From contig OZ246416.1 of NCBI GenBank assembly GCA_965231095.1, positions 1-48,937 of the forward strand: a stretch of DNA of 48,937 nt, written 5' to 3'. Of this stretch, positions 1 through 48,937 are shown piece after piece. Source of the DNA: an uncultured Gammaproteobacteria bacterium (GTDB taxonomy: Bacteria; Patescibacteriota; Patescibacteriia; XYB2-FULL-38-15). Below the pieces are notes generated by a model. That model did no database searches and was not told the DNA's origin. It saw nothing but the letters and a program-made list of their open reading frames with translations. Each line of letters begins with the position of its first letter. Positions within the stretch are counted from its first letter, which is position 1. The position numbers and the translations under genes were made by a program.

Positions 1-61
1 TGGTTAGAGCGTTCGATTCACATTCGAAAGGTCGGAGGTTCGAGTCCTCCATCGTCCACCA
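1..61 (+). tRNA. tRNA-Val(CAC), 5' end truncated by window edge
   Basis: D-loop end TGGTTAGAGC, anticodon arm TTCGA-TTCACAT-TCGAA, T arm GGAGG-TTCGAGT-CCTCC, 3' acceptor strand ATCGTCC-A-CCA ending at 61. Confidence 0.9.
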
Positions 62-100
62 CGCAGAAAATATTTAATTAAATTTATCAATAAAGATATT

Positions 101-739
101 ATGCCCATATTAAAAAATAAAGAAGATGGCGCAGAGACCACGCCCGTCGCTTTGTCGGGGAATGAAAAAAAAGAAGGAACAACTATAAAGCGTTTTACGG
201 AATATATTTTGGAAGTGATAAAAGTGATTTTAATTTCCCTGGCCATTATTGTGCCGGTGCGATATTTTTTGATTCAGCCGTTTTACGTCAAAGGCGCGTC
301 CATGGAGCCGAATTTTTTTGATCATGAATATTTGATTATTAATGAAATAAGTTATCGTTTTAATTCACCGGAGAGGGGAGATATCGTGGTTTTTAAATAT
401 CCGCGGGATCCGAGCCAATATTTTATCAAAAGAATTATCGGCCTGCCCAACGAAACATTAGAAATTAAAAACGGGAAAATTACGGTTTTTAATAACGATT
501 CTCGGGACGGCCTGGTTTTGGAAGAAGAATATTTGGAAGAAGAGGTAAAAACTTTTGGCGATCGAACAATTTCTCTGGGCGCGGACGAATATTTTATTAT
601 GGGTGACAATCGTCTGGCGAGTTTTGATTCGCGGAGTTTTGGGCCGATTAAAAGAGAAAGTATTGTTGGAAAAGTGTGGTTTAGGGGCTGGCCATTTAAT
701 AAATTAAAAGTTTTTGAAACACCCGAATATAATCAGTAA
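101..739 (+). CDS. lepB: Signal peptidase I
   Basis: TM helix, catalytic Ser motif GASMEP, Lys motif YFIKRIIG, GDNRLASFDSR box. Confidence 0.95.
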   Translation: MPILKNKEDGAETTPVALSGNEKKEGTTIKRFTEYILEVIKVILISLAIIVPVRYFLIQPFYVKGASMEPNFFDHEYLIINEISYRFNSPERGDIVVFKYPRDPSQYFIKRIIGLPNETLEIKNGKITVFNNDSRDGLVLEEEYLEEEVKTFGDRTISLGADEYFIMGDNRLASFDSRSFGPIKRESIVGKVWFRGWPFNKLKVFETPEYNQ

Positions 740-745
740 TTAAGT

Positions 746-2128
746 ATGGCAAAAAAAGTTAAAGCGCAAAAAAAAGTAAAAAAGCCGCGAGCGGTCGCCA
801 AAAAACCGAAGAAAGTTAAAGTCGCCGGACCGCAGAAAACGAGAGTTTTTCAGACGCTTCGCGGGATGAAAGATCTTCTGCCGGGAGAATATAAGTATTG
901 GCATCTCATAAAAACTCGCGCGGAAAATTTTTCCAATAATTACGGTTATGAATTTATTGAAACGCCGATTTTGGAAGAAACATCTTTATTTAACCGGGCG
1001 GTGGGCGGAGAAACGGATATTGTGGGAAAAGAGATGTTCACCTTTGTTGACCGCGGCGGGGAAAATGTTTGTTTGCGGCCGGAAGCGACGGCTTCCATCG
1101 CGCGAGCTTATATTCAGCATGGCATGGTGAATCTTCCTCAGCCGGTGAAGTTTTTTTATTTTGGTCCGATGTTTCGTCATGAGCGTCCGCAAGCGGGCCG
1201 GCTTCGATCTTTCCACCAATTTGGTTTTGAAGCTTTGGGCGATGGCAACGCGGTGATTGACGCGGAAATAATTTTTTTAACTTACAATTTGATCCAGTCT
1301 TTGGGATTTAAAACAAATGTCCAGATAAATAGCATCGGCTGTCCCAAGTGCCGCGAATCTTACAAAAATAAATTAGTAAATTATTATCGCGACCGGAGAA
1401 GTTCGCTTTGTGAGGAATGCAAGAAAAGGTTGGTAAAAAATCCGCTCCGTATTTTGGATTGCAAGGAAACGGGCTGCGAATCTCTAAAAGAAGGAGCGCC
1501 GCAAATTGTTGATTATCTCTGCGATGATTGTAAAAATCATTTTGTCCGAGTTTTGGAATATCTTGACGACGCGGCCGTGCCGTACAACTTAAATCCCTAT
1601 CTTGTACGTGGTTTGGATTATTACACAAAAACAGTTTTTGAATTTTTTTCCGAGGAAAATCAAGCGGCCGGAGGAAAATCGGAAGCGTTGGGCGGGGGAG
1701 GAAGATATGATAATTTGGTGGAAGTTTTGGGCGGGCGACCGACTCCGGCTTGCGGGGTGGCGCTTGGCGTGGAGCGGTTGATTTTGAAAATAAAAGAAAA
1801 TAATATTGAAGTTCCGCCACTTCTTGTTCCTGATATTTTTTTGGCGCAGCTTGGCGAGCAGGCAAGAAAGAAAAGTTTTGCCTTGATTGAAGATTTGCGC
1901 CGTGCCGGATTTTATATTACGCACGGTTTAACCAAAGAAGGATTGAAAAAACAACTTGAAATCGCCAATAAACTTGGCGCGAGATACGCTCTGCTTTTGG
2001 GACAAAAAGAAGTTTTGGACGGGACAATTATCATCAGGGACATGGAAGGCGGTTCCCAGGAAATTGTGGATTTTGTGAAAATTGTCCAGGAAATGAAAAA
2101 GAAATTAACGAATGGTATAGCCAAGTAA
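746..2128 (+). CDS. hisS: Histidyl-tRNA synthetase with Lys-rich N-terminal extension
   Basis: LRPEATAS, FRHERPQAGRLRSFHQFG, LVRGLDYY, GGGRYD motifs; C-terminal anticodon-binding domain. Confidence 0.97.
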   Translation: MAKKVKAQKKVKKPRAVAKKPKKVKVAGPQKTRVFQTLRGMKDLLPGEYKYWHLIKTRAENFSNNYGYEFIETPILEETSLFNRAVGGETDIVGKEMFTFVDRGGENVCLRPEATASIARAYIQHGMVNLPQPVKFFYFGPMFRHERPQAGRLRSFHQFGFEALGDGNAVIDAEIIFLTYNLIQSLGFKTNVQINSIGCPKCRESYKNKLVNYYRDRRSSLCEECKKRLVKNPLRILDCKETGCESLKEGAPQIVDYLCDDCKNHFVRVLEYLDDAAVPYNLNPYLVRGLDYYTKTVFEFFSEENQAAGGKSEALGGGGRYDNLVEVLGGRPTPACGVALGVERLILKIKENNIEVPPLLVPDIFLAQLGEQARKKSFALIEDLRRAGFYITHGLTKEGLKKQLEIANKLGARYALLLGQKEVLDGTIIIRDMEGGSQEIVDFVKIVQEMKKKLTNGIAK

Positions 2129-2163
2129 GGAAATTTATCATATAATAAAATAATATAATCCAA

Positions 2164-2327
2164 AAGACCTCTTACAAAATAATTATTTCTGCTGTAACTT
2201 GTAATTTTGGCTGCAAAATTTTCGAGACTCGTCGGCTTATTAATTTATAATAAACCTCCTCGCCTCTCATATTTTTCGCTCAAAATTACTTCGTTTCGCT
2301 ACGAAATATTATTTTACAAGAGGTCTT
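2164..2327 (-). repeat. Long imperfect inverted repeat (MITE/REP-like or structured RNA)
   Basis: Ends AAGACCTCTTacAAAATAAT and ATTATTTTacAAGAGGTCTT; nested GTAATTTTG/CAAAATTAC; the two terminal-stem mismatches are G-U pairs on the minus strand. Confidence 0.6.
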
Positions 2328-2344
2328 GAAAGCGAGGTGAAAGC

Positions 2345-2596
2345 ATGGGACAAGAAGTAAAAAGAAAAAGAGGAGAAACTTTTGAAAGCATGATGAGGCG
2401 TTTTAGCCGCCGCGTTCAGCAAAGCGGAAAATTGTTGCAAGCAAAAAAAATCAGATTTCACACATCGGAAAAAAGCCGCAACTTGCAAAAAGCCTCGGCA
2501 TTACGCCGCGAAGAAATCAAGAAAAAAAGAGAATACTTGAAAAAAATCGGCAAACTCAAAGACGAATTTGAAACAAAAAATAAATTTAGAAGATAA
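2345..2596 (+). CDS. rpsU: 30S ribosomal protein bS21
   Basis: EVKRKRGETFESMMRRFSRRVQQSG pattern, basic 83 aa, upstream of yqeY as usual; SD-like GAGGTG. Confidence 0.85.
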   Translation: MGQEVKRKRGETFESMMRRFSRRVQQSGKLLQAKKIRFHTSEKSRNLQKASALRREEIKKKREYLKKIGKLKDEFETKNKFRR

Positions 2597-2607
2597 ATTT
2601 GTTTTTC

Positions 2608-3060
2608 ATGACTTTAAAAGAGCAAATTGAGAAAGACTTTACGGAAGCACGAAAAGCTAAAAATGAGCTCGTGGTTTCTGTTTTGAGTATGCTTCGGGCC
2701 GCGGTTTTGAACGCGGAGATCGCGGGCGGACGGAAAGAATTTAAAGATGATGATGTTGTAAAGGTAATTAACTCAGAGGTCAAAAAACACAAAGACTCGA
2801 TCGCGGACTATGAAAAAGGCGGCCGGGTTGATTTAGTTTCCAAAGAAAAAGCCGAGATGGATATTTTGGCAAAATATTTACCGGCAGAACTTCCGGAAGA
2901 GGAGCTAAGGAAAATTGTGGAAGAAAAAATTGGAGAACTTGGCGCGGCCGGTCCCGGAGATTTTGGAAAAGTGATGGGCGCCGTAATGAAGGCAGCCGGA
3001 GGGCGGGCTGGGGGAGACGCGGTAAGTAAAATGGTGAAAGAATTTTTAGAGAAAAAATAA
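2608..3060 (+). CDS. yqeY: GatB/YqeY domain protein
   Basis: MTLKEQIEKDF...LRAAVLNAEI, YEKGGRVDL, DFGKVMG motifs; ATG 2608 preferred over TTG 2599. Confidence 0.9.
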   Translation: MTLKEQIEKDFTEARKAKNELVVSVLSMLRAAVLNAEIAGGRKEFKDDDVVKVINSEVKKHKDSIADYEKGGRVDLVSKEKAEMDILAKYLPAELPEEELRKIVEEKIGELGAAGPGDFGKVMGAVMKAAGGRAGGDAVSKMVKEFLEKK

Positions 3061-3065
3061 AAAAT

Positions 3066-3095
3066 CCCGCCCTCACGGAGACTATGGCGGGCAGG
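3066..3095. repeat. Short GC-rich palindrome (REP-like or terminator)
   Basis: CCCGCC-14 nt-GGCGGG followed by CAGG, just after the yqeY stop. Confidence 0.45.
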
Positions 3096-3139
3096 CAAAA
3101 ACAAAAAACGCAAAAGTGAAAAATTTAACTTTGCCACAC

Positions 3140-4978
3140 ATGCAAGTTAAAAAAGCGTTAAAGATTTTAGCTGGATTGGCCGTTCTCGCGGCTGGTCTTT
3201 TGTTTGTTCAAATCGCTTTGGCTCAAAATTTTGGGCTAAACGAAGTGGGCAACGAAATTGCGCTGGTTGACGGCGACCCGCGGGTAATTGCCGCGAGAAT
3301 TATAAGAGTGGCGCTTGGATTTTTGGGAATTATCGCGCTTGGTATTGTGCTCTACGGCGGTTTTGTTTGGATGACTTCCGCCGGCAATGAAGAAAAAATC
3401 GCCACAGCCAAGAAAATTTTAACAAATGGGCTGATAGGTTTAGTAATTATTATAATGGCGTTTGGAATTACGCAGTATGTTTTAAATACTTTGATTGGCG
3501 TGCTCTCGGGCGGGGGTGGAGGCGCAGGCGGCGCGAGTGGCCCGCCGGCAGTTGGCCGCTACAGCGGCGCGTTGGGCAACAGCATTATTGAAAGCCATTA
3601 TCCGCCGCGCGGCGGCACGGGCATCGCCAGAAATACGAAAGTGATTATTACCTTTAAAGAGCCGATGGCGCCGGAAACTCTGATTGAAGGTTATGACAAC
3701 CGCGACACGGAAGATCTTTCCGATGACACAGTCGGAGGAGTGGCGGTTACCCCGGCGACAATTTTGCCGATAAAAAGTGAAAATATTAGAATTTATCAAT
3801 CGCTTTTGGGAGAAACCGGCGCGGGCGGCGCGCCAAATTATTTGGAGCCGAACGAAGCAAGAGTCGGCTTTACCACTGATTTGAAAAATTTTACTTTTGA
3901 TCCAACGGAACTTTTAGGAAGTCCCTCGGAAAATATTTGGTATACGGTGGCCTTAAAACCGGGTTTGAAAAAGGTAGACGGTAGCGACGCCTTTGGCGGA
4001 GCGTTTGGCGACGGCTATGCTTGGGATTTTGAAGTGAGCACTTTTGTTGACGTCACGCCGCCAAAAGTGGAAAGCGTAATTCCTGGAGACGCGTCAACTA
4101 ATGCCAGAAATATTTTGGTGCAGGTAAATTTTGATGAAGCCATGGATCCAACGACCGTGGCCGGGAAAACCGCGGATGGTTTTGATAAAATTGAGGTTAC
4201 CGCCGACGGTACGCCGGTTGCCGGTACTTGGGCGATTGGCAATCAATATAAAACTATAGAATTCACCACGGATTTTCGGTGTGGCACAAATTCTTGCGGC
4301 GGCGATGTGTATTGCTTGCCGGCGGATGCAGACATTGATGTTACAGTCAAAGCCGCGCGTCTAGGCACAACTCCGCCAGAAGCGGAAATGCCTTATACTG
4401 GCGCGACTGATGTCGTTGGCAATTCTTTGGATGGCAACGAAAACGGAACAGCCCAAGGCCCGACCACTGATAATTATTCCTGGGATTTTGCGACAAACAA
4501 TACAATTGATTTAATTCCGCCGAGAATTGAAACTCTTCTGCCAGCGGCGAGCGGAAGCGATGTAGCGCTTGATGCGCCGATTGAATTTAGATTTAGTAAA
4601 CCGATGAGTGTGACAAGTTTTTCTTCAGAAAATATTATTTTGGAAGATAACGAACGCGATGCTTGCGCAGTTTGGTTTACTTTAGGCGGCGTGGGGACAG
4701 ACGCTCTTGGCGCGCCGACGCCGCGGGGAGGAACACCAGCTAAACACAAAGCCATAATTTATCATGGAGATTTTATTGAAAGTACTGAGATGCCGACCCC
4801 GGCTCCGACTTGCGCTGACGGCGCGGCGGTTGATGAATCTCTTGTCAGATATTATCCGCGAGCGACGCACAGAATAAAAGATATTTATCAAAATTGTTTC
4901 TATGAGCCAGTCGGCCCGGCCAGAGGAACAAGTTGCACTGCCACTGGCGGCGCGGACTGCAGGTGGCCGGTAGAATAA
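3140..4978 (+). CDS. Surface protein: signal peptide, VirB2/TrbC-like (T4SS) pilin domain, Gly linker, Ig-like (Big_5-type) domains
   Basis: DPRVIAARIIRVALGFLG...YGGFVWMTSAGNEEKIATAKKILTNGLIGLVII two-helix pilin; beta-rich repeats such as DVTPPKVESVIP and LIPPRIETLLP; ATG 3140 preferred over GTG 3116. Confidence 0.75.
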   Translation: MQVKKALKILAGLAVLAAGLLFVQIALAQNFGLNEVGNEIALVDGDPRVIAARIIRVALGFLGIIALGIVLYGGFVWMTSAGNEEKIATAKKILTNGLIGLVIIIMAFGITQYVLNTLIGVLSGGGGGAGGASGPPAVGRYSGALGNSIIESHYPPRGGTGIARNTKVIITFKEPMAPETLIEGYDNRDTEDLSDDTVGGVAVTPATILPIKSENIRIYQSLLGETGAGGAPNYLEPNEARVGFTTDLKNFTFDPTELLGSPSENIWYTVALKPGLKKVDGSDAFGGAFGDGYAWDFEVSTFVDVTPPKVESVIPGDASTNARNILVQVNFDEAMDPTTVAGKTADGFDKIEVTADGTPVAGTWAIGNQYKTIEFTTDFRCGTNSCGGDVYCLPADADIDVTVKAARLGTTPPEAEMPYTGATDVVGNSLDGNENGTAQGPTTDNYSWDFATNNTIDLIPPRIETLLPAASGSDVALDAPIEFRFSKPMSVTSFSSENIILEDNERDACAVWFTLGGVGTDALGAPTPRGGTPAKHKAIIYHGDFIESTEMPTPAPTCADGAAVDESLVRYYPRATHRIKDIYQNCFYEPVGPARGTSCTATGGADCRWPVE

Positions 4979-5002
4979 TAATATAATTAGTGTGGCCAGA
5001 TT

Positions 5003-8000
5003 ATGAAACCACACGAGAGAAAAATTTTAAAATTTCTTTTTTCCCTGTTTTTGCTCACGGGCGCGTTTTTGTTTGCGACAACGATTTTTGCTCAAGATTT
5101 TGGCGTGAATGAAGTGGGAAATGAAATTGCTCTGCCGACATCTGATCCGAGAGTGGTCGCGGCGCAAATTGTCCGCGTGGCATTGGGATTTTTGGGAATT
5201 GTGGCGGTGGCGATTGTGATTTATGGCGGTTTTGTTTGGATGACGGCCAGCGGGAATGAAGAGCAAATTAGCAAAGCCAAAAAGATTTTGACCAATGGCG
5301 TGATTGGTTTAGTTATTATTGTAATGGCTTTTGGCATTACCCAGTTTGTTTTAACAAGATTAATGGAAGTGACGGGAATTTCGGGCGGTCCGGGCGGGGG
5401 CGGCGGAGGTGGAGGCGGCGGCGGAGGCGGTTTGCCGTCTGATTCATTTATTGTCCGCGGAATTCAGCCAAATGGTTCTGTGCCGATTAGAAACGTGACC
5501 GTGCGAGTTGTTTTTAATAAAGCCGTAGATTCAACAACCCTGACAGATAATTTTAACGTGAGAAAAACGGCTGACGGAAGTTTAGTGGCCGGAACGGCGA
5601 GCGCTTCGGGAACAGTATTGGAATTTGTCCCCAATGCCGCGTGCCCTGCGCCGAATGGAGACAGAAAATGTTTTGACGGAGATACGGAATTTACCGTGGA
5701 AGTGACAACGAGCTTGCGGAGTACGGACGGAAGAAATTTAATTTGCGGAGGCCTCGCGCCAAATTGTACTGCCAATTTCACAACAGGAAACTTGGTTGAC
5801 GTAACCGGGCCGACGGTGGAGATAACTTATCCTGATCCGGGCGATTCGGTTTCTGCCGATGCTATAGTTTCGATTGAGGCAGAGGCCGCCGACGACGCGG
5901 GAATTTCTTATTTGGAATATTTTTCAAATGGCGGGACGCTCGGCACTGACGCACCGACGGGTCCAACGCCGCTCACTTATTCTTCAATTTTTGATTGGGA
6001 TACAACCGGCGTGACCTTAGGTTCACGGCACACGCTTACGGCAGAAGCTTTTGATATTGATTCAAATAATACTACGTCAGGCGGGGTGGATGTAATCGTT
6101 CGCGCGGCGCATTGTTTTAATGGTAGCCGCGATGCGGATGAAACAGACATTGATTGCGGCGGCGCGGATTGCGGAACCTGCGATGGCGGGTCATGTACTT
6201 CCGGAGCAGATTGCCGGGGTGGGACTTGCGTTGGCGGGGTTTGCCGAACATTACCGACAATTACCGGAGTTTCTCCAAACGACGGGGCAGTGGGAAATTA
6301 TGTGACAATTTTTGGCCAAGGTTTTGGCATCGTGCCCGGACAAGTTTATTTTAATAATGTTTTGGCCGGAGCGCCGGTTTGCCCGGCTTCCACGACTTGG
6401 CAGAATAATCAAATTATTGTAGTGGTTCCGGCCGGCGCGACCGATGGAGCGGTCAAGGTTGTTGTTCCTCCGCCGACAGGCGCGACCGCGGAGGAATATA
6501 CTGATCAAACCGATGATGAGCGCGGGCCGACTCTGCCGAATTTTGATGTTAATGATACAGCGCGGCCGGGAATTTGTTCTATCACGCCGGATTCCGGCGA
6601 ACCACGGAGTGATGTTGTTGTCGCCGGTACGCAATTTGGCGCGACGCAAGGAACAAGCGAAATTATTTTTGGCGGCACGCGAGCCGAGCGCGTCAGTCTT
6701 TGGACCGCCGCGAGCATTGGCGCGGTTGTCCCTCTTATTGCTCCGGCAACTGTTCCGGTGCAGGTTGTAGTTGGCGGACAAAATAGTAATCCAATTAATT
6801 TTCGAGTTGCCGCCACGGCCGATGCTCCAAGAATTTTGAGTTTCACTCCAACGCACGGACCGGTGGGCGAGTATGTGACAATTTTTGGCGCCAATTTTGG
6901 AGATACGACTGGACAAGTATTTTTTAAAGATGCGCTTGGCGCGGATCTTTTGGCTGATGTGAATTTCCCCGCGGCTTGCGGCGCTGATTGGTGGAGAAAT
7001 GATCAAATTATCGTAAAAGTTCCGACCGGCGCGGCGACAGATATTTTAAAAATTACAACCGGAGGCGCCTCGGGCGGCTTGTCTGATGATACAATCGATT
7101 TAACCACTTCAGATTTTACGGTTGATGCCGGCGCGGCCGGTCCGGGAATTTGTAAAATTACGCCGGACAACGGGCCCATTGATTTACCGGTCGTGATTAA
7201 TGGCGAGCGTTTTGGCGCGTCAGCTTTAGTTAATTTTTATCGGGCAACTCCCGCGACCGTTACTCCGACTGATGGCGCGCAAATTTCTACCTCGGTGCCA
7301 GTGGGATCCCAGACTGGTCCGGTTAATGTTACCTCCGGCGCCGTCACGGGCAACAGTGTAAATTTTACAGTTCAAGATTGTCGCGCGGGAGCAACGTGTT
7401 CGTCCGGAGAGCAATGCTGCCGCGATGGTAGTTGTGCGGTTGCTTGCGCCGCCGCCGCGGGGAAGGGATATTATTTTTGGCAATTTTCTACCGGTCAGCT
7501 TCCTGTTTATCCGCAGGTAGTTGAAAGTTGCAGCAATCCGCCGCCGCCTTCTCCGCCCTCGCCCTCGCCCTGGTCCGGACGAGATGGGGGAGAGAGGGTT
7601 TGCGTGAATGCCCTAGTAACAGCGCGGTTCACGACAAAAATAAATCCGGCGTCAGCTGGCAGTGAAAATATTTTAGTTGAAAGTTGTTCTGACCAAACTT
7701 GTGTCACAAGATCCGTGGTTGCCGGAGCAATTAGATTTTTGAGCGCCTCTTCCGCGCAAGATGGTTTTGAATTTACTCCTACGGGAAATTTAGCAAGAAA
7801 TAATTGGTATCAAGTAACTTTAAAAAGTGACGCGGCGCTTGGCACGGGAATAGAAAGTTGTCTTGGCGGCGCGGGCTGTCCGGATGGAGGATTTTTCTTG
7901 GATGGCGACCGAGATGGAGTTGAGGGTGGAGATTATGTTTGGAAATTTAAGACGCGCGACAGCGATGAAACTTGCGCCATTGGTTTAATTGGAGTTTTGC

Positions 8001-11000
8001 CTTATGAGATGACTTTAAATAGCGTGGATGCGACGCAAGATTATAACGGCCAATGTTACGCGGCCGGCGATGTTTGCGTGGCAGTAAATTGTAGCGGGTA
8101 CACTTGGGGTTGGTCTTCTTCTGACGTTTCGCGGGCTACGGTGGAAAATCGTGCGACCCCGGACACAAGAGCCACAGCTCGGGTGGAAACGGAAGTCGGC
8201 CGGCCAGTTAGAATTACCGGCGAAATTCCAAGCGAAAGAAAATCTGGTGTAGGAAATTTGACGATTGATTTTACTGATCCAAAAGTTGTGGATAAATGGC
8301 CGAATTGCAGCGACGCTTGTCTTAATGCAGAAATCGGCGCGAAATTTAATACCAGCATGAATCAGGTGAGCGTGGAGAGCGCGGCCAATGTCCATCTTTA
8401 TATTTGGAAATGCGGCAACGGCGTGCTTGAACCGGGCGAAGATTGCGACGATGGAAACGCGACCGCGGGCGATGGTTGCGGCGCGACTTGTTTGAACGAA
8501 GGATCAGACGCGCGCTATGGCGCTTATTGTCACAATAGCCGACGAGAAACCGGCGAAGATTGTGACGGTGAACCATTCCCGGCGCGTTGTAATCCAACCA
8601 CTTGTTTAAATTCCGGCAGCGACGGCGCGGCGGCAGTTTGCGGAAACGGATTGATTGAAGAAGGCGAAGATTGTGACGGTTCGCCATTTCCCTCTGGTTG
8701 CAACGCGACAAATTGTTTGAATGAAGGAACGCAAGCGCTCCAAGAAATTTCTTTGGTCGGAATTTCTTATAACAGCGTCGCTAAAAAAATAGTTATTAAT
8801 CCGACGCCAATTAGTCTCGCTCCGCGGACATATTTTTTACCAAATACTTATTATCGCGCAGTGATTTCCGATGCCGTTATGTCAACGAGCGGCGTTCATC
8901 TGACTGATTTAAATTATGATGCCACCTCTCCGGCGGGGAATGATTCTTATTCTTGGACTTTTAAAACTAAAGATGATACCAACCCTTGCGCGGTGGATCG
9001 CGTGGCAGTTGATCCGCAAAGCGCGATTTTAAATTTTATTGGTGAAACACAAAATTATTCTTCCACGCCATTCAGCAATCCCGATCTTTGCAGCCCGGCC
9101 GGCCAGCGGCTTGGGGCAATGGATTATAATTGGGGATGGACATCGCGCGACCCGGGCGTGGCCACAATTACAAATAATAACAATTATCCGTCTTGCGGAA
9201 ATGGTGTAAAAGAATTTGGCGAGGATTGCGACGATGGAAATATCGCGGCGGCCGACGGTTGCGGCGCAAGTTGTTTGAACGAAGGAACAATTGCGCCAAC
9301 TTGCGGCAATGGCGCGATTAATGTCGGTGAAGATTGTGACGATAGCAATACTCGTTCTGGCGATGGGTGTAATAGTACTTGTCGGCATGAAGGCTCTGTG
9401 GCCGGCGGGGGAGTTTGCGGCAATCGCGCGAAAGAGCGCGGGGAAGATTGCGATGACGGTAATGCTCCCGGCCCGGGTTGCAGTGCCACATGTTTAAATG
9501 AAGGAACGGTCACGGACAGCAGAATTGATCCTTATCAGACGGCCGAGGCGATTGATCTTGCGGTGGAAGACGTGGCCGCCGGGGTAAACTCCAGCACCAC
9601 AGAAATTTCAGCCGCGGCGGAAGGAAAATCCGACAGCGGTGATTTGACTTTGCGTTGCGGCGGGCAAGATTGTCGGGCGATTAGTCCGTCTTGTGTTTTG
9701 ACATCAAATATTTGCGCGGGAACAACTTCACAAGCTTGCACGAACGATGAGGATTGCACATTGGGCGTTGGCCGGAATACTTGCTGCTACTTTAAACCAA
9801 AAGTTAAAGATTGCGATCCCACTCGAGAAGGCGCGGTTGATTGCGATGATGGAGCGGTTAACGTTTGTCGCAATGCTAAAATTTCCGCGACTTTTGATCA
9901 GGTAATGGAAACAGCGAGCGTGACGGGAAATATTTTAGTGGTTAGTGATTACAGCGGCGTCTGTCCCGAAGGGGCAACGGCTCTGACCCTGTGGTCCGGG
10001 GAAGAAAAATCCGGCTGGAAGTTCGCGGAGAAAATAAAAGAGTGGCTGCCTGCGCCCATCGCGAAAATTTTGGCGAGACCGATTGCAAAAATAGAAAATG
10101 ATTTAGCAATTTTTGGAGAAGTTAAAAATTTTATCAATCAATTTAGCCAATCATTGTTTGGCTGGCCCGCGAGCGCGGCTCCGGCTTCGCCTTGGTGCGT
10201 TTGGCCCGGGACATCGTCATCGGTTGTTACGAGAGACGGAGACAATTTTGTGACCGAAGTGAGTTTTAGCCCGACCAAAGCGTTTGACCGGGGACAAACA
10301 TATTTTGTTTTGTTGTTGGGTGACAATCCTGCGACGCCGGAAATTGAAGGAATCAGAAACGCGAAAGGCGTGGCTTTGGGCGGAGGAATATTGCGCGGCG
10401 AATATCCGGCGCCTTACAGCGCGAGAGAAATTTATCAGTGGTTATTTAGCACGGGAAACGATATTTGTACTTTAAGTCAAGTGATCGTTGCTCCAGATAC
10501 GCGCGTTTTCACGCAAAACGGCGAGACACAAGAATATTTTGCGACGGCTCGTGACGCGCGGGGCAGGCGGATTTCTTCCCTCGCGGGAGTCTATGCCTGG
10601 GAGTGGGAGGATTGGTTATCAAATGATCCGACTGTGGTTGAATTGGATGTGTGGGGGACTTGTTCCGGAACATCGGGAGCGGCTTGCCGTAATGATGACG
10701 GCTGCGTTTTGGCGGGCGGGGTCTGCGAAACCAATAATAAACAAATTGCCACGGCGCAAAATAAAAATGGTGAAGCCAGAATTTTGGTTTCGGCAAAAAT
10801 TACGGCGGACACGATTTTGTCTCCACGGACCGTGGGGCGAGTTGCCTCCGGCGGAGCCGACGCCACGGTTTTACTTTGTGAAAATCCGTGGCCGGCCGAT
10901 TTTGGCGTGAGCGGAGGATTTATGGACACGGCGTTTAATTTTAAAACTTATTATTGCCGTGACCGGGGAGAGCTTGGCGCGGAGGATGACCTTCCGGAGG

Positions 11001-13666
11001 TGAGCGATCCGCCTGTCGCGCCGTCGGTTGTTTCGCCTGGAACTTCCAGTGATGTTTTGCTCAAAGAATATTTTATGTTTGTGGGAGGAAGTTATTGCAC
11101 GCTTTCTAAACTTCCCTGCAATACGGAAAATCCATGCGCCGATGGCGCCGGATCGTGCCAGAATTCTTCCGACGCGATTGGCATTAGAATTTATACCAAC
11201 AAAAATCATTTTGCCCTGACCGATTGGTATTTGGCTCAGGGATTCAGGCCGACGGCTCCGAGCGGCAAAACCGTTGATCAATATGAAGCAGTGGAAGACG
11301 GCCGGACAATTTATGTTTCCGCGGCAAATCAGCCGAGTGATGCGGATGGTTCTGGTTCCGATCCAGATATTTACACTAATGTTTATTTGATTTCATACAA
11401 TGAAGGTGCGAGCCAGGATACAATTGATATTTATAATCAATTGGTGGAAAATTGGAAATTTAATATTAATTTAGCGAATAATAAAGTTTGTAAAAATGCG
11501 GCGGGGGGATTGCCAGAGGGGGAGGCTGCAAATATTTCATGTTCAGCCGATTTGGACTGTCCCCAAACTCCGACGCAATTTTTGTGCGACGCGCCAAAAG
11601 ATAAATTGGCTCGCGACGTAAAACGGTTGCATGATTTGGAAAAAATAAAAGCGGCAGTGGAAAGATACCGTGTGACGCGCGGTTATCCGCCGAAATTGGA
11701 AGCGGGTTCGTATGTCCGAGGAATTTCTACAAGTAGATGGGATTCCTGGGCGGTTTTGGGCCAAGAACTCGGCGGCGGTCTGCCACAAGATCCATTAAAT
11801 AAATTTCAAGGATGTGTTGATCCCTATAGCGCGGATACTTGCTGGGACACGAGCGGAGAAACTTACCGCTGTCCGGGCTTGTCGCATATTTATCAATATC
11901 GTTATGAATCGGCTACGGGGTTTTATAACATTGGCGGTGATTTGGAATACAGGCTTGGAACAATGATAAATCCGAGTTGGAGTTGGTTTAGAGGTGCCGT
12001 CCCGACTTATATTGCTTATGAAAATGTTTGCGATGGTTCAACCTTTAGCGTGGGCGGAGTTTGTGGTGATGGAATCATAAATGCCAGTGAAGAATGCGAG
12101 CCGAGTCTGGCAAACACTTGTTCAAATGATCCAACGACTTTTTGCCGAAGCGATGTGGAATGCGGCGGGGGAACATGCCGGGTTAATGAAGAAAGTTGTA
12201 TTGCATCAAGCGGAGCTACCGGCCGCCGAAGCCGTACTTGTAATTTAGCCACCTGCCGTTTTAATGATTGGGGATCGTGCCTTGCCAGTTGCGGCAACGG
12301 GATTATTGATATTGGTGAAGCTTGCGATCGCGGTCCGGGCGGCGGAAGAATTCCGGGCGGCGGAACCCTGCCTACTAATGAATATCAATGTTCTACGGTT
12401 TGTAGAATGAGCGGTGGTTATTGCGGCGATGGAGTTTTGCAAAGTTCTTTTGGAGAAAGATGCGATGATGGAGCGGATAATGGCCGTTACGGTAGAAAAG
12501 CAGATGGCACGCCATATTGCGCGGCGGGTTGTGTTGGTTCGGCGCCATTTTGCGGAAACACGGTGACTGACGGTGGAGAAGAGTGCGACAGAAATTTACA
12601 AACAACGAGAGGTGTCTGTTATATGGGAGCGGCAAGGCCTGGTGATGAAAGTACTGCTAGCGGACCGTATACCTGTGAAAGTGACAGTGATTGTCCGGGC
12701 GGTTTGCGTTGCGCCGTTTGTTCCGACGCGGGTATTTATCAAAGGATTAGAACAAGTAATTGTTTGCCCAGCGGTCATAGTTCGGAGTGCCGATGGGGTA
12801 CATGGACTGCGTGTACTGTGGCCGGCGAATGCGGCAACAGCGTGGTGGAGGGCGGGGAGCAATGCGACGATGGAAATGATATAGCTACCGATACTTGCAA
12901 TAATTGTCAAAATTCTCGTTGCGGTGACGGCGCGGTGCGTGCAGGGATAGAATCGTGCGATTCGGGTGCGGCCAACGGAACGCCCTGCACGGCGTCGTAT
13001 GGTTCAACTTGTAATTATTGCAGTTCAAGTTGTACTTTGCGGACAGTCTCCGGCCTGACTTGCGGCGACGGGACAGTGAGCGGCGCGGAACAATGTGATA
13101 GTCGTCTGCCTCCATATCCGGCGAGTTGGCTTTGCGTTGATACTTCAAATCCTTGGGGCAAGCCGCTTGATCTTGCCACACCAAGTTGCAGTCCGTCATC
13201 TTGCGCGATTTCCTGCGCGACCGGCCGGGCTTGTGACAATAGAAAGTATGGATCTGGCGGAGCAATTAATCCCGACGCGGACGGAGACGGAATTTTTGAC
13301 GCCTGCGACCCGAATGATAATAGTAATACTGATGGTTGTATGGACGACGCGACAAATTGCGCGAGAGTTGATTTGAGAATTACTGCGGATGCAGGCGATT
13401 TCTTTCAGGTTTATATTGATGGCCACCTTGCTAATACATCGGAACGTTCCGTCATGGGAACTTTAATGGCAAGTATAGATACTCTTTCAAGGGGGCTGCA
13501 TAATTTGCGCATTGTCTATGCTTCAGGAACTCCGTCGGGTATTTATGATGTTGACTTTTACTATGACTCACCTTCAAGAGCGGGAGTTGACTTCGGGGTT
13601 GCTGATTATAGATTGCCACTCGTGAATTTTGGTGATGAAGTAAGAGTTGATTTTACTGTTAGATAA
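5003..13666 (+). CDS. Giant 2887-aa surface protein: VirB2-like pilin, Ig-like and IPT/TIG domains, 13 DUF4215-like Cys repeats, GspG/type IV pilin-like segment
   Basis: Uninterrupted ORF; pilin head paralogous to the upstream gene; TIG-like ITGVSPNDGAVGNYVTIFGQGFG repeats; CGNG...GEDCDDG repeats; RDVKRLHDLEKIKAAVERY motif. Confidence 0.8.
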   Translation: MKPHERKILKFLFSLFLLTGAFLFATTIFAQDFGVNEVGNEIALPTSDPRVVAAQIVRVALGFLGIVAVAIVIYGGFVWMTASGNEEQISKAKKILTNGVIGLVIIVMAFGITQFVLTRLMEVTGISGGPGGGGGGGGGGGGGLPSDSFIVRGIQPNGSVPIRNVTVRVVFNKAVDSTTLTDNFNVRKTADGSLVAGTASASGTVLEFVPNAACPAPNGDRKCFDGDTEFTVEVTTSLRSTDGRNLICGGLAPNCTANFTTGNLVDVTGPTVEITYPDPGDSVSADAIVSIEAEAADDAGISYLEYFSNGGTLGTDAPTGPTPLTYSSIFDWDTTGVTLGSRHTLTAEAFDIDSNNTTSGGVDVIVRAAHCFNGSRDADETDIDCGGADCGTCDGGSCTSGADCRGGTCVGGVCRTLPTITGVSPNDGAVGNYVTIFGQGFGIVPGQVYFNNVLAGAPVCPASTTWQNNQIIVVVPAGATDGAVKVVVPPPTGATAEEYTDQTDDERGPTLPNFDVNDTARPGICSITPDSGEPRSDVVVAGTQFGATQGTSEIIFGGTRAERVSLWTAASIGAVVPLIAPATVPVQVVVGGQNSNPINFRVAATADAPRILSFTPTHGPVGEYVTIFGANFGDTTGQVFFKDALGADLLADVNFPAACGADWWRNDQIIVKVPTGAATDILKITTGGASGGLSDDTIDLTTSDFTVDAGAAGPGICKITPDNGPIDLPVVINGERFGASALVNFYRATPATVTPTDGAQISTSVPVGSQTGPVNVTSGAVTGNSVNFTVQDCRAGATCSSGEQCCRDGSCAVACAAAAGKGYYFWQFSTGQLPVYPQVVESCSNPPPPSPPSPSPWSGRDGGERVCVNALVTARFTTKINPASAGSENILVESCSDQTCVTRSVVAGAIRFLSASSAQDGFEFTPTGNLARNNWYQVTLKSDAALGTGIESCLGGAGCPDGGFFLDGDRDGVEGGDYVWKFKTRDSDETCAIGLIGVLPYEMTLNSVDATQDYNGQCYAAGDVCVAVNCSGYTWGWSSSDVSRATVENRATPDTRATARVETEVGRPVRITGEIPSERKSGVGNLTIDFTDPKVVDKWPNCSDACLNAEIGAKFNTSMNQVSVESAANVHLYIWKCGNGVLEPGEDCDDGNATAGDGCGATCLNEGSDARYGAYCHNSRRETGEDCDGEPFPARCNPTTCLNSGSDGAAAVCGNGLIEEGEDCDGSPFPSGCNATNCLNEGTQALQEISLVGISYNSVAKKIVINPTPISLAPRTYFLPNTYYRAVISDAVMSTSGVHLTDLNYDATSPAGNDSYSWTFKTKDDTNPCAVDRVAVDPQSAILNFIGETQNYSSTPFSNPDLCSPAGQRLGAMDYNWGWTSRDPGVATITNNNNYPSCGNGVKEFGEDCDDGNIAAADGCGASCLNEGTIAPTCGNGAINVGEDCDDSNTRSGDGCNSTCRHEGSVAGGGVCGNRAKERGEDCDDGNAPGPGCSATCLNEGTVTDSRIDPYQTAEAIDLAVEDVAAGVNSSTTEISAAAEGKSDSGDLTLRCGGQDCRAISPSCVLTSNICAGTTSQACTNDEDCTLGVGRNTCCYFKPKVKDCDPTREGAVDCDDGAVNVCRNAKISATFDQVMETASVTGNILVVSDYSGVCPEGATALTLWSGEEKSGWKFAEKIKEWLPAPIAKILARPIAKIENDLAIFGEVKNFINQFSQSLFGWPASAAPASPWCVWPGTSSSVVTRDGDNFVTEVSFSPTKAFDRGQTYFVLLLGDNPATPEIEGIRNAKGVALGGGILRGEYPAPYSAREIYQWLFSTGNDICTLSQVIVAPDTRVFTQNGETQEYFATARDARGRRISSLAGVYAWEWEDWLSNDPTVVELDVWGTCSGTSGAACRNDDGCVLAGGVCETNNKQIATAQNKNGEARILVSAKITADTILSPRTVGRVASGGADATVLLCENPWPADFGVSGGFMDTAFNFKTYYCRDRGELGAEDDLPEVSDPPVAPSVVSPGTSSDVLLKEYFMFVGGSYCTLSKLPCNTENPCADGAGSCQNSSDAIGIRIYTNKNHFALTDWYLAQGFRPTAPSGKTVDQYEAVEDGRTIYVSAANQPSDADGSGSDPDIYTNVYLISYNEGASQDTIDIYNQLVENWKFNINLANNKVCKNAAGGLPEGEAANISCSADLDCPQTPTQFLCDAPKDKLARDVKRLHDLEKIKAAVERYRVTRGYPPKLEAGSYVRGISTSRWDSWAVLGQELGGGLPQDPLNKFQGCVDPYSADTCWDTSGETYRCPGLSHIYQYRYESATGFYNIGGDLEYRLGTMINPSWSWFRGAVPTYIAYENVCDGSTFSVGGVCGDGIINASEECEPSLANTCSNDPTTFCRSDVECGGGTCRVNEESCIASSGATGRRSRTCNLATCRFNDWGSCLASCGNGIIDIGEACDRGPGGGRIPGGGTLPTNEYQCSTVCRMSGGYCGDGVLQSSFGERCDDGADNGRYGRKADGTPYCAAGCVGSAPFCGNTVTDGGEECDRNLQTTRGVCYMGAARPGDESTASGPYTCESDSDCPGGLRCAVCSDAGIYQRIRTSNCLPSGHSSECRWGTWTACTVAGECGNSVVEGGEQCDDGNDIATDTCNNCQNSRCGDGAVRAGIESCDSGAANGTPCTASYGSTCNYCSSSCTLRTVSGLTCGDGTVSGAEQCDSRLPPYPASWLCVDTSNPWGKPLDLATPSCSPSSCAISCATGRACDNRKYGSGGAINPDADGDGIFDACDPNDNSNTDGCMDDATNCARVDLRITADAGDFFQVYIDGHLANTSERSVMGTLMASIDTLSRGLHNLRIVYASGTPSGIYDVDFYYDSPSRAGVDFGVADYRLPLVNFGDEVRVDFTVR

Positions 13667-13702
13667 ATTTAATAATAATTTTAAAAATTTTAATACCCCG
13701 AT

Positions 13703-13774
13703 GTCAAAATCATCTCTCAAAAACTATTTTATTTTTTAAGATATATTTTTGACTTTTGACTTTTGACTTTTGAA
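13703..13774. repeat. Heptamer array (TTTTGAC)x3 plus TTTTGAA with upstream inverted partners
   Basis: Units at 13747-13774; GTCAAAA at 13703 and CTCAAAA at 13716. Confidence 0.8.
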
Positions 13775-13782
13775 TTAAACTT

Positions 13783-14421
13783 ATGTTTGACAAAGAACCC
13801 GAGGACATGTTTGCCGGCGTGGAGCCGACAGGGCAAGAACCGCTGCGGCCGGCTGGCGCGCTTTCGCCGACCGTGCCTGGCATGCCCGGAACCGCCTCTG
13901 CAGTTGGGGCAACTCCGACAGAGGTTGGGGAAGAGGGCGGAGGTCCGGGAAAAAAGAAAATGATTTTGGTTTTGGCGGCCGCGATTTTAGTTTTAATTCT
14001 TGGCGGCGGCGGATTTCTTGTGTGGCGGCAATTTACATCCGCGCCGGAAGCAACTCTTGAAACGCCGGAAGTGAACGCTAATTTACCGGCAGTAAATACT
14101 CCGGTTGAAACCGCGCCGATTGTGAATGAGGCTCCTGCGGAAATTCCTCCGGCAGTTTTGGAAACCGCGCCGGTTATTCCTCCGGTGGGAAGCGTTGATT
14201 CGGATGGGGATGGTCTGACCGACGCGCAAGAGGTGACTCTTGGAACTGACGCGACAAATACCGACACAGATCTGGACGGACTCTCAGATGGCGAAGAAGT
14301 AAATACTTATCTTACCGATCCCTTAAATGCGGATACAGACGGCGATACATATTTGGACGGAGCTGAAGTCGACGCCGGGTATGACCCCAAGGGGCCGGGG
14401 AGATTGTCGGAACAGCCGTAG
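13783..14421 (+). CDS. Membrane-anchored protein with Ca-binding DxDxDG (thrombospondin type-3-like) repeats
   Basis: Single TM, Pro/Ala linker, DSDGDGLTDAQE, DTDLDGLSDGEE, DTDGDTYLDGAE. Confidence 0.75.
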   Translation: MFDKEPEDMFAGVEPTGQEPLRPAGALSPTVPGMPGTASAVGATPTEVGEEGGGPGKKKMILVLAAAILVLILGGGGFLVWRQFTSAPEATLETPEVNANLPAVNTPVETAPIVNEAPAEIPPAVLETAPVIPPVGSVDSDGDGLTDAQEVTLGTDATNTDTDLDGLSDGEEVNTYLTDPLNADTDGDTYLDGAEVDAGYDPKGPGRLSEQP

Positions 14422-14466
14422 TAGACTAAAGAACAGAGAAACTAAGAAACAAAAGAACGGGAAACC
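14421..14466 (+). repeat. Octamer array (AGAAACTA-like) upstream of four-helix-bundle gene
   Basis: gtagacta aagaacag agaaacta agaaacaa aagaacgg gaaacc. Confidence 0.75.
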
Positions 14467-14847
14467 ATGAATACGATATTCAGATTTAGACAATTCCCTG
14501 TTTATAACGACGCGAGGCATTTTCGTAAAGAATTAAAACAATTAAGTAGAATTAAATTTCCCAAAGAAGAACAGTTTTGTTTAATTTCTCAGTTGTGGAG
14601 AGCGCTAGATTCTATAATATTGAATATAGCCGAAGGATCTGATAGATATTCTGATAAAGATTTTAGCCATTTTCTTAATAACGCGCTTACATCTTTAAAT
14701 GAAGTGGTTGCTTGTCTGGATTGTGCGTTTGATGGTGGTTATATAAATATTGAGGAGTTGAATAAATATTTAAGTCAAGCCGAAAATTTAGTAAGGCAGC
14801 TAAAGGCTTTTATTTCCAAAGTGCGAAAAGATAATAGAAGTTTCTAA
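14467..14847 (+). CDS. Four-helix-bundle protein (23S rRNA IVS protein-like family)
   Basis: FRQFPVYNDA, FPKEEQFCLISQLWRALDSIILNIAEGS, FLNNALTSLNEVVACL: family pattern; 126 aa. Confidence 0.88.
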   Translation: MNTIFRFRQFPVYNDARHFRKELKQLSRIKFPKEEQFCLISQLWRALDSIILNIAEGSDRYSDKDFSHFLNNALTSLNEVVACLDCAFDGGYINIEELNKYLSQAENLVRQLKAFISKVRKDNRSF

Positions 14848-14877
14848 GTTTCTTTGTTTCTAAGTTTCTAAGTTTTA
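14838..14877 (-). repeat. Octamer array (AAGTTTCT)n downstream of four-helix-bundle gene, inverted relative to upstream array
   Basis: aagtttct aagtttct ttgtttct aagtttct aagtttta. Confidence 0.8.
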
Positions 14878-14883
14878 AAAATT

Positions 14884-15861
14884 ATGCCAAACGGAGAGCA
14901 AAAACCAATAAATATCGCCGAAGAACCGCCGGTGGAAATTAAGGCCATGCCCGAGCAGTTTTATTTTAAGAAAGTGAATGTGCCAAAGGAGGGCAAGAGT
15001 GGAGGATCAAAAACAACCCTGCTTATCGCGGTTGGGGCGGTGGTGATTGTTCTTTTGGCAATTGCGGCATATCTTTTTACTCAAAGTTTGAAACCGAAAA
15101 CCGCCGTGACGCCGCCGGCAAATACCAATACGGCGGTGAACGCGCCGGTAAATGCGTCGCCGGTTAATGTTCCCGTTAACGCTCCGGCTAATGTCCCGGC
15201 CGCTCCGATTTGCGGCAATGGTGTTTGTGAATCCGGAGAAACTTCCATCACGTGCCTTGCCGATTGTCCCGCGCCCATTCCCGAACCAGAGGTTCCTCTG
15301 GTTTCGGCAATTGATACGGATCAAGACGGCCTGACGGACGTGGAGGAGTTATTGTTTAATACCGATCCGAGCAAATCTGACACTGACGGAGACAGCTATC
15401 CTGATACTTTAGAACTTATAAATTTATACAACCCGACCGGGCTTGCTCCGCAAAAAATTGAGGAAACAAACTTGGTAAAAATTTATAATAATCAGATTTA
15501 CAATTACTCCATTTTTTATCCGTCACTTTGGATTATGAGAGCGCTTGATGAAACAAGCCAAGAGGTTATGTTCACGTCGGCCACAGGAGAAATTTTTGAA
15601 GTGATTGTTGATGAAAATCCCAATCGTCTGCCGCTTTTGGAATGGTATTCATCTTTGTCGCCGGAAACAAATCTCTCCGAACTCTCCGACGTCACGACAA
15701 AAGGCGGCCTGCTCGGGAAAAAGAGTCCGGACGGGCTCACGGCTTATTTTTCCTCGAGAGATAAAATTTATGTGATTAGTTACGGGGTGGGAAATAAAAC
15801 GGAATTAAATTATGAGAGTACTTTTGAAATGATTTTAAGAAGTTTTAGGATTGGTTTGTAA
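14884..15861 (+). CDS. Membrane-anchored protein: TM, one Cys repeat, DxDxDG Ca-binding repeats, probable PsbP-like C-terminal domain
   Basis: TM near aa 46-66; CGNGVCESGE; DTDQDGLTDVEE; YNYSIFYPSLW start of C-terminal domain. Confidence 0.65.
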   Translation: MPNGEQKPINIAEEPPVEIKAMPEQFYFKKVNVPKEGKSGGSKTTLLIAVGAVVIVLLAIAAYLFTQSLKPKTAVTPPANTNTAVNAPVNASPVNVPVNAPANVPAAPICGNGVCESGETSITCLADCPAPIPEPEVPLVSAIDTDQDGLTDVEELLFNTDPSKSDTDGDSYPDTLELINLYNPTGLAPQKIEETNLVKIYNNQIYNYSIFYPSLWIMRALDETSQEVMFTSATGEIFEVIVDENPNRLPLLEWYSSLSPETNLSELSDVTTKGGLLGKKSPDGLTAYFSSRDKIYVISYGVGNKTELNYESTFEMILRSFRIGL

Positions 15862-15878
15862 GTTTTAGAAAAAATAAA

Positions 15879-16313
15879 ATGATTAAAATAGAAATAAATC
15901 AGAAAGTTGGCAAAAAAATCAAAGAAGCGTGGCTGAATAAAATTGTTGAACAAACCCTCGGGGCGGTAAAAATAAAAAATGCGTCCGTATCGGTCGCGAT
16001 CGTGGGCGATTTGGAAATGAAAAAATTGAATAAAGAGTGGCGAGGAAAAAATTGCGTGACCGATGTTTTGAGTTTTGATTATAAGTTTCAAGTTCCAAGT
16101 TCTAAGTTTGAGATCGAAGGAGAGATAGTTATTTCTCATCCGCAGGCAGCGCGGCAAGCGAAGGAAGGCGGGCACAACGTGGATGAAGAGATAAAAATGT
16201 TGTTGGTTCACGGCGCGTTGCATTTGGCCGGGTATGATCACGAGAAGAGCGAGAGGGAGGCGAAGAAGATGGAAGAGTTACAAAATAAAATTTTTAAAAT
16301 ATGTTTAGCCTAA
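15879..16313 (+). CDS. ybeY: rRNA maturation endoribonuclease YbeY
   Basis: LNKEWRGK..TDVLSF and HGALHLAGYDH metal motif. Confidence 0.95.
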   Translation: MIKIEINQKVGKKIKEAWLNKIVEQTLGAVKIKNASVSVAIVGDLEMKKLNKEWRGKNCVTDVLSFDYKFQVPSSKFEIEGEIVISHPQAARQAKEGGHNVDEEIKMLLVHGALHLAGYDHEKSEREAKKMEELQNKIFKICLA

Positions 16314-16672
16314 GTCGTTTATTTCGCAGTTTTCATTACGCCGGCAGGGGATTATTTCGTGTTTTTCGCGAGGAGCAAAGTTTTCGCATCCAAATTCTGG
16401 CGGGAATTTTAGTTTTGATTTTAGCTTTATTTTTTCATATTAAAGTCTGGGAGGCCGTGACTCTTTTGCTTGTCATCATGATGGTTTTAGTGTTAGAGTT
16501 AATAAACAGTGTTTTTGAAAGAGTGGTTGATGTCTTAAAACCGAGAATGCATCCATATGTTGAGACGGTTAAAGATATTATGGCTGCGGTTGTTTTGATT
16601 TCTTCGCTCGGGGCGATAGTAATTGGTCTCTTAATTTTAGGGCCGTATGCCGCGGAGTTGTTAAATGGTTAA
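16301..16672 (+). CDS. dgkA: Diacylglycerol/undecaprenol kinase (DgkA family)
   Basis: Three TM helices, LELINSVFERVVD, KDIMAAVVL; follows ybeY as is common. Confidence 0.85.
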   Translation: MFSLSRLFRSFHYAGRGLFRVFREEQSFRIQILAGILVLILALFFHIKVWEAVTLLLVIMMVLVLELINSVFERVVDVLKPRMHPYVETVKDIMAAVVLISSLGAIVIGLLILGPYAAELLNG

Positions 16673-16690
16673 TGTATAAATTTTATAAAG

Positions 16691-16719
16691 TTGCAAAAAG
16701 TTTTTAAATTATTTATAAT
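16691..16719 (+). promoter_or_regulatory. Sigma70-type promoter for ftsA-ftsZ
   Basis: TTGCAA-17 nt-TATAAT, 39 nt upstream of the ftsA ATG. Confidence 0.7.
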
Positions 16720-16758
16720 ATAAGACTTGCCAGGGGGAGACCATATAGAAATTAATAT

Positions 16759-17994
16759 ATGAGAAGTGAAATAATCACCGGCCTAGATCTGGGCTCAACT
16801 GCCGCGCGAGTAGTCGTGGGGCAAAGGGACGAAACCGGCGCGCCAAAAATTTTGGCGGCGATTGAGGTACCGTCAGAAGGGGTGTCGCGCGGAACGGTCA
16901 TGAGCGTAGAGAACGCCACTTCAAGCATTGCGGCCGCTTTTGAGGCAGCTGAAAGAGTCACAGGGGTTCCCGTTGACAGGGTTTGGGTTGGAATTTCCGG
17001 CGATCATATTATTTTTCAAAAAAGTAAGGGAGTAGTTGCCGTGGCAAAACCCAACGGCGAAATTGACGATGGCGATGTAGAGCGATCAATTGAAGCTTCG
17101 CGCGCCGTGGCCACTCCGCCGAATTTTGAAATATTGCACGTCATCCCAAGAACTTTTTCCATTGACAGCCAGGTCAATATCCGCGATCCAATTGGGATGA
17201 GCGGCGTGAGGCTGGAAGTGGAAACTCAAATCATTCAAGGATTGAGTTCGCATATAAAAAATTTAACCAAATGCATTTATCGCACGGGAGTGGACATTGA
17301 AGATGTTGTTTTTTCCATTCTCGCCGCCGCCGAGGCGGTGACCAGCCCGCGCCAAAAAGAATTGGGAGTGGCGGTGGCCAATATTGGCCGAACGTCTACC
17401 GAACTCGCGGTCTTTGAGGGCGGAGATGTTATCCACACAGCTTTTTTGCCGCTCGGAGGAGATCATATCACCTCAGACGTTGCTATCGGCCTCCGCACCT
17501 CGCTTGACGCCGCGGAAAAAATAAAATTGGAGCATGGAACGGCCCTGCCAAAAGATATCAGTAAAAGAGACGAGATCAATCTCGGCGATTATGAGCCGGG
17601 CGAGAATACTTTAATTTCTAAAAAATATATCGCGGAAATTATTGAAGCCAGAGTTGAGGAAATTTTTGAAAAAATTGACGATGAATTGAAAAAAATCGGG
17701 CGGAGCGGCCTCTTGCCGTCGGGAGTAGTCCTTGTCGGTTCAACGGCAAAGCTCCAAGGATTAGGAGAGGTTGCGAAAAGAAAATTGCGTCTGCCGGTTT
17801 CTTTGGGTTACCCGCAAAATATCGCGAGCGTGGTTGACAAAGTTAATGACGTGTCTTTTGTCCCGGCCCTGGGGCTTGTTCTTTGGGGCAATGCGGTTTA
17901 TGATGAAAGAGACGGCGGCTTCACCTCTCGCTTCAAGAGTATTGATAAAGTTACGAGCCAAGTTAAAAAGTGGTTTAAATCTTTGATGCCATAG
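16759..17994 (+). CDS. ftsA: Cell division protein FtsA
   Basis: GLDLGST actin-like motif, LPLGGDHITSDVA, IIEARVEEIF, VVLVGSTAKL. Confidence 0.95.
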   Translation: MRSEIITGLDLGSTAARVVVGQRDETGAPKILAAIEVPSEGVSRGTVMSVENATSSIAAAFEAAERVTGVPVDRVWVGISGDHIIFQKSKGVVAVAKPNGEIDDGDVERSIEASRAVATPPNFEILHVIPRTFSIDSQVNIRDPIGMSGVRLEVETQIIQGLSSHIKNLTKCIYRTGVDIEDVVFSILAAAEAVTSPRQKELGVAVANIGRTSTELAVFEGGDVIHTAFLPLGGDHITSDVAIGLRTSLDAAEKIKLEHGTALPKDISKRDEINLGDYEPGENTLISKKYIAEIIEARVEEIFEKIDDELKKIGRSGLLPSGVVLVGSTAKLQGLGEVAKRKLRLPVSLGYPQNIASVVDKVNDVSFVPALGLVLWGNAVYDERDGGFTSRFKSIDKVTSQVKKWFKSLMP

Positions 17995-17995
17995 T

Positions 17996-18065
17996 AGATT
18001 TAAGGTTTAAGATTTAAGGTTCCAATATAAAAATCTTAAATCTGAAATCTTTAATCTAAAATCTA
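17996..18065. repeat. Ten phased heptamers forming an inverted array between ftsA and ftsZ
   Basis: agattta aggttta agattta aggttcc aatataa aaatctt aaatctg aaatctt taatcta aaatcta. Confidence 0.85.
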
Positions 18066-18069
18066 TATT

Positions 18070-19290
18070 ATGCCAGAAATAAAACCAGAAATTGAAACTT
18101 TTGCCAAGATTAAGGTTGTTGGCGTCGGGGGATCGGGCGGATCAGCGGTGAATCGCATGGTCAAAGCGAAAATAAGAGGCGTTGAATTTATTGCCGCCAA
18201 TACTGATGTTCAGGCACTTCATTATTCAGAAGCGCCGGTAAGGTTGCACATTGGCAAAACTATCACTCGCGGTTTGGGAGCGGGAATGGACGCGGAAGTC
18301 GGGAGGCGCGCGGCCGAAGAAAGCCAAAATGAAATTAGAGATGCCCTAAAGGGCGCGGACATGGTATTTGTGACTTGCGGTTTGGGCGGCGGCACGGGAT
18401 CTGGCGCGGCGCCGATTGTTGCCCAGCTGGCGCGCGATCAAGGAGCGCTCACCGTGGCAGTGGTGACAAAACCATTTTCGTTTGAAGGAGCGCAGCGGCG
18501 GACCATTGCCGAGCGGGCGCTTGAAGAGCTCGAAGACAAGGTTGATACTTTGATTACTATTCCAAACGACAGACTTTTACAAATTATTGATAAAAAAACA
18601 TCGCTCCTGGACGCTTTTATGACTTGCGATGAGGTTTTAAAAAATGGTGTGCAAGGAATTTCGGAATTAATCACCATCCCGGGTTTGATTAATGTTGATT
18701 TCGCGGATGTTCGGGCGATTATGAAAGACGCGGGAAGTGCCATGATGGGAATCGGCGAAGCGGGCGGCGAGGGCAGAGCCGACGAGGCGGCCAAAGCCGC
18801 GATTTCTTCTCCGCTTTTGGAGATGTCAATCGATGGCGCGCGCGGAATTCTATTTACGGTTACGGGCGGCCCGAATTTGGGCATGCATGAGGTGGCCGAG
18901 GCGGCAAAAGTCATTACCGGATCGGCCGATCCTGACGCCAAAGTTATTTTTGGCGCGGTGATAAACGAGAACATGAAAGATGATATTAAGATAACAGTGA
19001 TTGCCACGGGATTTACGGAAAGAAGAAAAGCTTCTTATGATACAGAAGCTCCGGCGGCGCGAACTTTTTCCGTTCCGACAATCGGAAAAGCGAAAGAATC
19101 GGAAAAATCATCCGTTGGCCAATTTCAAAAAAGGCCGGTGAAAAAAATTACCGAATTCGGAGACATTGAGGGGGCTGATGAAAAAGAAACAGCCGGGAAA
19201 AATTTTTCCGCGAAAAAAGTCGGCGCGGCCGAAGGGGGAGAGGCGGAGGACTTGGATATCCCCGCGTTTCTTCGAAAAAAAATAATGTAA
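18070..19290 (+). CDS. ftsZ: Cell division protein FtsZ
   Basis: GLGGGTGSG tubulin signature, INVDFADV, C-terminal [10 protein letters not shown]. Confidence 0.98.
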
Positions 19291-19357
19291 ATTAAAATTT
19301 AGTATAGATAATACGATAGCAAGATAGCGAGAGCAGATTTGAGAAGGAGGAATTAGG

Positions 19358-19438
19358 ATGGACTTGAAAATTTATTTAGAGTTTCTCGAATCAATGTTCT
19401 TAAAGGTTATCTTGTTATTTTATTCGCCTAATTTATGA
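19358..19438 (+). CDS. Candidate 26-aa leader peptide overlapping the nrdD start (not in ORF track)
   Basis: AAGGAGG 7 nt before ATG 19358; MDLKIYLEFLESMFLKVILLFYSPNL; stop TGA overlaps the nrdD ATG (ATGA). Confidence 0.35.
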   Translation: MDLKIYLEFLESMFLKVILLFYSPNL

Positions 19439-21468
19439 TTTATAACCAGAATAAAATTACCCAGATAAGAAAAAGGGATGGTCGTATTGTTGATTTTGAT
19501 CAGGGGAAAGTTACGATAGCGATCGGAAAGGCAATAGAGGCGACCGGAGAAAAGGATGAAAAATTGGCGAATCGACTTTCAGACCAGTTGATGAAAGATT
19601 TGAACAAGAAATTCCATCCGCGTTCAATCCCGGCCGTGGAAGAGATTCAAGATCTTGTTGAAGAAGTTTTGATTAGAGCCAGACAAATCAGAGTGGCCAA
19701 GGCGTATATTATCTATCGCGACCAACATGCTAAAATTCGTGAGTTGAATGCTTTAGTTGATGGAAATCAATTGATGGGAAATTATTTGGATAAATTGGAT
19801 TGGTTGGTTCGGGAAAACAGTAACATGGCTTTTTCTCTGCAGGGTTTGAATAATCATGTCAGTTCAGCGATAAGTTCTCATTATTGGCTGCAGAAAGTTT
19901 ATCCGCCGGAAATCAGAGATGCTTATGTGGAAGGAGATTTTCATATTCATGATTTACAAATTTTAGCGGCATATTGTTGCGGCTGGGATCTACACGACTT
20001 GTTGGCGCGCGGTTTTGGCGGAGTTATGGGAAAAATAGAGTCAAAACCGGCAAAACATTTGAGGAGTGCTCTTGGGCAGATTGTTAATTTCTTTTATACT
20101 CTGCAGGGTGAAGTGGCGGGCGCGCAAGCTTTTGCCAATTTTGACACCCTTCTCGCTCCTTTTATTCGTTACGATGGGTTGACCTATAAAGAAGTGAGGC
20201 AGGCTCTGCAGGAATTCGTTTTTAATGTTAATGTTCCGACCCGCGTTGGTTTTCAAACGCCGTTTACCAATATCACCATGGATCTTGCTCCGCCAAAAAA
20301 TATGGCGGATGAGGCAGTGATTGTTGGCGGCGTTCCTCAAAAAGAAAAATACGGAGAATTCCAGGTAGAAATGGATATGTTAAATCAGGCTTTCGCTGAA
20401 GTGATGATTGCCGGCGACGCCAAGGGCAGAGTTTTCTCTTTTCCGATTCCAACATATAATGTCACACCGGATTTTAATTGGGAGAAGAAAGAGTTTGATC
20501 CTATCTGGGAAATGACGGCTAAATATGGCATTCCTTATTTTGCCAATTTTGTAAATTCCGATATGAAGGCCGAGGACGCGCGTTCAATGTGCTGCCGTCT
20601 GCGGCTTGATAATCGTGAATTAAGAAAACGCGGCGGCGGACTTTTCGCGGCGAATCCTCTGACCGGTTCAATTGGTGTCGTCACAATCAACTTGCCGCGT
20701 ATTGGTTATCTTTCGAAAACCAGAAAAGAATTTTTTGATCGCCTGGCGCGATTGATGGATTTGGCTAAAAAAAGTTTGGAAATTAAAAGAGAGGTGATTG
20801 AAACTCTAACCAGCAAGGGGCTTTATCCTTATTGCCGCCATTATCTTGCGCCAATAAAAGAGAGGTTTAATGAATATTGGAGAAATCATTTTAATACTAT
20901 CGGTTTGATCGGGATGAATGAAGCGTGTCTTAATTTTTTAGGTAGAAACATCGCCACGGAAGAGGGCCAGGATTTTGCTAAATCGGTTCTTGATTTTATG
21001 AGAGAGAGATTGATGGACTACCAGCTTGAAACAAACAATCTTTACAATCTTGAAGCAACGCCGGGCGAAGGCACGAGCTACAGCTTGGTGAAAAAAGATA
21101 AAGCAAAGTATCCGGATATTATTGTCGCCAACGAAAAAGCTCATCGAGAAAAAGGCGCGACTCCGTATTATACAAACTCAACTCATTTGCCGGTTGGTTT
21201 TACGGATGATTACTTTGAAGCTTTGCGTTTGCAAGATGATCTGCAGACGCGGTATACTGGAGGTACGGTGCTTCATGGATTTATTGGCGAAAGATTGCCC
21301 AACGGCGATGCGGCAAAAATACTTGTCAGAAAAATCGCCAGTCAATTTCATCTTCCTTACTTTTCTCTCACACCGACTTTCAGCGTTTGCCCAAAGCACG
21401 GGTATATGGCTGGCGAACATCCGTTCTGCCCGAAGTGTGACGAAGAGATTGGCCACAAAAATTCATGA
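19435..21468 (+). CDS. nrdD: Class III (anaerobic) ribonucleoside-triphosphate reductase, catalytic part with ATP cone, lacking the glycyl-radical tail
   Basis: IRKRDGRIVDF ATP cone, YCCGW, SMCCRLRLD finger loop, GSIGVVTINLPR, ends at CPKH...CPKC Zn site. Confidence 0.93.
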   Translation: MIYNQNKITQIRKRDGRIVDFDQGKVTIAIGKAIEATGEKDEKLANRLSDQLMKDLNKKFHPRSIPAVEEIQDLVEEVLIRARQIRVAKAYIIYRDQHAKIRELNALVDGNQLMGNYLDKLDWLVRENSNMAFSLQGLNNHVSSAISSHYWLQKVYPPEIRDAYVEGDFHIHDLQILAAYCCGWDLHDLLARGFGGVMGKIESKPAKHLRSALGQIVNFFYTLQGEVAGAQAFANFDTLLAPFIRYDGLTYKEVRQALQEFVFNVNVPTRVGFQTPFTNITMDLAPPKNMADEAVIVGGVPQKEKYGEFQVEMDMLNQAFAEVMIAGDAKGRVFSFPIPTYNVTPDFNWEKKEFDPIWEMTAKYGIPYFANFVNSDMKAEDARSMCCRLRLDNRELRKRGGGLFAANPLTGSIGVVTINLPRIGYLSKTRKEFFDRLARLMDLAKKSLEIKREVIETLTSKGLYPYCRHYLAPIKERFNEYWRNHFNTIGLIGMNEACLNFLGRNIATEEGQDFAKSVLDFMRERLMDYQLETNNLYNLEATPGEGTSYSLVKKDKAKYPDIIVANEKAHREKGATPYYTNSTHLPVGFTDDYFEALRLQDDLQTRYTGGTVLHGFIGERLPNGDAAKILVRKIASQFHLPYFSLTPTFSVCPKHGYMAGEHPFCPKCDEEIGHKNS

Positions 21469-21523
21469 ATAGTTAATAAAGAAAGATTATAATAAAATAA
21501 TAATTAATAATAACAATAAGCAT

Positions 21524-21673
21524 ATGACGGAGGAAAAAGAGTTAAAGCGTCAGCCGTGCGAAATTTATTCCCGCGTGGTCGGATATCTTCGGCCGGTAAG
21601 CCAATGGAACGACGGGAAGCAGGCGGAATTCGGAGAGAGAAAAACTTATGATAAGCAGTTGATGGAAGAGTAA
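21524..21673 (+). CDS. nrdD: Free-standing NrdD glycyl-radical domain, 49 aa (not in ORF track)
   Basis: Manual translation MTEEKELKRQPCEIYSRVVGYLRPVSQWNDGKQAEFGERKTYDKQLMEE contains the RVVGY glycyl-radical loop. Confidence 0.9.
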   Translation: MTEEKELKRQPCEIYSRVVGYLRPVSQWNDGKQAEFGERKTYDKQLMEE

Positions 21674-21732
21674 AAATTTGGTAGAATGAGATATGAAAAC
21701 ATGATAGCTTTTGTTATCATGTTTTTATATGA

Positions 21733-22485
21733 ATGAGAAATAAACTGATAATGGAAAATTTTATGATGATTGGCGGTCTGCAAAAATTGACTCTTATTGA
21801 TTATCCCGGCAAAATTGCTTGCACGGTTTTTACGGTTGGCTGTAATTTTCGCTGTCATTTTTGCCATAACCCGGAACTGATTAATCCGGCTAAATTTAAG
21901 TTATCGGAAATTATTGAAGAAAAAGTTTTTTTTGATTTTTTAAATTCGCGACACGGACTTTTAGACGGTGTTTGTATTACAGGCGGGGAGCCGACGCTTT
22001 ACCCCGATTTGCCGGAATTTATAAAAAAAATTAAGGAGCTGGGGTTTTTAGTAAAACTGGATACCAACGGAACAAATCCGGAAATGATCGGAGTGCTTGT
22101 GGCGGAAAAATTAATTGATTATGTTGCGATGGACATTAAAACAAAACTCAAAACGCAAAACTCAAAATTCAAAACTTACGATGAAGTTGTGGGAGTAAAA
22201 GTGGATTTATCAAATATTGAAAAGAGCATTAAAATCATTATGCAAAGTGGAATTGATTATGAATTTCGGACGACGATGGTGCCAAAGCTGCATACCGAGG
22301 AAGATATCATGCAAATTGCCGAAGAGCTCCGCGGCGCGAAAAAATATTATTTGCAGCAATTTAGATCCGGAGGGAAAATTTTTGATCCGGAATTCTATGA
22401 TGTAAAACCGTACCCAATAGAATTTTTAAAAGATTTACGTGAAAAAATAAAAGGAAATTTTGGAATTTGTGAGATTAGAGATTAG
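21733..22485 (+). CDS. nrdG: Anaerobic RNR activating enzyme (radical SAM); true start probably 21763 or 21766
   Basis: LIDYPGKIACTVFTVGCNFRCHFCHN (CxxxCxxC), ITGGEPT, KLDTNG, YEFRTT. Confidence 0.92.
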   Translation: MRNKLIMENFMMIGGLQKLTLIDYPGKIACTVFTVGCNFRCHFCHNPELINPAKFKLSEIIEEKVFFDFLNSRHGLLDGVCITGGEPTLYPDLPEFIKKIKELGFLVKLDTNGTNPEMIGVLVAEKLIDYVAMDIKTKLKTQNSKFKTYDEVVGVKVDLSNIEKSIKIIMQSGIDYEFRTTMVPKLHTEEDIMQIAEELRGAKKYYLQQFRSGGKIFDPEFYDVKPYPIEFLKDLREKIKGNFGICEIRD

Positions 22486-22529
22486 GAGACAGGCGGTTAC
22501 TTTTTATCCCATTTTTTGATATAATTAAT

Positions 22530-22844
22530 ATGACTCCGCTTGAGAGAAGAGTTTTAATATTGATAAAGAAAATCCCGCGAGGGAAAGTCTCAACTTACGG
22601 CGAAATTGCGAGGATTTTAAAGACCGGGCCGCGGGCGGTAGGAAACGCGCTTCATAAAAATCCTCATCTTATAAAAATTCCTTGCCATCGGGTGGTAAAA
22701 TCAGATGGAAGTTTAGGAGGGTATGTTGGCGGGGGAGAAAAGAAGATGGGGTTGCTTAAAAAAGAGGGGATATTGTTCAAAAAAAATAAAATAATAAATT
22801 TTGTACAAGTAATTTATAAATTAAACAAAAAAGTAAATAATTAA
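22530..22844 (+). CDS. MGMT family O6-alkylguanine DNA alkyltransferase (DNA-binding domain only)
   Basis: IPRGKVSTYGEIA, PRAVGNAL, active-site PCHRV. Confidence 0.88.
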   Translation: MTPLERRVLILIKKIPRGKVSTYGEIARILKTGPRAVGNALHKNPHLIKIPCHRVVKSDGSLGGYVGGGEKKMGLLKKEGILFKKNKIINFVQVIYKLNKKVNN

Positions 22845-22961
22845 TTCCCAATTTCCAATTACTAATTTCCAATAAATGTTCAATGTCCAATTTTAATTTT
22901 AGACATTTGACATGGGGATTTTGAAATTTATTTAGATATTAGAAATTAGGAATTAGGAATT
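22843..22961. repeat. Nested inverted heptamer arrays
   Basis: aattccc aatttcc aattact aatttcc aata aatgttc aatgtcc ... agatatt agaaatt aggaatt aggaatt. Confidence 0.8.
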
Positions 22962-22971
22962 TTCAAATATT

Positions 22972-24210
22972 ATGTTCCAAGATAAATCTTTCCAAAAAAT
23001 TATCGTAGCCGCGGCGCTTGTTGGTTTGATTTTTGGGGGAGTGGGCGGGACGCTCGGCGGGCTTTATGGCAAAAGCTATATCATTCCGTGGTTTGCCAAA
23101 AATTTTTTAGGCCAGGATGTCGTTATTGGCGGGGGGAGCGCGAGCGAGCAGGCGAAAACTCAAGCGGTTATAGAGGAATCAGCAACGGTTGACGCCGTTA
23201 AAAAAGTCGCTCCGGCCGTGGTTTCAATAATTATTTCCAAAGATATTAGTAAAATAAATAATTATAATAATTTCCCCTTTGAGTTGTTCGGTTTTAATTT
23301 TCCCTTTGGTTCCGGGGAACCAAATACTGGCAGTACGGGTAAAACAGAAGTTGGCGGGGGAACGGGCTTTATTATTTCTTCGGATGGTTTGATTTTAACC
23401 AATAAACACGTGGCTTCGGACGCGGAGGCGGAATATACGGTCATAACAAATGACGACCAAAAGTACGACGCGAAAATTTTAGCGACTGATCCGGTTTTGG
23501 ATATAGCCGTTTTAAAAATTGAAGCCGCCGGCCTCCCGACGGTGGAACTGGGTGATTCCGATAAAATTGAACTTGGTCAAACAGTAATAGCCATTGGCAA
23601 TTCGCTCGGGGAATATAAAAATACCGTGACTAAAGGAGTTATCTCGGGTATGGGCCGAAGGATTGTGGCGGGCAATAATCAGGGCGGATCAGAAGTGATT
23701 GAAGAGGCGATCCAAACAGACGCGGCGATTAATCCGGGAAATTCTGGCGGTCCGCTTATAAATTTGGCCGGACAGGTAATTGCCATTAACACCGCCATGA
23801 ATCAGGAAGGGCAGCTGATCGGTTTTGCCATTCCGATTAACGCGGCCAAGCAAGACATTGAAAGTGTAAAAACGAGCGGGAAAATTGTTCGGCCGTGGCT
23901 TGGTGTCCGCTATGTTTTGATTAATGAGGAAATTGCTAAAGAAAATCAATTGGAAAAAGATTATGGCGCGCTTGTAGCCCGCGGCCAAAAACAAACAGAC
24001 TTGGCAGTGGTGCCGGGTTCTCCGGCCGACAAGGCGGGGATTGTGGAAAATGATATTATTTTGGAAATTAATGGACAAAAAATAGACGAAGAGCACGCGC
24101 TGGCCAGGGAAATTGCGAAACATAAACCCGGGGAGGAAATAACCCTAAAAGTTTTGCGAAAAGGCGAGGAAAAAGATATTAAAGTAACGCTTGGCGAATA
24201 TAAAGATTAA
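22972..24210 (+). CDS. htrA: HtrA/DegP-family serine protease with TM anchor and one PDZ domain
   Basis: TNKHV, DIAVLKI, QTDAAINPGNSGGPL catalytic triad; PDZ GSPADKAG. Confidence 0.92.
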   Translation: MFQDKSFQKIIVAAALVGLIFGGVGGTLGGLYGKSYIIPWFAKNFLGQDVVIGGGSASEQAKTQAVIEESATVDAVKKVAPAVVSIIISKDISKINNYNNFPFELFGFNFPFGSGEPNTGSTGKTEVGGGTGFIISSDGLILTNKHVASDAEAEYTVITNDDQKYDAKILATDPVLDIAVLKIEAAGLPTVELGDSDKIELGQTVIAIGNSLGEYKNTVTKGVISGMGRRIVAGNNQGGSEVIEEAIQTDAAINPGNSGGPLINLAGQVIAINTAMNQEGQLIGFAIPINAAKQDIESVKTSGKIVRPWLGVRYVLINEEIAKENQLEKDYGALVARGQKQTDLAVVPGSPADKAGIVENDIILEINGQKIDEEHALAREIAKHKPGEEITLKVLRKGEEKDIKVTLGEYKD

Positions 24211-24230
24211 AGCGAGGGCGGTGAGAAATT

Positions 24231-25340
24231 ATGAAAATGGACGAGTTGGTAAAAAATATAGAAGAATTGGGGAAGAGGATAGAGAAAGCCTTTGAACTTT
24301 TGAAATTAGAAGATAATAAAAAAGAAATTGTTGAATTGGAAAAATTAACTTTGGCGCCGGAGTTTTGGAAAAATCAGGAGGCGGCGCGGGAGACAAGCCA
24401 AAAATTAAACGACTTGAAAGAAGAAGTTGAGGTTTGGGAAAAATTAAAAAAAGAAGTGGAAGATATTTTTGATTTGGCGCAGCTTGATGAAAAAGATCAG
24501 GCCGTAACTCTTCGGGAGGAGATTGAAAAAAGATATGATGACCTTCTGGCGCAGTTTAAAAAATTGGAATTTTTTGTTTTATTTTCCGGGCCGCATGATC
24601 GGGCAAGCGCCATTTTAAGCATTCATGCCGGAACGGGCGGGACAGAGGCGCAGGATTGGGCGGAGATGCTCCTTAGAATGTATTTTAGATTTTGCGAAAA
24701 GAAGGGATGGGCAACGGCGATTATTGACGAAACGCGAGGAGGGGAGGCGGGCATAAAAAGTATTACCGTAAAAGTTTCCGGGCGAATGGCTTACGGCTGG
24801 CTCCGGAGCGAATCGGGGGTCCATCGTTTAGTGCGCATCTCTCCATATGACGCGGAAAAAATGCGCCACACTTCTTTTGCTCTCGTGGAAGTTTTGCCGG
24901 AAATTGAAGATGTTTCAGAAGTAAAATTGGATCCAAAAGATTTGCGGATTGACACTTTTCTTTCTTCGGGGCATGGCGGGCAGAGCGTGCAGACAACATA
25001 TTCGGCCGTTCGGGTTGTCCATCTTCCGACCGGGCTTACGGTAAGTTGTCAGCGGGAACGTTCACAGGCGCAAAACAAAGAAGTTGCCCTAAAAATTTTG
25101 AAAGCGAAAATTTTGCATTTGCAAGAAGAAACAAGAACAAAAGAAATTGATAAATTGCGAGCCGGAGTTTTGGCGGCATGGGGGAATCAAATTAGGTCGT
25201 ATGTTTTGCAGCCGTATAAATTGGTAAAAGACCATCGGACAAAATTTGAGACGGTGGATACCGGTGCGGTGCTTGACGGAGATTTGGAATTATTTATGGA
25301 GGCGTATTTGAAATGGAAAAAAGAGCAGGGAAATAAATAA
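24231..25340 (+). CDS. prfB: Peptide chain release factor 2, no programmed frameshift
   Basis: GGTEAQDWA, ESGVHRLVRISPY, GGQ motif, WGNQIRSYV; single open frame. Confidence 0.95.
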   Translation: MKMDELVKNIEELGKRIEKAFELLKLEDNKKEIVELEKLTLAPEFWKNQEAARETSQKLNDLKEEVEVWEKLKKEVEDIFDLAQLDEKDQAVTLREEIEKRYDDLLAQFKKLEFFVLFSGPHDRASAILSIHAGTGGTEAQDWAEMLLRMYFRFCEKKGWATAIIDETRGGEAGIKSITVKVSGRMAYGWLRSESGVHRLVRISPYDAEKMRHTSFALVEVLPEIEDVSEVKLDPKDLRIDTFLSSGHGGQSVQTTYSAVRVVHLPTGLTVSCQRERSQAQNKEVALKILKAKILHLQEETRTKEIDKLRAGVLAAWGNQIRSYVLQPYKLVKDHRTKFETVDTGAVLDGDLELFMEAYLKWKKEQGNK

Positions 25341-25376
25341 AATTAGATAGAGTTTTAAAATTGAAATTTTATATTT

Positions 25377-26333
25377 ATGGCAAAAATTATTGTCACCGGC
25401 GGGGCAGGATTTATTGGTTCTCATATTGTGGACGCGCTCGTTCGGCGCGGCCATCGGGTTGTTGTAATTGATAATTTATCCGCGGGCAAAAAAGAGAACG
25501 TCAATCCCAAAGCAAAGTTTTATAAAGCGGACATTCGCGATAAAAAAGTTACGGAAATTTTTAAAAGAGAAAAACCATGGGCGGTTTTTCATTACGCCGC
25601 CCAGATAGACGCGCGAGCTTCGGCGCGCGATCCGATGTTTGACGCGGAAATCAATGTACTCGGTTCCATAAACATTATGCAGAACGCCGCGAAGGCCGGA
25701 ACTAAAAAAATAATTTTTGCCTCAAGTGGCGGGTCGTTTTCTTCCGAGGCGACAGTTCTTCCCACACCCGAAGATCAAATTTCTTTGCCCGTTTCCCCCT
25801 ACGGAGCGGCAAAAATTTCCGCGGAGATGTATCTTAATTATTTTTTGAAAACATACGGCATGAAATATGTCGCCTTGCGCATGGCAAATGTTTACGGTCC
25901 GCGGCAGAGCCCAAAGGGCGAGGCGGGGGTAGTGGCGATTTTCACCGGCAAAATGCTCCGTAACGAACAGCCGCTAATTTTTGGCAGCGGACGGCAGACC
26001 AGAGATTATGTTTTTGTGGAAGACGCGGTCGGGGCGGCGATGCTCGCTCTTAAATCAAATAAAGTCGGCTCTTATAATGTTGGGACAGGAAAGGAGACGA
26101 GCACCCTTGAAATTTTTAGAAAATTAAAACAGTTGACCGGCGCGAAAGTCGGGGAGGTTCACGGCGCTCCTCCCGGCCAAGAGAAAAAAGGTTCGGCCGT
26201 AGCTGCCGGGGAACAAATGAGAAGCGTCTTGGATTGTTCTAAAATCAGCCGCGAGCTTGGATGGAAACCGGCCGTCACCCTGGACAATGGTTTGGGAAAG
26301 ACGGTGGAATGGTTTAAAACAAACAGAAAATAA
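25377..26333 (+). CDS. NAD-dependent epimerase/dehydratase (UDP-glucose 4-epimerase-like)
   Basis: GGAGFIG, YGAAK, NVYGPRQ, GRQTRDYV. Confidence 0.88.
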   Translation: MAKIIVTGGAGFIGSHIVDALVRRGHRVVVIDNLSAGKKENVNPKAKFYKADIRDKKVTEIFKREKPWAVFHYAAQIDARASARDPMFDAEINVLGSINIMQNAAKAGTKKIIFASSGGSFSSEATVLPTPEDQISLPVSPYGAAKISAEMYLNYFLKTYGMKYVALRMANVYGPRQSPKGEAGVVAIFTGKMLRNEQPLIFGSGRQTRDYVFVEDAVGAAMLALKSNKVGSYNVGTGKETSTLEIFRKLKQLTGAKVGEVHGAPPGQEKKGSAVAAGEQMRSVLDCSKISRELGWKPAVTLDNGLGKTVEWFKTNRK

Positions 26334-26342
26334 AAAAATAAA

Positions 26343-26429
26343 TTATTCAGCTACTCGATTACCTAATTACAGATTATAAAAAATTGATTGGGTAATTTAT
26401 GGTAACTAAGTAATTAAGTAATTTTGTAA
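26343..26429. repeat. Degenerate inverted octamer arrays
   Basis: Left ttacctaa/ttacagat units versus right ttgggtaa, ctaagtaa, ttaagtaa, ttttgtaa running into the MFS ATG. Confidence 0.6.
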
Positions 26430-27580
26430 TGTTCCACTCTTTTTTCCACCGCTACTTTGCCGACGGGATGACACGAGAGTTAAAAGAACTTTTTTGGTCA
26501 ACGGCGATTTTGGATTTTGCCGTTTCGGCCGTGGGCGTTTTTGAACCAATCTATCTTTATACTCTGGGATTTTCTTTGTCCCGGATATTAATTTTTTACA
26601 TCGCGGTTTACGCGTTGTATTTTTTATTGGTTCCCCTGGGCGGAAAATTTGCCCGCACTCGCGGTTACGAGCACGCCATTCTTTTTTCCACGCCATTTTT
26701 GATTCTGTTTTACTTATCTTTGTTTGCTATTCCTTACCACCCGTTTTTTATCGTGAGCGCGATAATTTCTCTGGCGCTGCAAAAAACGCTTTATTGGCCG
26801 GGATACCACGCGGATTTCGCCCGTTTTGGAAAAGACGGTTCGCGGGGAAAAGAAATTTCCAATCTGGTAGCGCTTGATTCCGTCGTGATGATTTTGGGCC
26901 CGGCCTTTGGCGGAGTAGTAATCGCGACAGTCGGATTTAAGGTTTTGTTTATTGTCGTCGCTTTTTTAATTTTGGTTTCAAATCTTCCTCTGCTTACCAC
27001 TCCGGAAAAATTTGTGCCCGTAAAGTTTTCTTATAAAGATTCAATGAAAAGGTTGGTGGCGCCGGAAAATCGAAGAAAACTTTTTTCTTATTTGGGTTTT
27101 GCCGAGGAACATTTGGCCGGTTATCTTTGGCCGATTTTTATTTTTTTAATGATTCCGGCTTACACTTCCATCGGTTTTTTGGTTTCCGCCTCGGTTTTTG
27201 TGGCGACAATTTTAACTTTTTACATTGGGAGAATAACTGATGAAGAAAGCCGGCATGAGGTTTTAAAAATCGGGGTTATTTTTACCGCCTTCACCTGGCT
27301 TATGAGAATTTTGGTGGTTTCGGGCATTGGTGTTTTTATGACCGAATCGCTATACAGAATTTCCAGGCGCACGGTCGGCGTGCCGCTGGCGGCGATTACT
27401 TACGAAGAAGCAAAAAAAACCAGCGTGATGAACTGTGTCGTTTTTCTCCAGATGGCTTTGGTTTTGGGGAAACTTCTTATAAGCGCCCTCGCACTTCTTG
27501 CACTTTTCTTTTTTCCGGACAGCTGGATCGCGATTTTTATTTTGGGCGCGGTAATGACAGCGTTTTACGCGTTGATTTAG
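26429..27580 (+). CDS. MFS-type transporter
   Basis: About 11-12 hydrophobic segments, GGKFARTRG and GRITDEESR loop motifs, GPAFGG. Confidence 0.8.
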   Translation: MFHSFFHRYFADGMTRELKELFWSTAILDFAVSAVGVFEPIYLYTLGFSLSRILIFYIAVYALYFLLVPLGGKFARTRGYEHAILFSTPFLILFYLSLFAIPYHPFFIVSAIISLALQKTLYWPGYHADFARFGKDGSRGKEISNLVALDSVVMILGPAFGGVVIATVGFKVLFIVVAFLILVSNLPLLTTPEKFVPVKFSYKDSMKRLVAPENRRKLFSYLGFAEEHLAGYLWPIFIFLMIPAYTSIGFLVSASVFVATILTFYIGRITDEESRHEVLKIGVIFTAFTWLMRILVVSGIGVFMTESLYRISRRTVGVPLAAITYEEAKKTSVMNCVVFLQMALVLGKLLISALALLALFFFPDSWIAIFILGAVMTAFYALI

Positions 27581-27599
27581 AAAGCAGGAGGAAGAATTT

Positions 27600-28439
27600 A
27601 TGGATTTAACAGATTCAAATGTCATAAAAAATTTTTGTAAAAAATATGGCGTCCGCCCGTCAAAGGAGTTCGGGCAGAATTTTTTAATAGACCGCGAAGT
27701 TTTAGAAGAGATGGTCCGGGCGGCTGATTTAAAAAAAGAAGAAGTGGTTTTAGAAGTTGGTCCCGGGTTTGGGGTACTGACTGCCGAGCTCGTGGGGCGA
27801 GTAAAAAAAGTTTTGGCGGTGGAGGCGGATCGAAAGATGGCAAGGGCGGCGCGCGAAATTTTGGCAGAATACAAAAATGCGGAAATTGTGGAAGAAGATA
27901 TTTTAAAATTTTCAACTTCCGATTTTCAATTTCCAAATTACGGCTACAAGATTGTCGCGAATCTTCCGTATCAAATTACTTCCGCGGTGTTTAGAAAATT
28001 TTTGAGCGAGGAGTCGCGGCCGAGCGAAATTGTTGTGATGGTGCAAAAAGAAGTGGCCGAACGAATTTGCGGGCGAAGGGGGGAGATGAGCTTGCTCTCG
28101 CTTTCCGTCCAGTTTTTTGGCCAGCCGGAAATTGTGGCGATTGTTCCGCGCCGCGCTTTTTGGCCGGAGCCGGAAGTTGATTCCGCTATTTTAAAAATTT
28201 CTGATATCCAAAAAGTTTATAAAAAAAATAAAGAAAAAATTGATCCGGAAAAATTTTTTCGCCTGGCTAAGATAGGTTTTTCCGCAAGGAGAAAACAGTT
28301 GCAAAATAATTTAGCTGGGGGATTGCGGCTTACAAACGAAACTGTTCAAAATATTTTGGTAAAATTGGGGTTTGATCCGAGGGTTAGAGCCCAAGATTTG
28401 GATGTGGATGGCTGGATTAGACTTATTAACAATTTGTAG
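27600..28439 (+). CDS. rsmA: 16S rRNA m6,2A dimethyltransferase
   Basis: GQNFL, VLEVGPGFG, VANLPY, MVQKEVAERI, PEVDSA. Confidence 0.96.
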   Translation: MDLTDSNVIKNFCKKYGVRPSKEFGQNFLIDREVLEEMVRAADLKKEEVVLEVGPGFGVLTAELVGRVKKVLAVEADRKMARAAREILAEYKNAEIVEEDILKFSTSDFQFPNYGYKIVANLPYQITSAVFRKFLSEESRPSEIVVMVQKEVAERICGRRGEMSLLSLSVQFFGQPEIVAIVPRRAFWPEPEVDSAILKISDIQKVYKKNKEKIDPEKFFRLAKIGFSARRKQLQNNLAGGLRLTNETVQNILVKLGFDPRVRAQDLDVDGWIRLINNL

Positions 28440-28490
28440 TGTTTGACAGCATTTCCGACCATATATATTTGTGCTATAATATATTAACGT

Positions 28491-29249
28491 ATGGAAGGAA
28501 TAAAAAATGAGCCAGGAAAAGAGCGCCAAATCAAAATTGGAGTGATAATTTTGATAATTTTGTGCGTGGTTGTTGTTTTGGGAACAATTTGGCAATATCC
28601 AAAATTTTTACGCGCTCCGTTTGCTCAATATGGCCAAGACATCGGGCTGTGGAAGTCGCAATTTGAACAGGAGGCGGAAGAATTGGCGGCAATGAAAGAA
28701 GCGGATACTGATAATGATGGATTGAATGATTATGATGAAACTTATCTTTATGGAACAAGTCCCTATTTGGCCGATTCCGATTCAGACGGATTTTCAGATA
28801 AAGAAGAAATAGCTTCGGGGAACGATCCAAATTGCGCCGCCGGGGAAATTTGTTCGAAATTGGGAGAAGAGGGCGCGGCAAAAATTGAGCCGACAGTCGC
28901 GCCTCCCGCCGAGGAAGAGCTTGGCGGACTTTTGGCGGGTACGGCTACGGCCGAGGAAGTGCGCGATGCTCTCCGAGGAGCCGGAGTTGACGACGCAACG
29001 CTCGCGAGCCTTGATGATCAAACTCTTTTGGAACTTTATAATGAAACCTTAAAAGAGGCCGGAGGAGGGGGAGTGGCGGGCGGCGGCACCAATACAAATT
29101 CTCCATTGCCAACCAATGTTAATGCGAGTGAGATGACGCCGGAGGAGCTTAGAAAACTTTTGCGCCAAGCCGGAGTGGATGAGGCAACCTTAAACAGTGT
29201 TGATGACGCGACGTTGATGAAGATTTTTGAAGAGACGGTGAATAAATAA
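28491..29249 (+). CDS. Membrane-anchored protein with DxDxDG Ca-binding repeats and a duplicated acidic helical motif
   Basis: TM; DTDNDGLNDYDE, DSDSDGFSDKEE; two ...LRxAGVDxATLxSxDDxTL... units. Confidence 0.7.
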   Translation: MEGIKNEPGKERQIKIGVIILIILCVVVVLGTIWQYPKFLRAPFAQYGQDIGLWKSQFEQEAEELAAMKEADTDNDGLNDYDETYLYGTSPYLADSDSDGFSDKEEIASGNDPNCAAGEICSKLGEEGAAKIEPTVAPPAEEELGGLLAGTATAEEVRDALRGAGVDDATLASLDDQTLLELYNETLKEAGGGGVAGGGTNTNSPLPTNVNASEMTPEELRKLLRQAGVDEATLNSVDDATLMKIFEETVNK

Positions 29250-29286
29250 TTTTCAATTAACAATTTTCAGTCAATTTTCAATTTTA
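29248..29286 (+). repeat. Heptamer array with a 4-nt interruption
   Basis: aattttc aattaac aattttc agtc aattttc aatttta. Confidence 0.75.
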
Positions 29287-29290
29287 TAAG

Positions 29291-32200
29291 ATGTTGACAA
29301 ATAATCTTAGAAAACCAAAACGGACTATTTGCACAATTGTTTTGCTTTGTTTTGTTTTGACTCAAGTTATTTCCGGCGTCTTTTTGTACGCTCGTCCGGC
29401 CACGGCGCAGCTCGTTGTCTCTGATCCGGTGACCGGCGCCCAGACAACGGTTAAAAATATAAAAGATTTTTTAAAAATTTTAGTGGTGAACGCCGGGACC
29501 ATGGCCTTGATTAATGCCGCGTCGCGCTTCATGCAAAAAATCTCCTATGATCTGGCCGTGAGTTTGGCTTCGGGCGGGAGTGGGCAAATGCCGCTTTTTT
29601 CCACAGAAGGTTGGGGGGATTATTTGGCCAGTGCCGGGTTGGACGCGGCCGGAGAATTTATCGGGAGTTTTGGCGATATGGTTGGCGTTAATTTTTGCGC
29701 GCCGCCAAATCCCAGAGTTGGATTAGCTTTGCAATTACAATTATCTCAAACTTACGCGGAAGGATTGCCGCCGCCAACTTGCGAATGGTCTTCAATCCAA
29801 TCAAATTGGGAGTCGTTTATCGCCGAAGTTCAGACGGAAGATTTCCTGCGCGAGGCGGCTTCGCAATTTCAAATCGGCTATGGCGCGGGAACTGATCTTG
29901 ATCTGGCCATCAGCACTTATGTCGGGGCTTTTAACGCGGAACGAAGCGCTTCAGATACCGCGGCCTTAACGAGAGAAGAAGGACAAGGATTTTTGCCGGC
30001 TTCGGAATTAATCAGCGGAGACATCAAAACGCCGTCTGAAGTTATCAGGCAAACTTCTCAAATCCAAACCGAAGGGCCGGTTGAAGCGGAGCAATTAAAG
30101 TGGAGCCTTTCCGGCCAGGCGCTTTCCGCCGGAGCCCAAGGAATTTTGACCATGATGGCTTCAACTTTTGTCAGTACTCTTCTTTCCAAAACAATGGAAA
30201 GAATTTTCAGCAAAGGCATGTACTCGCTGGCTGATTTATTTCCCGAAGGAGAAGACGCGACCTCGGAAGAGGGGACAGCTTGGGGCGGGCGCCGCGCCGC
30301 GGAATTGGCTTTTGCCGATTTACTTGTGCCGCAAATTAAAGAAAGTGGCGCTTATGATATTTTATCCGACTTTATTGTTTGCCCGGATAAATTTAAAGGG
30401 ACAAACAATTGCGTGATGGACGGACGGTTTGAAGCGGCAGTTCGGCAAGCGCAAACTGGAGCGCCGCTTACGGTGGCTGCGGCGATTGAAGGAAAATATT
30501 TGGATGAAAAGTGGGCGTTGATTCCGCCGTCTGATTTAGCCGCGAACCAAGATCCGCTTTGTTACACAAGAGGTTTTTGTTATAGCAATTTAGTAAAACT
30601 CCGCAAAGCGAGAATCATTTCCATTGGTTGGGAAATCGCGGCGCAAATCTCTCCCACAACAAGTTATGTCACCTTGAAAGAAGTGGTTGACCGTTTTTAT
30701 GATTGTAATGCCGCGGGCGAGGCCGATAATGAGCATCTCTATTGCCACTTGATTGACCCGAACTGGATCCTGAAAGCGCCGGCCGAGCAATGCCGGGCGC
30801 GAGTTTACGGACCGCTCTTACAAACTACGGAAAATAGTTTTCGCCAAGAAACTTGTGTTGATTCGCCGACCTGTCTTGCCGAAGACGACCAAGGAAATTG
30901 CGAAGGCGGTTGGGGGTATTGCACCAGAGAAAAAAATATCTGGCGGTTAGACGGAGATCAATGCGACGCGCAGTATGATACTTGCAAACTCTTGCGGCGA
31001 AGCGACGGGCAAAATGTCGCTTATGTGACAAATACGGTTGATTACGGCCCGCCTTGCAATGCCGACGATATCGGCTGCCGCTGGTATTCCGACCGGCAAT
31101 CAAAAGTCGGAGATGATTGGCTTTGGCAAGACGCGCTTACCGGTTCGGGAACCGCCGCCCGCCGGACTGATAGAATTTTCTTTAATAAAAACATCGCCCA
31201 GTGCGACGAGCCGGGTTGTAATGAATTTTTACGGACAACTTCGGACACAAAATTAAATTTAGTCACCAATAGCAGTTTTGAAAATTTTATTGACAATCCC
31301 GCTTACGCGACCGACACTTTCGAAGATTGGCCAAATAACGGTGAAGCATCAAACGACACGTATTTCGGCCGAACGGCTCTGCGTTTTGTTGGACTATTTT
31401 CCCGAGACATCACCTTGGAAGAGCCCAAAGCCGGCCGGACTTTTGTTTTATCTTTTTATGCCAAAAATGTCAGCGATACGGAAACTTGTAATGGAATAGT
31501 ATCTTTTGAGGGACTGGCAGAAGATTTGCCGGCGGGTTCTGCTTATGAGCGGGTTACCATAGAAAAAACCGCCGCGGGCGTTGGCCGAACTTTGAATTTC
31601 CGTTTTGGCGGAGCGGGGAATTGTTTAATTGATGCCGTGCAGCTTGAAGAAGGAACTTTTGCTTCGCAATACCATGAGGGTTGGGGAAGAACCGGCGAAG
31701 CGTTATATTTAAAAACCGCGCCGGATTATTATTCTTGTTATGATTACACTTCGGTCGGCGCTTTGGATAAAACAAACGACGCCCAGCAGTGCGGAAATTT
31801 TGCCAAGGCCTGCGAAGAAAAAGATGTGGGCTGCGAAGAGTATCGTCCGACAAACGGCGATCCGTCGGTGCCGGGCGTGGCCAATTATCCGGACGATTAT
31901 TGTCCGGCCGAGTGCGTTGGTTATCAAACTTTTAAACAAGTGGCGACTGATTTTGAACAAGATAAATTTCCGGTTTATTTTATTCCAACCACCGGCCGAA
32001 CTTGCAACGCCGCGGACGCGGGCTGCGATCAATTTACCAGTTTGGAAACTGAAGCCGTAGCCAATTTCAGTTATGTTCGCCGTTGCGAAAAACCGGGCGC
32101 GACAGGAGCGGCTTTCTACACTTGGGAAGGAAGTGATACGGCCGGTTATCAGATAAAAACTTGGAATTTAAAAATGGCGCAAAGTTCCGTGGTGCCAACT

Positions 32201-35200
32201 ACGCCGGACGGTTCCGACCCAGCTGGCGGCAGACCGCCATGTACTGCGTTAATGGCTGATGGTTTGTCTTGTGACGATACTTCGCTTGTCGGCCTTTGCA
32301 CCAAAGCCGACACACTTATCAACCCCGACTGCCGTGAATTTTACGACGCGGCCGGTTTAAAACATTATCGCCTGTATTCCAAGACGATTGTGGTCTCTGA
32401 CGATTGCCATCCGTACCGCAAAACTCTTTCTACCGCCGGCGATTGCGGAGCTTCCGGCGGAAGATGGGACGCGGTAAAAAGTGAGTGCGCTTACAATGTT
32501 TATCTGCCGGAATCCAGAAGCTGCAGCAACGAGGCCGTCGGCTGCCGGGCTTATCGCGGAAACGCCGGAGCAAATACCGCCGTGGTTTTGAATGATAATT
32601 TTGATGATTCATTGATCGCCAATTGGGACGAAGCAGATACCCCGACCATAAGTTCTGAATCACTGGTAGTCGGCGGAAAATCTTTGTCTTTTAACGCCGG
32701 AGAAACAATAGACAAAAGTCTTTCCACTTCAATTCGCCAGGGCGGCCTTTATACTCTATCTTTTTGGGCCAAGGGTGCGAGCCGTCTTGATATAAAATTT
32801 TTGGGTGCCGATTCTAACGATAAAGTATTCAGCTCGGCAACCAAAAGCCCGACCAACCTTTCTTTTGACTGGCGATATTTTTCGCTCGGTCCGGTTTATG
32901 TTGACTGGGGCGTCGCCGGCGGAGGAGAAACTTTACGAATTTCCGCGGTGGGCGGAGGAACGCCGGCTTACATTGATAATATTATTTTGCGTGAAGTTCA
33001 ATCATATATTTATGTAGTGAAAAATTCTTGGACTACGCCAATTTCTTGCGACCGGTCTTTTGCGATTGATACTTCAATCACCGAGGCCGCGGCTTGTGCG
33101 ACTTCCGGCGGTTCTTGGAGTGCCGACCGCGGAGAGTGTGTTCTTTCCGCGCTTTTGCCGCAAGCCCAGCTTGGATGCGCGAGTTATTTTGACCGCGCGA
33201 ACGGCCTGCATTATCTAAAATCTTTCTCGCGGCTTTGCTCGCCGGACGTGGCCGGTTGCGCGAAATTGTTGAAGACAAATAATAATGCCTCAACTGCCGA
33301 GGAAACTTACAATACAGAAAACGACAGCGATCCGTCGCTTTCAGACGAAGAAAGATTGTCGGACAACGTGACGATCCCGGCTGATTCTTTCTCTTATATT
33401 GTGGTGGATGACGCGTATGAATGCGCGGCGCAAAATAAAGGTTGCGCCGAATTTGGTTCGCCGACGCTTGATGCCGCAGGAAATGCGAAAGTTGATGCCG
33501 ATGGCAAACCGCAATACAGTACGGTAAATCTTCTGGCCAATCCAACGCTCTATAATTCCGCGACCGGCCGAATTCTCTGCCAAGTCGGATTCCTGGCCTG
33601 CGAAGAATATACCACAACCGACGGCGGAAAATTATATTTTAAAAATCCGGAGCCGCGACTTTGCGAATGGAAAGATAATGTAAATCTTAGCGGGCAAAAT
33701 GTTTCCGGATGGTTTAAAAAACAAGAAAAAGCATCTGATCCACTTTTGCCTTGCGACCCGGCAAATTTCAATGGCGGATATTATAATATTTGGAAAAATG
33801 GCGACACGAAATGTAATTTGCCATATGTCTGCCAAGACGCCGCGGGTTGCGCTTGTACAGTTGGAACGGCCGGCGCGACCGGTGCGCCCGGCACAACTTG
33901 CACGGTTTCTTACAATAAACGTTCTTGCCCGTACTCCGGCTGGGTTGGGGAGTGCATTCCGCAAGCTGACCAATGCACAAAATTTGTTGATCCCGCGGAC
34001 ACGACAGAAGATCCTCTGGGCGCGGCATATTATTACATTAATAATGACAAAATAAGTTCAGGAAATTGCAATGGCATGGCTTCGCAAAAAAGCGGATGTG
34101 TGTTGTTTAATGATACAAGCAATCCGCAGTTGGATAAAAATGCCAACGCGACGTATTGGGCTTCGGAAGCAAAAGTCAGCGATCCGGGTGGGCTCGTAGC
34201 ACCAATTGATTGTCGGCCGGACGACGCGAGTTGCGGTAAAAAATGTATTAAAACGGTGGCTGGCGGAGGTTATTCATATTATCGTTATTGTCGAGACCGA
34301 AATGATTGCGATATTACGGAACGTGCCGACGATGATCCAGCGGCTCGTGACCAATGCGTGGTAGTTTTGTCGCGATTGCGTAACGACTCCAATCGTCTTG
34401 TCCAAGTTCGCCGCGACCGCGTCTGCGGAGAATGGCTGACGTGCTCGGGCACCAACCATACTTTTGATCCGCAAACAGGCCGAGAAAAAGTTTTGTGCGA
34501 ACAAATTGATGTTTGCAATCAATATGCAAAAGTTGGCCAGGCGACAGCGCAATGCACAAATATTCTTGCCCCAGAAGAAGTTGAAACCAACCGAAAACTT
34601 TTGAGCAAAGAATTATATGTTTCTCGCGATACGACTTTCAAGGGAATGGATTACTCCGGAGATTCTATTTATAACCAGTATCAAGCGCAAAATTTACGTA
34701 GCGTAAACGTTGGTACAGTTGAAAGCCCGGTTCCTGCTTTGGCTTTTATTGAGGACAGATGTTTTGACGCCGCCGGTCTGCTAGATGACTGTGGAACGCG
34801 TCCGGACGGTTTTTGTGAGAGCGACGTAAATGATTCCCCGTGTGGAGATAATGGTAAATGTTTTAATCATATTTGCGTTACAAATTTTCGCGGAGATCCT
34901 TTTGTTCCGGGTGCTGTAAAAATTTTTGACGCGACAAACAGAGAAAATATTTCTTGCCGCGCTTATCCCGAGCAGAGCTCGCCATTCCCCAATAGCGTGG
35001 TTAAAAACTGGACACCCTTGAGTAAAAAACCCGGTTTCACCGGAGCAAATATCTGTGAAAACAGAGAAGCTTGTGATTGTTCTTATTTGAAAGCGAGTTA
35101 CGGCAGCGGCGCAGTGACAAAATATTTTGATGAAGAAAAGGATCCCTTGCCTTCAGTTTGTGTTGGTGGTAAAGATGCCGGGAAAACTTGCACAGATCTT

Positions 35201-37552
35201 CCCACTGATTGTCCTGGGGGAACATGTAATGCGCCAGACCGTGAAGATGCTGTTCTTGGCTGGAGTGGTTATTGTTTAGAGCGCGATACAGCAACTTCAA
35301 TAAATGGAAATTCGGAACAATTTGCTTGTTTGACTTGGTATCCGATGGATCAAATCCCTGGTATGCCTGATTTATTTAATAATTATCCTGAAGCAGGGTT
35401 TGAAACTGCAGGATTTAATTACTATTGTCTGCAGCCGGATCTTTACAAAACCTATAATGTCAATGATGGCAGTTATTCCTGTCATGATGCCGATGAAGAG
35501 GGAGAGTGCGATCCCGGAGATCGCGCGGCGTGTCTTGATCAGGTTAGTTGTCCTGACGGATTTGTTGCGATTATTGGCGCTTGCGAAGAATGGGGCGGTG
35601 CCTGCGTAGGTGATGTTTGGGACGATTGCCCATATACTTGCGTTCCTAAATTTTCTTATCATACAGAAGGACCCAGCGAAGGCGAGCCGTGCTTTACGGA
35701 TGATATCAACGCAAGAGCGCACCCAACCAAATTGGCAAGTTGGGAAGCTCCATTAAATGGTTTGCTTGGCGGCAGTAACAATTATCTTGGCGATCCGATT
35801 TATGATGACTGCGCTCGTTATGGCGCGCCATACAATGCTGTAAATACCGGCACAACATCCAGCGACTATTTTGTAGGTTGCAGGGTTGCGGCCAAGGTTG
35901 TTTCGGAAATAGGCGGCAGAGAAGAAAACAGGGCCTGGACAAATCGTCTTTGGTTAAATCCCGCCGGAACATACTATTCAATTTCCGTGCCGGATGACGG
36001 CAGGTCTGGACCAGAAAAAGAAAAACTTCATTTTAATTACAATTCCGCGGTCGCGCCTTTTGGCACAATTAATTTTGACGGAAGCAATGTCGCCCTAGAA
36101 GGCGCTGAGGCGGTTAATTTCCCGATGACCGTAAAAATGTGTCGAGAGGGAGCCGCCGGCGATGCCCAGTGGCATTGGTTTTTGCCGGAAACGGATCCGG
36201 ATCTTTCTTGCACAACAGAGCCGGTTCCAACCTCGGGAGAAAATCAAGCAAGGCCATATACTTTAATTGAGACGGGAAAGTTAGCTGGCGCAGGCGGCAC
36301 TTGCAGTAGTAATAGTGATTGCAATGTTGGTGTGAGTTGCGGTGTGGGCGCCGGGGCGTTTCAATGTTATGCGGATTGCAATACTGGCGCAGACTGTTCT
36401 GATGGAAATTGTGCAGCAGTTCCGAGAGATAGCTCTGGAGAAAAATATTGCCCGGCTGATTTAATCGGCGGGGTGACCGGAGGCCAGTGCACCACCGAGC
36501 GAAATGGCGTTTGGCTTGGAGAATGCGGCGGAGCGCACGGAGGCGATAAATGTAAAACGTCCGCTGACGAAAGTTATAATACCTGCATGGATCAAACTTG
36601 CGCGTTTACTTTTTTTGGTTTAGGTTTTTGTGTGGCGTCCGGCGGATCATATAATTCTCCAATTCATCCGGTAAGATCGGAAACAGTTGATTTGGGGTTG
36701 AAAGCTTTTCATCAACTTTTTGCGAGAGTTTATGGACTTTTAGAATGGAAACCGGAGTTGGGTAGATATGCCAGCATAACTTATTCCGGCGATCTTGATA
36801 AAACTGATAAGGACGGAACAACGCCTGGTCCTGTTGGCGCGCAGTGGCCGGCGCCGCCCCAAGTTTGGCCAATTACGAAATGTACTGGCGACCAATGCGT
36901 GCCGCTGAAAGTGGTGAATACAACCCCGGTGAATGGAATTACGGTCGGCGGTATCAGCGGTTTTGGTTTTACCGGAACCGGCGCGACTGAACCCGTAAAT
37001 GTCGTCGGTTACGGCGGACAGTACGTCGCCACCATGCAGTTCTTTGGTACCGCGGACCCAAACGCCGGTCCGATCAGGGATGTTCGAGTTGATTGGAACG
37101 ACAGTACTGATCTTGGAGGCACAACAAACGCCAGATACAAAAATCATCTTGGTATAAAAGACGACGGCTCATCCCAATGTGACAACGCTGATTTTTCTCG
37201 TTCTGCCGGCGCTTGTGTTGAAGATTATTTCTATTTCACCCATACTTACAAATGTCCCGATGACGGAGCGGGTGTTGATGTTTGCGCTTCGGACACTGAC
37301 ACAAATTGTTATACAACCACTTGCCCTGAAGATATAAACGGCGCAATCACGGAAAATGGTTCCTGTTGTGTCTTCAAACCAAGAGTGCAACTCAAAGATA
37401 ACTGGGGGTGGTGCAATGGGACTTGCCCGGGCGGAGCGGGGCCGACGAGTAATGGATGTTATTTGGATGAGTGTTTGACAGATGCAGTTGAGGTTGGAAA
37501 ATATCAATGGACAGACTTCGCTGGCAAGGTGATTGTAGTGCCAAAAGATTAA
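29291..37552 (+). CDS. Giant 2753-aa secreted Cys-rich protein with two carbohydrate-binding-like jelly-roll domains
   Basis: N-terminal signal (ARPATA-Q), helical N-domain, many CxxxxxC modules, NLVTNSSFE...IDAVQLEEG and YTLSFWAKG...YIDNIILRE. Confidence 0.7.
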   Translation: MLTNNLRKPKRTICTIVLLCFVLTQVISGVFLYARPATAQLVVSDPVTGAQTTVKNIKDFLKILVVNAGTMALINAASRFMQKISYDLAVSLASGGSGQMPLFSTEGWGDYLASAGLDAAGEFIGSFGDMVGVNFCAPPNPRVGLALQLQLSQTYAEGLPPPTCEWSSIQSNWESFIAEVQTEDFLREAASQFQIGYGAGTDLDLAISTYVGAFNAERSASDTAALTREEGQGFLPASELISGDIKTPSEVIRQTSQIQTEGPVEAEQLKWSLSGQALSAGAQGILTMMASTFVSTLLSKTMERIFSKGMYSLADLFPEGEDATSEEGTAWGGRRAAELAFADLLVPQIKESGAYDILSDFIVCPDKFKGTNNCVMDGRFEAAVRQAQTGAPLTVAAAIEGKYLDEKWALIPPSDLAANQDPLCYTRGFCYSNLVKLRKARIISIGWEIAAQISPTTSYVTLKEVVDRFYDCNAAGEADNEHLYCHLIDPNWILKAPAEQCRARVYGPLLQTTENSFRQETCVDSPTCLAEDDQGNCEGGWGYCTREKNIWRLDGDQCDAQYDTCKLLRRSDGQNVAYVTNTVDYGPPCNADDIGCRWYSDRQSKVGDDWLWQDALTGSGTAARRTDRIFFNKNIAQCDEPGCNEFLRTTSDTKLNLVTNSSFENFIDNPAYATDTFEDWPNNGEASNDTYFGRTALRFVGLFSRDITLEEPKAGRTFVLSFYAKNVSDTETCNGIVSFEGLAEDLPAGSAYERVTIEKTAAGVGRTLNFRFGGAGNCLIDAVQLEEGTFASQYHEGWGRTGEALYLKTAPDYYSCYDYTSVGALDKTNDAQQCGNFAKACEEKDVGCEEYRPTNGDPSVPGVANYPDDYCPAECVGYQTFKQVATDFEQDKFPVYFIPTTGRTCNAADAGCDQFTSLETEAVANFSYVRRCEKPGATGAAFYTWEGSDTAGYQIKTWNLKMAQSSVVPTTPDGSDPAGGRPPCTALMADGLSCDDTSLVGLCTKADTLINPDCREFYDAAGLKHYRLYSKTIVVSDDCHPYRKTLSTAGDCGASGGRWDAVKSECAYNVYLPESRSCSNEAVGCRAYRGNAGANTAVVLNDNFDDSLIANWDEADTPTISSESLVVGGKSLSFNAGETIDKSLSTSIRQGGLYTLSFWAKGASRLDIKFLGADSNDKVFSSATKSPTNLSFDWRYFSLGPVYVDWGVAGGGETLRISAVGGGTPAYIDNIILREVQSYIYVVKNSWTTPISCDRSFAIDTSITEAAACATSGGSWSADRGECVLSALLPQAQLGCASYFDRANGLHYLKSFSRLCSPDVAGCAKLLKTNNNASTAEETYNTENDSDPSLSDEERLSDNVTIPADSFSYIVVDDAYECAAQNKGCAEFGSPTLDAAGNAKVDADGKPQYSTVNLLANPTLYNSATGRILCQVGFLACEEYTTTDGGKLYFKNPEPRLCEWKDNVNLSGQNVSGWFKKQEKASDPLLPCDPANFNGGYYNIWKNGDTKCNLPYVCQDAAGCACTVGTAGATGAPGTTCTVSYNKRSCPYSGWVGECIPQADQCTKFVDPADTTEDPLGAAYYYINNDKISSGNCNGMASQKSGCVLFNDTSNPQLDKNANATYWASEAKVSDPGGLVAPIDCRPDDASCGKKCIKTVAGGGYSYYRYCRDRNDCDITERADDDPAARDQCVVVLSRLRNDSNRLVQVRRDRVCGEWLTCSGTNHTFDPQTGREKVLCEQIDVCNQYAKVGQATAQCTNILAPEEVETNRKLLSKELYVSRDTTFKGMDYSGDSIYNQYQAQNLRSVNVGTVESPVPALAFIEDRCFDAAGLLDDCGTRPDGFCESDVNDSPCGDNGKCFNHICVTNFRGDPFVPGAVKIFDATNRENISCRAYPEQSSPFPNSVVKNWTPLSKKPGFTGANICENREACDCSYLKASYGSGAVTKYFDEEKDPLPSVCVGGKDAGKTCTDLPTDCPGGTCNAPDREDAVLGWSGYCLERDTATSINGNSEQFACLTWYPMDQIPGMPDLFNNYPEAGFETAGFNYYCLQPDLYKTYNVNDGSYSCHDADEEGECDPGDRAACLDQVSCPDGFVAIIGACEEWGGACVGDVWDDCPYTCVPKFSYHTEGPSEGEPCFTDDINARAHPTKLASWEAPLNGLLGGSNNYLGDPIYDDCARYGAPYNAVNTGTTSSDYFVGCRVAAKVVSEIGGREENRAWTNRLWLNPAGTYYSISVPDDGRSGPEKEKLHFNYNSAVAPFGTINFDGSNVALEGAEAVNFPMTVKMCREGAAGDAQWHWFLPETDPDLSCTTEPVPTSGENQARPYTLIETGKLAGAGGTCSSNSDCNVGVSCGVGAGAFQCYADCNTGADCSDGNCAAVPRDSSGEKYCPADLIGGVTGGQCTTERNGVWLGECGGAHGGDKCKTSADESYNTCMDQTCAFTFFGLGFCVASGGSYNSPIHPVRSETVDLGLKAFHQLFARVYGLLEWKPELGRYASITYSGDLDKTDKDGTTPGPVGAQWPAPPQVWPITKCTGDQCVPLKVVNTTPVNGITVGGISGFGFTGTGATEPVNVVGYGGQYVATMQFFGTADPNAGPIRDVRVDWNDSTDLGGTTNARYKNHLGIKDDGSSQCDNADFSRSAGACVEDYFYFTHTYKCPDDGAGVDVCASDTDTNCYTTTCPEDINGAITENGSCCVFKPRVQLKDNWGWCNGTCPGGAGPTSNGCYLDECLTDAVEVGKYQWTDFAGKVIVVPKD

Positions 37553-37571
37553 AGAATAAAAATTTTGTAAT

Positions 37572-37620
37572 AAAAAAAAATGACCCCGCGCGTTCTCCTC
37601 TTCAGAGAATTCGCGGGGTC
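37572..37620 (-). terminator. Intrinsic terminator of cassette A with GAAGA loop
   Basis: Minus strand GACCCCGCG-AA-TTCTCT-GAAGA-GGAGAA-CG-CGCGGGGTC then A and a U-run. Confidence 0.8.
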
Positions 37621-37625
37621 TGTCG

Positions 37626-38108
37626 TCACTGGGGGTCGGCCCACCAGGTACCGTTCCATGGAGGAGTGGCACTCACCCAGTAATCGCCCTCCATGCGGGG
37701 GGGGGTCTCGGTGAAGTTGCCGGTGACCGTGCGGTCGGTGGTGTAGCAGTCTACGAAAATGGAAAGGTAACCACCCTCCGAGATCGTGCCCGACCATTCG
37801 CAGGAGACATCGTCAACGCCGATCACGAGACAGCCGTCCTGTTCAAGAGTGAGCAAGAGATGATCTTCCGCACCCGTTTCCGTGTTCCGATACGTCAGTG
37901 CCCAATCTCCCGCCACGCTCGGGCAGCTCGCAACTTCACTCGTGTCGCCGTCGTCGGTCTCGGCGTCCGCGTCCGTTCCGGCATCGCTGTCCGGGTCGCC
38001 GCTGTCGCAGAGCGACGGATCGCTCGCGCAGTCGTCGTCCCCGTCGGGGCAGCCGGTCATGGCGCCGAGCGCCAGGATCGTGAGCGTCACCATCCAGAAC
38101 TTCTTCAT
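37626..38108 (-). CDS. GC-rich predicted lipoprotein: acidic Asp/Cys linker plus beta-rich domain
   Basis: Lipobox AMTG-C after a hydrophobic stretch; strong SD AAGGAGGAG; C-ending codons unlike neighbouring genes. Confidence 0.7.
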   Translation of the reverse strand: MKKFWMVTLTILALGAMTGCPDGDDDCASDPSLCDSGDPDSDAGTDADAETDDGDTSEVASCPSVAGDWALTYRNTETGAEDHLLLTLEQDGCLVIGVDDVSCEWSGTISEGGYLSIFVDCYTTDRTVTGNFTETPPRMEGDYWVSATPPWNGTWWADPQ

Positions 38109-38249
38109 CGAACTCCTCCTTGTCCATCCTCGCTGGGATGGCCTTTTCTTTTAAACAGCCCCCTTGGCTGTTTGGGCTATGAAGCCCACACGAAAAAGCG
38201 TTATTTTCGCCCTTTCGTCTGGGTTTTAAGCCAAATCAAAACACCTTTT

Positions 38250-38278
38250 AATATACTATATTTTTCTCATTTTGTCAA
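38250..38278 (-). promoter_or_regulatory. Sigma70 promoter of cassette A
   Basis: TTGACA-17 nt-TATATT on the minus strand. Confidence 0.7.
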
Positions 38279-38408
38279 CCCCGTAGTGAAATTTTGGATT
38301 TTTCCGCTTAAAACTGCGAAAACATCTTTCCATCCCAACTAACTCTTATTACAACCAAATAATCTTTGGTGACTTCCATTTTTGCATTCCGAAATTCTAC
38401 TACGGGGT
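38278..38408. mobile_element. MITE-like element, about 131 bp
   Basis: Terminal inverted repeats ACCCCGTAGT/ACTACGGGGT, extendable imperfectly to about 17-20 bp; no ORF; AT-rich interior. Confidence 0.55.
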
Positions 38409-38490
38409 CAATAGCCGCTTACATTTCTTCTTTTCATTTATATTATATCAAAAAATGATGAAAATTTCATTATAATAAAGTAAAATAAAT

Positions 38491-38533
38491 AAAAAATTCC
38501 CCGCGGCCTTTCCTCTTCGGAAATTCCGCGGGG
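38491..38533 (-). terminator. Intrinsic terminator of cassette B with GAAGA loop
   Basis: Minus strand CCCCGCGG-AA-TTTCC-GAAGA-GGAAA-GG-CCGCGGGG then AA and a U-run. Confidence 0.8.
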
Positions 38534-38564
38534 TTTTCGTGTCTGTGCCTGGAGTGGCGCTGGC

Positions 38565-39011
38565 CTAGCGTATCTCTTTCTGTCCTCCCTTGCAGCGGCT
38601 GTAGTTCATGTCGCAGAGCCCCTTGCCGGCCCAGCCGATGGCTTCCGCCTGGCACTCACGGTATTTCTCGTCGCAGCTTTTTTGGGTTTTCGTGTACCAG
38701 AGAACGCCCGCGATGATGGCCACAACGATTGCGAAGATGATCTTGAGGGCGTTCCAGAGGGGCTTTAGGGAGACTTCCTCGGCCGGCGGTTCGTTCGCCG
38801 TGGTGAGTATGGAGCCGCAGTGCTTGCACTTCGTGGCCGTCGCCAGGATCTCCTCCGAACAGAACGGGCATCGCTTCATCTGTTCGGCGAGTGGCGCTCC
38901 GTCAGGTTTTTTGGCCGTGGGCGGTTTCGGGAAAAAGTCCGGAAGCGACGCCCCACACTCGCAAAACGAGTTGGTCGGATCGATCTCGACCCCGCAAGTC
39001 GCGCACTTCAT
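38565..39011 (-). CDS. GC-rich zinc-ribbon membrane protein (double zinc ribbon, zinc ribbon, TM, short Cys-containing tail)
   Basis: CATC...CECG, CPFC...CKHC, TM IIFAIVVAIIAGVLWY; ATG 39011 is 9 nt after AAGGAGGA, better spaced than ATG 39020. Confidence 0.7.
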   Translation of the reverse strand: MKCATCGVEIDPTNSFCECGASLPDFFPKPPTAKKPDGAPLAEQMKRCPFCSEEILATATKCKHCGSILTTANEPPAEEVSLKPLWNALKIIFAIVVAIIAGVLWYTKTQKSCDEKYRECQAEAIGWAGKGLCDMNYSRCKGGQKEIR

Positions 39012-39087
39012 GGATTCCATTCCTCCTTCTTTTTCCGCCCTCAGCGGAAGTTGTGCGGCGCCCCTTGCGCCGCTTTCTGCTACTTTT

Positions 39088-39115
39088 AATCTACGCTATT
39101 TGGGGATTTTGTCAA
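39088..39115 (-). promoter_or_regulatory. Sigma70 promoter of cassette B
   Basis: TTGACA-16 nt-TAGATT on the minus strand; shares TTGACAAAAT and ATTAAAAG with the cassette A promoter. Confidence 0.6.
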
Positions 39116-39214
39116 GGCTATTTTGCCCTCCCGCCAGGCGGGTTTTTGTGATATAATAAATTAATTAAAGTTTGCGGAATAAATACGCAGACAATTTTTA
39201 CTTATCTTTTTTCC

Positions 39215-39853
39215 ATGGCGAATTTTGAGGAGCAAAAATTTCAAAGTGAATTGCGGCAGGCGCAAACGGCTTCATCTAATCAACCGCAAGAAGAAGCTCC
39301 GGAAGAAGCCTCTCCCGAAGAGCCGGAAACATTAGAATCGTCCGAAGCCGAGCAGGCGGCCAGCTCATCGCTTTTCGCAAAAAAAGCCAAAGCCGCGGCA
39401 GAGAAAAAAGTTGGACAGGGGATACAAAAAGCCGGCCAGGCAGGGAAAGGAGCTTCTTTTCTTTTGCGGCGAATCGGTGGGGCTCTTATTTCTTTTGGCG
39501 CCGGAGCGGGAATATCCATAATCGGTTTGATTTTTGGTTTGCCACTTTTGCTAATCGGCATCGGCATTGTCATCATCGGAATTTTTTCTTCAATGGCTTC
39601 GCAGGCCACAATTATGGCCGGGGAAGTTATAGAAAAGAAAGCCAAGGCAGAAGAAAAAAAGATTGTCCAAGCGGCAGGAGGCGGAGGAGGGGGACTGCTT
39701 GATATTTCCGGGAAGGCCGAGCAGGCGGCTAAAGTCGCAAAAAAATTTTCCGGATTTTTGGCCGGGGTATTTATCTCTATTGGGTGCTCATTTTTAGGAT
39801 TATTTTCCGGTTTTATCTTTATCGCGGCGATTGTGATGTTTCTTGTAAGTTAA
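39215..39853 (+). CDS. Hypothetical membrane protein of the T4SS-like locus
   Basis: Acidic N-terminus, Gly-rich hydrophobic hairpin, C-terminal TM. Confidence 0.6.
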   Translation: MANFEEQKFQSELRQAQTASSNQPQEEAPEEASPEEPETLESSEAEQAASSSLFAKKAKAAAEKKVGQGIQKAGQAGKGASFLLRRIGGALISFGAGAGISIIGLIFGLPLLLIGIGIVIIGIFSSMASQATIMAGEVIEKKAKAEEKKIVQAAGGGGGGLLDISGKAEQAAKVAKKFSGFLAGVFISIGCSFLGLFSGFIFIAAIVMFLVS

Positions 39854-39919
39854 GTTTGGCTTGTCTTCATTTTTGTAGTATAATATTGTAAAGCGGAAGT
39901 AAAAGAAAAAAGATTAATT

Positions 39920-42376
39920 ATGTTTGAATTTTTCAGCCCAAAAAAGAAAGCATTGGTGGCGGTTTTGGTATTGGCCGCGTTCGCCGGCATTTTGGCTTTT
40001 GGGATTTTTAGTTTTGCCAAACCGGCAGAGGCGGTAGGAGCAGGAACGATTGCCAAGGCAATCGGTTGGACTGGGGGAATCGCTTTGGCGGGTTACGGAG
40101 TGATGCAAATTTCTGAAAGTGTGGCCGACGCGCTCGCGAGTTTTGACATAATGGTGGTAGCCATGCTTGCAGGATTAGCGAAATTTTTGGGTAACATTTT
40201 TACCTGGGTGGTGGGGATGTTGGTTCAGGTGGCGGCGTATAATAGTTTTTTGGATGCCACGGCGGTCGTCACCGGTTGGGTGATTGTTCGCGATGTGGCA
40301 AATATGTTTTTTGTTTTGATTTTGCTTGTGATTTCCATTGCCACGATTTTGCGGGTTGAGGCCTACTCATACAAAAAATTACTGCCCAAGCTTTTGTTAA
40401 TGGCGGTTTTAATTAATTTTAGTAAAACGATTTGCGGCATTATTATTGATTTTGCTCAGGTTATAATGCTTACTTTTGTAAACGCTTTTCAGGCGGCGGC
40501 CGGCGCAAATTTTTTCCAAGCGCTTGGCCTTGATAAATTATTTAGTTTTGAAAATTTGGCTCAAGCTGTTAGCGCGGAGGGTCAGCAGTGGGATTTGGTG
40601 GGTACAGCTCTTTTGGCGATGATCGTAACTTTGGTTGCAACTATCACGGTTGGAGTTTTGTTGGTAGTGCTCGTGGCAAGAATTGTTGTTCTTTGGACTT
40701 TAATTGTCCTTTCGCCTCTGGCATATCTTTTGGCTTCTTTCCCGCAGGGGCAAGCGTACGCCAAACAATGGTGGGACGAATTTTCAAAATATGTAATTTC
40801 CGGGCCGATTTTAGCTTTCTTTATTTGGTTGGCCCTAATTGTTGCCGGAGGAGGAAACGCGAATACAGAAGTAGGAGTTGATTTTACCGGAGCGGCTATA
40901 CCATCGGCTATGGGTGATATTGCTGATCCAAATCTACTGTCGTCGCTTGTGGTGGGAGTGACAATGCTTTTAGTTGGGTTGATGTTTACGCAAAAATTGG
41001 GAATTATCGGTTCGGGCGTGGCCGGAGCGGCGTTGTCTGGGTTACGATCGGCGGGAACAAAACCGTTTAGGATGGCGTGGAGCGGAGCAAAGGGTGGTGT
41101 TGGTTTGGCGTGGAGGGGGGCGAAGGGCGCGGCAAAGTTCGGCGCGGGGCAGGTTTCGGATCTTACTTATGCCAAAACCGGTGTGGCTCTTCCTTTTTCC
41201 GAGCGGAGAAAAGAAGCAAGAGCCAAAAGAAGAAAAAATATTTCTTCTATGCGCGAGGCGGAAGGAATGGCAAAATCCGCGGAACGGATGGCCGGCGGCC
41301 GGGCGTTTTTGGCGGGAGCTTTAGATCCGCGAGCCGCTTCTAAAATAAGCAGATGGGAAATGGCTAAGGCGACGCTTGGCGGGAAAGAAGCACAGGCAAA
41401 AGTGCGTCGCGCCGCGGACAGTTTGGCGGGCGCGGCGGCTGACGAGATGCGTCCGGTTGATAAATTGCAAGGAGAAAGGTTAAAACAGAGAACCGAGGAA
41501 CAGATAGCGCAACGACAATTAGAGAAGACAAGGAAAGACACCGAATTTCGTGGTGTGATGGCTACGAGAGATGCAGAACTTTCCGCGACTGTAACTACAC
41601 AACAGACTGAAGCCGGCAATAAGGAAGCTGAAGCAAATCGGCTCTCTACAATTAATAAGTTTCAAAAACGAGTACCGCTAAGTGACAATGATTTGCGTGA
41701 AGTCATGGTTGAAGATAAAATTCAGGGAGATTTGAAACAGGAAAAAACCCGACGCGAGCGAGCAGGTCTGCCCAAATTTTCAGGAAGAGAGGAAGCTAGA
41801 TTTATTGCGGATAAACGAAATATTCATAATCCAGCAACCACTCTTGCTGATGCCGCCGCTGAGCGAGCGATGATGCAGGGCGCGTTGGTTGGTGTTGCTC
41901 CGGTTTCAGATGATCAGGTTAAAGTTGCTCAGAAAGAATTGAGGGAAGCCAAGGGAACGCTGGAAGCGGCTACGCATTCTTTAGATACATTTAGAGATAG
42001 GGTTAATAATCCAAAAGCGGCCAGAGCGGATGCCTTATCGCGGCGAGAGGCGGCGCGTGAACAAGGAAATGACGCCGAGGTTAGAAAAATAAACCTTGAG
42101 TTGGGCGAGCTTGAACCAGTGGTGAAAATTAAAGATGTGAACAATTTCTTTAAGATGTCGTACGAAGAGCAGGTAAAAGTTGCCGTAAAGTCAGCTGAAG
42201 GAGTGTCAGAGAGTAAATTAGCTCAAGATATCGCGGCATCTTTAAAGAGCGGGGAAATAACTCGTGGAGAACGTGATGAGGTGATGAAACTTTGGGCGGA
42301 AAAAGATTTTAAGGCCGCACGAGAACGATTAGATGATATTTTGAAAAAAGTAAAAGCGGCGGCGCAAACGCCATAG
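39920..42376 (+). CDS. VirB6/TrbL-like polytopic membrane protein with long charged helical C-terminus
   Basis: GWVIVRDVANMFFVLILLVISIATIL, LLINFSK-like motif, RIVVLWTLIVLSPLAYL, QWWDEFSKY; about 8 TMs; position upstream of PrgI/VirB4. Confidence 0.7.
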   Translation: MFEFFSPKKKALVAVLVLAAFAGILAFGIFSFAKPAEAVGAGTIAKAIGWTGGIALAGYGVMQISESVADALASFDIMVVAMLAGLAKFLGNIFTWVVGMLVQVAAYNSFLDATAVVTGWVIVRDVANMFFVLILLVISIATILRVEAYSYKKLLPKLLLMAVLINFSKTICGIIIDFAQVIMLTFVNAFQAAAGANFFQALGLDKLFSFENLAQAVSAEGQQWDLVGTALLAMIVTLVATITVGVLLVVLVARIVVLWTLIVLSPLAYLLASFPQGQAYAKQWWDEFSKYVISGPILAFFIWLALIVAGGGNANTEVGVDFTGAAIPSAMGDIADPNLLSSLVVGVTMLLVGLMFTQKLGIIGSGVAGAALSGLRSAGTKPFRMAWSGAKGGVGLAWRGAKGAAKFGAGQVSDLTYAKTGVALPFSERRKEARAKRRKNISSMREAEGMAKSAERMAGGRAFLAGALDPRAASKISRWEMAKATLGGKEAQAKVRRAADSLAGAAADEMRPVDKLQGERLKQRTEEQIAQRQLEKTRKDTEFRGVMATRDAELSATVTTQQTEAGNKEAEANRLSTINKFQKRVPLSDNDLREVMVEDKIQGDLKQEKTRRERAGLPKFSGREEARFIADKRNIHNPATTLADAAAERAMMQGALVGVAPVSDDQVKVAQKELREAKGTLEAATHSLDTFRDRVNNPKAARADALSRREAAREQGNDAEVRKINLELGELEPVVKIKDVNNFFKMSYEEQVKVAVKSAEGVSESKLAQDIAASLKSGEITRGERDEVMKLWAEKDFKAARERLDDILKKVKAAAQTP

Positions 42377-42384
42377 ATTAAAAT

Positions 42385-43470
42385 ATGGACGCAAAAAATA
42401 ACATTAAAGAGTTGGAAGAAAAAATAAAAAATCTGCCGAAAGGCAAGGAGAGGGATTTGTGGCAGAAAGTTTTGGATGAAGCAAGGAGATTTGGAGTAAT
42501 GTCGGATAAAGAAATTGCAGTTGAATTAAAAAAATCCGAGGAGGAAGCGGCGTTGGCCGAAGAGCAGTTGAAAATTTTGGCGATGAGCAAGGAGGAAAGA
42601 GAAACGGAGGTAGTTGGTGTTAGGGCCGAAGCCGGACGAAAAATCAAGGAAGCGGAAAAAGAATGGGAGGAAGCAATGGAAGCGATTGCGCCGATTTTGG
42701 TTACCGAAGACGTAGTAAGAAGAGAGGCGGAAGCACGGATGGAAAAAATAATTACCGCGGATAAGACAGAGGAACTTTTGGAAAATTTAAAATCATTTTT
42801 GGCAAAAAAAGATTTGGCCGGGATCGGAGCGGTTTTAAAAAGAGTGACAGCGGCGGGGGAGATGGGAGGAGTTTTAAATTTCTACGGATATCCGTCAAAT
42901 GTTTTGGGCATGCATCAATTTTTTAATGAAATGATTATTGGTGATCGGCCGATTTTGGGAGAAGCGGCTTATGAAAATTTATTATTTCAGCAAAAAGTTT
43001 ACGCTCTAGAGCAGGATATTTCTTCGCTTGCCGCCGGTCAAAACAATTGGACATTGGCTTTTTCGGTTGGCAGAAAGGCGAGGATTTGGCACGAATTGGA
43101 AGAAGACGACCATTTGACCGCGGCACTTTGGGCAGTGGAGAAAATTTCCCCGGAGGCGGCGGCGCGGCAATTCGGTCCGGCCGCTTACGGATATTTTTTG
43201 CCGCAAGAAAAAGGGGATTTGGCCGCTGGAAATTTTGAACTCGGTTCGGAGGGAAAATTAATTCTTGCGATGCACGCCAAGGTTTTTGAAAAACAATTAG
43301 AGAAAAATGATTTTAATCCTCTGGCCGCGGCGGTTTTATCAAAATCAGAAAAAGAATTTAGGGGATTTGGTTTGCCCGAATCATTTAGGGCGGCATTAAA
43401 AAAATATTTTGAAGAGATAAAAAATAAACCGGAAATGGCCGACATTGTTTGGCAAGAAATGAAAAAATAA
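42385..43470 (+). CDS. Hypothetical helical protein
   Basis: Long ORF in operon spacing, coiled-coil-like N-terminal half. Confidence 0.65.
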   Translation: MDAKNNIKELEEKIKNLPKGKERDLWQKVLDEARRFGVMSDKEIAVELKKSEEEAALAEEQLKILAMSKEERETEVVGVRAEAGRKIKEAEKEWEEAMEAIAPILVTEDVVRREAEARMEKIITADKTEELLENLKSFLAKKDLAGIGAVLKRVTAAGEMGGVLNFYGYPSNVLGMHQFFNEMIIGDRPILGEAAYENLLFQQKVYALEQDISSLAAGQNNWTLAFSVGRKARIWHELEEDDHLTAALWAVEKISPEAAARQFGPAAYGYFLPQEKGDLAAGNFELGSEGKLILAMHAKVFEKQLEKNDFNPLAAAVLSKSEKEFRGFGLPESFRAALKKYFEEIKNKPEMADIVWQEMKK

Positions 43471-43476
43471 TTTTGT

Positions 43477-44712
43477 ATGATTGATTTTAATGATCAAAAA
43501 ATTATTGAAGCCGTGGGGTGGCACGCGGATCGGGCCGTGAATTTTGATTTGGCGCGCGAGGCAAAGATTTTGGCGGATTTTTTAGAAAAAAATTTATCGG
43601 CGAGCACGATTGCGGCGCCGGAAGATGAGCTGATCTATCAAGAATTATTGGCAAAAGTTAAATTTATTGCCCTGCCAACGCTTGATGCCGATAAAATAGT
43701 TAATCTCTTGCAAGAAAATTTTACTTTGATTTTTGAAATGTCCGATTACGATCTTTGGAAAAAAATAAAAACGAAATTGATCGCCACGGCGAAATTTGAA
43801 GAAAGGGATATTTTAAAAAAGAAAATTGGCGCGGCTCTCGCGGCAAATGAGCAATCTCTGACTTCTGACGGAATTGTTTTGGGAAGTACGGAGGTTAGGG
43901 GAACCGTCAAAAATTGGCTGACGGATGCCCGGCAGACTTTGGGCTCGGGAAAAACGGAGATTGTGCAATTGTCGCAATATTTGATTAATAGCCCAAATAC
44001 GAAAAAATTGAGCGAAGAAGATCGGCATAAAGTTGATTACCTTTTAAAATTTTATGAGAAGACGAAAACATCTTCCACGGAACTCGGGGGAATGGAAGAA
44101 ATAACAATTTTTGAAGTGGATGGAGCATTGGATGTTTTTGAAGAAGGAAAAACTGAACGAACCAGAAAAGAAATCAAGGATAAAGTTGTTGAATTTCAGA
44201 GCGCCCAAACTACGACCGGAATTCAGGATGAAATTCAAGCAAGGTATCGCGGGGATGAAGCGGAGGAGAAAAAAATTTCCGCGGAAATAAAAAAAATTCA
44301 GAAAGTCGCGGGCGGAGATTTTAAAAAAATATCCGACGAACTGTTTCGCACCATTTCCGGTTCCGACCGGCCGGCTGATAAAACTCAGATAGTCGTAATT
44401 TTAAAAGTTTTATCCGAAGCGGGGCAGATAGAAAATTTATTGGCTGATAAAAGATTTGGTGATATGTTGGCGGCTTACTTAAAAAAGAATAAACCAACAG
44501 AGGCAAGTGGTTTTAAGATTAATCCGCGCTCGCCGCAATACATTAGCGCTCTTTTGCAGTATTTTTTAAAAGACATCGCGGGGATGGGTGAGGACGATTC
44601 AGGAAGAATTGGCATGCAGATTTTAAATGTTCTGGCTAAAAAGGGAGGAAAAAATAAATATCAGGGGTTAGTTTATTTTGATTTAGAAAAAAAAGAATTT
44701 CGGTGGAGTTAA
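43477..44712 (+). CDS. Hypothetical helical protein
   Basis: Long ORF, 6-nt gap after previous gene, host-like codon use. Confidence 0.65.
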   Translation: MIDFNDQKIIEAVGWHADRAVNFDLAREAKILADFLEKNLSASTIAAPEDELIYQELLAKVKFIALPTLDADKIVNLLQENFTLIFEMSDYDLWKKIKTKLIATAKFEERDILKKKIGAALAANEQSLTSDGIVLGSTEVRGTVKNWLTDARQTLGSGKTEIVQLSQYLINSPNTKKLSEEDRHKVDYLLKFYEKTKTSSTELGGMEEITIFEVDGALDVFEEGKTERTRKEIKDKVVEFQSAQTTTGIQDEIQARYRGDEAEEKKISAEIKKIQKVAGGDFKKISDELFRTISGSDRPADKTQIVVILKVLSEAGQIENLLADKRFGDMLAAYLKKNKPTEASGFKINPRSPQYISALLQYFLKDIAGMGEDDSGRIGMQILNVLAKKGGKNKYQGLVYFDLEKKEFRWS

Positions 44713-44727
44713 TATTAAATTTTTCCC

Positions 44728-46293
44728 ATGTCCGACTTTGGAGACGAAATTATTATCCGAGATTCCTCCGGCAAGTTTAAAATTTTGCGCGGCGGAAAGT
44801 TTTATGATTTGGAAGAAGAGGCAGCCAAGCCGAAAACAGCGGCGTTGACATCAAAATTGGCGGAAGAGGTTTTAAAAAAGAGTGGAATAATTTTGGCAGA
44901 AAATTTGAAAGAAAGGTTCGCGGATATTGTTGAAGCGTATAGAAGAGATGTGCGGGATAAGTTTGAAACAAAAGCTACGCTTACGCGACGGATCGGGGAG
45001 GGCGGAATGGAAATATCTTCGGAACAGGCTGATTTGGTTATAAAATTAATTAAAGAAAAAGCGGCGCCGGGGACAGGCGGCGCGGAAACGAAAAAAAGTT
45101 TGCCGCAGACCGGAATGGTGCCCAAAATGGAGCCCGAGGCGGCTCGGCCAAAACTGAAAACCCCGGAGCTCGCCCCGGGAGTCAGAGAATTTGTTTTTTC
45201 CCGGGCCGATGAGGAAGAAATTGGGGAGGCGCGCGAAAAACTTCCCAAAATTTCCGCTGGAACAAAGCCGGCCGAGATAAATAAAATTATTCAGGAAATT
45301 ATTGCGGAGAGCGGCGCACAGTTATCTTCGGAAGCGAGAGGAAAATTGGAAGGAATTTTACTGACCCATTTTAAAGATATACGCGACGGTTTTGAGACAA
45401 GAGAAATGTTGGGCACGGCGGCAGGTCCGGCCGGAGTTCCGCTCGCGCCGGAAGCTATGGAGAAAATTTTATCCTTGGCGCGCGAGAAGTTCGGGCGGCT
45501 GGGAGAAAAATCAAAAGAAACTGAACTTCAAAAAATAAAACTAGCCGAGGACGAGGAAAAAACCAAGTTGGGAGAAGCTAAGGAGAAAACTTTTAGTGAA
45601 ATAAAAAATAAAATGGACGCGCGTTGGCAAGAAATTACAAGACGAACCGCGCCGTCTCCAATGGACGTGCCGGCGGAATTCTTCGCGCCGCCCGTGGGGT
45701 TGCAGGTCGCCTCGGGCGGAAAATTTGCCAGGCCGTTGCCCTCTCGCGCGCCACAGGTCGCGCCGCCCGTCCCGCAAGCTCCGGCAACGGAAAAGAAAGA
45801 GGTTTCAACCCCGCTTAAAGAATCCGCGAAGTTATTGCTTGATTTGCCGGAGGAAGAAAAACCAAAACCGCTTCAAATTTTAAAACCAATTTCTCCGCAG
45901 CAGGTTCGAAGGCCAATTCCTCCGCGCGATAATCGGCCGCGGCTTGATGATGTAAAATACGTTCCGAAACTTGTCGGGCCGGTGGAAGAACTCCGCGAGA
46001 TGACACTTGTTGATTTTCGTCGGCTTGGCGCAAATCCCGCGGGAGCCGCGGAAAAAATTAAAGAGAAAATAGCCCTTTTGGAGAGAGAAGCTTTTTCTAA
46101 AAAAATAGCCGGTACGAAAGCTTGGCAGGAGTCGGAAGTCAATAAAATTTATCTTGAGATTGGCCGCGAGAGTTTGCAAAAAGGATTGTCCGCGGACAAG
46201 ACCATCGCTGAGAGAACGGCGGCGGGCCAGAGGACACTTACCGTGGAAGAATACAGAGCAGTGATGGAGTTAAACCGGGCTTTGAGATACTAG
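44728..46293 (+). CDS. Hypothetical protein with internal repeat and Pro-rich linker
   Basis: Two RD.RD.FET-type units; PAP-rich segment; C-terminal GPVEEL...DFRRL domain. Confidence 0.65.
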   Translation: MSDFGDEIIIRDSSGKFKILRGGKFYDLEEEAAKPKTAALTSKLAEEVLKKSGIILAENLKERFADIVEAYRRDVRDKFETKATLTRRIGEGGMEISSEQADLVIKLIKEKAAPGTGGAETKKSLPQTGMVPKMEPEAARPKLKTPELAPGVREFVFSRADEEEIGEAREKLPKISAGTKPAEINKIIQEIIAESGAQLSSEARGKLEGILLTHFKDIRDGFETREMLGTAAGPAGVPLAPEAMEKILSLAREKFGRLGEKSKETELQKIKLAEDEEKTKLGEAKEKTFSEIKNKMDARWQEITRRTAPSPMDVPAEFFAPPVGLQVASGGKFARPLPSRAPQVAPPVPQAPATEKKEVSTPLKESAKLLLDLPEEEKPKPLQILKPISPQQVRRPIPPRDNRPRLDDVKYVPKLVGPVEELREMTLVDFRRLGANPAGAAEKIKEKIALLEREAFSKKIAGTKAWQESEVNKIYLEIGRESLQKGLSADKTIAERTAAGQRTLTVEEYRAVMELNRALRY

Positions 46294-46318
46294 GAAAAAA
46301 TGCTATAATATAGTAAAT

Positions 46319-46744
46319 ATGCAACAGTTCGTTATTCCTCAATTTATAGACGTGGAAGATAAAATAATCGGGCCGATCACCACCCGCCAATTTATCATTC
46401 TTTTGGGCATGACGATTATTTTGTTTATTGCTTATAAACTTCTGACTTTTCTCTATTTTATAACTTTTGGGATTCCTGTTTTTGGTTTGGCGATTGTTTT
46501 GGCGTTTATCAAAGTTAATGGCCAGCCGTTTCATTTTTTTCTTTTAAATCTCATTCAAACTTTGCGGCGGCCAAAACTCAGAGTTTGGAATAAAGAATCA
46601 ACTTCGGGCGAGCTGCAGCAATATTTAAAAAAAGAAGAGGTGAAAATTATCCCGCCAAGGCCGATTAAAGAACGGATGGTGGCGACAAAATTGGCGGAAT
46701 TATCATTGATTGTAAATACGGGCGGAGTATATAAAGGCGAATAA
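46319..46744 (+). CDS. PrgI-family (VirB3-like) protein
   Basis: MQQFVIPQFIDVEDKIIGPITTRQF start, two TMs, FIKVNGQPF. Confidence 0.85.
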   Translation: MQQFVIPQFIDVEDKIIGPITTRQFIILLGMTIILFIAYKLLTFLYFITFGIPVFGLAIVLAFIKVNGQPFHFFLLNLIQTLRRPKLRVWNKESTSGELQQYLKKEEVKIIPPRPIKERMVATKLAELSLIVNTGGVYKGE

Positions 46745-46753
46745 TTTATTTTT

Positions 46754-47431
46754 ATGCAGTCAAAAAAACTTGCCGGGGCGAAGGCGGGAGTAGCAAGCCG
46801 CGCGCGCCTGGACATTGCTGAGATTAGAGAAGATTGCGTTATCTTGAAGGATGGAACCCTGCGAGCCGTGTTTTTGGTTTCAAGCATCAATTTTGCCCTG
46901 AAATCGGAAGACGAGCAAAACGCCATCATCGCGGCGTATGTTTCTTTTTTGAACGCCCTGGAATTTCCTTTGCAAATTGTGATTCAATCAAGAAAATTAA
47001 ATATTGACGGTTATTTGGAAAAATTGAAACAAGCGGAAAAAGAGCAGGCGAATGAATTATTAAAAATTCAAATTGCCGATTATCGCGAATACGTTAAAGA
47101 GTTGGTGGAAATGGGAGATATCATGAGCAAGCGTTTTTACGTTACTGTTCCCTACGATCCGTTGTCTGACAAAAGAAAAGGATTTTGGTCAAGGTTTAGC
47201 GAAGTTTTGCGGCCGGGTGCGGCGCTGAAGCTTAGCGGTGATATTTTTAAACGCCGCCGGAGAGATCTTTTTGCCCGCGTGGAACATGTTCAAATGTTGC
47301 TTTCGGGAATGGGGCTTACTTCGGTAATTTTAGATACACAAAGTCTAATTGAACTTTATTATAATATTTATAATCCAGAAATTGCCGAGACGGAAAAACT
47401 GGCGGATGTGGATAAAATTCAGGTGGAATAA
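46754..47431 (+). CDS. VirB4-associated accessory protein (TraC/TraE-like N-terminal module)
   Basis: DIAEIREDCVILKDGTLRAV, SINFALKSEDEQNAII, FPLQIVIQSRKL; between PrgI and VirB4. Confidence 0.7.
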   Translation: MQSKKLAGAKAGVASRARLDIAEIREDCVILKDGTLRAVFLVSSINFALKSEDEQNAIIAAYVSFLNALEFPLQIVIQSRKLNIDGYLEKLKQAEKEQANELLKIQIADYREYVKELVEMGDIMSKRFYVTVPYDPLSDKRKGFWSRFSEVLRPGAALKLSGDIFKRRRRDLFARVEHVQMLLSGMGLTSVILDTQSLIELYYNIYNPEIAETEKLADVDKIQVE

Positions 47432-47470
47432 TCAGTGAATGATTGATCGTAATAATTTTAAAAAATAAGT

Positions 47471-48937
47471 ATGGCTTTTAAACCAGGAGCAATAATTGAA
47501 AAGAAAAAAACCGCCGCGTCGGCCGCTGTTTCTCCCGAGGAACAAAAGCGCCGCCTAGAGGCGGAAAAAATCGTCCTTGAGGAAGAGAGAATTTATCGTA
47601 AGGGCGTTGTTTCCATTCAGGATTTAATCGCTCCAGCGGCAATGAAGGTGGAGTCGTCACATATTTTGCTTGGCGATAAATTTACGAGGACAATTTTTGT
47701 TATTACTTATCCGCGCTATATCAGCGTTGGATGGTTTACGCCGATTATTAATTTGAACACGACGATTGACGTATCAATGTTTTTCTATCCGGTTAAAGCG
47801 GAAATAATTTTAAAACAATTAAAAAAGAAAGCCGGCGCGCTCGAGGCCCAGATTTTATCTGATGCTGAAAAAGGAGCGCCGCGCGATCCGCTTCGCGAGA
47901 CCGCGCTCCGCGACATTGAACAATTGCGCGATGATTTAACGCAGGGGATTGAACATTTTTTTCAATTTGCTCTTTATGTGACGATTTACGCCAAGAGCAA
48001 GGAAGAGTTGGATAAAGTATCTGAAGAAATTGAATCAATTTTTGGTTCAAAATTAATTTATACAAAACGCGTTTTTTATCAAGCTGAACAAGGATTTAAT
48101 TCCACGTTGCCGCTCGGCAATGATGAATTAATGATTACTTTCAACATGAATTCCTCGCCGATTGCCTCGTCTTTTCCTTTTATGTCGGCGGAGTTAACTT
48201 CTGATAACGGAATTCTTTACGGCATTAATCGCCATAATAACAGTTTGATTTTGTTTGATAGATTTTCTTTGCAAAATGCTAACGCCGTGGTTTTCGCGAC
48301 TTCCGGCGCGGGGAAAAGCTATGCCATTAAATTGGAAGTCCTGCGTTCTTTAATGATGGGAGTGGAAGTTTTAGTAATCGATCCGGAAATGGAATACAAA
48401 CATCTTTCCGACGCGGTGGGTGGCGCTTATGTTAATATTTCCTTGGCTTCAGAATCAAAAATTAATCCCTTTGACCTGCCGCGGCCGGTCGGGGAAGAGG
48501 TGAGCGCGGAGGATATTATCAGAAGCGCGGTAATTACCTTGAAAGGTTTACTGCGATTAATGCTCGCGCGGCCGGGCGAGGGCGGGAGATTAATTTTCTC
48601 TCCGGAAGAAGACTCTGTTTTGGATAGGGCATTGATTGAAACTTACGCGAAAAAAGATATTACGGGCGATACAGATTTAAAAATGGGGGTTGAGCCGCCG
48701 GTAATGAAAGATTTACAAAATATTTTGGAAGGTATGACCGGCGCGGAAAGTTTGGTGGAGCGGCTCCGGAAATTTACTGAAGGAACGTTTTCCGGGCTTC
48801 TGAATTCTCCGACCACAATTGACGTTAGAAATCCGCTGGTAATTTTTTCTGTCCGCGACCTTGAGGATGAATTACGGCCGATTGCGATTTATAATGTAAT
48901 GAATTTTATTTGGAATGTTGTCCGCTCAGAGCGGAAG
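47471..48937 (+). CDS. virB4: VirB4-like ATPase, 3' truncated by window edge (not in ORF track)
   Basis: Open frame from ATG 47471 to window end; LYGINRHNNSLILFDRF, Walker A ATSGAGKS, IDPEMEY, INPFDL. Confidence 0.88.
   Translation, partial: MAFKPGAIIEKKKTAASAAVSPEEQKRRLEAEKIVLEEERIYRKGVVSIQDLIAPAAMKVESSHILLGDKFTRTIFVITYPRYISVGWFTPIINLNTTIDVSMFFYPVKAEIILKQLKKKAGALEAQILSDAEKGAPRDPLRETALRDIEQLRDDLTQGIEHFFQFALYVTIYAKSKEELDKVSEEIESIFGSKLIYTKRVFYQAEQGFNSTLPLGNDELMITFNMNSSPIASSFPFMSAELTSDNGILYGINRHNNSLILFDRFSLQNANAVVFATSGAGKSYAIKLEVLRSLMMGVEVLVIDPEMEYKHLSDAVGGAYVNISLASESKINPFDLPRPVGEEVSAEDIIRSAVITLKGLLRLMLARPGEGGRLIFSPEEDSVLDRALIETYAKKDITGDTDLKMGVEPPVMKDLQNILEGMTGAESLVERLRKFTEGTFSGLLNSPTTIDVRNPLVIFSVRDLEDELRPIAIYNVMNFIWNVVRSERK

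Follow-up and report, generated by a model that had tools for sequence, protein, structure and literature searches.

Two adjacent genes in the 48,937-nucleotide stretch of DNA analysed here (the window), from an ultra-small bacterium of the Patescibacteria, which we term A and B, encode large surface proteins that both begin with a pilin domain. By sequence this domain, the head, is clearly a bona fide member of PF18895, the Patescibacteria T4SS pilin family. The PF18895 domain is itself known, in the form of short proteins; pilin-headed large surface proteins such as A and B were undescribed in the literature searched. Both reading frames run open and continuous on the forward strand (3116/3140–4978 and 5003–13666), as the initial annotation had it. 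The frame of A opens at a GTG at 3116, and the starts of its homologues agree with the ATG at 3140. The signal peptide and Gly-rich linker attributed to both proteins are also present, and the genes divide as follows.

3140–4978, forward: gene A, pilin-headed Ig-like surface protein, 612 aa
3140–3223, forward: A signal peptide, residues 1–28; predicted cleavage IALA↓QNF, read from sequence
3224–3505, forward: A pilin head, residues 29–122; conserved N-terminal segment and helical hairpin
3506–3559, forward: A Gly/Pro-rich flexible linker, residues 123–140; pLDDT <50; Gly-rich sequence after the head 'SGGGGGAGGASGPP'
3560–4975, forward: A passenger, ~470 aa past the linker; tandem Ig-like (Big_5) domains and a Cys-containing C-terminal part
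5003–13666, forward: gene B, giant pilin-headed surface protein, 2887 aa
5003–5092, forward: B signal peptide, residues 1–30; predicted cleavage TIFA↓QDF, read from sequence
5093–5371, forward: B pilin head, residues 31–123
5372–5431, forward: B poly-Gly linker, residues 124–143; Gly-rich sequence after the head 'GGPGGGGGGGGGGGGG'
5432–13663, forward: B passenger, ~2744 aa past the linker; Big_5, Big_7, three to four TIG domains, Big_5, DUF4215/TIGR02232 Cys-rich repeats and an unannotated C terminus

The heads of A and B are identical at 68 of 88 positions (translations of 3221–3484 and 5090–5353), which reproduces an earlier manual count exactly, and BLASTP aligns the two N termini with 72 identities in 103 positions (E=1e-52). 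Identity between the passengers is at most 26% and is confined to Ig-like domains. Head DNA is 71% identical between the two genes, with synonymous differences in 28 of the 70 codons for identical amino acids, which points to purifying selection on the head and not to recent conversion. A search of all six reading frames of the window with a hidden Markov model built from both heads gave no third copy, and the third giant open reading frame of the window (29291–37552) is without a pilin head.

Membership of PF18895 (gathering score, 26.6 bits) is above the cut-off for A (27.5 bits for the full protein, 33.7 for the head alone) and for B (34.0 and 37.3 bits), and the family is matched by all 74 aligned head relatives. 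The closest of these relatives are free-standing pilins of 115–145 aa (typically ~125 aa), 45–69% identical to the head. Positions G63, G74, M78, T79, G82 and G100 are invariant in short pilins and the A family alike, and the invariant Gly/Trp-Met-Thr/Gly-Asn-Glu motif of free-standing pilins recurs in the head; neither A nor B has lost a residue that is invariant in the family. Hydropathy indicates two hydrophobic helices joined by a short Lys-rich loop. An AF2 model of the head (pLDDT 80–85) has a signal-peptide helix (residues 2–29) followed by the hairpin (47–79 and 84–122), the loop in A being SAGNEEK. AxA-type cleavage sites can be read from both sequences (ALA↓Q in A, IFA↓Q in B), and Ala28 of the A signal peptide is nearly invariant across the family. 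Short Patescibacteria pilins of PF18895, for example the essential array SEML1_0014–0019 of Southlakia epibionticum, have the same signal peptide, hairpin and invariant motif. However, they are 115–170 aa long and stop 1–15 residues past helix 2, whereas A and B continue to 612 and 2887 aa.

The head had been described as VirB2/TrbC-like. The pilin assignment stands through PF18895, but the link to canonical VirB2 is weak. PF04956 (VirB2/TrbC; cut-off, 27.9 bits) matches the N terminus of B with 16.5 bits (E=0.01), below its gathering score, and has no match in A; sub-threshold TrbC matches occur in 41 of the 74 head relatives, the best at 7.6e-6. With authentic VirB2 taken from pTiC58, hhalign paired the head profile with A. 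fabrum VirB2 at 43% probability (E=2.5e-4) and with a five-sequence VirB2 alignment at 20% (E=1.1e-3), both alignments keeping one register (DP...G.W-M, loop, helix 2). Foldseek comparison of the head model with the PDB was uninformative, with generic helical hairpins only (ATP synthase c, HR1 and CHMP4B, all E≥0.8), and the 74-member family profile gave one chance match among PDB sequences. There is a likeness in layout: canonical VirB2/TrbC (PF04956), F-type TraA and the heads all have a Sec-type signal peptide, two hydrophobic helices and a short basic loop. In known VirB2, TrbC and TraA pilins the N and C termini both lie outside, and an extension added at the C terminus would therefore point outward. 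T-pilin and TrbC are cyclic, and a passenger would rule out such cyclisation. We know of no natural VirB2 or TraA with a large C-terminal domain.

Both heads also match the Mbov_0395 family of pilin-like conjugal transfer proteins (NF045849; monoderm ICEs and plasmids) with E=2.5e-8 and 5.4e-9, below the cut-off, and on a Pontibacillus plasmid one member of that family is encoded 4 kb upstream of a VirB4 of the CD1110 type. Unlike A and B, the Mbov_0395 family protein is short, sits in a conjugation cluster and carries no passenger. Searching plasmids with the head (tblastn) gave non-significant matches only, the best of them annotated as pilin-like proteins.

The passengers are of extracellular type. 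Each profile proposed for the two proteins found its match, T4SS_pilin and Big_5 in A and B, and TIG and DUF4215 in B; Big_7 is a further Pfam match in B. The A passenger is modelled as tandem Ig-like folds, and phmmer found no match to it among PDB sequences. B contains 140 Cys, with DUF4215/TIGR02232 Cys-rich repeats, and two of its regions recur among B-type proteins.

6200–7402, forward: B conserved module 1, residues ~400–800; TIG/IPT region
9800–11002, forward: B conserved module 2, residues ~1600–2000; a single partial Big_5 match, the rest unannotated

Module 1 is found in 95–100% of complete B-type open reading frames (n=33) and module 2 in 94–97% of B-type open reading frames. With B residues 1590–2010, phmmer found no match among PDB sequences, and a protein homologue search, its word index swamped, returned one unrelated FN3 protein. 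A has at least 401 homologous proteins of shared architecture; among the 120 listed of these, passenger identity is 37–88% and many residues are invariant. A head at the N terminus followed by a passenger of at least 500 aa occurs in 26 of the best 150 family representatives. The description of the cargo as divergent is right only in part, because A is a conserved orthologous family and B keeps two universally conserved modules among variable ones.

Of 79 loci taken from genomes of GTDB species, 54 have A and B in tandem directly downstream of lepB-hisS-rpsU, and in many genomes of the ABY1/Parcubacteria type the two genes are a core pair with conserved synteny (lepB-hisS-rpsU-A-B). The flanks in the window are as follows.

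101–3060, forward: conserved upstream synteny block; lepB 101–739, hisS 746–2128, rpsU 2345–2596, yqeY 2599–3060
13783–14421, forward: single-TM TSP3-repeat protein, often syntenic downstream of B

Short PF18895 pilins, in contrast, are encoded in arrays of 2–11 genes, often near virB4. A scan for promoters and terminators around A and B gave nothing above shuffled background. The recurrence of the pair bears on the chance, which we regard as negligible, that an assembly or gene-calling error fused a short pilin gene to the gene downstream. This is a general possibility only, although databases hold entries with many pilin units, some of which may be read-through calls. The open, continuous frames speak against it, and we rejected it because the order head, linker, passenger recurs across 54 GTDB loci, each independent of the others, and across at least 401 proteins.

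The two heads evolve in concert: within one genome, A and B heads are 0.59 identical, as against 0.46 and 0.49 between orthologues, and no column of the head alignment is specific to A or to B. With concerted evolution and no type-specific residues, the head behaves as a shared module, although gene conversion alone could produce such concerted evolution. Within the short-pilin array of a genome, it is the lead pilin that the A and B heads most resemble: it is 49–64% identical to the heads of its own genome, and in the four genomes compared it ranks in the top 10% in seven of eight comparisons with them.

A second set of genes bears on how such heads might be used. The T4SS cluster placed by the initial annotation at 39.9–48.9 kb, with VirB4, VirB6 and PrgI, is real and includes a TrsD-like protein as well.

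39920–42376, forward: VirB6-like polytopic membrane protein with a long hydrophilic C terminus; candidate partner, 26 kb away
46319–46744, forward: PrgI/VirB3-like protein; PF12666, 38.8 bits
46754–47431, forward: TrsD-like protein (VirB4 N-terminal-like); E=8e-7
47471–48937, forward: VirB4-like ATPase, CD1110 family; E=2.6e-77, Walker A motif, cut by the end of the window

The VirB6-like protein, assigned by topology, has at least seven hydrophobic segments and a faint match to NF046089. With a monoderm-clade VirB4, TrsD and PrgI/VirB3 beside it, the cluster has the components of the MPF_FATA type and is, by sequence, a complete-looking T4SS core of that type. Between this cluster and the A–B pair the window has 26 kb of housekeeping genes, and VirB4, PrgI, TrsD or VirB6-like genes lie within 10 kb of the head-carrying gene in none of the 79 related loci. 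Of the original proposal that the head is an assembly tag for this machinery, the shared pilin module and the extracellular-type passengers are borne out, but use of the cluster is unsupported. VirB4 occurs in ~80% of Patescibacteria assemblies (PMC12102498), so that genome-level co-occurrence cannot discriminate T4SS dependence, which for A and B is plausible but unproven. PF18895 pilins lie in a pilin array or a virB4 neighbourhood in 1,135 of 1,948 assemblies (PMC12102498), and in S. epibionticum they are inside the essential T4SS cluster.

The reading that we tentatively favour is that A and B are modular PF18895 pilins that co-assemble with short pilins via the T4SS and display adhesin-like passengers. 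Signal peptidase would cleave the Sec signal peptide and the hairpin would stay in the cytoplasmic membrane; from its topology, the hairpin would be N-out/C-out with the loop inside, making the passenger extracellular. The head would then be the shared assembly module that admits A and B, alongside the short pilins, to one pilin assembly, in which they would be sparse, basal or tip subunits; extracting and building that assembly would fall to the VirB4/VirB6/PrgI/TrsD machine. A homopolymeric VirB2-type tube leaves no steric room for a passenger of 470–2750 aa on each subunit, so that A and B could at best be minor subunits. For host contact, the cell surface would gain A as a conserved Ig-like stalk and B as a long adhesin that varies in part.

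There is a real possibility, if not a probable one, that the hairpin was instead recruited to anchor proteins in the membrane or to oligomerise them in its plane, with A and B forming a T4SS-independent, constitutive envelope structure such as a surface fibril or S-layer-like coat. An N-out/C-out hairpin is by itself enough for display, and the syntenic neighbours of the pair are strictly housekeeping genes, never those of a T4SS. The passenger of A, with its many invariant residues, is unusually conserved for an adhesin, and its Big_5 domain is a bacterial Ig-like domain that also occurs in S-layer proteins. However, a generic anchor need not keep all the family-invariant residues, the conserved extracellular N-terminal segment and the cytoplasmic loop motif, and it would not follow its own genome's lead short pilin.

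Two further roles for the head can be weighed against the features of the proteins themselves. The long disordered Gly/Pro linker straight after helix 2, together with an HtrA-type protease gene in the window (22972–24210), would suit a transient export or membrane-holding device, the passenger being cleaved at or near the linker and freed or handed to the wall. We consider this improbable: a plain signal peptide would suffice without a conserved hairpin, and a cleavage motif and sortase signal are both absent, A ending in ...CRWPVE and B in ...VRVDFTVR with neither an LPXTG motif nor a TM tail. That the T4SS recognises the head as a signal and exports A and B into the host as effectors is very improbable. 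The window does hold a T4SS, and a coupling protein or classical effector signal is not known in Patescibacteria, but A and B each have a Sec signal peptide plus two membrane helices, and their extracellular Ig-like, Cys-rich composition is unlike that of effectors.

As modular pilins, A and B resemble modular type IV pilins in design, a conserved hydrophobic assembly module that the major pilin also has, bearing a grafted adhesive domain. PilB and PilC of Streptococcus sanguinis are modular type IV pilins, and type IV pili also have large minor pilins. Machinery and fold are nonetheless unrelated: in type IV pilins PilD cleaves a class III signal peptide and there is one helix, at the N terminus, whereas A and B have a type I signal peptide and a hairpin. 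The class III motif (G↓F/M xxxE) is absent from both, with cleavage predicted after Ala and mature starts of QNFG and QDFG. In proposed role, contact with the target cell for a T4SS, the closer counterparts are VirB5/CagL of diderms and the LPXTG-anchored PrgB of monoderms, to which A and B have no homology and from which they differ in lacking LPXTG. A and B may fill the role of VirB5 or PrgB-type adhesins, which are undetected in Patescibacteria; among 3,035 Patescibacteria genomes, none yielded a PrgB-type adhesin. No VirB2-type pilus has been seen so far in any Patescibacterium, and in M. amalyticus the thin filaments that have been solved are of another kind, Pam pili. We rejected the CPR Pam pilus (bioRxiv 10.64898/2026.03.03.709456) as the identity of A and B because it is a different system, with Ig-like donor-strand exchange and no hairpin head.

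In the broadest reading, which we regard as rather unlikely, A and B would be the first natural modular VirB2-type pilins, their heads and the lead short pilin co-polymerising on the essential T4SS of Patescibacteria in a filament or stalk that carries a conserved Ig-like adaptor (A) and a giant, in part variable, adhesin (B). Giant adhesins would then reach a T4SS by a route not known before, and a VirB2-type hairpin would be seen to bear passengers thousands of residues long. Epibiotic growth requires the Patescibacteria T4SS and its VirB2-like pilins in the single species tested, and no adhesin of this T4SS has been identified to date; if the reading is correct, the missing host-contact component of the CPR T4SS would be identified. 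If the head is only an anchor, the pair would still belong to the core envelope of a major uncultured group and be useful as a surface marker. The A–B pair is a concrete candidate contact structure for large ABY1/Parcubacteria-type lineages.

Two consecutive genes, A and B, encode proteins with an N-terminal pilin module (the head), a linker and a large passenger.

3140-4978, plus strand: A, 612 aa; the ORF opens with GTG at 3116, and the starts of homologues fit ATG at 3140.
5003-13666, plus strand: B, 2887 aa.

The tandem arrangement and shared head described in the initial annotation were reproduced: both ORFs are present, and their translations are identical at 68 of 88 positions across the head as delimited there, with 72 identities in 103 in a BLASTP alignment of the N termini (E=1e-52). 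A Gly-rich stretch follows each head, as also described. All four Pfam families that had been suggested were matched in B and two in A: T4SS_pilin (PF18895), a Patescibacteria pilin family, exceeds the Pfam gathering score in both proteins, accompanied by Big_5 in A and by Big_5, TIG and DUF4215, in addition to Big_7, in B. TIGR02232 Cys-rich repeats are also present in B. Past the linker, A and B are at most 26% identical, in Ig-like domains only. When all six frames of the window were translated and searched with an HMM of both heads, no third head was found.

Membership of the head in PF18895 as a pilin module is certain. Among 5.8 billion proteins, a profile search returned 2450 matches, of which the best 120 are nearly all free-standing Patescibacteria PF18895 proteins of 115-145 aa (short pilins; 45-69% identity), plus a few fragments with the same head, poly-Gly linker and start of a passenger. 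When 1.84 billion cluster representatives were searched exhaustively by HMM, the family came to 66,207 members (E<=1e-3); 26 of the best 150 representatives carry a single N-terminal head on a protein of 500-3650 aa. PF18895 matched 74/74 aligned relatives. To call the head VirB2-like is reasonable but not proven: the pilin assignment made initially stands, but its extension to canonical VirB2/TrbC (PF04956) is weak, with sub-threshold matches in 41 of the 74 relatives (best 7.6e-6), E=0.01 for the N terminus of B, and hhalign probabilities of 43% with authentic A. fabrum VirB2 and 20% with an alignment of five VirB2 sequences, both in identical register. Foldseek and PDB sequence searches were uninformative, the hairpin being too simple. 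Many database proteins contain 2-17 PF18895-like hairpin units per chain (for example the entries P0241, P0274 and P0308); P0241, of 820 aa, has 8 units with short linkers and no internal stops. Such chains are either genuine polytopic 'poly-pilins' or pilin arrays merged by read-through in gene calling.

Each N terminus has the look of a classical type I signal peptide; the cleavage sites predicted are IALA|QNF (A) and TIFA|QDF (B). In an AlphaFold2 model of the head, computed with a 74-sequence alignment, the signal-peptide helix is followed by a poorly ordered 18-residue N-terminal segment and then by a hairpin of two long hydrophobic helices (residues 47-79 and 84-124; loop SAGNEEK; mean pLDDT 80). 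The hairpin recurs in the full-length A model (pLDDT 84.6, pTM 0.74), where linker residues 122-136 are disordered, and the hydropathy plot has the same three hydrophobic stretches. Since the Lys-rich loop EEKIATAKK would be cytoplasmic, sequence and model point to an N-out/C-out hairpin with the passenger outside the cell.

The modelled passenger of A is a chain of Ig-like beta-sandwiches, whose best Foldseek matches were LdtMt2 bacterial Ig-like domains, titin Z1Z2 and Ig receptors; none of these is an enzyme fold. The passenger of B, a protein with 140 Cys residues in all, is composed as follows (residues of B).

164-261: Big_5.
270-347: Big_7.
About 420-700: three to four TIG domains.
861-943: second Big_5.
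1137-1500 and 2430-2720: Cys-rich DUF4215/TIGR02232 repeats.
Near 1615: partial Big_5.
C terminus: without annotation.

Many passenger residues are invariant among 52 homologues of A. BLASTP of 33 complete B-type ORFs found the head and residues of about 400-800 and about 1600-2000 in 94-100% of them; outside these three regions B is variable, and its final 190 residues are nearly unique. The cargo is thus conserved in A and mosaic in B. The initial term 'divergent' holds between the two passengers, but not for A across genomes nor for the conserved regions of B.

Full-length A retrieved at least 401 homologous proteins. The best 120 of these are 37-88% identical to A, and nearly all combine PF18895 with Big_5; most are full-length at about 540-670 aa, two are fragments, and their sources are Falkowbacteria, Uhrbacteria and unnamed Patescibacteria. 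Two homologues (82% and 40% identity) share the order hisS-rpsU-yqeY-A-giant B-TSP3 protein. We then used the head profile to survey GTDB species, each represented by a single genome, and classed the resulting 79 loci by six-frame HMM analysis. At 54 of them lie large head-bearing ORFs, an A-type (590-1020 aa) then a B-type (1500-3490 aa), directly downstream of lepB-hisS-rpsU(-yqeY) wherever that flank is present. Two sub-architectures occur, pairing A of about 600-800 aa with B of about 2200-3490 aa, or A of about 880-1020 aa with B of about 1500-2300 aa. At the other 25 loci short pilins form arrays of 5-9 genes amid unrelated housekeeping genes. These arrays belong to ABY1-type genomes, have no T4SS gene within 10 kb, and are most conserved in their first gene (CP066698.1, 5070-5507 and 9995-12532, and 24 other loci); a lone pilin directly follows an SBP_bac_1 solute-binding protein gene. 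The PF18895 family, pilin arrays and the T4SS were already known. In the literature searched, no paper described a large passenger fused to a PF18895 or VirB2-type head, or the conserved lepB-hisS-rpsU-A-B arrangement; databases label the pilin-headed proteins 'Ig-like domain-containing protein', and one JGI entry already bears the name 'type IV secretion system pilin/Big-like domain-containing protein'.

Further genes of the window are listed here.

13783-14421, plus strand: single-TM protein with bacterial TSP3 (Ca-binding) repeats.
14467-14847, plus strand: 23S rRNA intervening-sequence protein (PF05635), amid surface-protein genes.
14884-15861, plus strand: second single-TM TSP3 protein.
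28491-29249, plus strand: third single-TM TSP3 protein, directly upstream of the next ORF.
29291-37552, plus strand: third giant ORF, 2753 aa, Cys-rich, with one N-terminal hydrophobic segment, a faint CBM_4_9 match and no pilin head.
37626-38108, minus strand: lipoprotein-like acidic protein.
38565-39020, minus strand: double zinc-ribbon protein with a TM segment.

The first TSP3 protein is often syntenic downstream of B in other genomes and so may belong to the same surface system. The two minus-strand genes, the only plausible ones, separate the third giant gene from the T4SS cluster, and GC skew falls to about zero there. G+C is 0.46-0.52 in both giant genes (4001-14000 and 30001-38000) versus 0.40-0.46 in the surrounding housekeeping genes, probably reflecting Gly/Ala/Cys-rich composition.

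The heads evolve in concert. Mean identity between the A and B heads of one genome is 59% (50 pairs), versus 46% (A-A) and 49% (B-B) for orthologous heads between genomes, and in 47% of orthologue comparisons the identity is lower than that of the own paralogue. No alignment column separates A from B heads at the 70% level. The heads thus behave as one interchangeable module. Within the window they share 71% nucleotide identity and differ synonymously in 28 of 70 identical-amino-acid codons, so their likeness reflects purifying selection, not recent gene conversion. The first (lead) pilin of an array is consistently closest to A/B heads (mean identity 0.40-0.49 versus 0.24-0.42 for other pilins), though it is also the match that retrieved each locus. 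In the four genomes with both pair and array, identity between the lead pilin and the A/B heads of its genome is 49-64%, and in 7/8 comparisons the lead pilin ranks within the top 10% across all A/B heads; this fits co-assembly or a shared partner, with gene conversion and the four-genome sample as caveats. Such tracking of the lead pilin, together with retention of every pilin-family motif in the heads, argues against the main rival explanation, that the hairpin does no more than anchor an envelope structure independent of the T4SS, or oligomerise it in plane. That explanation, favoured by the housekeeping synteny of A-B and the high conservation of A, seems to us possible, if somewhat less likely than the reading favoured below.

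The T4SS genes at 39.9-48.9 kb form a typical Patescibacteria MPF_FATA-type core.

39215-39853, plus strand: 212-aa protein whose two Gly-rich segments are very hydrophobic; the VirB6-like gene follows closely.
Within 39.9-48.9 kb: polytopic VirB6-like protein whose long tail is hydrophilic.
42385-46293, plus strand: three charged soluble proteins (361, 411 and 521 aa), between VirB6-like and PrgI.
Within 39.9-48.9 kb: PrgI/VirB3.
Within 39.9-48.9 kb: TrsD-like protein.
Within 39.9-48.9 kb: CD1110-family VirB4, cut by the window end.

The 212-aa and three charged proteins, which have no Pfam or NCBIfam match, are probably lineage-specific T4SS parts. Two observations speak against a direct link of A-B to the T4SS: housekeeping genes (26 kb) separate A-B from this cluster, and T4SS markers lie within 10 kb at 0/79 loci. 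Of 3,035 Patescibacteria assemblies, 2,417 have VirB4 and 1,948 have VirB2-like pilins, near virB4 in 1,135 of these; pilin arrays of 2-11 are common, and no PrgB-type adhesin was detected (PMC12102498). With VirB4 almost universal, genome-level co-occurrence cannot decide the T4SS link. Both the T4SS of S. epibionticum and the PF18895 pilin array that belongs to it are essential (PMC10633639). A recent review speaks only of a 'potential' to elaborate pili (PMC12857230). A further point against a direct link is that the filaments solved so far in a CPR bacterium are Pam pili, another kind (bioRxiv 10.64898/2026.03.03.709456).

We tentatively favour, as a plausible but far from secure reading, that A and B are modular PF18895 pilins. 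The Sec pathway and signal peptidase would insert the hairpin, displaying the passengers, and the head would act as a shared module by which A and B enter the assembly of the short pilins, itself probably built by the T4SS. In that case A would supply a conserved stalk of Ig-like domains, and B a long adhesin that is variable in part. What the data show is the architecture, the family membership, the conservation, the synteny and the concerted evolution; the topology is deduced from sequence and models, while co-assembly and dependence on the T4SS are inferred. Three other readings carry little weight: release of the passenger from the head, export of A/B as substrates of the T4SS, and artefact. 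Both heads also give sub-threshold matches to NF045849, the 'Mbov_0395 family pilin-like conjugal transfer protein' known from monoderm ICEs. On a Pontibacillus plasmid (NZ_CP062975.1) an NF045849 member (7722-8177) lies 4 kb upstream of a CD1110-family VirB4 (12171-14036). A pilin-like hairpin protein can thus be part of monoderm MPF_FATA-type clusters, a point relevant to where the Patescibacteria pilins came from.

Follow-up and report, generated by a model that had tools for sequence, protein, structure and literature searches.

rRNA intervening sequences (IVSs) that enclose an S23p (PF05635) ORF have been described in Leptospira, Coxiella burnetii and others (PMC4990558). The ORF of the Coxiella IVS lies in the loop of a 28-bp terminal stem that is cut by RNase III, and two to four tandem GACAGAT heptamers, in strain-variable copy number, precede its ATG (PMC4990558). 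The Coxiella IVS protein is apparently not made in vivo, and therefore the function of the protein is in doubt for some members of the family at least. Insertions with 23S_rRNA_IVP ORFs are also present in 16S and 23S rRNA of CPR bacteria (PMC11270868), and PF05635 is the most frequent Pfam family near DGR RTs (PMC10053308). Literature searches found no description of flanking arrays outside rRNA. To our knowledge, PF05635 ("S23p"), a family with thousands of members and solved structures, has no known function outside DGRs.

The window, the 48,937-nucleotide stretch of DNA analysed here, contains a PF05635 gene in the spacer between two genes with TSP3 repeats, p212 and p325 (Table 1). We consider it probable that this spacer is a horizontally moving hairpin cassette of the IVS type, which resides in an operon and carries the PF05635 gene in its loop, between mirrored arms of about five octamers.

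Table 1. Positions of the cassette, its parts, its neighbours and the gene-less hairpins in the window.
Feature	Position	Strand	Description
Gene-less hairpin between giant surface protein and 212-aa gene	13703..13773	+	GTCAAAA.. / TTTTGAC x3.9, period 7 (TRF); fold z −5.2
Upstream neighbour (p212): membrane-anchored, 212 aa, TSP3 repeats	13783..14421	+	Pfam TSP3_bac E 6e-13; outside cassette
Candidate cassette, whole	14422..14883	+	Occupies the full spacer from the p212 stop codon to the p325 start
5′ arm	14427..14466	+	Octamers TAAAGAAC AGAGAAAC TAAGAAAC AAAAGAAC GGGAAACC, abutting ATG
PF05635 / TIGR02436 gene, 126 aa	14467..14847	+	
3′ arm	14838..14877	+	Octamers AAGTTTCT AAGTTTCT TTGTTTCT AAGTTTCT AAGTTTTA; reverse complement of 5′ arm
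Downstream neighbour, 325-aa protein (p325), TSP3-repeat gene	14884..15861	+	Outside cassette
ftsA|ftsZ hairpin, gene-less, inverted heptamers	17995..18069	+	AGATTTA.. / AAATCTT..; −21.4 kcal/mol, z −6.0
Long hairpin after ftsZ	19300..19434	+	Arms GATAGCAAGATAGCGAGAGCAGA / ..GGTTATCTTGTTATT.., loop ~70 nt; −36.2 kcal/mol, z −3.5
Gene-less inverted heptamer arrays	22843..22961	+	AATTTCC x4.4 / TTAGAAA-GGAATTA x4.3 (TRF); loop 58 nt; z −2.6
Gene-less hairpin, period-8 arms	26341..26423	+	..TTACCTAATTAC.. / GTAATTAA x2.8 (TRF); z −2.9

The five units of the 5′ arm are degenerate and end in GAAC or GAAAC, and the 3′ arm overlaps the last three codons of the ORF, including the stop codon. The first-pass annotation had described the gene as bracketed by arrays in opposite orientation, and five octamers of the ..GAAAC form indeed face five reverse-complement octamers of the AAGTTTCT type. 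The inverted match that it had reported between 14437–14452 (AGAAACTAAGAAACAA) and 14854–14869 was reproduced at 15/16 nucleotides, and 0/5000 shuffles were as good. A repeat search extended the arms to 27 nt (14432–14458 and 14848–14874) with a complementarity of 81%, and the MFE fold of 14415–14885 contains a long-range arm stem that closes the ORF. TRF reported the 3′ array as 4.8 copies of AAGTTTCT with period 8 (14838–14875) and made no call for the upstream array, which is more degenerate (lag-8 identity 0.59, against 0.81 downstream). The 5′ arm has no structure of its own in the fold analysis, and the fold of the whole cassette region is not exceptional (z-score −1.24). The inverted-repeat (IR) score of the cassette, 14, was matched in 0/5000 flank shuffles and at 1/5000 random positions of the same geometry in the window; therefore, a chance origin of the arm complementarity is excluded. 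The upstream arm paired with none of the nine other period-7/8 arrays of the window. A promoter and terminator consensus scan, which is weak evidence, gave no match inside the cassette, and Rfam has no family for the arms or hairpins of the window. A reading of the TTGACA-type arms as tandem −35 promoters was rejected, because the arrays reach the ATG, so that a −10 box and a leader would not fit, and have a mirror copy downstream.

The encoded protein belongs to Pfam PF05635 (23S_rRNA_IVP; E 2.4e-27, 95.7 bits against a cut-off of 33.8) and to NCBIfam TIGR02436 (E 8.5e-26, 90.3 bits against a cut-off of 24). Its AF2 monomer model (pLDDT 90) has the fold of a four-helix bundle, with helices at residues 11–30, 33–59, 63–89 and 95–124. 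The model was aligned by Foldseek with 2GSC (TM 0.83–0.93; phmmer E 4e-9), 2RLD (TM 0.76–0.87) and the Avd protein 4DWL (TM 0.75/0.88; ~0.7–0.88 for 4DWL and 8UB7 chain E together), which agrees with the structural kinship to DGR Avd proteins pointed out earlier for the family. Entries 2GSC and 2RLD contain five chains each, i.e. the crystal forms of the family are pentamers. An exact lookup of the window protein returned no record, and no phage copies turned up when viral contigs were scanned with the family alignment. The closest homologue, in locus L001, is 85% identical, whereas the proteins of the syntenic neighbour genes are 51–75% identical. Judged from the substitutions between the window and L001 proteins (pN 0.09, pS 0.77, pN/pS 0.12), the protein is under strong purifying selection. 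The identity of PF05635 proteins across phyla is 70–85%, and in 55 of 56 loci the PF05635 gene has a lower GC content than the genes beside it.

Filled and empty sites in relatives were located with p325 as the probe. The syntenic block has the order giant protein, 272-aa protein, p212, p325, ybeY, dagK, ftsA and ftsZ, and the genes within ~5 kb of the cassette encode surface proteins, YbeY, DAGK, FtsA and FtsZ. Orthologues of p212 are located directly upstream of the p325 orthologue in L001 and L060–L069. Cassettes occupy the junctions giant|272 (L001), 272|p212 (L110) and p212|p325. The last of these is a bare spacer of 39–44 nt in L062, L063, L064 and L066, which bears out the claim that the gene interrupts a surface-protein cluster. 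In L061, L067 and L001 the same junction contains gene-less hairpins that differ in unit and do not share the unit of the window arms. The window has subfamily FH-A at this junction; L069, L110 and L060 have FH-B. FH-B (PF05635 E 1e-28) has heptamer arms of its own (AGATTNA) and is 26% identical to the window protein. The FH-B cassette of L060 has an internal deletion of ~158 nt and intact arms.

The arms of the window are instead matched by the cassette of L001, two junctions from the window site, where they are near-identical. DNA homology between the two cassettes extends over 14432–14881 (79%), and 37 nt of the 3′ arm are 100% identical, although synonymous sites are saturated. The 5′ arm comprises 12.5 unit copies in L001 and five in the window. 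The idea that the protein and the short-period arrays spread together agrees with these two cassettes, which share both arms at different junctions, and with arm motifs that follow the subfamily. The spacer is replaced whole, not interrupted, at filled compared with empty junctions. There is no target-site duplication at the compared filled and empty junctions, no recombinase within ~5 kb of the cassette in the window, and no transposase or RT near it. Therefore, we call the cassette mobile on comparative patterns only, namely presence and absence, different sites and one decay intermediate.

The same layout is found at other PF05635 loci. Complementary flanks scoring at least 10 accompany 55 of 57 PF05635 genes from 59 genome loci of CPR, Omnitrophota, Saganbacteria/WOR-1, Peregrinibacteria, Bacteroidota and Verrucomicrobiota. 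The first-pass annotation had specified beforehand what would speak against its idea: arrays no more frequent at such genes than at other genes, and a lack of empty orthologous sites. IR scores of at least 12 were reached by 30/57 PF05635 homologues in other genomes and by 7/380 other ORFs, which is an enrichment of about 29-fold, and several of the seven high-scoring control ORFs are neighbours of PF05635 genes. Empty orthologous sites exist as the bare spacers and gene-less hairpins described above. Overall, its interpretation is supported. It had also called the element unrecognised, which is not entirely so: the rRNA-resident form, an IVS with S23p ORF, terminal stem and tandem heptamers, is already published (PMC4990558).

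Period-7/8 arrays are present on both sides of the gene in 44 of 66 loci, with equal period on the two sides in 43 of these 44. Same-unit inverted array pairs form two spacing classes, one of 1–122 nt, which are gene-less hairpins, and one of 345–485 nt, in which 21 of 23 pairs enclose a PF05635 ORF. The sole intermediate spacing value belongs to a decayed copy. Arm units differ between cassettes, consist of a constant core and two to three variable positions, and have a motif that tracks the protein subfamily. A clean rule of five units was not seen, since the number of copies per arm ranges from 2 to 16, with a median of 4.3–4.4. Loci L018 and L057 contain direct arrays besides the inverted ones. 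Thirty-six of 47 cassettes are co-oriented with both neighbours, at median gaps of 53 and 41 nt. The neighbours of 73 homologues represent 102 Pfam families, with no RT among the top ones. Arm mismatches of the G:U and A:C types (79:70 in cassettes, 14:7 in gene-less hairpins) are equally frequent, and thus give no sense-strand RNA signature.

The gene-less inverted arrays that had been noticed elsewhere in the window were recovered as five hairpins (Table 1) with fold z-scores from −2.6 to −6.0. The arrays at 22843–22961 are a same-unit inverted pair, and the hairpin after ftsZ has TRF period 8 at 19315–19332. The hairpin between ftsA and ftsZ shares its unit type and 3′ end (..atct(t)atattATGCCA) with the arms of FH-B, the second PF05635 subfamily (L069, L110, L111 and L113), and in L113 an FH-B cassette is positioned directly upstream of ftsZ. 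For the suggestion that such hairpins are footprints, the L060 cassette is one direct intermediate. The window hairpins lack the GAAAC unit of the resident cassette, which counts against the hairpin-cassette reading. Periods 7 (220 TRF rows) and 8 (115 TRF rows) dominate the arrays in 455 kb of loci, and many housekeeping-gene spacers contain gene-less hairpins whose units are particular to the locus. A hairpin is present in every ftsA|ftsZ spacer, built from different units even where FtsA is 96% identical. One gene outside PF05635 (L001 6196–7191) is also enclosed by same-unit arrays. Units are shared in 142/376 comparisons within a locus and 1157/13798 between loci.

Based on these observations, a mechanism can be proposed. 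The cassette is probably transcribed by read-through, because it lacks its own promoter and is located between two genes that run in the same direction. The complementarity of the arms and the MFE fold suggest that they pair in the transcript to form a stem of ~30 bp, which would bring the start and stop codons together; the pairing could equally occur at the DNA level. By analogy to the Coxiella 23S rRNA IVS, RNase III may cut the stem, releasing the ORF RNA and separating the flanking cistrons. The arm motif is subfamily-specific and conserved beyond neutral expectation, and therefore the arms are probably recognised sequence-specifically, most simply by the encoded protein acting as an Avd-like pentamer. 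Cassettes would appear at new junctions and be exchanged, and internal deletions would bring them closer to gene-less hairpins. We speculate that they move by recombination between same-unit arrays, with gene-less hairpins as landing pads. Homologous recombination in the genes on either side, leading to allelic replacement, could account for some of the comparative patterns. Among the loci found, most genomes have one (two in L002, L014, L052 and L110), unlike those with a proliferating transposon, which counts against a mobile cassette.

The gene could also be a resident, non-mobile one whose pentameric product binds ~five units on its own mRNA or DNA as a TRAP-like autoregulatory operator, with the mirror array as anti-operator or competitor and the scattered distribution due to ancient vertical inheritance and loss. 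The subfamily-specific motif, the 3′ arm shared unchanged with L001, the constant core of the units and their number per arm, the crystal pentamers and the purifying selection are in line with this explanation. We nevertheless regard it as unlikely, since close relatives have cassettes at three junctions of one syntenic block, two distant subfamilies use a single junction, several relatives have bare spacers, the protein is 70–75% identical between phyla, and GC is systematically below that of the host. Operator binding is compatible with, and not opposed to, the arm recognition proposed for the hairpin cassette.

It is quite unlikely that the arms are TIRs or attC-like folded sites of a DNA-level recombination cassette, used by a transposase or recombinase encoded elsewhere, with the four-helix protein as cargo or accessory. 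The presence/absence polymorphism, the repeated use of one junction, the multi-copy arm families within the region and the lack of an RNA-strand signature in the arm mismatches would fit such a cassette. However, the whole spacer is replaced without target-site duplication, the ~5 kb around the cassette encode no recombinase, and the cargo is essentially always PF05635, unlike in integrons. Moreover, arm sequences vary by cassette family, and thus one enzyme cannot recognise all of them.

A retro-mobile RNA, in which the RNase III-excised stem-loop and the Avd-like protein are reverse-transcribed by an RT from elsewhere and re-integrated at spacer hairpins or rRNA helices, is very improbable. 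Its basis is purely analogical: the fold of Avd, the RT-binding subunit of DGR RNPs, the frequency of PF05635 near DGR RTs, and the excision of IVS RNAs as discrete molecules. Against it, the surroundings of the examined cassettes show no RT, TR/VR or A-to-N mutation pattern, and there are no poly-A or other hallmarks of retro-insertion. That slippage-grown, AT-rich spacer hairpins acting as RNA-processing or terminator signals enclose the PF05635 gene by accident is hardly credible, and is largely refuted by the enrichment at PF05635 genes, the PF05635 cargo of the wide spacing class and the subfamily-linked arms, as well as by window arms that pair only mutually, arms that move with the gene to other junctions, and recurrence of the layout in Bacteroidota, Verrucomicrobiota and the Coxiella rRNA IVS, even though short-period arrays dominate the loci, housekeeping spacers, including ftsA|ftsZ with its variable units, contain hairpins, and the L001 gene mentioned above is enclosed too.

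We tentatively extend the hairpin-cassette reading and suggest that PF05635 proteins and short-period inverted arrays may together constitute a class of hairpin elements that is widespread and has so far gone unrecognised. In such a class, the pentamer would bind ~five cognate 7–8-nt repeats, coding cassettes would be autonomous, gene-less hairpins would be non-autonomous or decayed, and rRNA IVSs would be the subset that landed in rRNA helices. The nature and origin of rRNA intervening sequences have been a standing question since about 1990, and an ORF-in-repeat-stem unit in ordinary operons of many phyla would make the IVS one face of a general element, not an oddity of rRNA. The grounds are filled, empty, decayed and re-occupied alleles and the arm motifs that track subfamilies. 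Such a class might also account for the abundant tandem-repeat hairpins in spacers of CPR and Omnitrophota. Reported associations of the family with cas operons and other clusters would then be insertions, and guilt-by-association assignments (e.g. CRISPR-associated) may reflect insertion, not function.

The cassette can be compared with several known systems. Tandem short RNA repeats are bound by TRAP-type rings. The combination of a ring oligomer with a short-repeat array just upstream of the start codon, with conserved core and variable spacers, is a mechanistic analogy; the fold is unrelated, the unit here is 7–8 nt in ~5 copies, and binding by PF05635 is hypothetical. Neisseria Correia/NEMIS, ERIC and REP/BIME elements are MITE-like intergenic hairpins and RNase III substrates, which insert into operon spacers, are co-transcribed, form long hairpins, alter mRNA processing and are strain-polymorphic. 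Each such family has one genome-wide consensus, TIRs and target duplications. The gene-less hairpins resemble them, but each is built from its own 7/8-nt unit, a coding version is present, and neither target-site duplication nor a family-wide terminal sequence was found. Integron cassettes with attC share the small promoterless ORF, the structure-recognised imperfect inverted repeat and the exchange at a site. However, attC is one-sided, requires an integrase and attI, and accompanies diverse cargo, whereas the arms here are two-sided, the cargo is almost always PF05635, and no integrase is among the annotated neighbours. Avd of DGRs (4DWL, 8UB7) has the same four-helix-bundle fold and belongs to a small, basic, ring-forming family that binds nucleic acid and RT; some PF05635 relatives also match Pfam bAvd. 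Sequence identity to Avd is ~10%, no RT, template repeat or variable repeat is adjacent here, and inverted flanking arrays are not a feature of DGRs.

The rRNA IVSs have the same protein family in the loop (PMC4990558). In both, the ORF is within a terminal-inverted-repeat stem of ~28–30 bp, which is predicted here, and variable numbers of short tandem units, heptamers in Coxiella and octamers here, precede the ATG. Both lack a promoter of their own and are carried in the host transcript, here by probable read-through, and both are regarded as selfish or horizontally acquired. Rfam detected no rRNA in the window, and the cassette, flanked by two protein-coding genes, is not a 23S or 16S rRNA insertion; its host transcript is a protein-coding operon spacer instead of an rRNA helix. 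RNase III is proven to cleave the IVS, and here its action is proposed by analogy. In the cassette, each arm is clearly a tandem array, many hairpins of like design but without a gene occur alongside it, and its ORF is under strong purifying selection, whereas that of Coxiella is decaying.

The element between p212 (a 212-residue TSP3-repeat gene) and p325 (a 325-residue gene) of the window is a hairpin cassette of the rRNA intervening sequence (IVS) type, resident in an operon spacer. The window is a segment of the Patescibacteria (CPR) type; among named relatives, a Candidatus Falkowbacteria MAG (locus L001) is nearest to it. The 126-residue protein of the cassette is also matched by TIGR02436 "four helix bundle protein" (NCBIfam). 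Its AlphaFold2 model is a confident four-helix bundle (pLDDT 90), and the predicted fold matches 2GSC and 2RLD best, followed by Avd (4DWL, 8UB7), a protein of diversity-generating retroelements (DGRs). The gene is enclosed by mirror-oriented arrays, the arms. The inverted match of 15 of 16 nucleotides between them, reported in the first-pass annotation, was correct on recheck, and the complementary arms reach 27 nt. The complementarity is beyond chance; the arm-pairing score was reached in none of 5000 shuffles and at one of 5000 random positions of identical geometry, and the upstream arm pairs with none of the window's other arrays. In the minimum free energy fold, an arm-arm stem closes the ORF, and the arms may pair in this way in RNA. 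A comparison of G:U-type with A:C-type mismatches in the arms showed no strand signal for such pairing. The window cassette contains no promoter or terminator consensus.

Coordinates of the window cassette and of other features in the window and homologous loci
Locus	Position	Feature
Window	1-58	tRNA gene, 3' part, truncated at window edge
Window	14427-14466	Upstream array, immediately 5' of ATG; five degenerate octamers: TAAAGAAC AGAGAAAC TAAGAAAC AAAAGAAC GGGAAACC
Window	14467-14847	Gene of 126-aa protein; Pfam PF05635 "23S rRNA-intervening sequence protein", E 2.4e-27
Window	14838-14877	Downstream array, beginning within last three codons; five octamers: AAGTTTCT AAGTTTCT TTGTTTCT AAGTTTCT AAGTTTTA
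Window	14432-14881	DNA similarity to L001 cassette, upstream array through end of downstream array
Window	16083-16108	In-frame period-7 array AAGTTCC x3.7 encoding variable loop of ybeY-like gene (15879-16313)
Window	17995-18069	ftsA/ftsZ hairpin
Window	19300-19434	Long hairpin 3' of ftsZ; loop of ~70 nt with GGAGG box and ATG mini-ORF, out of frame with next gene
Window	22142-22176	In-frame heptamer array CAAAACT x5 in radical-SAM gene (21733-22485)
Window	29248-29285	Direct-only heptamer array AATTTTC, ~6 copies, just 5' of second giant gene (29291-37552); no nearby inverted partner, no predicted structure
L002	3995-4378; 6815-7198	Two near-identical PF05635 cassettes, 2.8 kb apart
L018	2798-3666	Long direct arrays either side; 22 copies of a 16-mer downstream, then inverted array
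L057	3950-4588	Direct GTCTTAAG-type units either side
L061	8218-8300	ftsA/ftsZ hairpin
L065	3046-3143	ftsA/ftsZ hairpin
L069	5374-5410	Second-subfamily gene apparently without ATG where homologues start (ATT AAA GAC GTG..)
L110	869-1267; 2001-2360	Two distinct PF05635 cassettes in neighbouring junctions of one surface-protein block (272 aa, PF05635, p212, PF05635, p325)
L113	2001-2363	Second-subfamily PF05635 cassette directly 5' of ftsZ in another CPR genome

A scan of an alignment of homologues against one genome per species yielded 59 loci. In nearly all homologues, a purine-rich array of period 7 or 8 runs up to the ATG and its reverse complement extends from the stop codon onward, with units that vary from locus to locus. 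The layout is present at homologues of 57–85% identity from CPR lineages, Omnitrophota, WOR-1/Saganbacteria, and Peregrinibacteria, and also at homologues of 33–41% identity from Bacteroidota and a Verrucomicrobium. In the comparison suggested by the first-pass annotation, the arrays flank four-helix-bundle genes more often than other genes: a flank complementarity score of at least 12 was found for 30 of 57 PF05635-like genes versus 7 of 380 other ORFs of the same loci. Several of these seven directly adjoin PF05635 genes, and the top "other" matches of the initial scoring were additional PF05635 copies. TRF-detectable period-7/8 arrays are present on both sides at 44 of 66 loci, with identical periods left and right in 43 of the 44 and a median of 4.3–4.4 units per arm. 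Inverted array pairs sharing a unit form two spacing classes. Those 1–122 nt apart are gene-less hairpins, and 21 of the 23 pairs 345–485 nt apart enclose a PF05635 ORF; the single in-between spacing, 188 nt, belongs to a decayed cassette. A variant layout, a-a'-gene-a', occurs in L102, L105, L108, L048, L052, and L059, where a full small hairpin precedes the ATG of the PF05635 gene and an extra pyrimidine arm follows the stop, so two alternative pairings are possible for the purine arm. L018 and L057 depart from the simple mirror layout.

The PF05635 gene has the look of an acquired gene and is functional. Comparison of the window and L001 genes gives pN 0.09 and pS 0.77 (saturated); the cassette proteins are 85% identical versus 51–75% for syntenic neighbours, and identity between phyla is 70–80%. 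In 55 of 56 loci, PF05635 genes are poorer in GC than the adjacent genes (mean difference −7.9 points); their GC content nonetheless tracks host GC (r = 0.85). Genomic contexts are diverse: 73 neighbours span 102 Pfam families, including ribosomal proteins, tRNA synthetases, RuvC, ATP synthase, ABC transporters, and type IV pilus genes. The gene has the orientation of both neighbours in 36 of 47 cases, and the median gaps of 53 and 41 nt are essentially the arms alone. Type IV pilus/T2SS genes recur beside cassettes (T2SSF 7, T2SSE 4, MshEN 3, and N_methyl 3 in 73 loci), and several cassettes abut giant surface proteins in the window, L001, and L102. Both cassettes of the L002 pair have a TGgTATAAT-like box 5' of the array and similar gene starts downstream; the pair looks like a segmental duplication taking in the cassette.

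The window cassette occupies one junction in a conserved order (giant surface protein, (272 aa), p212, p325, ybeY, dagK, ftsA, ftsZ), shared with L001 and metagenome loci retrieved through the p325 neighbour. This p212/p325 junction is polymorphic. Empty orthologous sites, which the first-pass annotation suggested looking for, exist as bare 39–44-nt spacers in L062, L063, L064, and L066. The junction holds a gene-less hairpin in L061 (unit AAAGTTAA/TTAACTTT), the closest relative by FtsA (96%), in L001 (GTATTTA/TAAATAC), and, with another unit, in L067. In L069 it contains a different PF05635 gene (E 1e-28), whose product is 26% identical to the window protein and whose arms are the heptamer arrays AGATTAA x5 and AATCTTA x5. 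L060 carries an L069-type cassette with a ~158-nt deletion within the gene and intact arms, which is a decay intermediate. In L110 the junction is occupied by the second subfamily, and a third PF05635 cassette lies one junction upstream. The junction was occupied independently by two subfamilies. The L069 gene may start at GTG, or may be decaying as in L060. The closest homologue of the window protein, that of L001, is encoded at the junction of the giant protein and the 272-residue gene, which is two junctions upstream. Since DNA similarity spans both arrays at these different junctions, gene and arms are one unit changing place; the route of its spread we infer rather than observe.

At least five gene-less hairpins are present in the window, each built from a unit of its own. 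Across 455 kb of loci, tandem repeats are dominated by periods 7 and 8, and the window has nine strong period-7/8 arrays versus 0–2 in Markov controls. Units are shared in 142 of 376 comparisons within loci versus 1157 of 13798 between loci, and the hairpin unit is that of the local PF05635 cassette in L014, L023, L027, L042, and L044. The window ftsA/ftsZ hairpin, which is gene-less, has an AGATT-type unit and the 3' end of second-subfamily cassettes; in L113, the position upstream of ftsZ is taken by a cassette with this type of unit. The hairpins may have originated independently, by slippage. The unit data together with L060 fit the view that gene-less hairpins are related to cassettes, in decayed or non-autonomous form. 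The ftsA/ftsZ spacer always contains an inverted-heptamer hairpin, whose units differ (AGATTTA, AGATTAT, TTGACAA) among genomes with ~96% identical FtsA; therefore, its presence is conserved while its sequence turns over fast. Short-period arrays are not restricted to spacers, because the CAAAACT array is inside a coding region. The ybeY-like loop is encoded by GATTCCA x5 in L001 and is unrelated and non-repetitive in L060–L065 orthologues.

Arms and protein co-diversify, and the protein subfamily predicts the arm motif: GAAAC/AGAAC/AAAAC with period 8 in the window-like subfamily, TTGACA/TAACA with period 7 in its sister clade, AGATTNA with period 7 in the second subfamily across five unrelated contexts, and TAGAC/AAGAC/GAATCAGG in Bacteroidota. 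The window and L001 share an identical 37-nt downstream arm despite saturated synonymous sites, an identity with a probability of ~4e-8 if the arm positions evolved as synonymous third positions. Selection for pairing alone would permit compensatory drift, and therefore the arms are probably recognised sequence-specifically. The encoded protein would be the obvious candidate for recognising the repeats, because family members form pentameric crystals and Avd is an RNP subunit.

In the 23S IVS of Coxiella burnetii, an S23p ORF lies in the loop above a 28-bp terminal stem, two to four tandem GACAGAT heptamers, in strain-dependent number, precede the ATG, and RNase III cuts the IVS in vitro (PMC4990558). 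Window-type cassettes may likewise be excised by RNase III. CPR 16S and 23S insertions contain 23S_rRNA_IVP ORFs (PMC11270868). The PF05635 family was reported within cas operons (PMC3936711), is among listed CRISPR-associated domains (PMC10910872), and is the commonest Pfam near DGR reverse transcriptases (PMC10053308). Our literature search, of incomplete coverage, turned up no account of either the flanking arrays or the cassette outside rRNA. The window cassette is without the hallmarks of a DGR, transposon, or integron, and it differs from an rRNA IVS in the location that defines that class, since it resides in an operon spacer.

Follow-up and report, generated by a model that had tools for sequence, protein, structure and literature searches.

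The window analysed here is a stretch of 48,937 nt from the genome of a groundwater member of the Patescibacteria. It carries a class III ribonucleotide reductase (RNR) locus in which three genes follow one another on the same strand (Table 1): nrdD, a small gene, and the activase gene nrdG. The product of the small gene (ORF 21524-21673) is a protein of 49 residues, MTEEKELKRQPCEIYSRVVGYLRPVSQWNDGKQAEFGERKTYDKQLMEE. This ORF and nrdD are in different reading frames, and nrdG starts 59 nt downstream of the small gene. A first-pass annotation of the window had described this gene order, including the 55-nt AT-rich spacer, and both the coordinates and the match of the third gene to NrdG2 agree with it.

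Table 1. Features of the class III RNR locus, in window coordinates.
Feature	Position	Strand	Details
nrdD body, class III RNR catalytic subunit without radical loop	19435-21468	+	677 aa, stop TGA
ATP-cone, residues 10-99 of body	19462-19731	+	PF03477, E 1e-20
Finger-loop Cys pair C386-C387, motif SMCCR	20590-20595	+	invariant in 62 aligned bodies
Putative zinc ribbon C652-P-K-H655 ... C665-P-K-C668	21388-21438	+	4/4 residues invariant in bodies
Split-body tail motif, D-E-E-I-G-H in window	21439-21456	+	consensus D-x-E-[IM]-G-[YF]
Spacer, body to small gene	21469-21523	.	55 nt, ~11% G+C
49-aa glycyl-radical subunit gene	21524-21673	+	NrdD profile end; stand-alone homologues; selection
Radical loop C12-E-I-Y-S-R-V-V-G20-Y-L-R-P24	21557-21595	+	Gly20 codon 21581-21583
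nrdG, radical-SAM activase, 250 aa	21733-22485	+	TIGR02495 NrdG2; Pfam Radical_SAM
nrdG CX3CX2C	21841-21864	+	

In Pfam searches, the product of the first gene (hereafter the body) matches the ATP-cone and positions 1-529 of the 562 in the NRDD family (PF13597, E 8e-182). In NCBIfam it matches PRK08270 with a score of 1036 bits (cut-off 548). The earlier reading that NrdD stops after its zinc site without a radical loop is borne out, since this match covers only positions 2-650 of 684 and the chain ends nine residues past the last zinc cysteine. The corresponding tail is as short as 8 aa in relatives. The loop is found instead on the 49-aa protein, which matches NRDD positions 531-562 (E 2.3e-10) and PRK08270 positions 649-683. 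When compared with T. maritima NrdD, the body corresponds to residues 100-610 and the small protein to residues 614-646, a span that includes Gly621 (PMC4493059). Because the body and the small ORF meet exactly in the family profiles, a chance origin of the ORF is not expected. NRDD is the only Pfam family matched by the small protein; the profile search gave no match to PF01228 (Gly_radical), the C-terminal radical domain of pyruvate formate-lyase (PFL).

The top 36 structure matches to an AF2 model of the body are all NrdD. The SMC386C387R motif is equivalent to the SCCR finger loop of T. maritima NrdD (PMC4493059), and the zinc-site residues align with the CxxC...CPxC of P. copri NrdD. The putative ligands here are C652, H655, C665 and C668, so the site would be of the Cys3His rather than the Cys4 type. 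The nrdG product scores 222.9 bits against TIGR02495 (NrdG2; cut-off 131). No NrdG domain specific to split systems was found, as the length and C-terminus of NrdG are alike in split and contiguous systems.

Public protein sets clustered at 90% contain at least 462 stand-alone homologues of the small protein. When the best 150 representatives of a 50% clustering are taken, all but one (149) are stand-alone proteins of 48-115 aa. The expectation that annotation pipelines would miss so small a gene is contradicted by these clusters, and some of the entries are even named 'anaerobic ribonucleoside-triphosphate reductase'. Groundwater and sediment metagenomes are rich in this family. Besides the present genome, split nrdD occurs in hundreds of its ultra-small relatives, bacterial as well as archaeal.

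In every assessable locus of the split clade (55 from Patescibacteria, the window, and two from DPANN) the body is followed by the small gene, so that homologues of the peptide do lie beside tail-less nrdD genes, as the first-pass annotation had supposed. Outside the assessable set are one locus with the small gene under a run of N and one that ends at a contig edge. Among split loci with a downstream match, nrdG comes directly 3' of the small gene in nearly all. The spacers are not conserved in length (4-294 nt), and all three relative frames occur. The bodies stop at TAA, TAG or TGA, and a separate ATG opens the small gene in every case. Differences among small genes fall on the three codon positions as 16656, 13514 and 35867, which indicates purifying selection, and nine residues (R, C, S, R, G, P, K, E and R) are invariant across the 58 loci. 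With its match to the missing profile end, its conservation and this selection, the 49-aa ORF stands as a separate radical-loop gene, as initially proposed.

Split loci form one clade apart from their contiguous relatives, and their bodies share a distinctive ending. Of the best 120 body homologues, 119 continue past the last zinc cysteine with a D-x-[ED]-x-G tail, which nearly always reads D-x-E-[IM]-G-[YF]. Taken with the preceding zinc cysteine, the motif common to split bodies is CPxC-D-x-E-[IM]-G-[YF]. In the sole contiguous homologue among these 120, radical-loop sequence replaces the tail, and the motif is absent from 22 of 22 contiguous loci. The mean net charge of the body tail is -3, and that of the small-protein N-terminus (K-R-Q-x-C) is +1.5.

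The spacers provide no comparable signal. A TATAAT hexamer is present at 21488-21493 within the 55-nt spacer, as had been pointed out, but it does not serve as evidence of a promoter, since other A3T3 hexamers are just as common: 24 of the 58 spacers contain TATAAT, 26 contain TTATAA and 24 TAATTA. Across split loci TATAAT lies anywhere from 9 to 236 nt from the ATG, and nine spacers, the shortest of 4 nt, are below 40 nt in length. A consensus scan revealed no strong promoter site in the spacer. A conserved promoter at this position is therefore unsupported. A search for RNA runs that could reveal co-transcription of the locus listed none.

The locus most likely reflects a genuine and ancient gene fission that yielded a class III RNR of two polypeptides. 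In ordinary NrdD, the last ~35 residues of the single chain comprise a beta-strand, the glycine loop that inserts into the barrel and a C-terminal surface segment. In the split enzyme these three elements would be supplied in trans by the 49-aa protein, and the ATP-cone, the catalytic barrel carrying the cysteine finger loop and the putative zinc ribbon all stay on the body. The two chains presumably assemble non-covalently, and new docking contacts would most likely be made by the acidic tail of the body and the small protein's basic N-terminus. NrdG would abstract a hydrogen from Gly20 of the small protein; as in canonical NrdD, the radical would then reach the substrate by way of the finger-loop cysteine.

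The radical domain of canonical NrdD is mobile and moves out of the barrel as a unit (PMC11226230; PMC4493059), which makes a non-covalent version mechanically plausible. An AF2 prediction for the fused sequence with 61 body homologues produced a folded body and left residues 677-726 undocked at pLDDT 28-33, the small part having no alignment rows. When the fused body and small protein were modeled from the single sequence, the pLDDT was 33. Since the 49-aa protein is the only radical loop available to the NrdD body, it is probably an obligate radical-bearing subunit and not an optional spare. The comparison with GrcA/YfiD made in the first-pass annotation is a fair lead, but the 'spare part' status does not carry over, because the body has no other loop.

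On a different reading, the adjacent body would be inactive and the small protein would serve, much like GrcA, as a spare for another, full-length NrdD whose gene lies elsewhere. This is very unlikely given that every catalytic and allosteric motif of the body is strongly conserved. Furthermore, no assembly is present twice among the 80 best NrdD loci, and the small gene lies between the body and nrdG in split loci.

It is also conceivable that a single chain is produced after all, through frameshifting, translational bypass, an intron or protein splicing by a split intein. The T4 nrdD gene contains an intron, and spacers of ~50 nt are reminiscent of the bypassing in T4 gene 60. However, spacers of 4-294 nt that are unconserved and link frames 0, 1 and 2 argue against any such process, and programmed frameshifting or bypass was rejected because neither spacing nor frame relation is conserved among split loci. 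UGA recoding was likewise rejected, as readthrough of the TGA would run into a TAA after just eight codons, and the stop in relatives is TAA or TAG. A split intein consists of an N-intein of ~100 aa that closes the first piece and a C-intein of ~35 aa that opens the second. Here only 9 aa extend past the last zinc cysteine and 11 aa precede the conserved core of the small protein, which eliminates this candidate; across the loci, body tails (as short as 8 aa) and small N-termini (~11 aa) are far below the size of intein halves. Moreover, the small ORF always opens with its own ATG, followed by a conserved N-terminus. Introns that interrupt nrdD in jumbo phages (PMC12880540) offer a further precedent, but Rfam searches found no match in the window or in the long spacer of locus L001, and hence no signal of a structured RNA or intron. 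The probability that one chain is made is consequently minimal.

Sequencing error, misassembly or decay of a pseudogenised nrdD can be dismissed with near certainty, for although a single window considered alone leaves room for an indel, the same split recurs in ~60 independent genomes with variable spacer lengths and frames and a small gene under purifying selection, and the assemblies of a second study are colinear. Over 21000-22000, this colinearity encompasses the source run and three runs of the other study, which represent a strain ~97% identical. No joint that removes the spacer was found in the source-run contigs or in the three other-study runs. The contiguity check proposed for 21460-21530 thus came out in favor of the split, with independent assemblies in agreement and no contiguous nrdD.

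Why the gene was divided can be viewed in two ways. The fission may have been neutral, a reading whose likelihood is a little short of even. A one-off event in the linker that follows the zinc ribbon, for example a minor insertion or duplication, would have been tolerated, given the tight binding between radical loop and barrel that already existed, and would then have been locked in without benefit. The cut falls in a short linker between two structural units, and other RNRs function when split, for example the class II NrdJa/NrdJb (PMC9669993). Split forms comprise a single clade plus a DPANN pair instead of many independent origins, and MAFFT repeatedly pairs the 'IGY' of the body tail with the 'VGY' of the loop, which hints at a duplicated junction. 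On the other hand, the new tail motif is strongly conserved, and the body tail and the small-protein N-terminus carry complementary charges. These features show that adaptation to the split state came later, but not that the split itself brought a benefit.

Alternatively, and with lower probability, selection favored the split because the chain is broken by oxygen at its radical glycine, an idea that goes back to the first-pass annotation. Oxygen would then destroy only the 49-aa carrier, and the body could be reused with a fresh copy activated by NrdG. Rescue by a spare part is established for PFL with GrcA/YfiD (PMC8683613; PMC13450708) and serves as the precedent. The split has also been kept across a very large clade of small genomes, where new conserved motifs were gained, and the abundance of the family in groundwater and sediment metagenomes fits the same view. 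However, there is no conserved separate promoter to yield an excess of the small subunit, and a neutral fission would also be long retained once both halves had become essential. As a hypothesis, repair of oxygen damage by swapping the 49-aa piece is plausible. We tentatively suggest that the small protein might act as a consumable, exchangeable cofactor that is activated by NrdG on or off the body, docks, and is replaced after cleavage by oxygen.

In all characterised glycyl radical enzymes known to us, the radical glycine resides on the catalytic chain. If the two-subunit enzyme is real, a mini-protein of ~46-50 residues that carries the sole loop would demonstrate that the loop works without a covalent tether. 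It would also be a minimal natural substrate for the long-standing question of how activases reach a buried glycine. The split enzyme would permit a direct test of oxygen-damage repair by subunit exchange. If the small protein is exchangeable, an oxygen-sensitive class III reductase would be repairable at about one-fifteenth of the protein cost, and a class-I-like division between catalytic and radical-storage subunits would exist inside class III. A separate radical subunit is the hallmark of class I RNR, and a split class III form is relevant to RNR evolution. Current annotation labels the bodies as complete enzymes and treats the small genes as fragments or as hypothetical proteins. Split enzymes may therefore be mis-scored in length-filtered RNR phylogenies and in metabolic reconstructions of Patescibacteria and DPANN.

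A full-text literature search found no description of a split class III radical domain, though one may still be published; it returned split class II enzymes, intron-split phage nrdD and GrcA. The closest relative is canonical NrdD/NrdG of the T. maritima type (RNRdb NrdDh; PDB 4COI, 4U3E), which shares the ATP-cone, the NxN flap (ENSNM), the barrel, the CC finger loop, the zinc ribbon, the SRVVGY loop and an adjacent NrdG2 activase. The system described here departs from it in having a separate polypeptide for the radical loop and C-terminal segment (~35 residues), in the new D-x-E-[IM]-G-[YF] ending of the body and the new basic N-terminus of the small protein, and in a zinc site of the putative Cys3His type.

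Other RNRs resemble the split enzyme in single respects. NrdJa/NrdJb from Pseudomonas aeruginosa also distribute the catalytic chain over two adjacent genes with the C-terminal module second, but they are B12-dependent, use no glycyl radical, and have a large second piece with an IscU-like domain and a zinc finger. In phage T4 and the Jug jumbo phages, nrdD is likewise interrupted at the DNA level, but most of these interruptions are removed by RNA splicing, whereas here there is no intron and two proteins are expected. Class I RNRs similarly store a stable radical on a subunit (beta) apart from the catalytic barrel (alpha). Their ferritin-like metallo-subunit relies on long-range transfer, in contrast to a mini-protein whose glycine is expected inside the barrel.

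GrcA/YfiD from E. coli and Y06I from phage T4 are the nearest functional parallels, as both are small, free-standing glycyl-radical-loop proteins that complete a large barrel whose own loop is missing or not working. Spare-part proteins of this kind are so far known only for formate lyases (2026 review, PMC13450708). GrcA is a spare of 127 aa, homologous to the PFL C-terminus, whose partner enzyme has a loop of its own. The protein described here has 49 aa, is homologous to the NrdD C-terminus only, and carries the sole loop for its body.

The class III ribonucleotide reductase encoded in this window, which belongs to a Patescibacteria genome, is divided between two genes. The local gene order is ftsA, ftsZ, nrdD, a 49-codon ORF, nrdG, ogt-like, htrA-like and release factor, all on the plus strand. 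The catalytic body and the small protein match complementary parts of the same NrdD profiles (see the table), and residues 100-610 of Thermotoga maritima NrdD align with the body while residues 614-646 align with the small protein. The latter stretch includes the radical glycine, Gly621 (PMC4493059). Thus, the cut falls in the short linker that leads from the zinc ribbon of the body (C652-P-K-H655 ... C665-P-K-C668) to the strand entering the glycine loop. The first-pass annotation had described this division, and the ORF, profile and T. maritima matches bear it out in every detail; the 55-nt AT-rich spacer and its TATAAT at 21488 are also present.

Features of the window and of related loci (L handles) and proteins (P handles)
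Feature	Position	Strand	Description
tRNA gene, 3' part	window 1-58		truncated by window edge; sole Rfam match in window
Giant ORF	window 5003-13666		2887 aa; TIG, Big_5, Big_7, DUF4215, N-terminal T4SS-pilin domain
nrdD body	window 19435-21468	+	677 aa; ATP-cone; NRDD Pfam positions 1-529/562; NCBIfam PRK08270 2-650/684
Body tail motif	window 21439-21456		H replaces Y/F; only IGH among 120 bodies
Small gene	window 21524-21673	+	49 aa; NRDD Pfam 531-562; PRK08270 649-683
Gene directly after nrdG	window 22530-22844		104 aa; methylguanine-DNA methyltransferase DNA-binding domain only, with PCHR active-site motif
Giant ORF	window 29291-37552		2753 aa; no Pfam match
GC-rich spacer insertion	L001 ~6035-6185		~150 nt in otherwise AT-rich spacer; hairpin (GAAAAAGAGTTTACTCTTTTTC); no Rfam match
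Tandem body and small gene pairs	L026:1734-6256		two bodies and two 62-aa small genes of identical sequence, then single nrdG
P0338	L081:750-1046		stand-alone, 98 aa; own CxxC...CxxC zinc ribbon and NrdD-type radical loop
P0285	L082:389-736		stand-alone, 115 aa; own CxxC...CxxC zinc ribbon and NrdD-type radical loop

The split is real and conserved. One genome per species was scanned and the 80 best NrdD loci were collected. The loci closest to the window (96-93% protein identity) carry the label Patescibacteria or Candidatus Falkowbacteria. The order body, small gene, nrdG occurs in all assessable Patescibacteria loci of the clade, as well as in one Aenigmatarchaeota and one Micrarchaeota locus; outside the assessable set are one locus with its small gene under an N-run and one that stops at a contig edge. 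More distant relatives (22 loci, 63-67% identity), from Smithella and other Syntrophaceae, Nitrospirae, one CPR-labelled locus and one Aenigmatarchaeota locus, carry a normal contiguous NrdD that reads ...CPxC-x3-CEVYSRVVGYLRP....

From the stop codon of the body (TAA, TAG or TGA) to the ATG of the small gene, the spacer measures 4-294 nt, and all three relative frames occur. Close relatives of the window, with bodies 95-96% identical, differ too: their spacers measure 31 and 207 nt, and a 150-nt GC-rich insertion accounts for the greater length of the second. This insertion, found in L001, is missing from the window and from the related loci L002 and L003. Such variation in length, frame and stop codon, recurring from locus to locus, rules out a sequencing error as well as a frameshift, bypassing or an intron; for split inteins the tails are far too short.

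Selection is evident in the 58 small genes, where differences number 35867 at third codon positions versus 16656 and 13514 at the other two, and nine core residues (R, C, S, R, G, P, K, E, R) are invariant. Assembled contigs, rather than raw reads, were compared across the gap: those of the source run and of three runs from a second study (a ~97% identical strain) are colinear; the runs matching the window are groundwater metagenomes. Substitutions between the strains fall at third codon positions in nrdD, and at third positions or in the variable C-terminal tail in the small gene.

Stand-alone radical loops are widespread. A search with the 49-aa protein returned 462 clusters at 90% identity, and all 120 matches listed are 41-83 aa long. 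Represented among them are Patescibacteria, Microgenomates, Magasanikbacteria, Aenigmarchaeota and Micrarchaeota; a few of the proteins already carry the name 'anaerobic ribonucleoside-triphosphate reductase' or 'hypothetical protein'. A profile search against 1.84 billion representatives at 50% identity gave 4979 matches, of which 149 of the best 150 are stand-alone proteins of 48-115 aa. Among the 120 best body homologues, all but one (119) are of the split type, the exception being contiguous. Neighbour-joining places the Patescibacteria split loci in a single clade with a contiguous CPR-labelled sister, pairs the two DPANN split loci and sets the contiguous forms apart in a clade of their own. 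Because the DPANN bodies share the identical tail FCPKCDEEIGY, these sequences argue for a single origin of the split, probably followed by transfer between Patescibacteria and DPANN.

The tandem pair in L026 may have arisen by genuine duplication or through an assembly repeat. P0197, a split-type body of 846 aa, has about 170 extra residues and likely carries an insertion, since NRDD of Pfam matches it in two separate stretches; this is possibly an intein or mobile element. The small protein P0241 (66 aa) has its radical loop in tandem duplicate (...EVYSRVVGYLSPVSHWNEGKKEEW twice). P0338 and P0285 may belong to a further type of free-standing NrdD radical domain. Their contigs are ~1 kb long, the adjacent genes are not NrdD, and one neighbour weakly matches a phage family of unknown function.

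Split bodies terminate in CPxC-D-x-E-[IM]-G-[YF], after which comes an acidic tail that varies; tails are 8-52 aa long, with a mean net charge of -3. Small proteins start with ~11 residues that end in K-R-Q-x-C and carry a mean net charge of +1.5. Contiguous relatives have neither the tail motif nor this N-terminus, and the two elements may be docking elements gained after fission. MAFFT persistently pairs the body-tail 'IGY' with the loop 'VGY', a likeness of three residues; the tail motif lies at 21439-21456 in the window and at the equivalent position in L001-L063. The tail could be what is left of a duplicated junction, or it may be a docking strand or plug. Cysteines occur in the C-terminal tails of 34 of the 120 small proteins (CESC, CACN, SCC, CPC and similar), and some bodies end in CSTC, CPEC, ECC or CCK. 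These tails, found at loci L007-L009, L015, L016, L022-L024, L026, L033, L040 and L063 and in P-series small proteins, recall the C-terminal cysteine pairs that act as redox shuttles in class I and II reductases. Both proteins of the window lack a cysteine-containing C-terminal tail.

Apart from the glycine, the body has all that a class III reductase requires. Its NxN flap (ENSNM), its finger loop (SMCCR, as in T. maritima), its zinc ribbon and its allosteric ATP-cone are strongly conserved. The top 36 structure matches to its AF2 model are all class III enzymes (TM up to 0.73); the small part, which had no alignment rows in that run, was left undocked. Canonical enzymes keep the glycine buried, and activation requires their C-terminal domain to move out (PMC4493059), and cryo-EM and HDX reveal the radical domain as a highly mobile unit (PMC11226230). 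The nrdG product is a standard NrdG2, the same in split and contiguous systems. The simplest model is a heteromer: the loop of the small protein would enter the barrel of the body non-covalently. NrdG would activate the small protein in trans, and canonical chemistry would presumably follow.

Why the enzyme is split has two candidate explanations. A neutral fission, since locked in, is no less likely than a role in oxygen repair, whereby a detached radical piece would allow rescue after oxygen damage. The latter, a possibility proposed in the first-pass annotation, would agree with the precedent of PFL and GrcA/YfiD, the known free-standing glycyl radical protein. The one sequence feature offered in its favor, a spacer promoter that would supply excess small subunit, does not hold up. 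Within the spacers, TTATAA and TAATTA are as common as TATAAT, which lies at no conserved distance from the ATG, and several spacers are too short for any promoter. Shine-Dalgarno-like motifs are rare throughout the window's genome.

Full-text searches of an incomplete literature collection turned up no class III enzyme whose radical loop is encoded by a gene of its own, and an earlier description is possible. Split class II reductases, NrdJa/NrdJb (PMC9669993), and phage nrdD genes split by introns (PMC12880540) have been described. Among glycyl radical enzymes, a June 2026 review gives small spare-part proteins only for formate lyases (PMC13450708). The 49-aa protein lacks the defining features of GrcA, and the split system departs from canonical NrdD in one defining feature, the loop on the same chain, while sharing the others.

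Follow-up and report, generated by a model that had tools for sequence, protein, structure and literature searches.

A tandem array of GC-rich, self-contained transcription units beside T4SS-like genes in Patescibacteria and its probable variation by recombination

The minus strand from position 39115 to 37570 contains two complete predicted transcription units, termed cassettes B and A. Each consists of a promoter with a TTGACA −35 box and a −10 box, a structured leader, a AAGGAGGA ribosome-binding site, an open reading frame and a homologous terminator with a GAAGA loop. The two units probably belong to a lineage-specific tandem array, variable in copy number, of independently transcribed envelope-protein genes that is varied by recombination between the sequences that bracket the open reading frames (termed frames). 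The promoters, transcription starts and terminators described here are consensus or fold predictions.

Cassettes A and B are the only minus-strand genes in the window, i.e. the whole stretch of 48,937 bases that was analyzed; the other 29 genes are on the plus strand. Every element listed in an earlier sequence-only reading is present in both cassettes, and the motif TTGACAAAAT is found exactly twice in the 48,937 bases, once per cassette. The position given in that reading, between a giant gene and T4SS-like genes, is borne out and recurs in related contigs. The giant gene (29291–37552, plus strand, 2,753 aa) is convergent with the array and is its constant right-hand neighbor in every related locus. 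A 212 amino acid gene (39215–39853, plus strand), the first of the T4SS-like cluster, is divergent from cassette B and is the usual left-hand neighbor of the array. PrgI and TrsD/VirB4-like genes are found downstream of it. The proteins encoded by A and B display no mutual similarity, as had been stated.

Cassette B (all cassette coordinates are on the minus strand) has its promoter at 39088–39115, with the −35 box TTGACA at 39115–39110, a 16-nt spacer, and a TAGATT −10 box that ends at position 39088 and is followed by a conserved AAAAG. The leader, of the class termed S, is predicted to fold into two hairpins and has a fold z of −3.9 as a whole. Hairpin 1, GCGGCGC-AAGGG-GCGCCGC, is at positions 39055–39073, and hairpin 2, TTCCGC-TGAGG-GCGGAA, is at 39033–39049, directly 5′ of the SD sequence that is read out at 39021–39028. 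The open reading frame at 38565–39011 has a GC3 of 0.78 and most likely starts at the second ATG (39011), which gives a predicted chain length of 148 aa. This start is preferred to an alternative upstream ATG at 39020 because of its 10-nt spacing from the SD and its agreement with homologues; the orthologue in the related locus L003 begins MKCATCG. The terminator, termed T1, is at 38489–38533. Its hairpin (38533–38499) has 13 pairs, a 2x2 internal loop and a GAAGA loop, and a T-run follows.

The ORF B product displays two zinc ribbons (Pfam Zn_Ribbon_1 and DZR), a single hydrophobic segment that is putatively transmembrane, and a C-terminal tail rich in Cys. No significant match of B was found among solved structures. 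Homologues in related contigs show 82%, 78% and 62% identity. Cassette B is exceptional in the array in that it has neither a signal peptide nor a lipoprotein module, and the route by which such an open reading frame entered an S frame lies outside the explanation proposed below.

Cassette A is of the second, L type, which has an extra upstream promoter with an extended −10 box, TGATATAAT, at 38442–38470. This promoter is in the style of host genes, and the sequence around it is conserved in the related loci L076, L004, L043 and L003. The promoter of A itself is at 38250–38278 and matches the consensus at 11 of 12 positions, with TTGACA at 38278, a 17-nt spacer and a TATATT box ending at 38250. 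The leader (38109–38244, fold z −4.3) contains hairpins P1 (38223–38185) and P2 (38187–38174), a predicted P3 hairpin AACAGCC-AAGGG-GGCTGTT (38173–38153) and a predicted pre-SD hairpin CCATCC-CAGCGA-GGATGG (38141–38124). The SD is at 38121–38113. ORF A (37626–38108) encodes 160 aa with a GC3 of 0.79. Its terminator at 37570–37620 is of the T1 type, with a hairpin at 37620–37582 that has the variant stem TTCTC/GAGAA and is followed by a T-run; it lies 18 nt past the stop codon of the convergent giant gene. The A and B terminators are 76% identical.

The protein A sequence starts with a lipoprotein-type signal peptide (..LGAMTGC), followed by an Asp-rich disordered linker and a C-terminal barrel. 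Cys20 is invariant and comes after a hydrophobic stretch that ends ..LG(A/L)(M/T)TGC, in which the −3 position is not the canonical L/V/I. The C-terminal part (residues ~62–160) is a predicted 8-stranded beta-barrel with an AlphaFold pLDDT of ~97 over the barrel. A fold search gives weak matches only, to generic 8-stranded barrels of the avidin/calycin-like kind. The best match is a quinohemoprotein amine dehydrogenase domain (E = 3.6e-4), followed by avidins, Cap15 and lipocalins. These matches of a predicted model indicate a fold class and not a function. Protein A has no Pfam or NCBIfam family.

The sequence-only reading proposed that the two genes share one non-coding frame, and this stands in part. 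The promoter, the SD and a homologous terminator are common to both. The leaders however belong to two classes, short S (B, ~60 nt) and long L (A, ~135 nt), and the AAGGG loops of the A and B leaders are not positional homologues; other L leaders carry CAGACACGG-AAUGA-GCCGUGUUUG at the location where A has its AAGGG-loop hairpin. The −35 box is TTGACA in nine of the ten aligned S-type cassettes, and L003_c1 has TTGAGC. Six pairs of S hairpin 1 are kept in all ten S leaders without covariation; this count comes from a MAFFT alignment in which hairpin 2 is misaligned and is limited to hairpin 1. Because hairpin 1 is invariant, an RNA role is neither favored nor disfavored, and it could be a DNA-level or protein-binding site instead of an RNA stabilizer. 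Regulation of the CsrA type was considered and dropped, as the conserved loop is AAGGG/AAGGU and not a GGA loop.

The eight aligned L leaders have 28 predicted pairs, eight of which show compensatory changes. Nearly all cassettes have a hairpin at the pre-SD position, formed by several distinct stems, and the mean dG of the pre-SD region is −18.7 kcal/mol in 25 cassettes versus −4.6 in the 29 host genes (p = 9e-10). For T1, 97% of alignment cells are paired and four pairs of the 13-pair stem have compensatory changes. A T-run follows the stem in 15 of 15 copies, and T1 is a predicted intrinsic (Rho-independent) terminator, with a GC-rich hairpin, a U-run and a location at the gene 3′ end. A second type, T2, is unrelated to T1 and often ends the last unit of an array.

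A terminator covariance model scores 76 bits for B and 64 bits for A and has no other match in the window, and leader profile HMMs (nhmmer) of the S and L types give one match each. Window matches of the leader and terminator models are thus confined to the two cassettes; frames were also found in related contigs. Rfam 15 at gathering scores has no family for the leaders or terminators, its sole match being a tRNA fragment at the window edge, and a permissive Rfam 15 search (E ≤ 5) gave only chance-level matches for these elements.

The coding sequences differ sharply from those of the host. GC3 of A and B is 0.79 and 0.78, versus 0.43 ± 0.05 (maximum 0.51) in the 29 plus-strand genes, only one or two of which have a strong SD; the earlier statement that most host genes lack such an SD is correct. 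All 32 cassette open reading frames analyzed are GC3-high, 0.73 ± 0.08, whatever the protein type, while the non-coding frames are AT-rich (0.39–0.43 GC) and conserved throughout the lineage. Genes on the opposite strand within the arrays have a host-like composition. At 4-fold sites the orthologues are only 48%–69% identical, yet GC there is 0.72–0.84 in every lineage. High GC3 is kept despite this divergence and is therefore not a trace of recent import; it is a maintained trait of the cassette open reading frames. One guess is that selection for mRNA stability or structure holds GC3 at 0.7–0.8. Three nearby host genes have an extended −10 box 5–11 nt upstream of the start codon, a spacing as expected for leaderless mRNAs. 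The extended −10 motif TGATATAAT is common to the L-type upstream promoter and the host promoters.

The same slot was found in about 13 related Patescibacteria contigs, where the array converges on the 3′ end of a giant gene (~2,750–2,950 aa); this synteny is observed in 13 of 13 contigs examined. Gene number per array ranges from one (L078, L079) to seven (L080). About 34 cassette open reading frames were catalogued in these contigs, in both independent and bicistronic units. The types seen within the frames are beta-barrel lipoproteins, Big_7 plus Lcl_C, Lcl_C, Cys-rich and Zn-ribbon proteins. The same frames bracket several types, and the non-coding frame can be separated from the open reading frame as a unit. 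The expectation that frames bracket diverse single open reading frames is correct for this variety and needs amending for the rest: some units are bicistronic and most products share an N-terminal module, i.e. a common lipoprotein signal peptide and acidic linker followed by differing C-terminal domains. The conserved frame therefore reaches ~150 nt into the open reading frame. An example is the comparison of A with L003-c4, where the promoter, leader and first 150 nt are homologous and the C-terminal domain is a beta-barrel in one and Lcl_C in the other. Both have T1-type terminators (0.78 identity), and blastn paired the A terminator with that of L003-c3. About ten further protein clusters match the N-terminal module alone in a full-family profile search. 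A 41-position N-terminal profile, which is too short for a database of this size, returned nothing at E ≤ 0.001 from 5.8 billion proteins.

Cassette A is the conserved core member of the array and keeps its synteny with the giant gene at each of the loci examined. The close homologues of A (34) and of B, where the context was examined, all occupy this one Patescibacteria slot. Of the 34 proteins matched to A, none with a named source comes from Mollicutes, and the named sources are Patescibacteria. The only candidate outside the lineage is P0057, a distant beta-barrel homologue with four repeats. The description of the two genes as foreign is thus not upheld, since A is a core member, close relatives are confined to the lineage and high GC3 is maintained in 32 of 32 open reading frames.

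A search for the T1 pattern in 185,579 species genomes found two Patescibacteria with one match each, both at the array slot. The other 47 of 49 matches are unrelated, mostly a palindromic repeat of Gaiellaceae/Actinomycetes that has no T-run, and the remainder are chance matches in high-GC genomes. A metagenome scan gave 18 matches, six of them in related contigs; the other 12 are unrelated and comprise eleven copies of a Firmicutes CAG:110-type terminator and one Gaiellaceae-type repeat. No match came from viral contigs or from records of phages and plasmids. Frames outside the slot were excluded within the 49-kb window (the source genome is 886 kb) and in two other species genomes. Frames thus recur in ~13 related contigs, always at this slot, and are not peculiar to the two cassettes.

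Differences between loci give some indication of how the arrays change. L074 and L075, metagenome assemblies that may be chimeric at repeats, differ by a 95 amino acid open reading frame that is flanked by a direct repeat comprising the SD and ATGACAAGGTTTTGGA. Both of the junctions examined fall within frame sequence that is homologous, which accords with homologous recombination; this inference is based on the two clear junctions and on minor differences between short sequences. Partial copies of the 3′ end of the giant gene are present inside arrays, which indicates segmental duplication. The leader and terminator of B resemble those of the paralogous L003-c2 (0.85 and 0.94) more than those of the orthologous L003-c3 (0.78 and 0.86), a comparison of short sequences that turns on few nucleotides.

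A 129-bp segment with inverted-repeat ends is located at the −35 box of promoter A (38279–38407, minus strand). Its arms are 21 nt long and 86% complementary, and TTGA is duplicated on both sides. L003 has the empty site, ATTGACAAAAT, and L004 and L043 have a similar 110-bp element at the same site. The segment looks like the insertion of a miniature transposon (MITE), since it lies beyond the promoter, has the TTGA duplication at its sides and is missing from the empty site of L003.

Pfam searches of the 29 other open reading frames in the window found no integrase, recombinase, reverse transcriptase or mobile-element gene, only housekeeping and T4SS-like genes, and no recombinase or reverse transcriptase family is recorded among the genes called in related loci. 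The window also has no attC-like core. The absence of an integrase and attC noted in the sequence-only reading is thus confirmed for the window, and the linked recombinase or reverse transcriptase that it suggested as a possible partner was not found there or recorded in related loci. The dedicated capture mechanism that it envisaged is disfavored by these absences, together with the two junctions inside homologous frames. A diversity-generating retroelement was considered for the Lcl_C members and rejected, as the window has no reverse transcriptase and neither the window region nor the L003 array shows TR/VR-type repeats; the nearest repeat in the L003 array is a 70%-identical paralogous Lcl_C stretch.

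In the explanation that appears probable, the array would occupy one fixed slot in Falkowbacteria-like Patescibacteria, flanked by the 3′ end of a giant gene for a surface protein and by a T4SS-like cluster. Its units would have arisen through duplication of whole transcription units, giving frame classes S and L and terminators T1 and T2. The design of each unit would favor a stable mRNA and its strong, SD-dependent expression through a near-consensus promoter, 5′ hairpins, a hairpin that leaves the strong SD exposed, a GC-rich open reading frame and a strong intrinsic terminator. The products would mostly be lipoproteins with a common export and anchor module and an acidic linker that display different C-terminal binding domains, i.e. 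beta-barrel, Ig-like Big_7, lectin-like Lcl_C or Cys-rich modules. From the lipoprotein anchor modules and the differing C-terminal binding domains, the products are most likely surface proteins used in contact with a host cell or the environment. The 5′ promoter-leader-SD-signal peptide segment and the 3′ terminator may serve as homology arms. Homologous recombination or gene conversion between frames, within a genome and probably also between strains, would then add, delete or swap open reading frame bodies and C-terminal domains. Conserved expression signals would in this way act as recombination arms and give cassette-like turnover with no integrase or other dedicated recombinase.

Four other explanations were weighed against this one. 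Phase or antigenic variation of the Mycoplasma vsp/vlp type, in which units are switched ON and OFF by DNA inversion or by slippage in promoter spacers, would assign to such a switch the inverted repeat that adjoins the −35 box of cassette A. The tandem lipoprotein array with its conserved 5′ region and signal peptide and its variable C-termini, the abutting 129-bp segment and the A-rich promoter spacers are all in accord with it. It is nevertheless unlikely, as complete promoters are present on all units, the neighborhood has no recombinase gene, the spacers have no long homopolymer tracts, the segment has the MITE-like features described above and a single orientation is seen. A recent horizontal import of both genes, each with its SD and terminator, from a high-GC donor and their chance landing side by side would account for the GC3 difference, the strong SDs and the opposite strand, and P0057 may be from a high-GC organism, judged only by its Ala/Arg-rich composition. 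This is quite improbable in view of the confinement of close homologues to the Patescibacteria slot, the high GC kept at diverged 4-fold sites, the bias in every cassette open reading frame next to host-like embedded genes, and the AT-rich frames conserved across the lineage.

Some features of the array recall an integron-like platform, in which T1 would be the recombination site and a site-specific recombinase with its gene at another locus would insert foreign open reading frames that have their own promoters. The units end in ~35-nt imperfect palindromes with a conserved internal and apical loop, array content and copy number vary, composition is sharply unlike that of the host, and cassette B has no lipoprotein module. 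The T1 sequence however has no GTTRRRY/RYYYAAC core, resembles a terminator with its constant T-run, is often replaced by T2 in the last unit and was found nowhere but in the slot in two species genomes. Units are homologous to one another from a point ahead of the −35 box up to and including the signal peptide, the indel junction is at the SD/start codon and not at T1, and no integrase is present in the 49 kb. Such a platform is very unlikely. The units could finally resemble each other by convergence on a generic strong promoter and terminator style of the genome, given that TTGACA/TATAAT-like hexamers and GC-rich hairpins with T-runs are universal signals and that the extended −10 motif is also found in host promoters. 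This is hardly credible, because the motifs are present at two sites only in the 49 kb, host genes are of a different style, identity spans spacers, loops and flanks, and the terminator pattern is found once per genome in two related species.

Two further readings concern the use of the array. The cassettes might constitute a “non-native” regime for expression in a GC-richer host bacterium, with the DNA delivered via the adjacent, relaxase-less T4SS-like machine; this is highly doubtful. Its basis is the set of canonical promoters, long leaders, strong SDs, high-GC codons and intrinsic terminators next to SD-poor, in part leaderless-looking neighbors. A milder version is more likely than expression in a host, although still tentative: the frames would be portable homology arms by which strains exchange surface-protein open reading frames through transformation, with GC-rich coding selected for mRNA stability. 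If true, the array would be a functional analogue of an integron that has no recombinase.

The closest analogues of the array are the variable lipoprotein loci of Mycoplasma, i.e. M. bovis vsp, M. hyorhinis vlp, M. pulmonis vsa and M. agalactiae vpma. Switching of vsp works by site-specific inversion. Both kinds of loci consist of tandem lipoprotein genes in a small-genome, host-associated bacterium, with variable mature parts and a repertoire that differs between strains. The 13 vsp genes have a conserved promoter/5′ region of ~150 bp and a conserved signal-peptide coding segment of ~75 bp (PMC10504702), and the tandem lipoprotein genes of the array are likewise conserved in the 5′ non-coding region and the signal peptide, with B as an exception in lacking a signal peptide. 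Unlike the Mycoplasma loci, the units here each come with a full promoter and a terminator of their own, neither a site-specific recombinase nor an invertible promoter was found, and variation is in whole C-terminal domains and gene number and not in in-frame repeat blocks. The array open reading frames are also strongly GC-shifted relative to the genome, and member B is not a lipoprotein.

The units resemble integron cassettes as diverse single-ORF units of one orientation at one locus that have an imperfect palindrome at the end and a non-host composition. Integron cassettes are mostly promoterless, whereas TTGACA-N16/17-TAnAnT is found on each unit here, and no IntI, attI or Pc is present. 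T1 is a 35-nt hairpin plus a T-run, unlike attC (57–141 nt, built as R''/L''...L'/R' with a GTTRRRY core), and the junctions are in the 5′ homology and not at the palindrome.

Variable tandem arrays of small secreted proteins, VirB2-like pilins, and other variable surface-gene arrays next to T4SS genes have been described in Patescibacteria, in a text that likens the pilin arrays to the amplified variable pilin genes of pathogens, for which the proposed role is antigenic variation (PMC12102498). In cultivated relatives, homologues of some T4SS components are reported there to be essential to epibiotic growth (PMC12102498). The present array is similar in having variable tandem genes beside T4SS genes. 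It differs in that neither A nor B has a T4SS_pilin domain, and in its opposite strand, its conserved expression frames and its unusual codon composition. A search of the PMC12102498 text for “GC content” and “opposite strand” found neither term, and the passages returned mention neither feature.

Patescibacteria live attached to other microbes, and the locus offers a bounded set of candidates for the surface molecules behind this contact, i.e. fast-changing, strongly signalled lipoproteins with binding-type domains (beta-barrel, Ig-like, lectin-like). A GC3 shift of ~0.3 in every member across diverged lineages is explained by neither ordinary amelioration nor recent transfer.

The E. coli ompA leader and B. 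subtilis aprE have 5′ stabilizer hairpins and a strong SD and give long-lived mRNAs. The cassettes are similar in having a stable hairpin near the predicted 5′ end, an SD that is strong and unpaired, a strong hairpin at the 3′ end and genes for putatively abundant envelope proteins, and differ from ompA/aprE in that the first hairpin is ~8–10 nt from the predicted start and not at the very end of the transcript. Two expression modes appear to coexist at this locus, one with a structured leader and a ribosome-binding site in the cassettes and the other in the SD-poor, partly leaderless-looking neighbors.

Positions 39115–37570 on the minus strand carry two complete transcription units arranged back-to-back, unit B, which encodes a zinc-ribbon protein, and unit A, which encodes a lipoprotein with a beta-barrel. 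Their promoters, terminators and expression are predicted. The B promoter (TTGACA-16-TAGATT, 39115–39088, from a consensus scan) is followed by a leader of ~60 nt with two hairpins, GCGGCGC/AAGGG/GCGCCGC at 39073–39055 and TTCCGC/TGAGG/GCGGAA at 39049–39033, and by the ribosome-binding site (SD) AAGGAGGA at 39028–39021. Open reading frame B most likely starts at its second ATG (39011; 148 aa), since this start gives normal SD spacing and agrees with the B homologues; it ends at 38565, and a terminator hairpin with a GAAGA loop (38533–38499) and then a T-run follow it. The A promoter (TTGACA-17-TATATT, 38278–38250) fits 11/12 consensus positions and is the top scorer of a 20-kb promoter scan. 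It is followed by a leader of ~135 nt with four or five hairpins, an SD (38121–38113), open reading frame A (38108–37626) and a terminator homologous to that of B (37620–37582), then a T-run. The two terminators display 76% identity across 51 nt (window repeat family D2). Against shuffled sequence the leader folds have z = −3.9 (B) and −4.3 (A), and in the centroid structure of both the SD is predicted to be unpaired. The layout of promoter, leader, SD, GC-rich ORF and terminator that the sequence-only reading proposed is thus present in all its elements, beyond chance and not as a local style. The leaders, which it regarded as matching, are both structured but belong to different classes, i.e. 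short (S) for B and long (L) for A, and their AAGGG loops are not positional homologues.

In the A protein (160 aa), a signal peptide of lipoprotein type, in which Cys20 is invariant, precedes a disordered, Asp-rich linker and an 8-stranded antiparallel beta-barrel that is confidently predicted (pLDDT about 97). The protein matched no Pfam or NCBIfam family, and among solved structures it comes closest, with weak E-values, to small barrels of a generic kind (avidins, Cap15, lipocalins). The B protein (148 aa) contains a pair of zinc ribbons (Pfam Zn_Ribbon_1 and DZR), a single hydrophobic segment and a short tail rich in Cys. Comparison of A with B shows the proteins to be unrelated, as had been claimed.

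The frames, i.e. the non-coding sequences around each ORF, stand apart from the other genes of the window. The 48,937 bases contain TTGACAAAAT two times, at the promoters of A and B. With a covariance model built on 15 terminators, the B and A sites score 76 and 64 bits, and the only other matches in the window are weaker opposite-strand ones at these same palindromic sites. Profile HMMs of the S and L leader classes match once each, thus leader and terminator matches are limited to the two units. The remaining 29 genes are all on the plus strand, have a GC3 of 0.43 ± 0.05 (maximum 0.51) against 0.79 and 0.78 for the two cassette ORFs, and only one or two of them have an SD. The region preceding the SD has a mean fold of −18.7 kcal/mol in 25 cassettes versus −4.6 in the 29 host genes (p = 9e-10). 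In three host genes without an SD (at 22530, 28491 and 46319), a perfect extended −10 box (TGnTATAAT; 22517–22529, 28472–28490 and 46301–46318) ends just 5–11 nt 5′ of the start codon, which suggests that leaderless mRNAs are a common expression mode in the source genome.

The window is ordinary chromosome, with HisRS, FtsA/FtsZ, NrdD, RF, KsgA, PrgI- and TrsD/VirB4-like genes and two giant surface-protein genes. No recombinase, reverse transcriptase or phage gene was found in it, and the linked recombinase or RT that a capture system might carry is therefore missing from this stretch. Homologues of A number 34 among 5.8 billion proteins, and those with a name belong to Patescibacteria, Candidatus Falkowbacteria among them; B has four close homologues. 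A full profile search with the A family in 1.84 billion cluster representatives gave 148 matches, just 26 at E <= 1e-10; the family is small. Two proteins from this search, P0061 (601 aa; four Big_7 domains fused to an A-type barrel) and P0057 (517 aa; four tandem A-type barrels), indicate that the barrel is probably a module that has been shuffled and that has distant relatives beyond the array. The Ala/Arg-rich composition of P0057 hints at a high-GC organism.

In 13/13 contigs with readable context (JGI, NCBI, ENA and Logan assemblies) a homologue is located at the same slot, where it converges on the 3′ end of a giant gene (2,750–2,950 aa; 29291–37552, plus strand, in the window) and, as a rule, is transcribed away from the gene that opens the T4SS-like cluster (39215–39853, plus strand). 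The exact pattern of the T1 terminator, the type found in A and B, was detected in two Patescibacteria among 185,579 species (one genome each), once each and at the slot; the other 47 matches are unrelated high-GC repeats or chance. The JGI metagenome collection has it in six related contigs and viral contigs gave no match, and plasmid and phage records contain no similar DNA. A palindromic repeat, GGGGAACCGGGAGGTTCCCCGCG..GAAGAAGGGGG..CGCGGGGGAAACATGGTTTCCCCCGCG, is conserved in several copies per genome in MAGs of Gaiellaceae and other Actinomycetes (contigs L005, L006, L010, L012, L013, L015–L017, L019, L020, L022, L029, L031, L033, L034, L038–L042, L044, L046, L049, L051, L053, L054); it fits the terminator pattern by coincidence and is unrelated to the cassettes.

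The slot is a variable array assembled from the same frames, and these bracket varied GC-rich ORFs in the related contigs, as the sequence-only reading anticipated. All related sequences are metagenome assemblies, in which mis-joining at repeats is possible. Contig L003 has four units, of 296 aa, 647 aa (four Big_7 and Lcl_C), 148 aa (the B orthologue, 82% identity) and 233 aa (Lcl_C). L055 and L081 have three units each, L057 has four, L080 has seven genes, and L078 and L079 have one unit each. Single-unit loci hold the L-type A cassette, which makes A the core member; S-type units, B included, are optional. All members but B share the N-terminal consensus M(T/K)KFWM...LG..TGC(P/S)D(G)DD and a Cys/Asp-rich linker after it.

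The catalogue comprises about 34 cassette ORFs, whose leaders fall into two classes and whose terminators are of two types. S leaders have the order CGGCGC-AAGGG-GCGCCG, TCCGCC-GAGA-GGCGGA, SD; L leaders (130–290 nt) have several hairpins and, in the window, L003, L004, L043 and L076, a conserved region upstream that holds an extended −10 promoter. T1 is a genuine hairpin, as 97% of cells are paired and 4/13 pairs show compensatory changes; its 2x2 internal loop and apical loop are conserved. L leaders show compensatory changes in 8/28 predicted pairs, and hairpin 1 of the S leaders is invariant and thus uninformative on covariation. The T2 terminator, a longer hairpin unrelated to T1, is found on last units, beside the giant gene, and once internally (third cassette of L057). 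Just outside the L057 array, a GC-rich (GC3 0.68), SD-led gene for an 839-aa lipoprotein (1151–3670, minus strand) has a leader unlike those of the array, TTGACAAGACC...AGGAGGAAATCATG. The GC-rich, SD-led style may therefore reach envelope genes of these genomes beyond the array.

The GC-rich ORFs could be read as imported genes or as the product of a regional mutational effect. Across 13 contigs, 32 of the catalogued ORFs have a GC3 of 0.73 ± 0.08 (minimum 0.54), and 28 non-cassette genes of the same loci 0.40 ± 0.05 (maximum 0.48), with no overlap of the distributions. A fading mark of import is ruled out by A orthologues, which retain just 48–69% identity at 4-fold sites (saturation expectation 35%), yet a GC of 0.72–0.84 at these sites in every lineage. 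A regional effect is likewise ruled out: the frames are AT-rich (0.39–0.43 GC), and the non-cassette set includes small opposite-strand genes embedded in the arrays, which are host-like. B has the same bias despite a different protein kind. The bias is therefore a property that is maintained in the ORFs which these frames express. It may be held by selection for stable and structured mRNA, which would fit the 5′ and 3′ hairpins. Given the strong plus-strand GC skew of the window, A and B are also its only genes in head-on orientation, which may add to rapid evolution of such units.

Units A and L003-c4 (the fourth L003 cassette) are homologous in promoter and 5′ leader and over the initial 150 nt of the ORF, so the conserved frame extends into the ORF. 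Their terminators are both T1 (0.78 identity), although not paired together by blastn, and the ORF body is a beta-barrel in A versus an Lcl_C domain in L003-c4. With some ten further protein clusters whose match is confined to the N-terminal module, and with P0061, this is evidence that domains have been shuffled behind a constant export module. L074 and L075 have an identical A protein and differ by one 95-aa ORF with the same SD plus ATGACAAGGTTTTGGA at both borders, the pattern that unequal homologous recombination between 5′ frames would leave. Inside the arrays of L004 (1–400) and L080 (about 4600–5250), the giant-gene 3′ end is present in partial copies of reverse orientation; these are remnants of segmental duplications including the last cassette and the giant-gene end, and indicate growth by such duplication. 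In both leader and terminator, B resembles the paralogous L003-c2 (0.85 and 0.94) more than the orthologous L003-c3 (0.78 and 0.86), which suggests, from few positions, separate histories for frames and ORFs. None of the junctions found lies at a terminator hairpin; the traceable changes are homologous, and recombination as the mechanism of array change rests on a few junctions.

The cassette format therefore stands as a modular, repeated frame with varied contents at one locus, but not as integron-like capture of foreign genes, because the defining features of an integron are absent from the array, the core member A is native and syntenic and the traceable changes are homologous. The closest known design is the Mycoplasma variable-lipoprotein locus, where every vsp gene is preceded by ~150 bp of conserved promoter region and opens with ~75 bp of signal-peptide sequence (PMC10504702). 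Unlike that locus, the array has no switch or recombinase, and it has per-gene terminators and a shifted codon composition. Variable tandem pilin arrays that adjoin the T4SS of Patescibacteria are described in PMC12102498, and a term search within this paper yielded no such lipoprotein units. A full-text literature search found no description of the units.

A 129-bp element (38279–38407, minus strand) is found exactly at the −35 box of the A promoter. It ends in inverted repeats of roughly 20 nt (CCCCGTAGT...ACTACGGGG), and TTGA is duplicated on its flanks, which restores TTGACA. At the same site, the Falkowbacteria MAG (L004, 798–907; L043, 2678–2787) has a 110-bp element whose ends are similar and whose interior differs, and L003 has the empty site ATTGACAAAAT. 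The element looks like a miniature transposon (MITE) that prefers TTGA as its target; it may instead be an invertible switch. The DNA that separates the B promoter from the divergent promoter of the T4SS-like cluster has a small GC hairpin (CCCGCCAGGCGGG) followed by TTTTTGTGATATAAT (39130–39158, plus strand); inverted, the same TTTTTGATATAATA motif forms the upstream promoter of A (window repeat I7).

The giant gene at 29291–37552 (2,753 aa) has no Pfam match at all, and that at 5003–13666 (2,887 aa) has an N-terminal T4SS_pilin and TIG, Big_5, Big_7 and DUF4215 repeats. A 620-aa gene at 3116–4978 displays T4SS_pilin and Big_5. The low-GC (0.31) gene at 14467–14847 encodes a 23S rRNA intervening-sequence protein and is flanked by short tandem repeats; the intergenic repeats are GACTTTT x3 at 13740–13782, upstream of 13783, and AGTTTCTA-like at 14848–14883, upstream of 14884. 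At positions 1–58 the window opens within a tRNA gene, of which it holds the 3′ part (Rfam tRNA, 42.8 bits).
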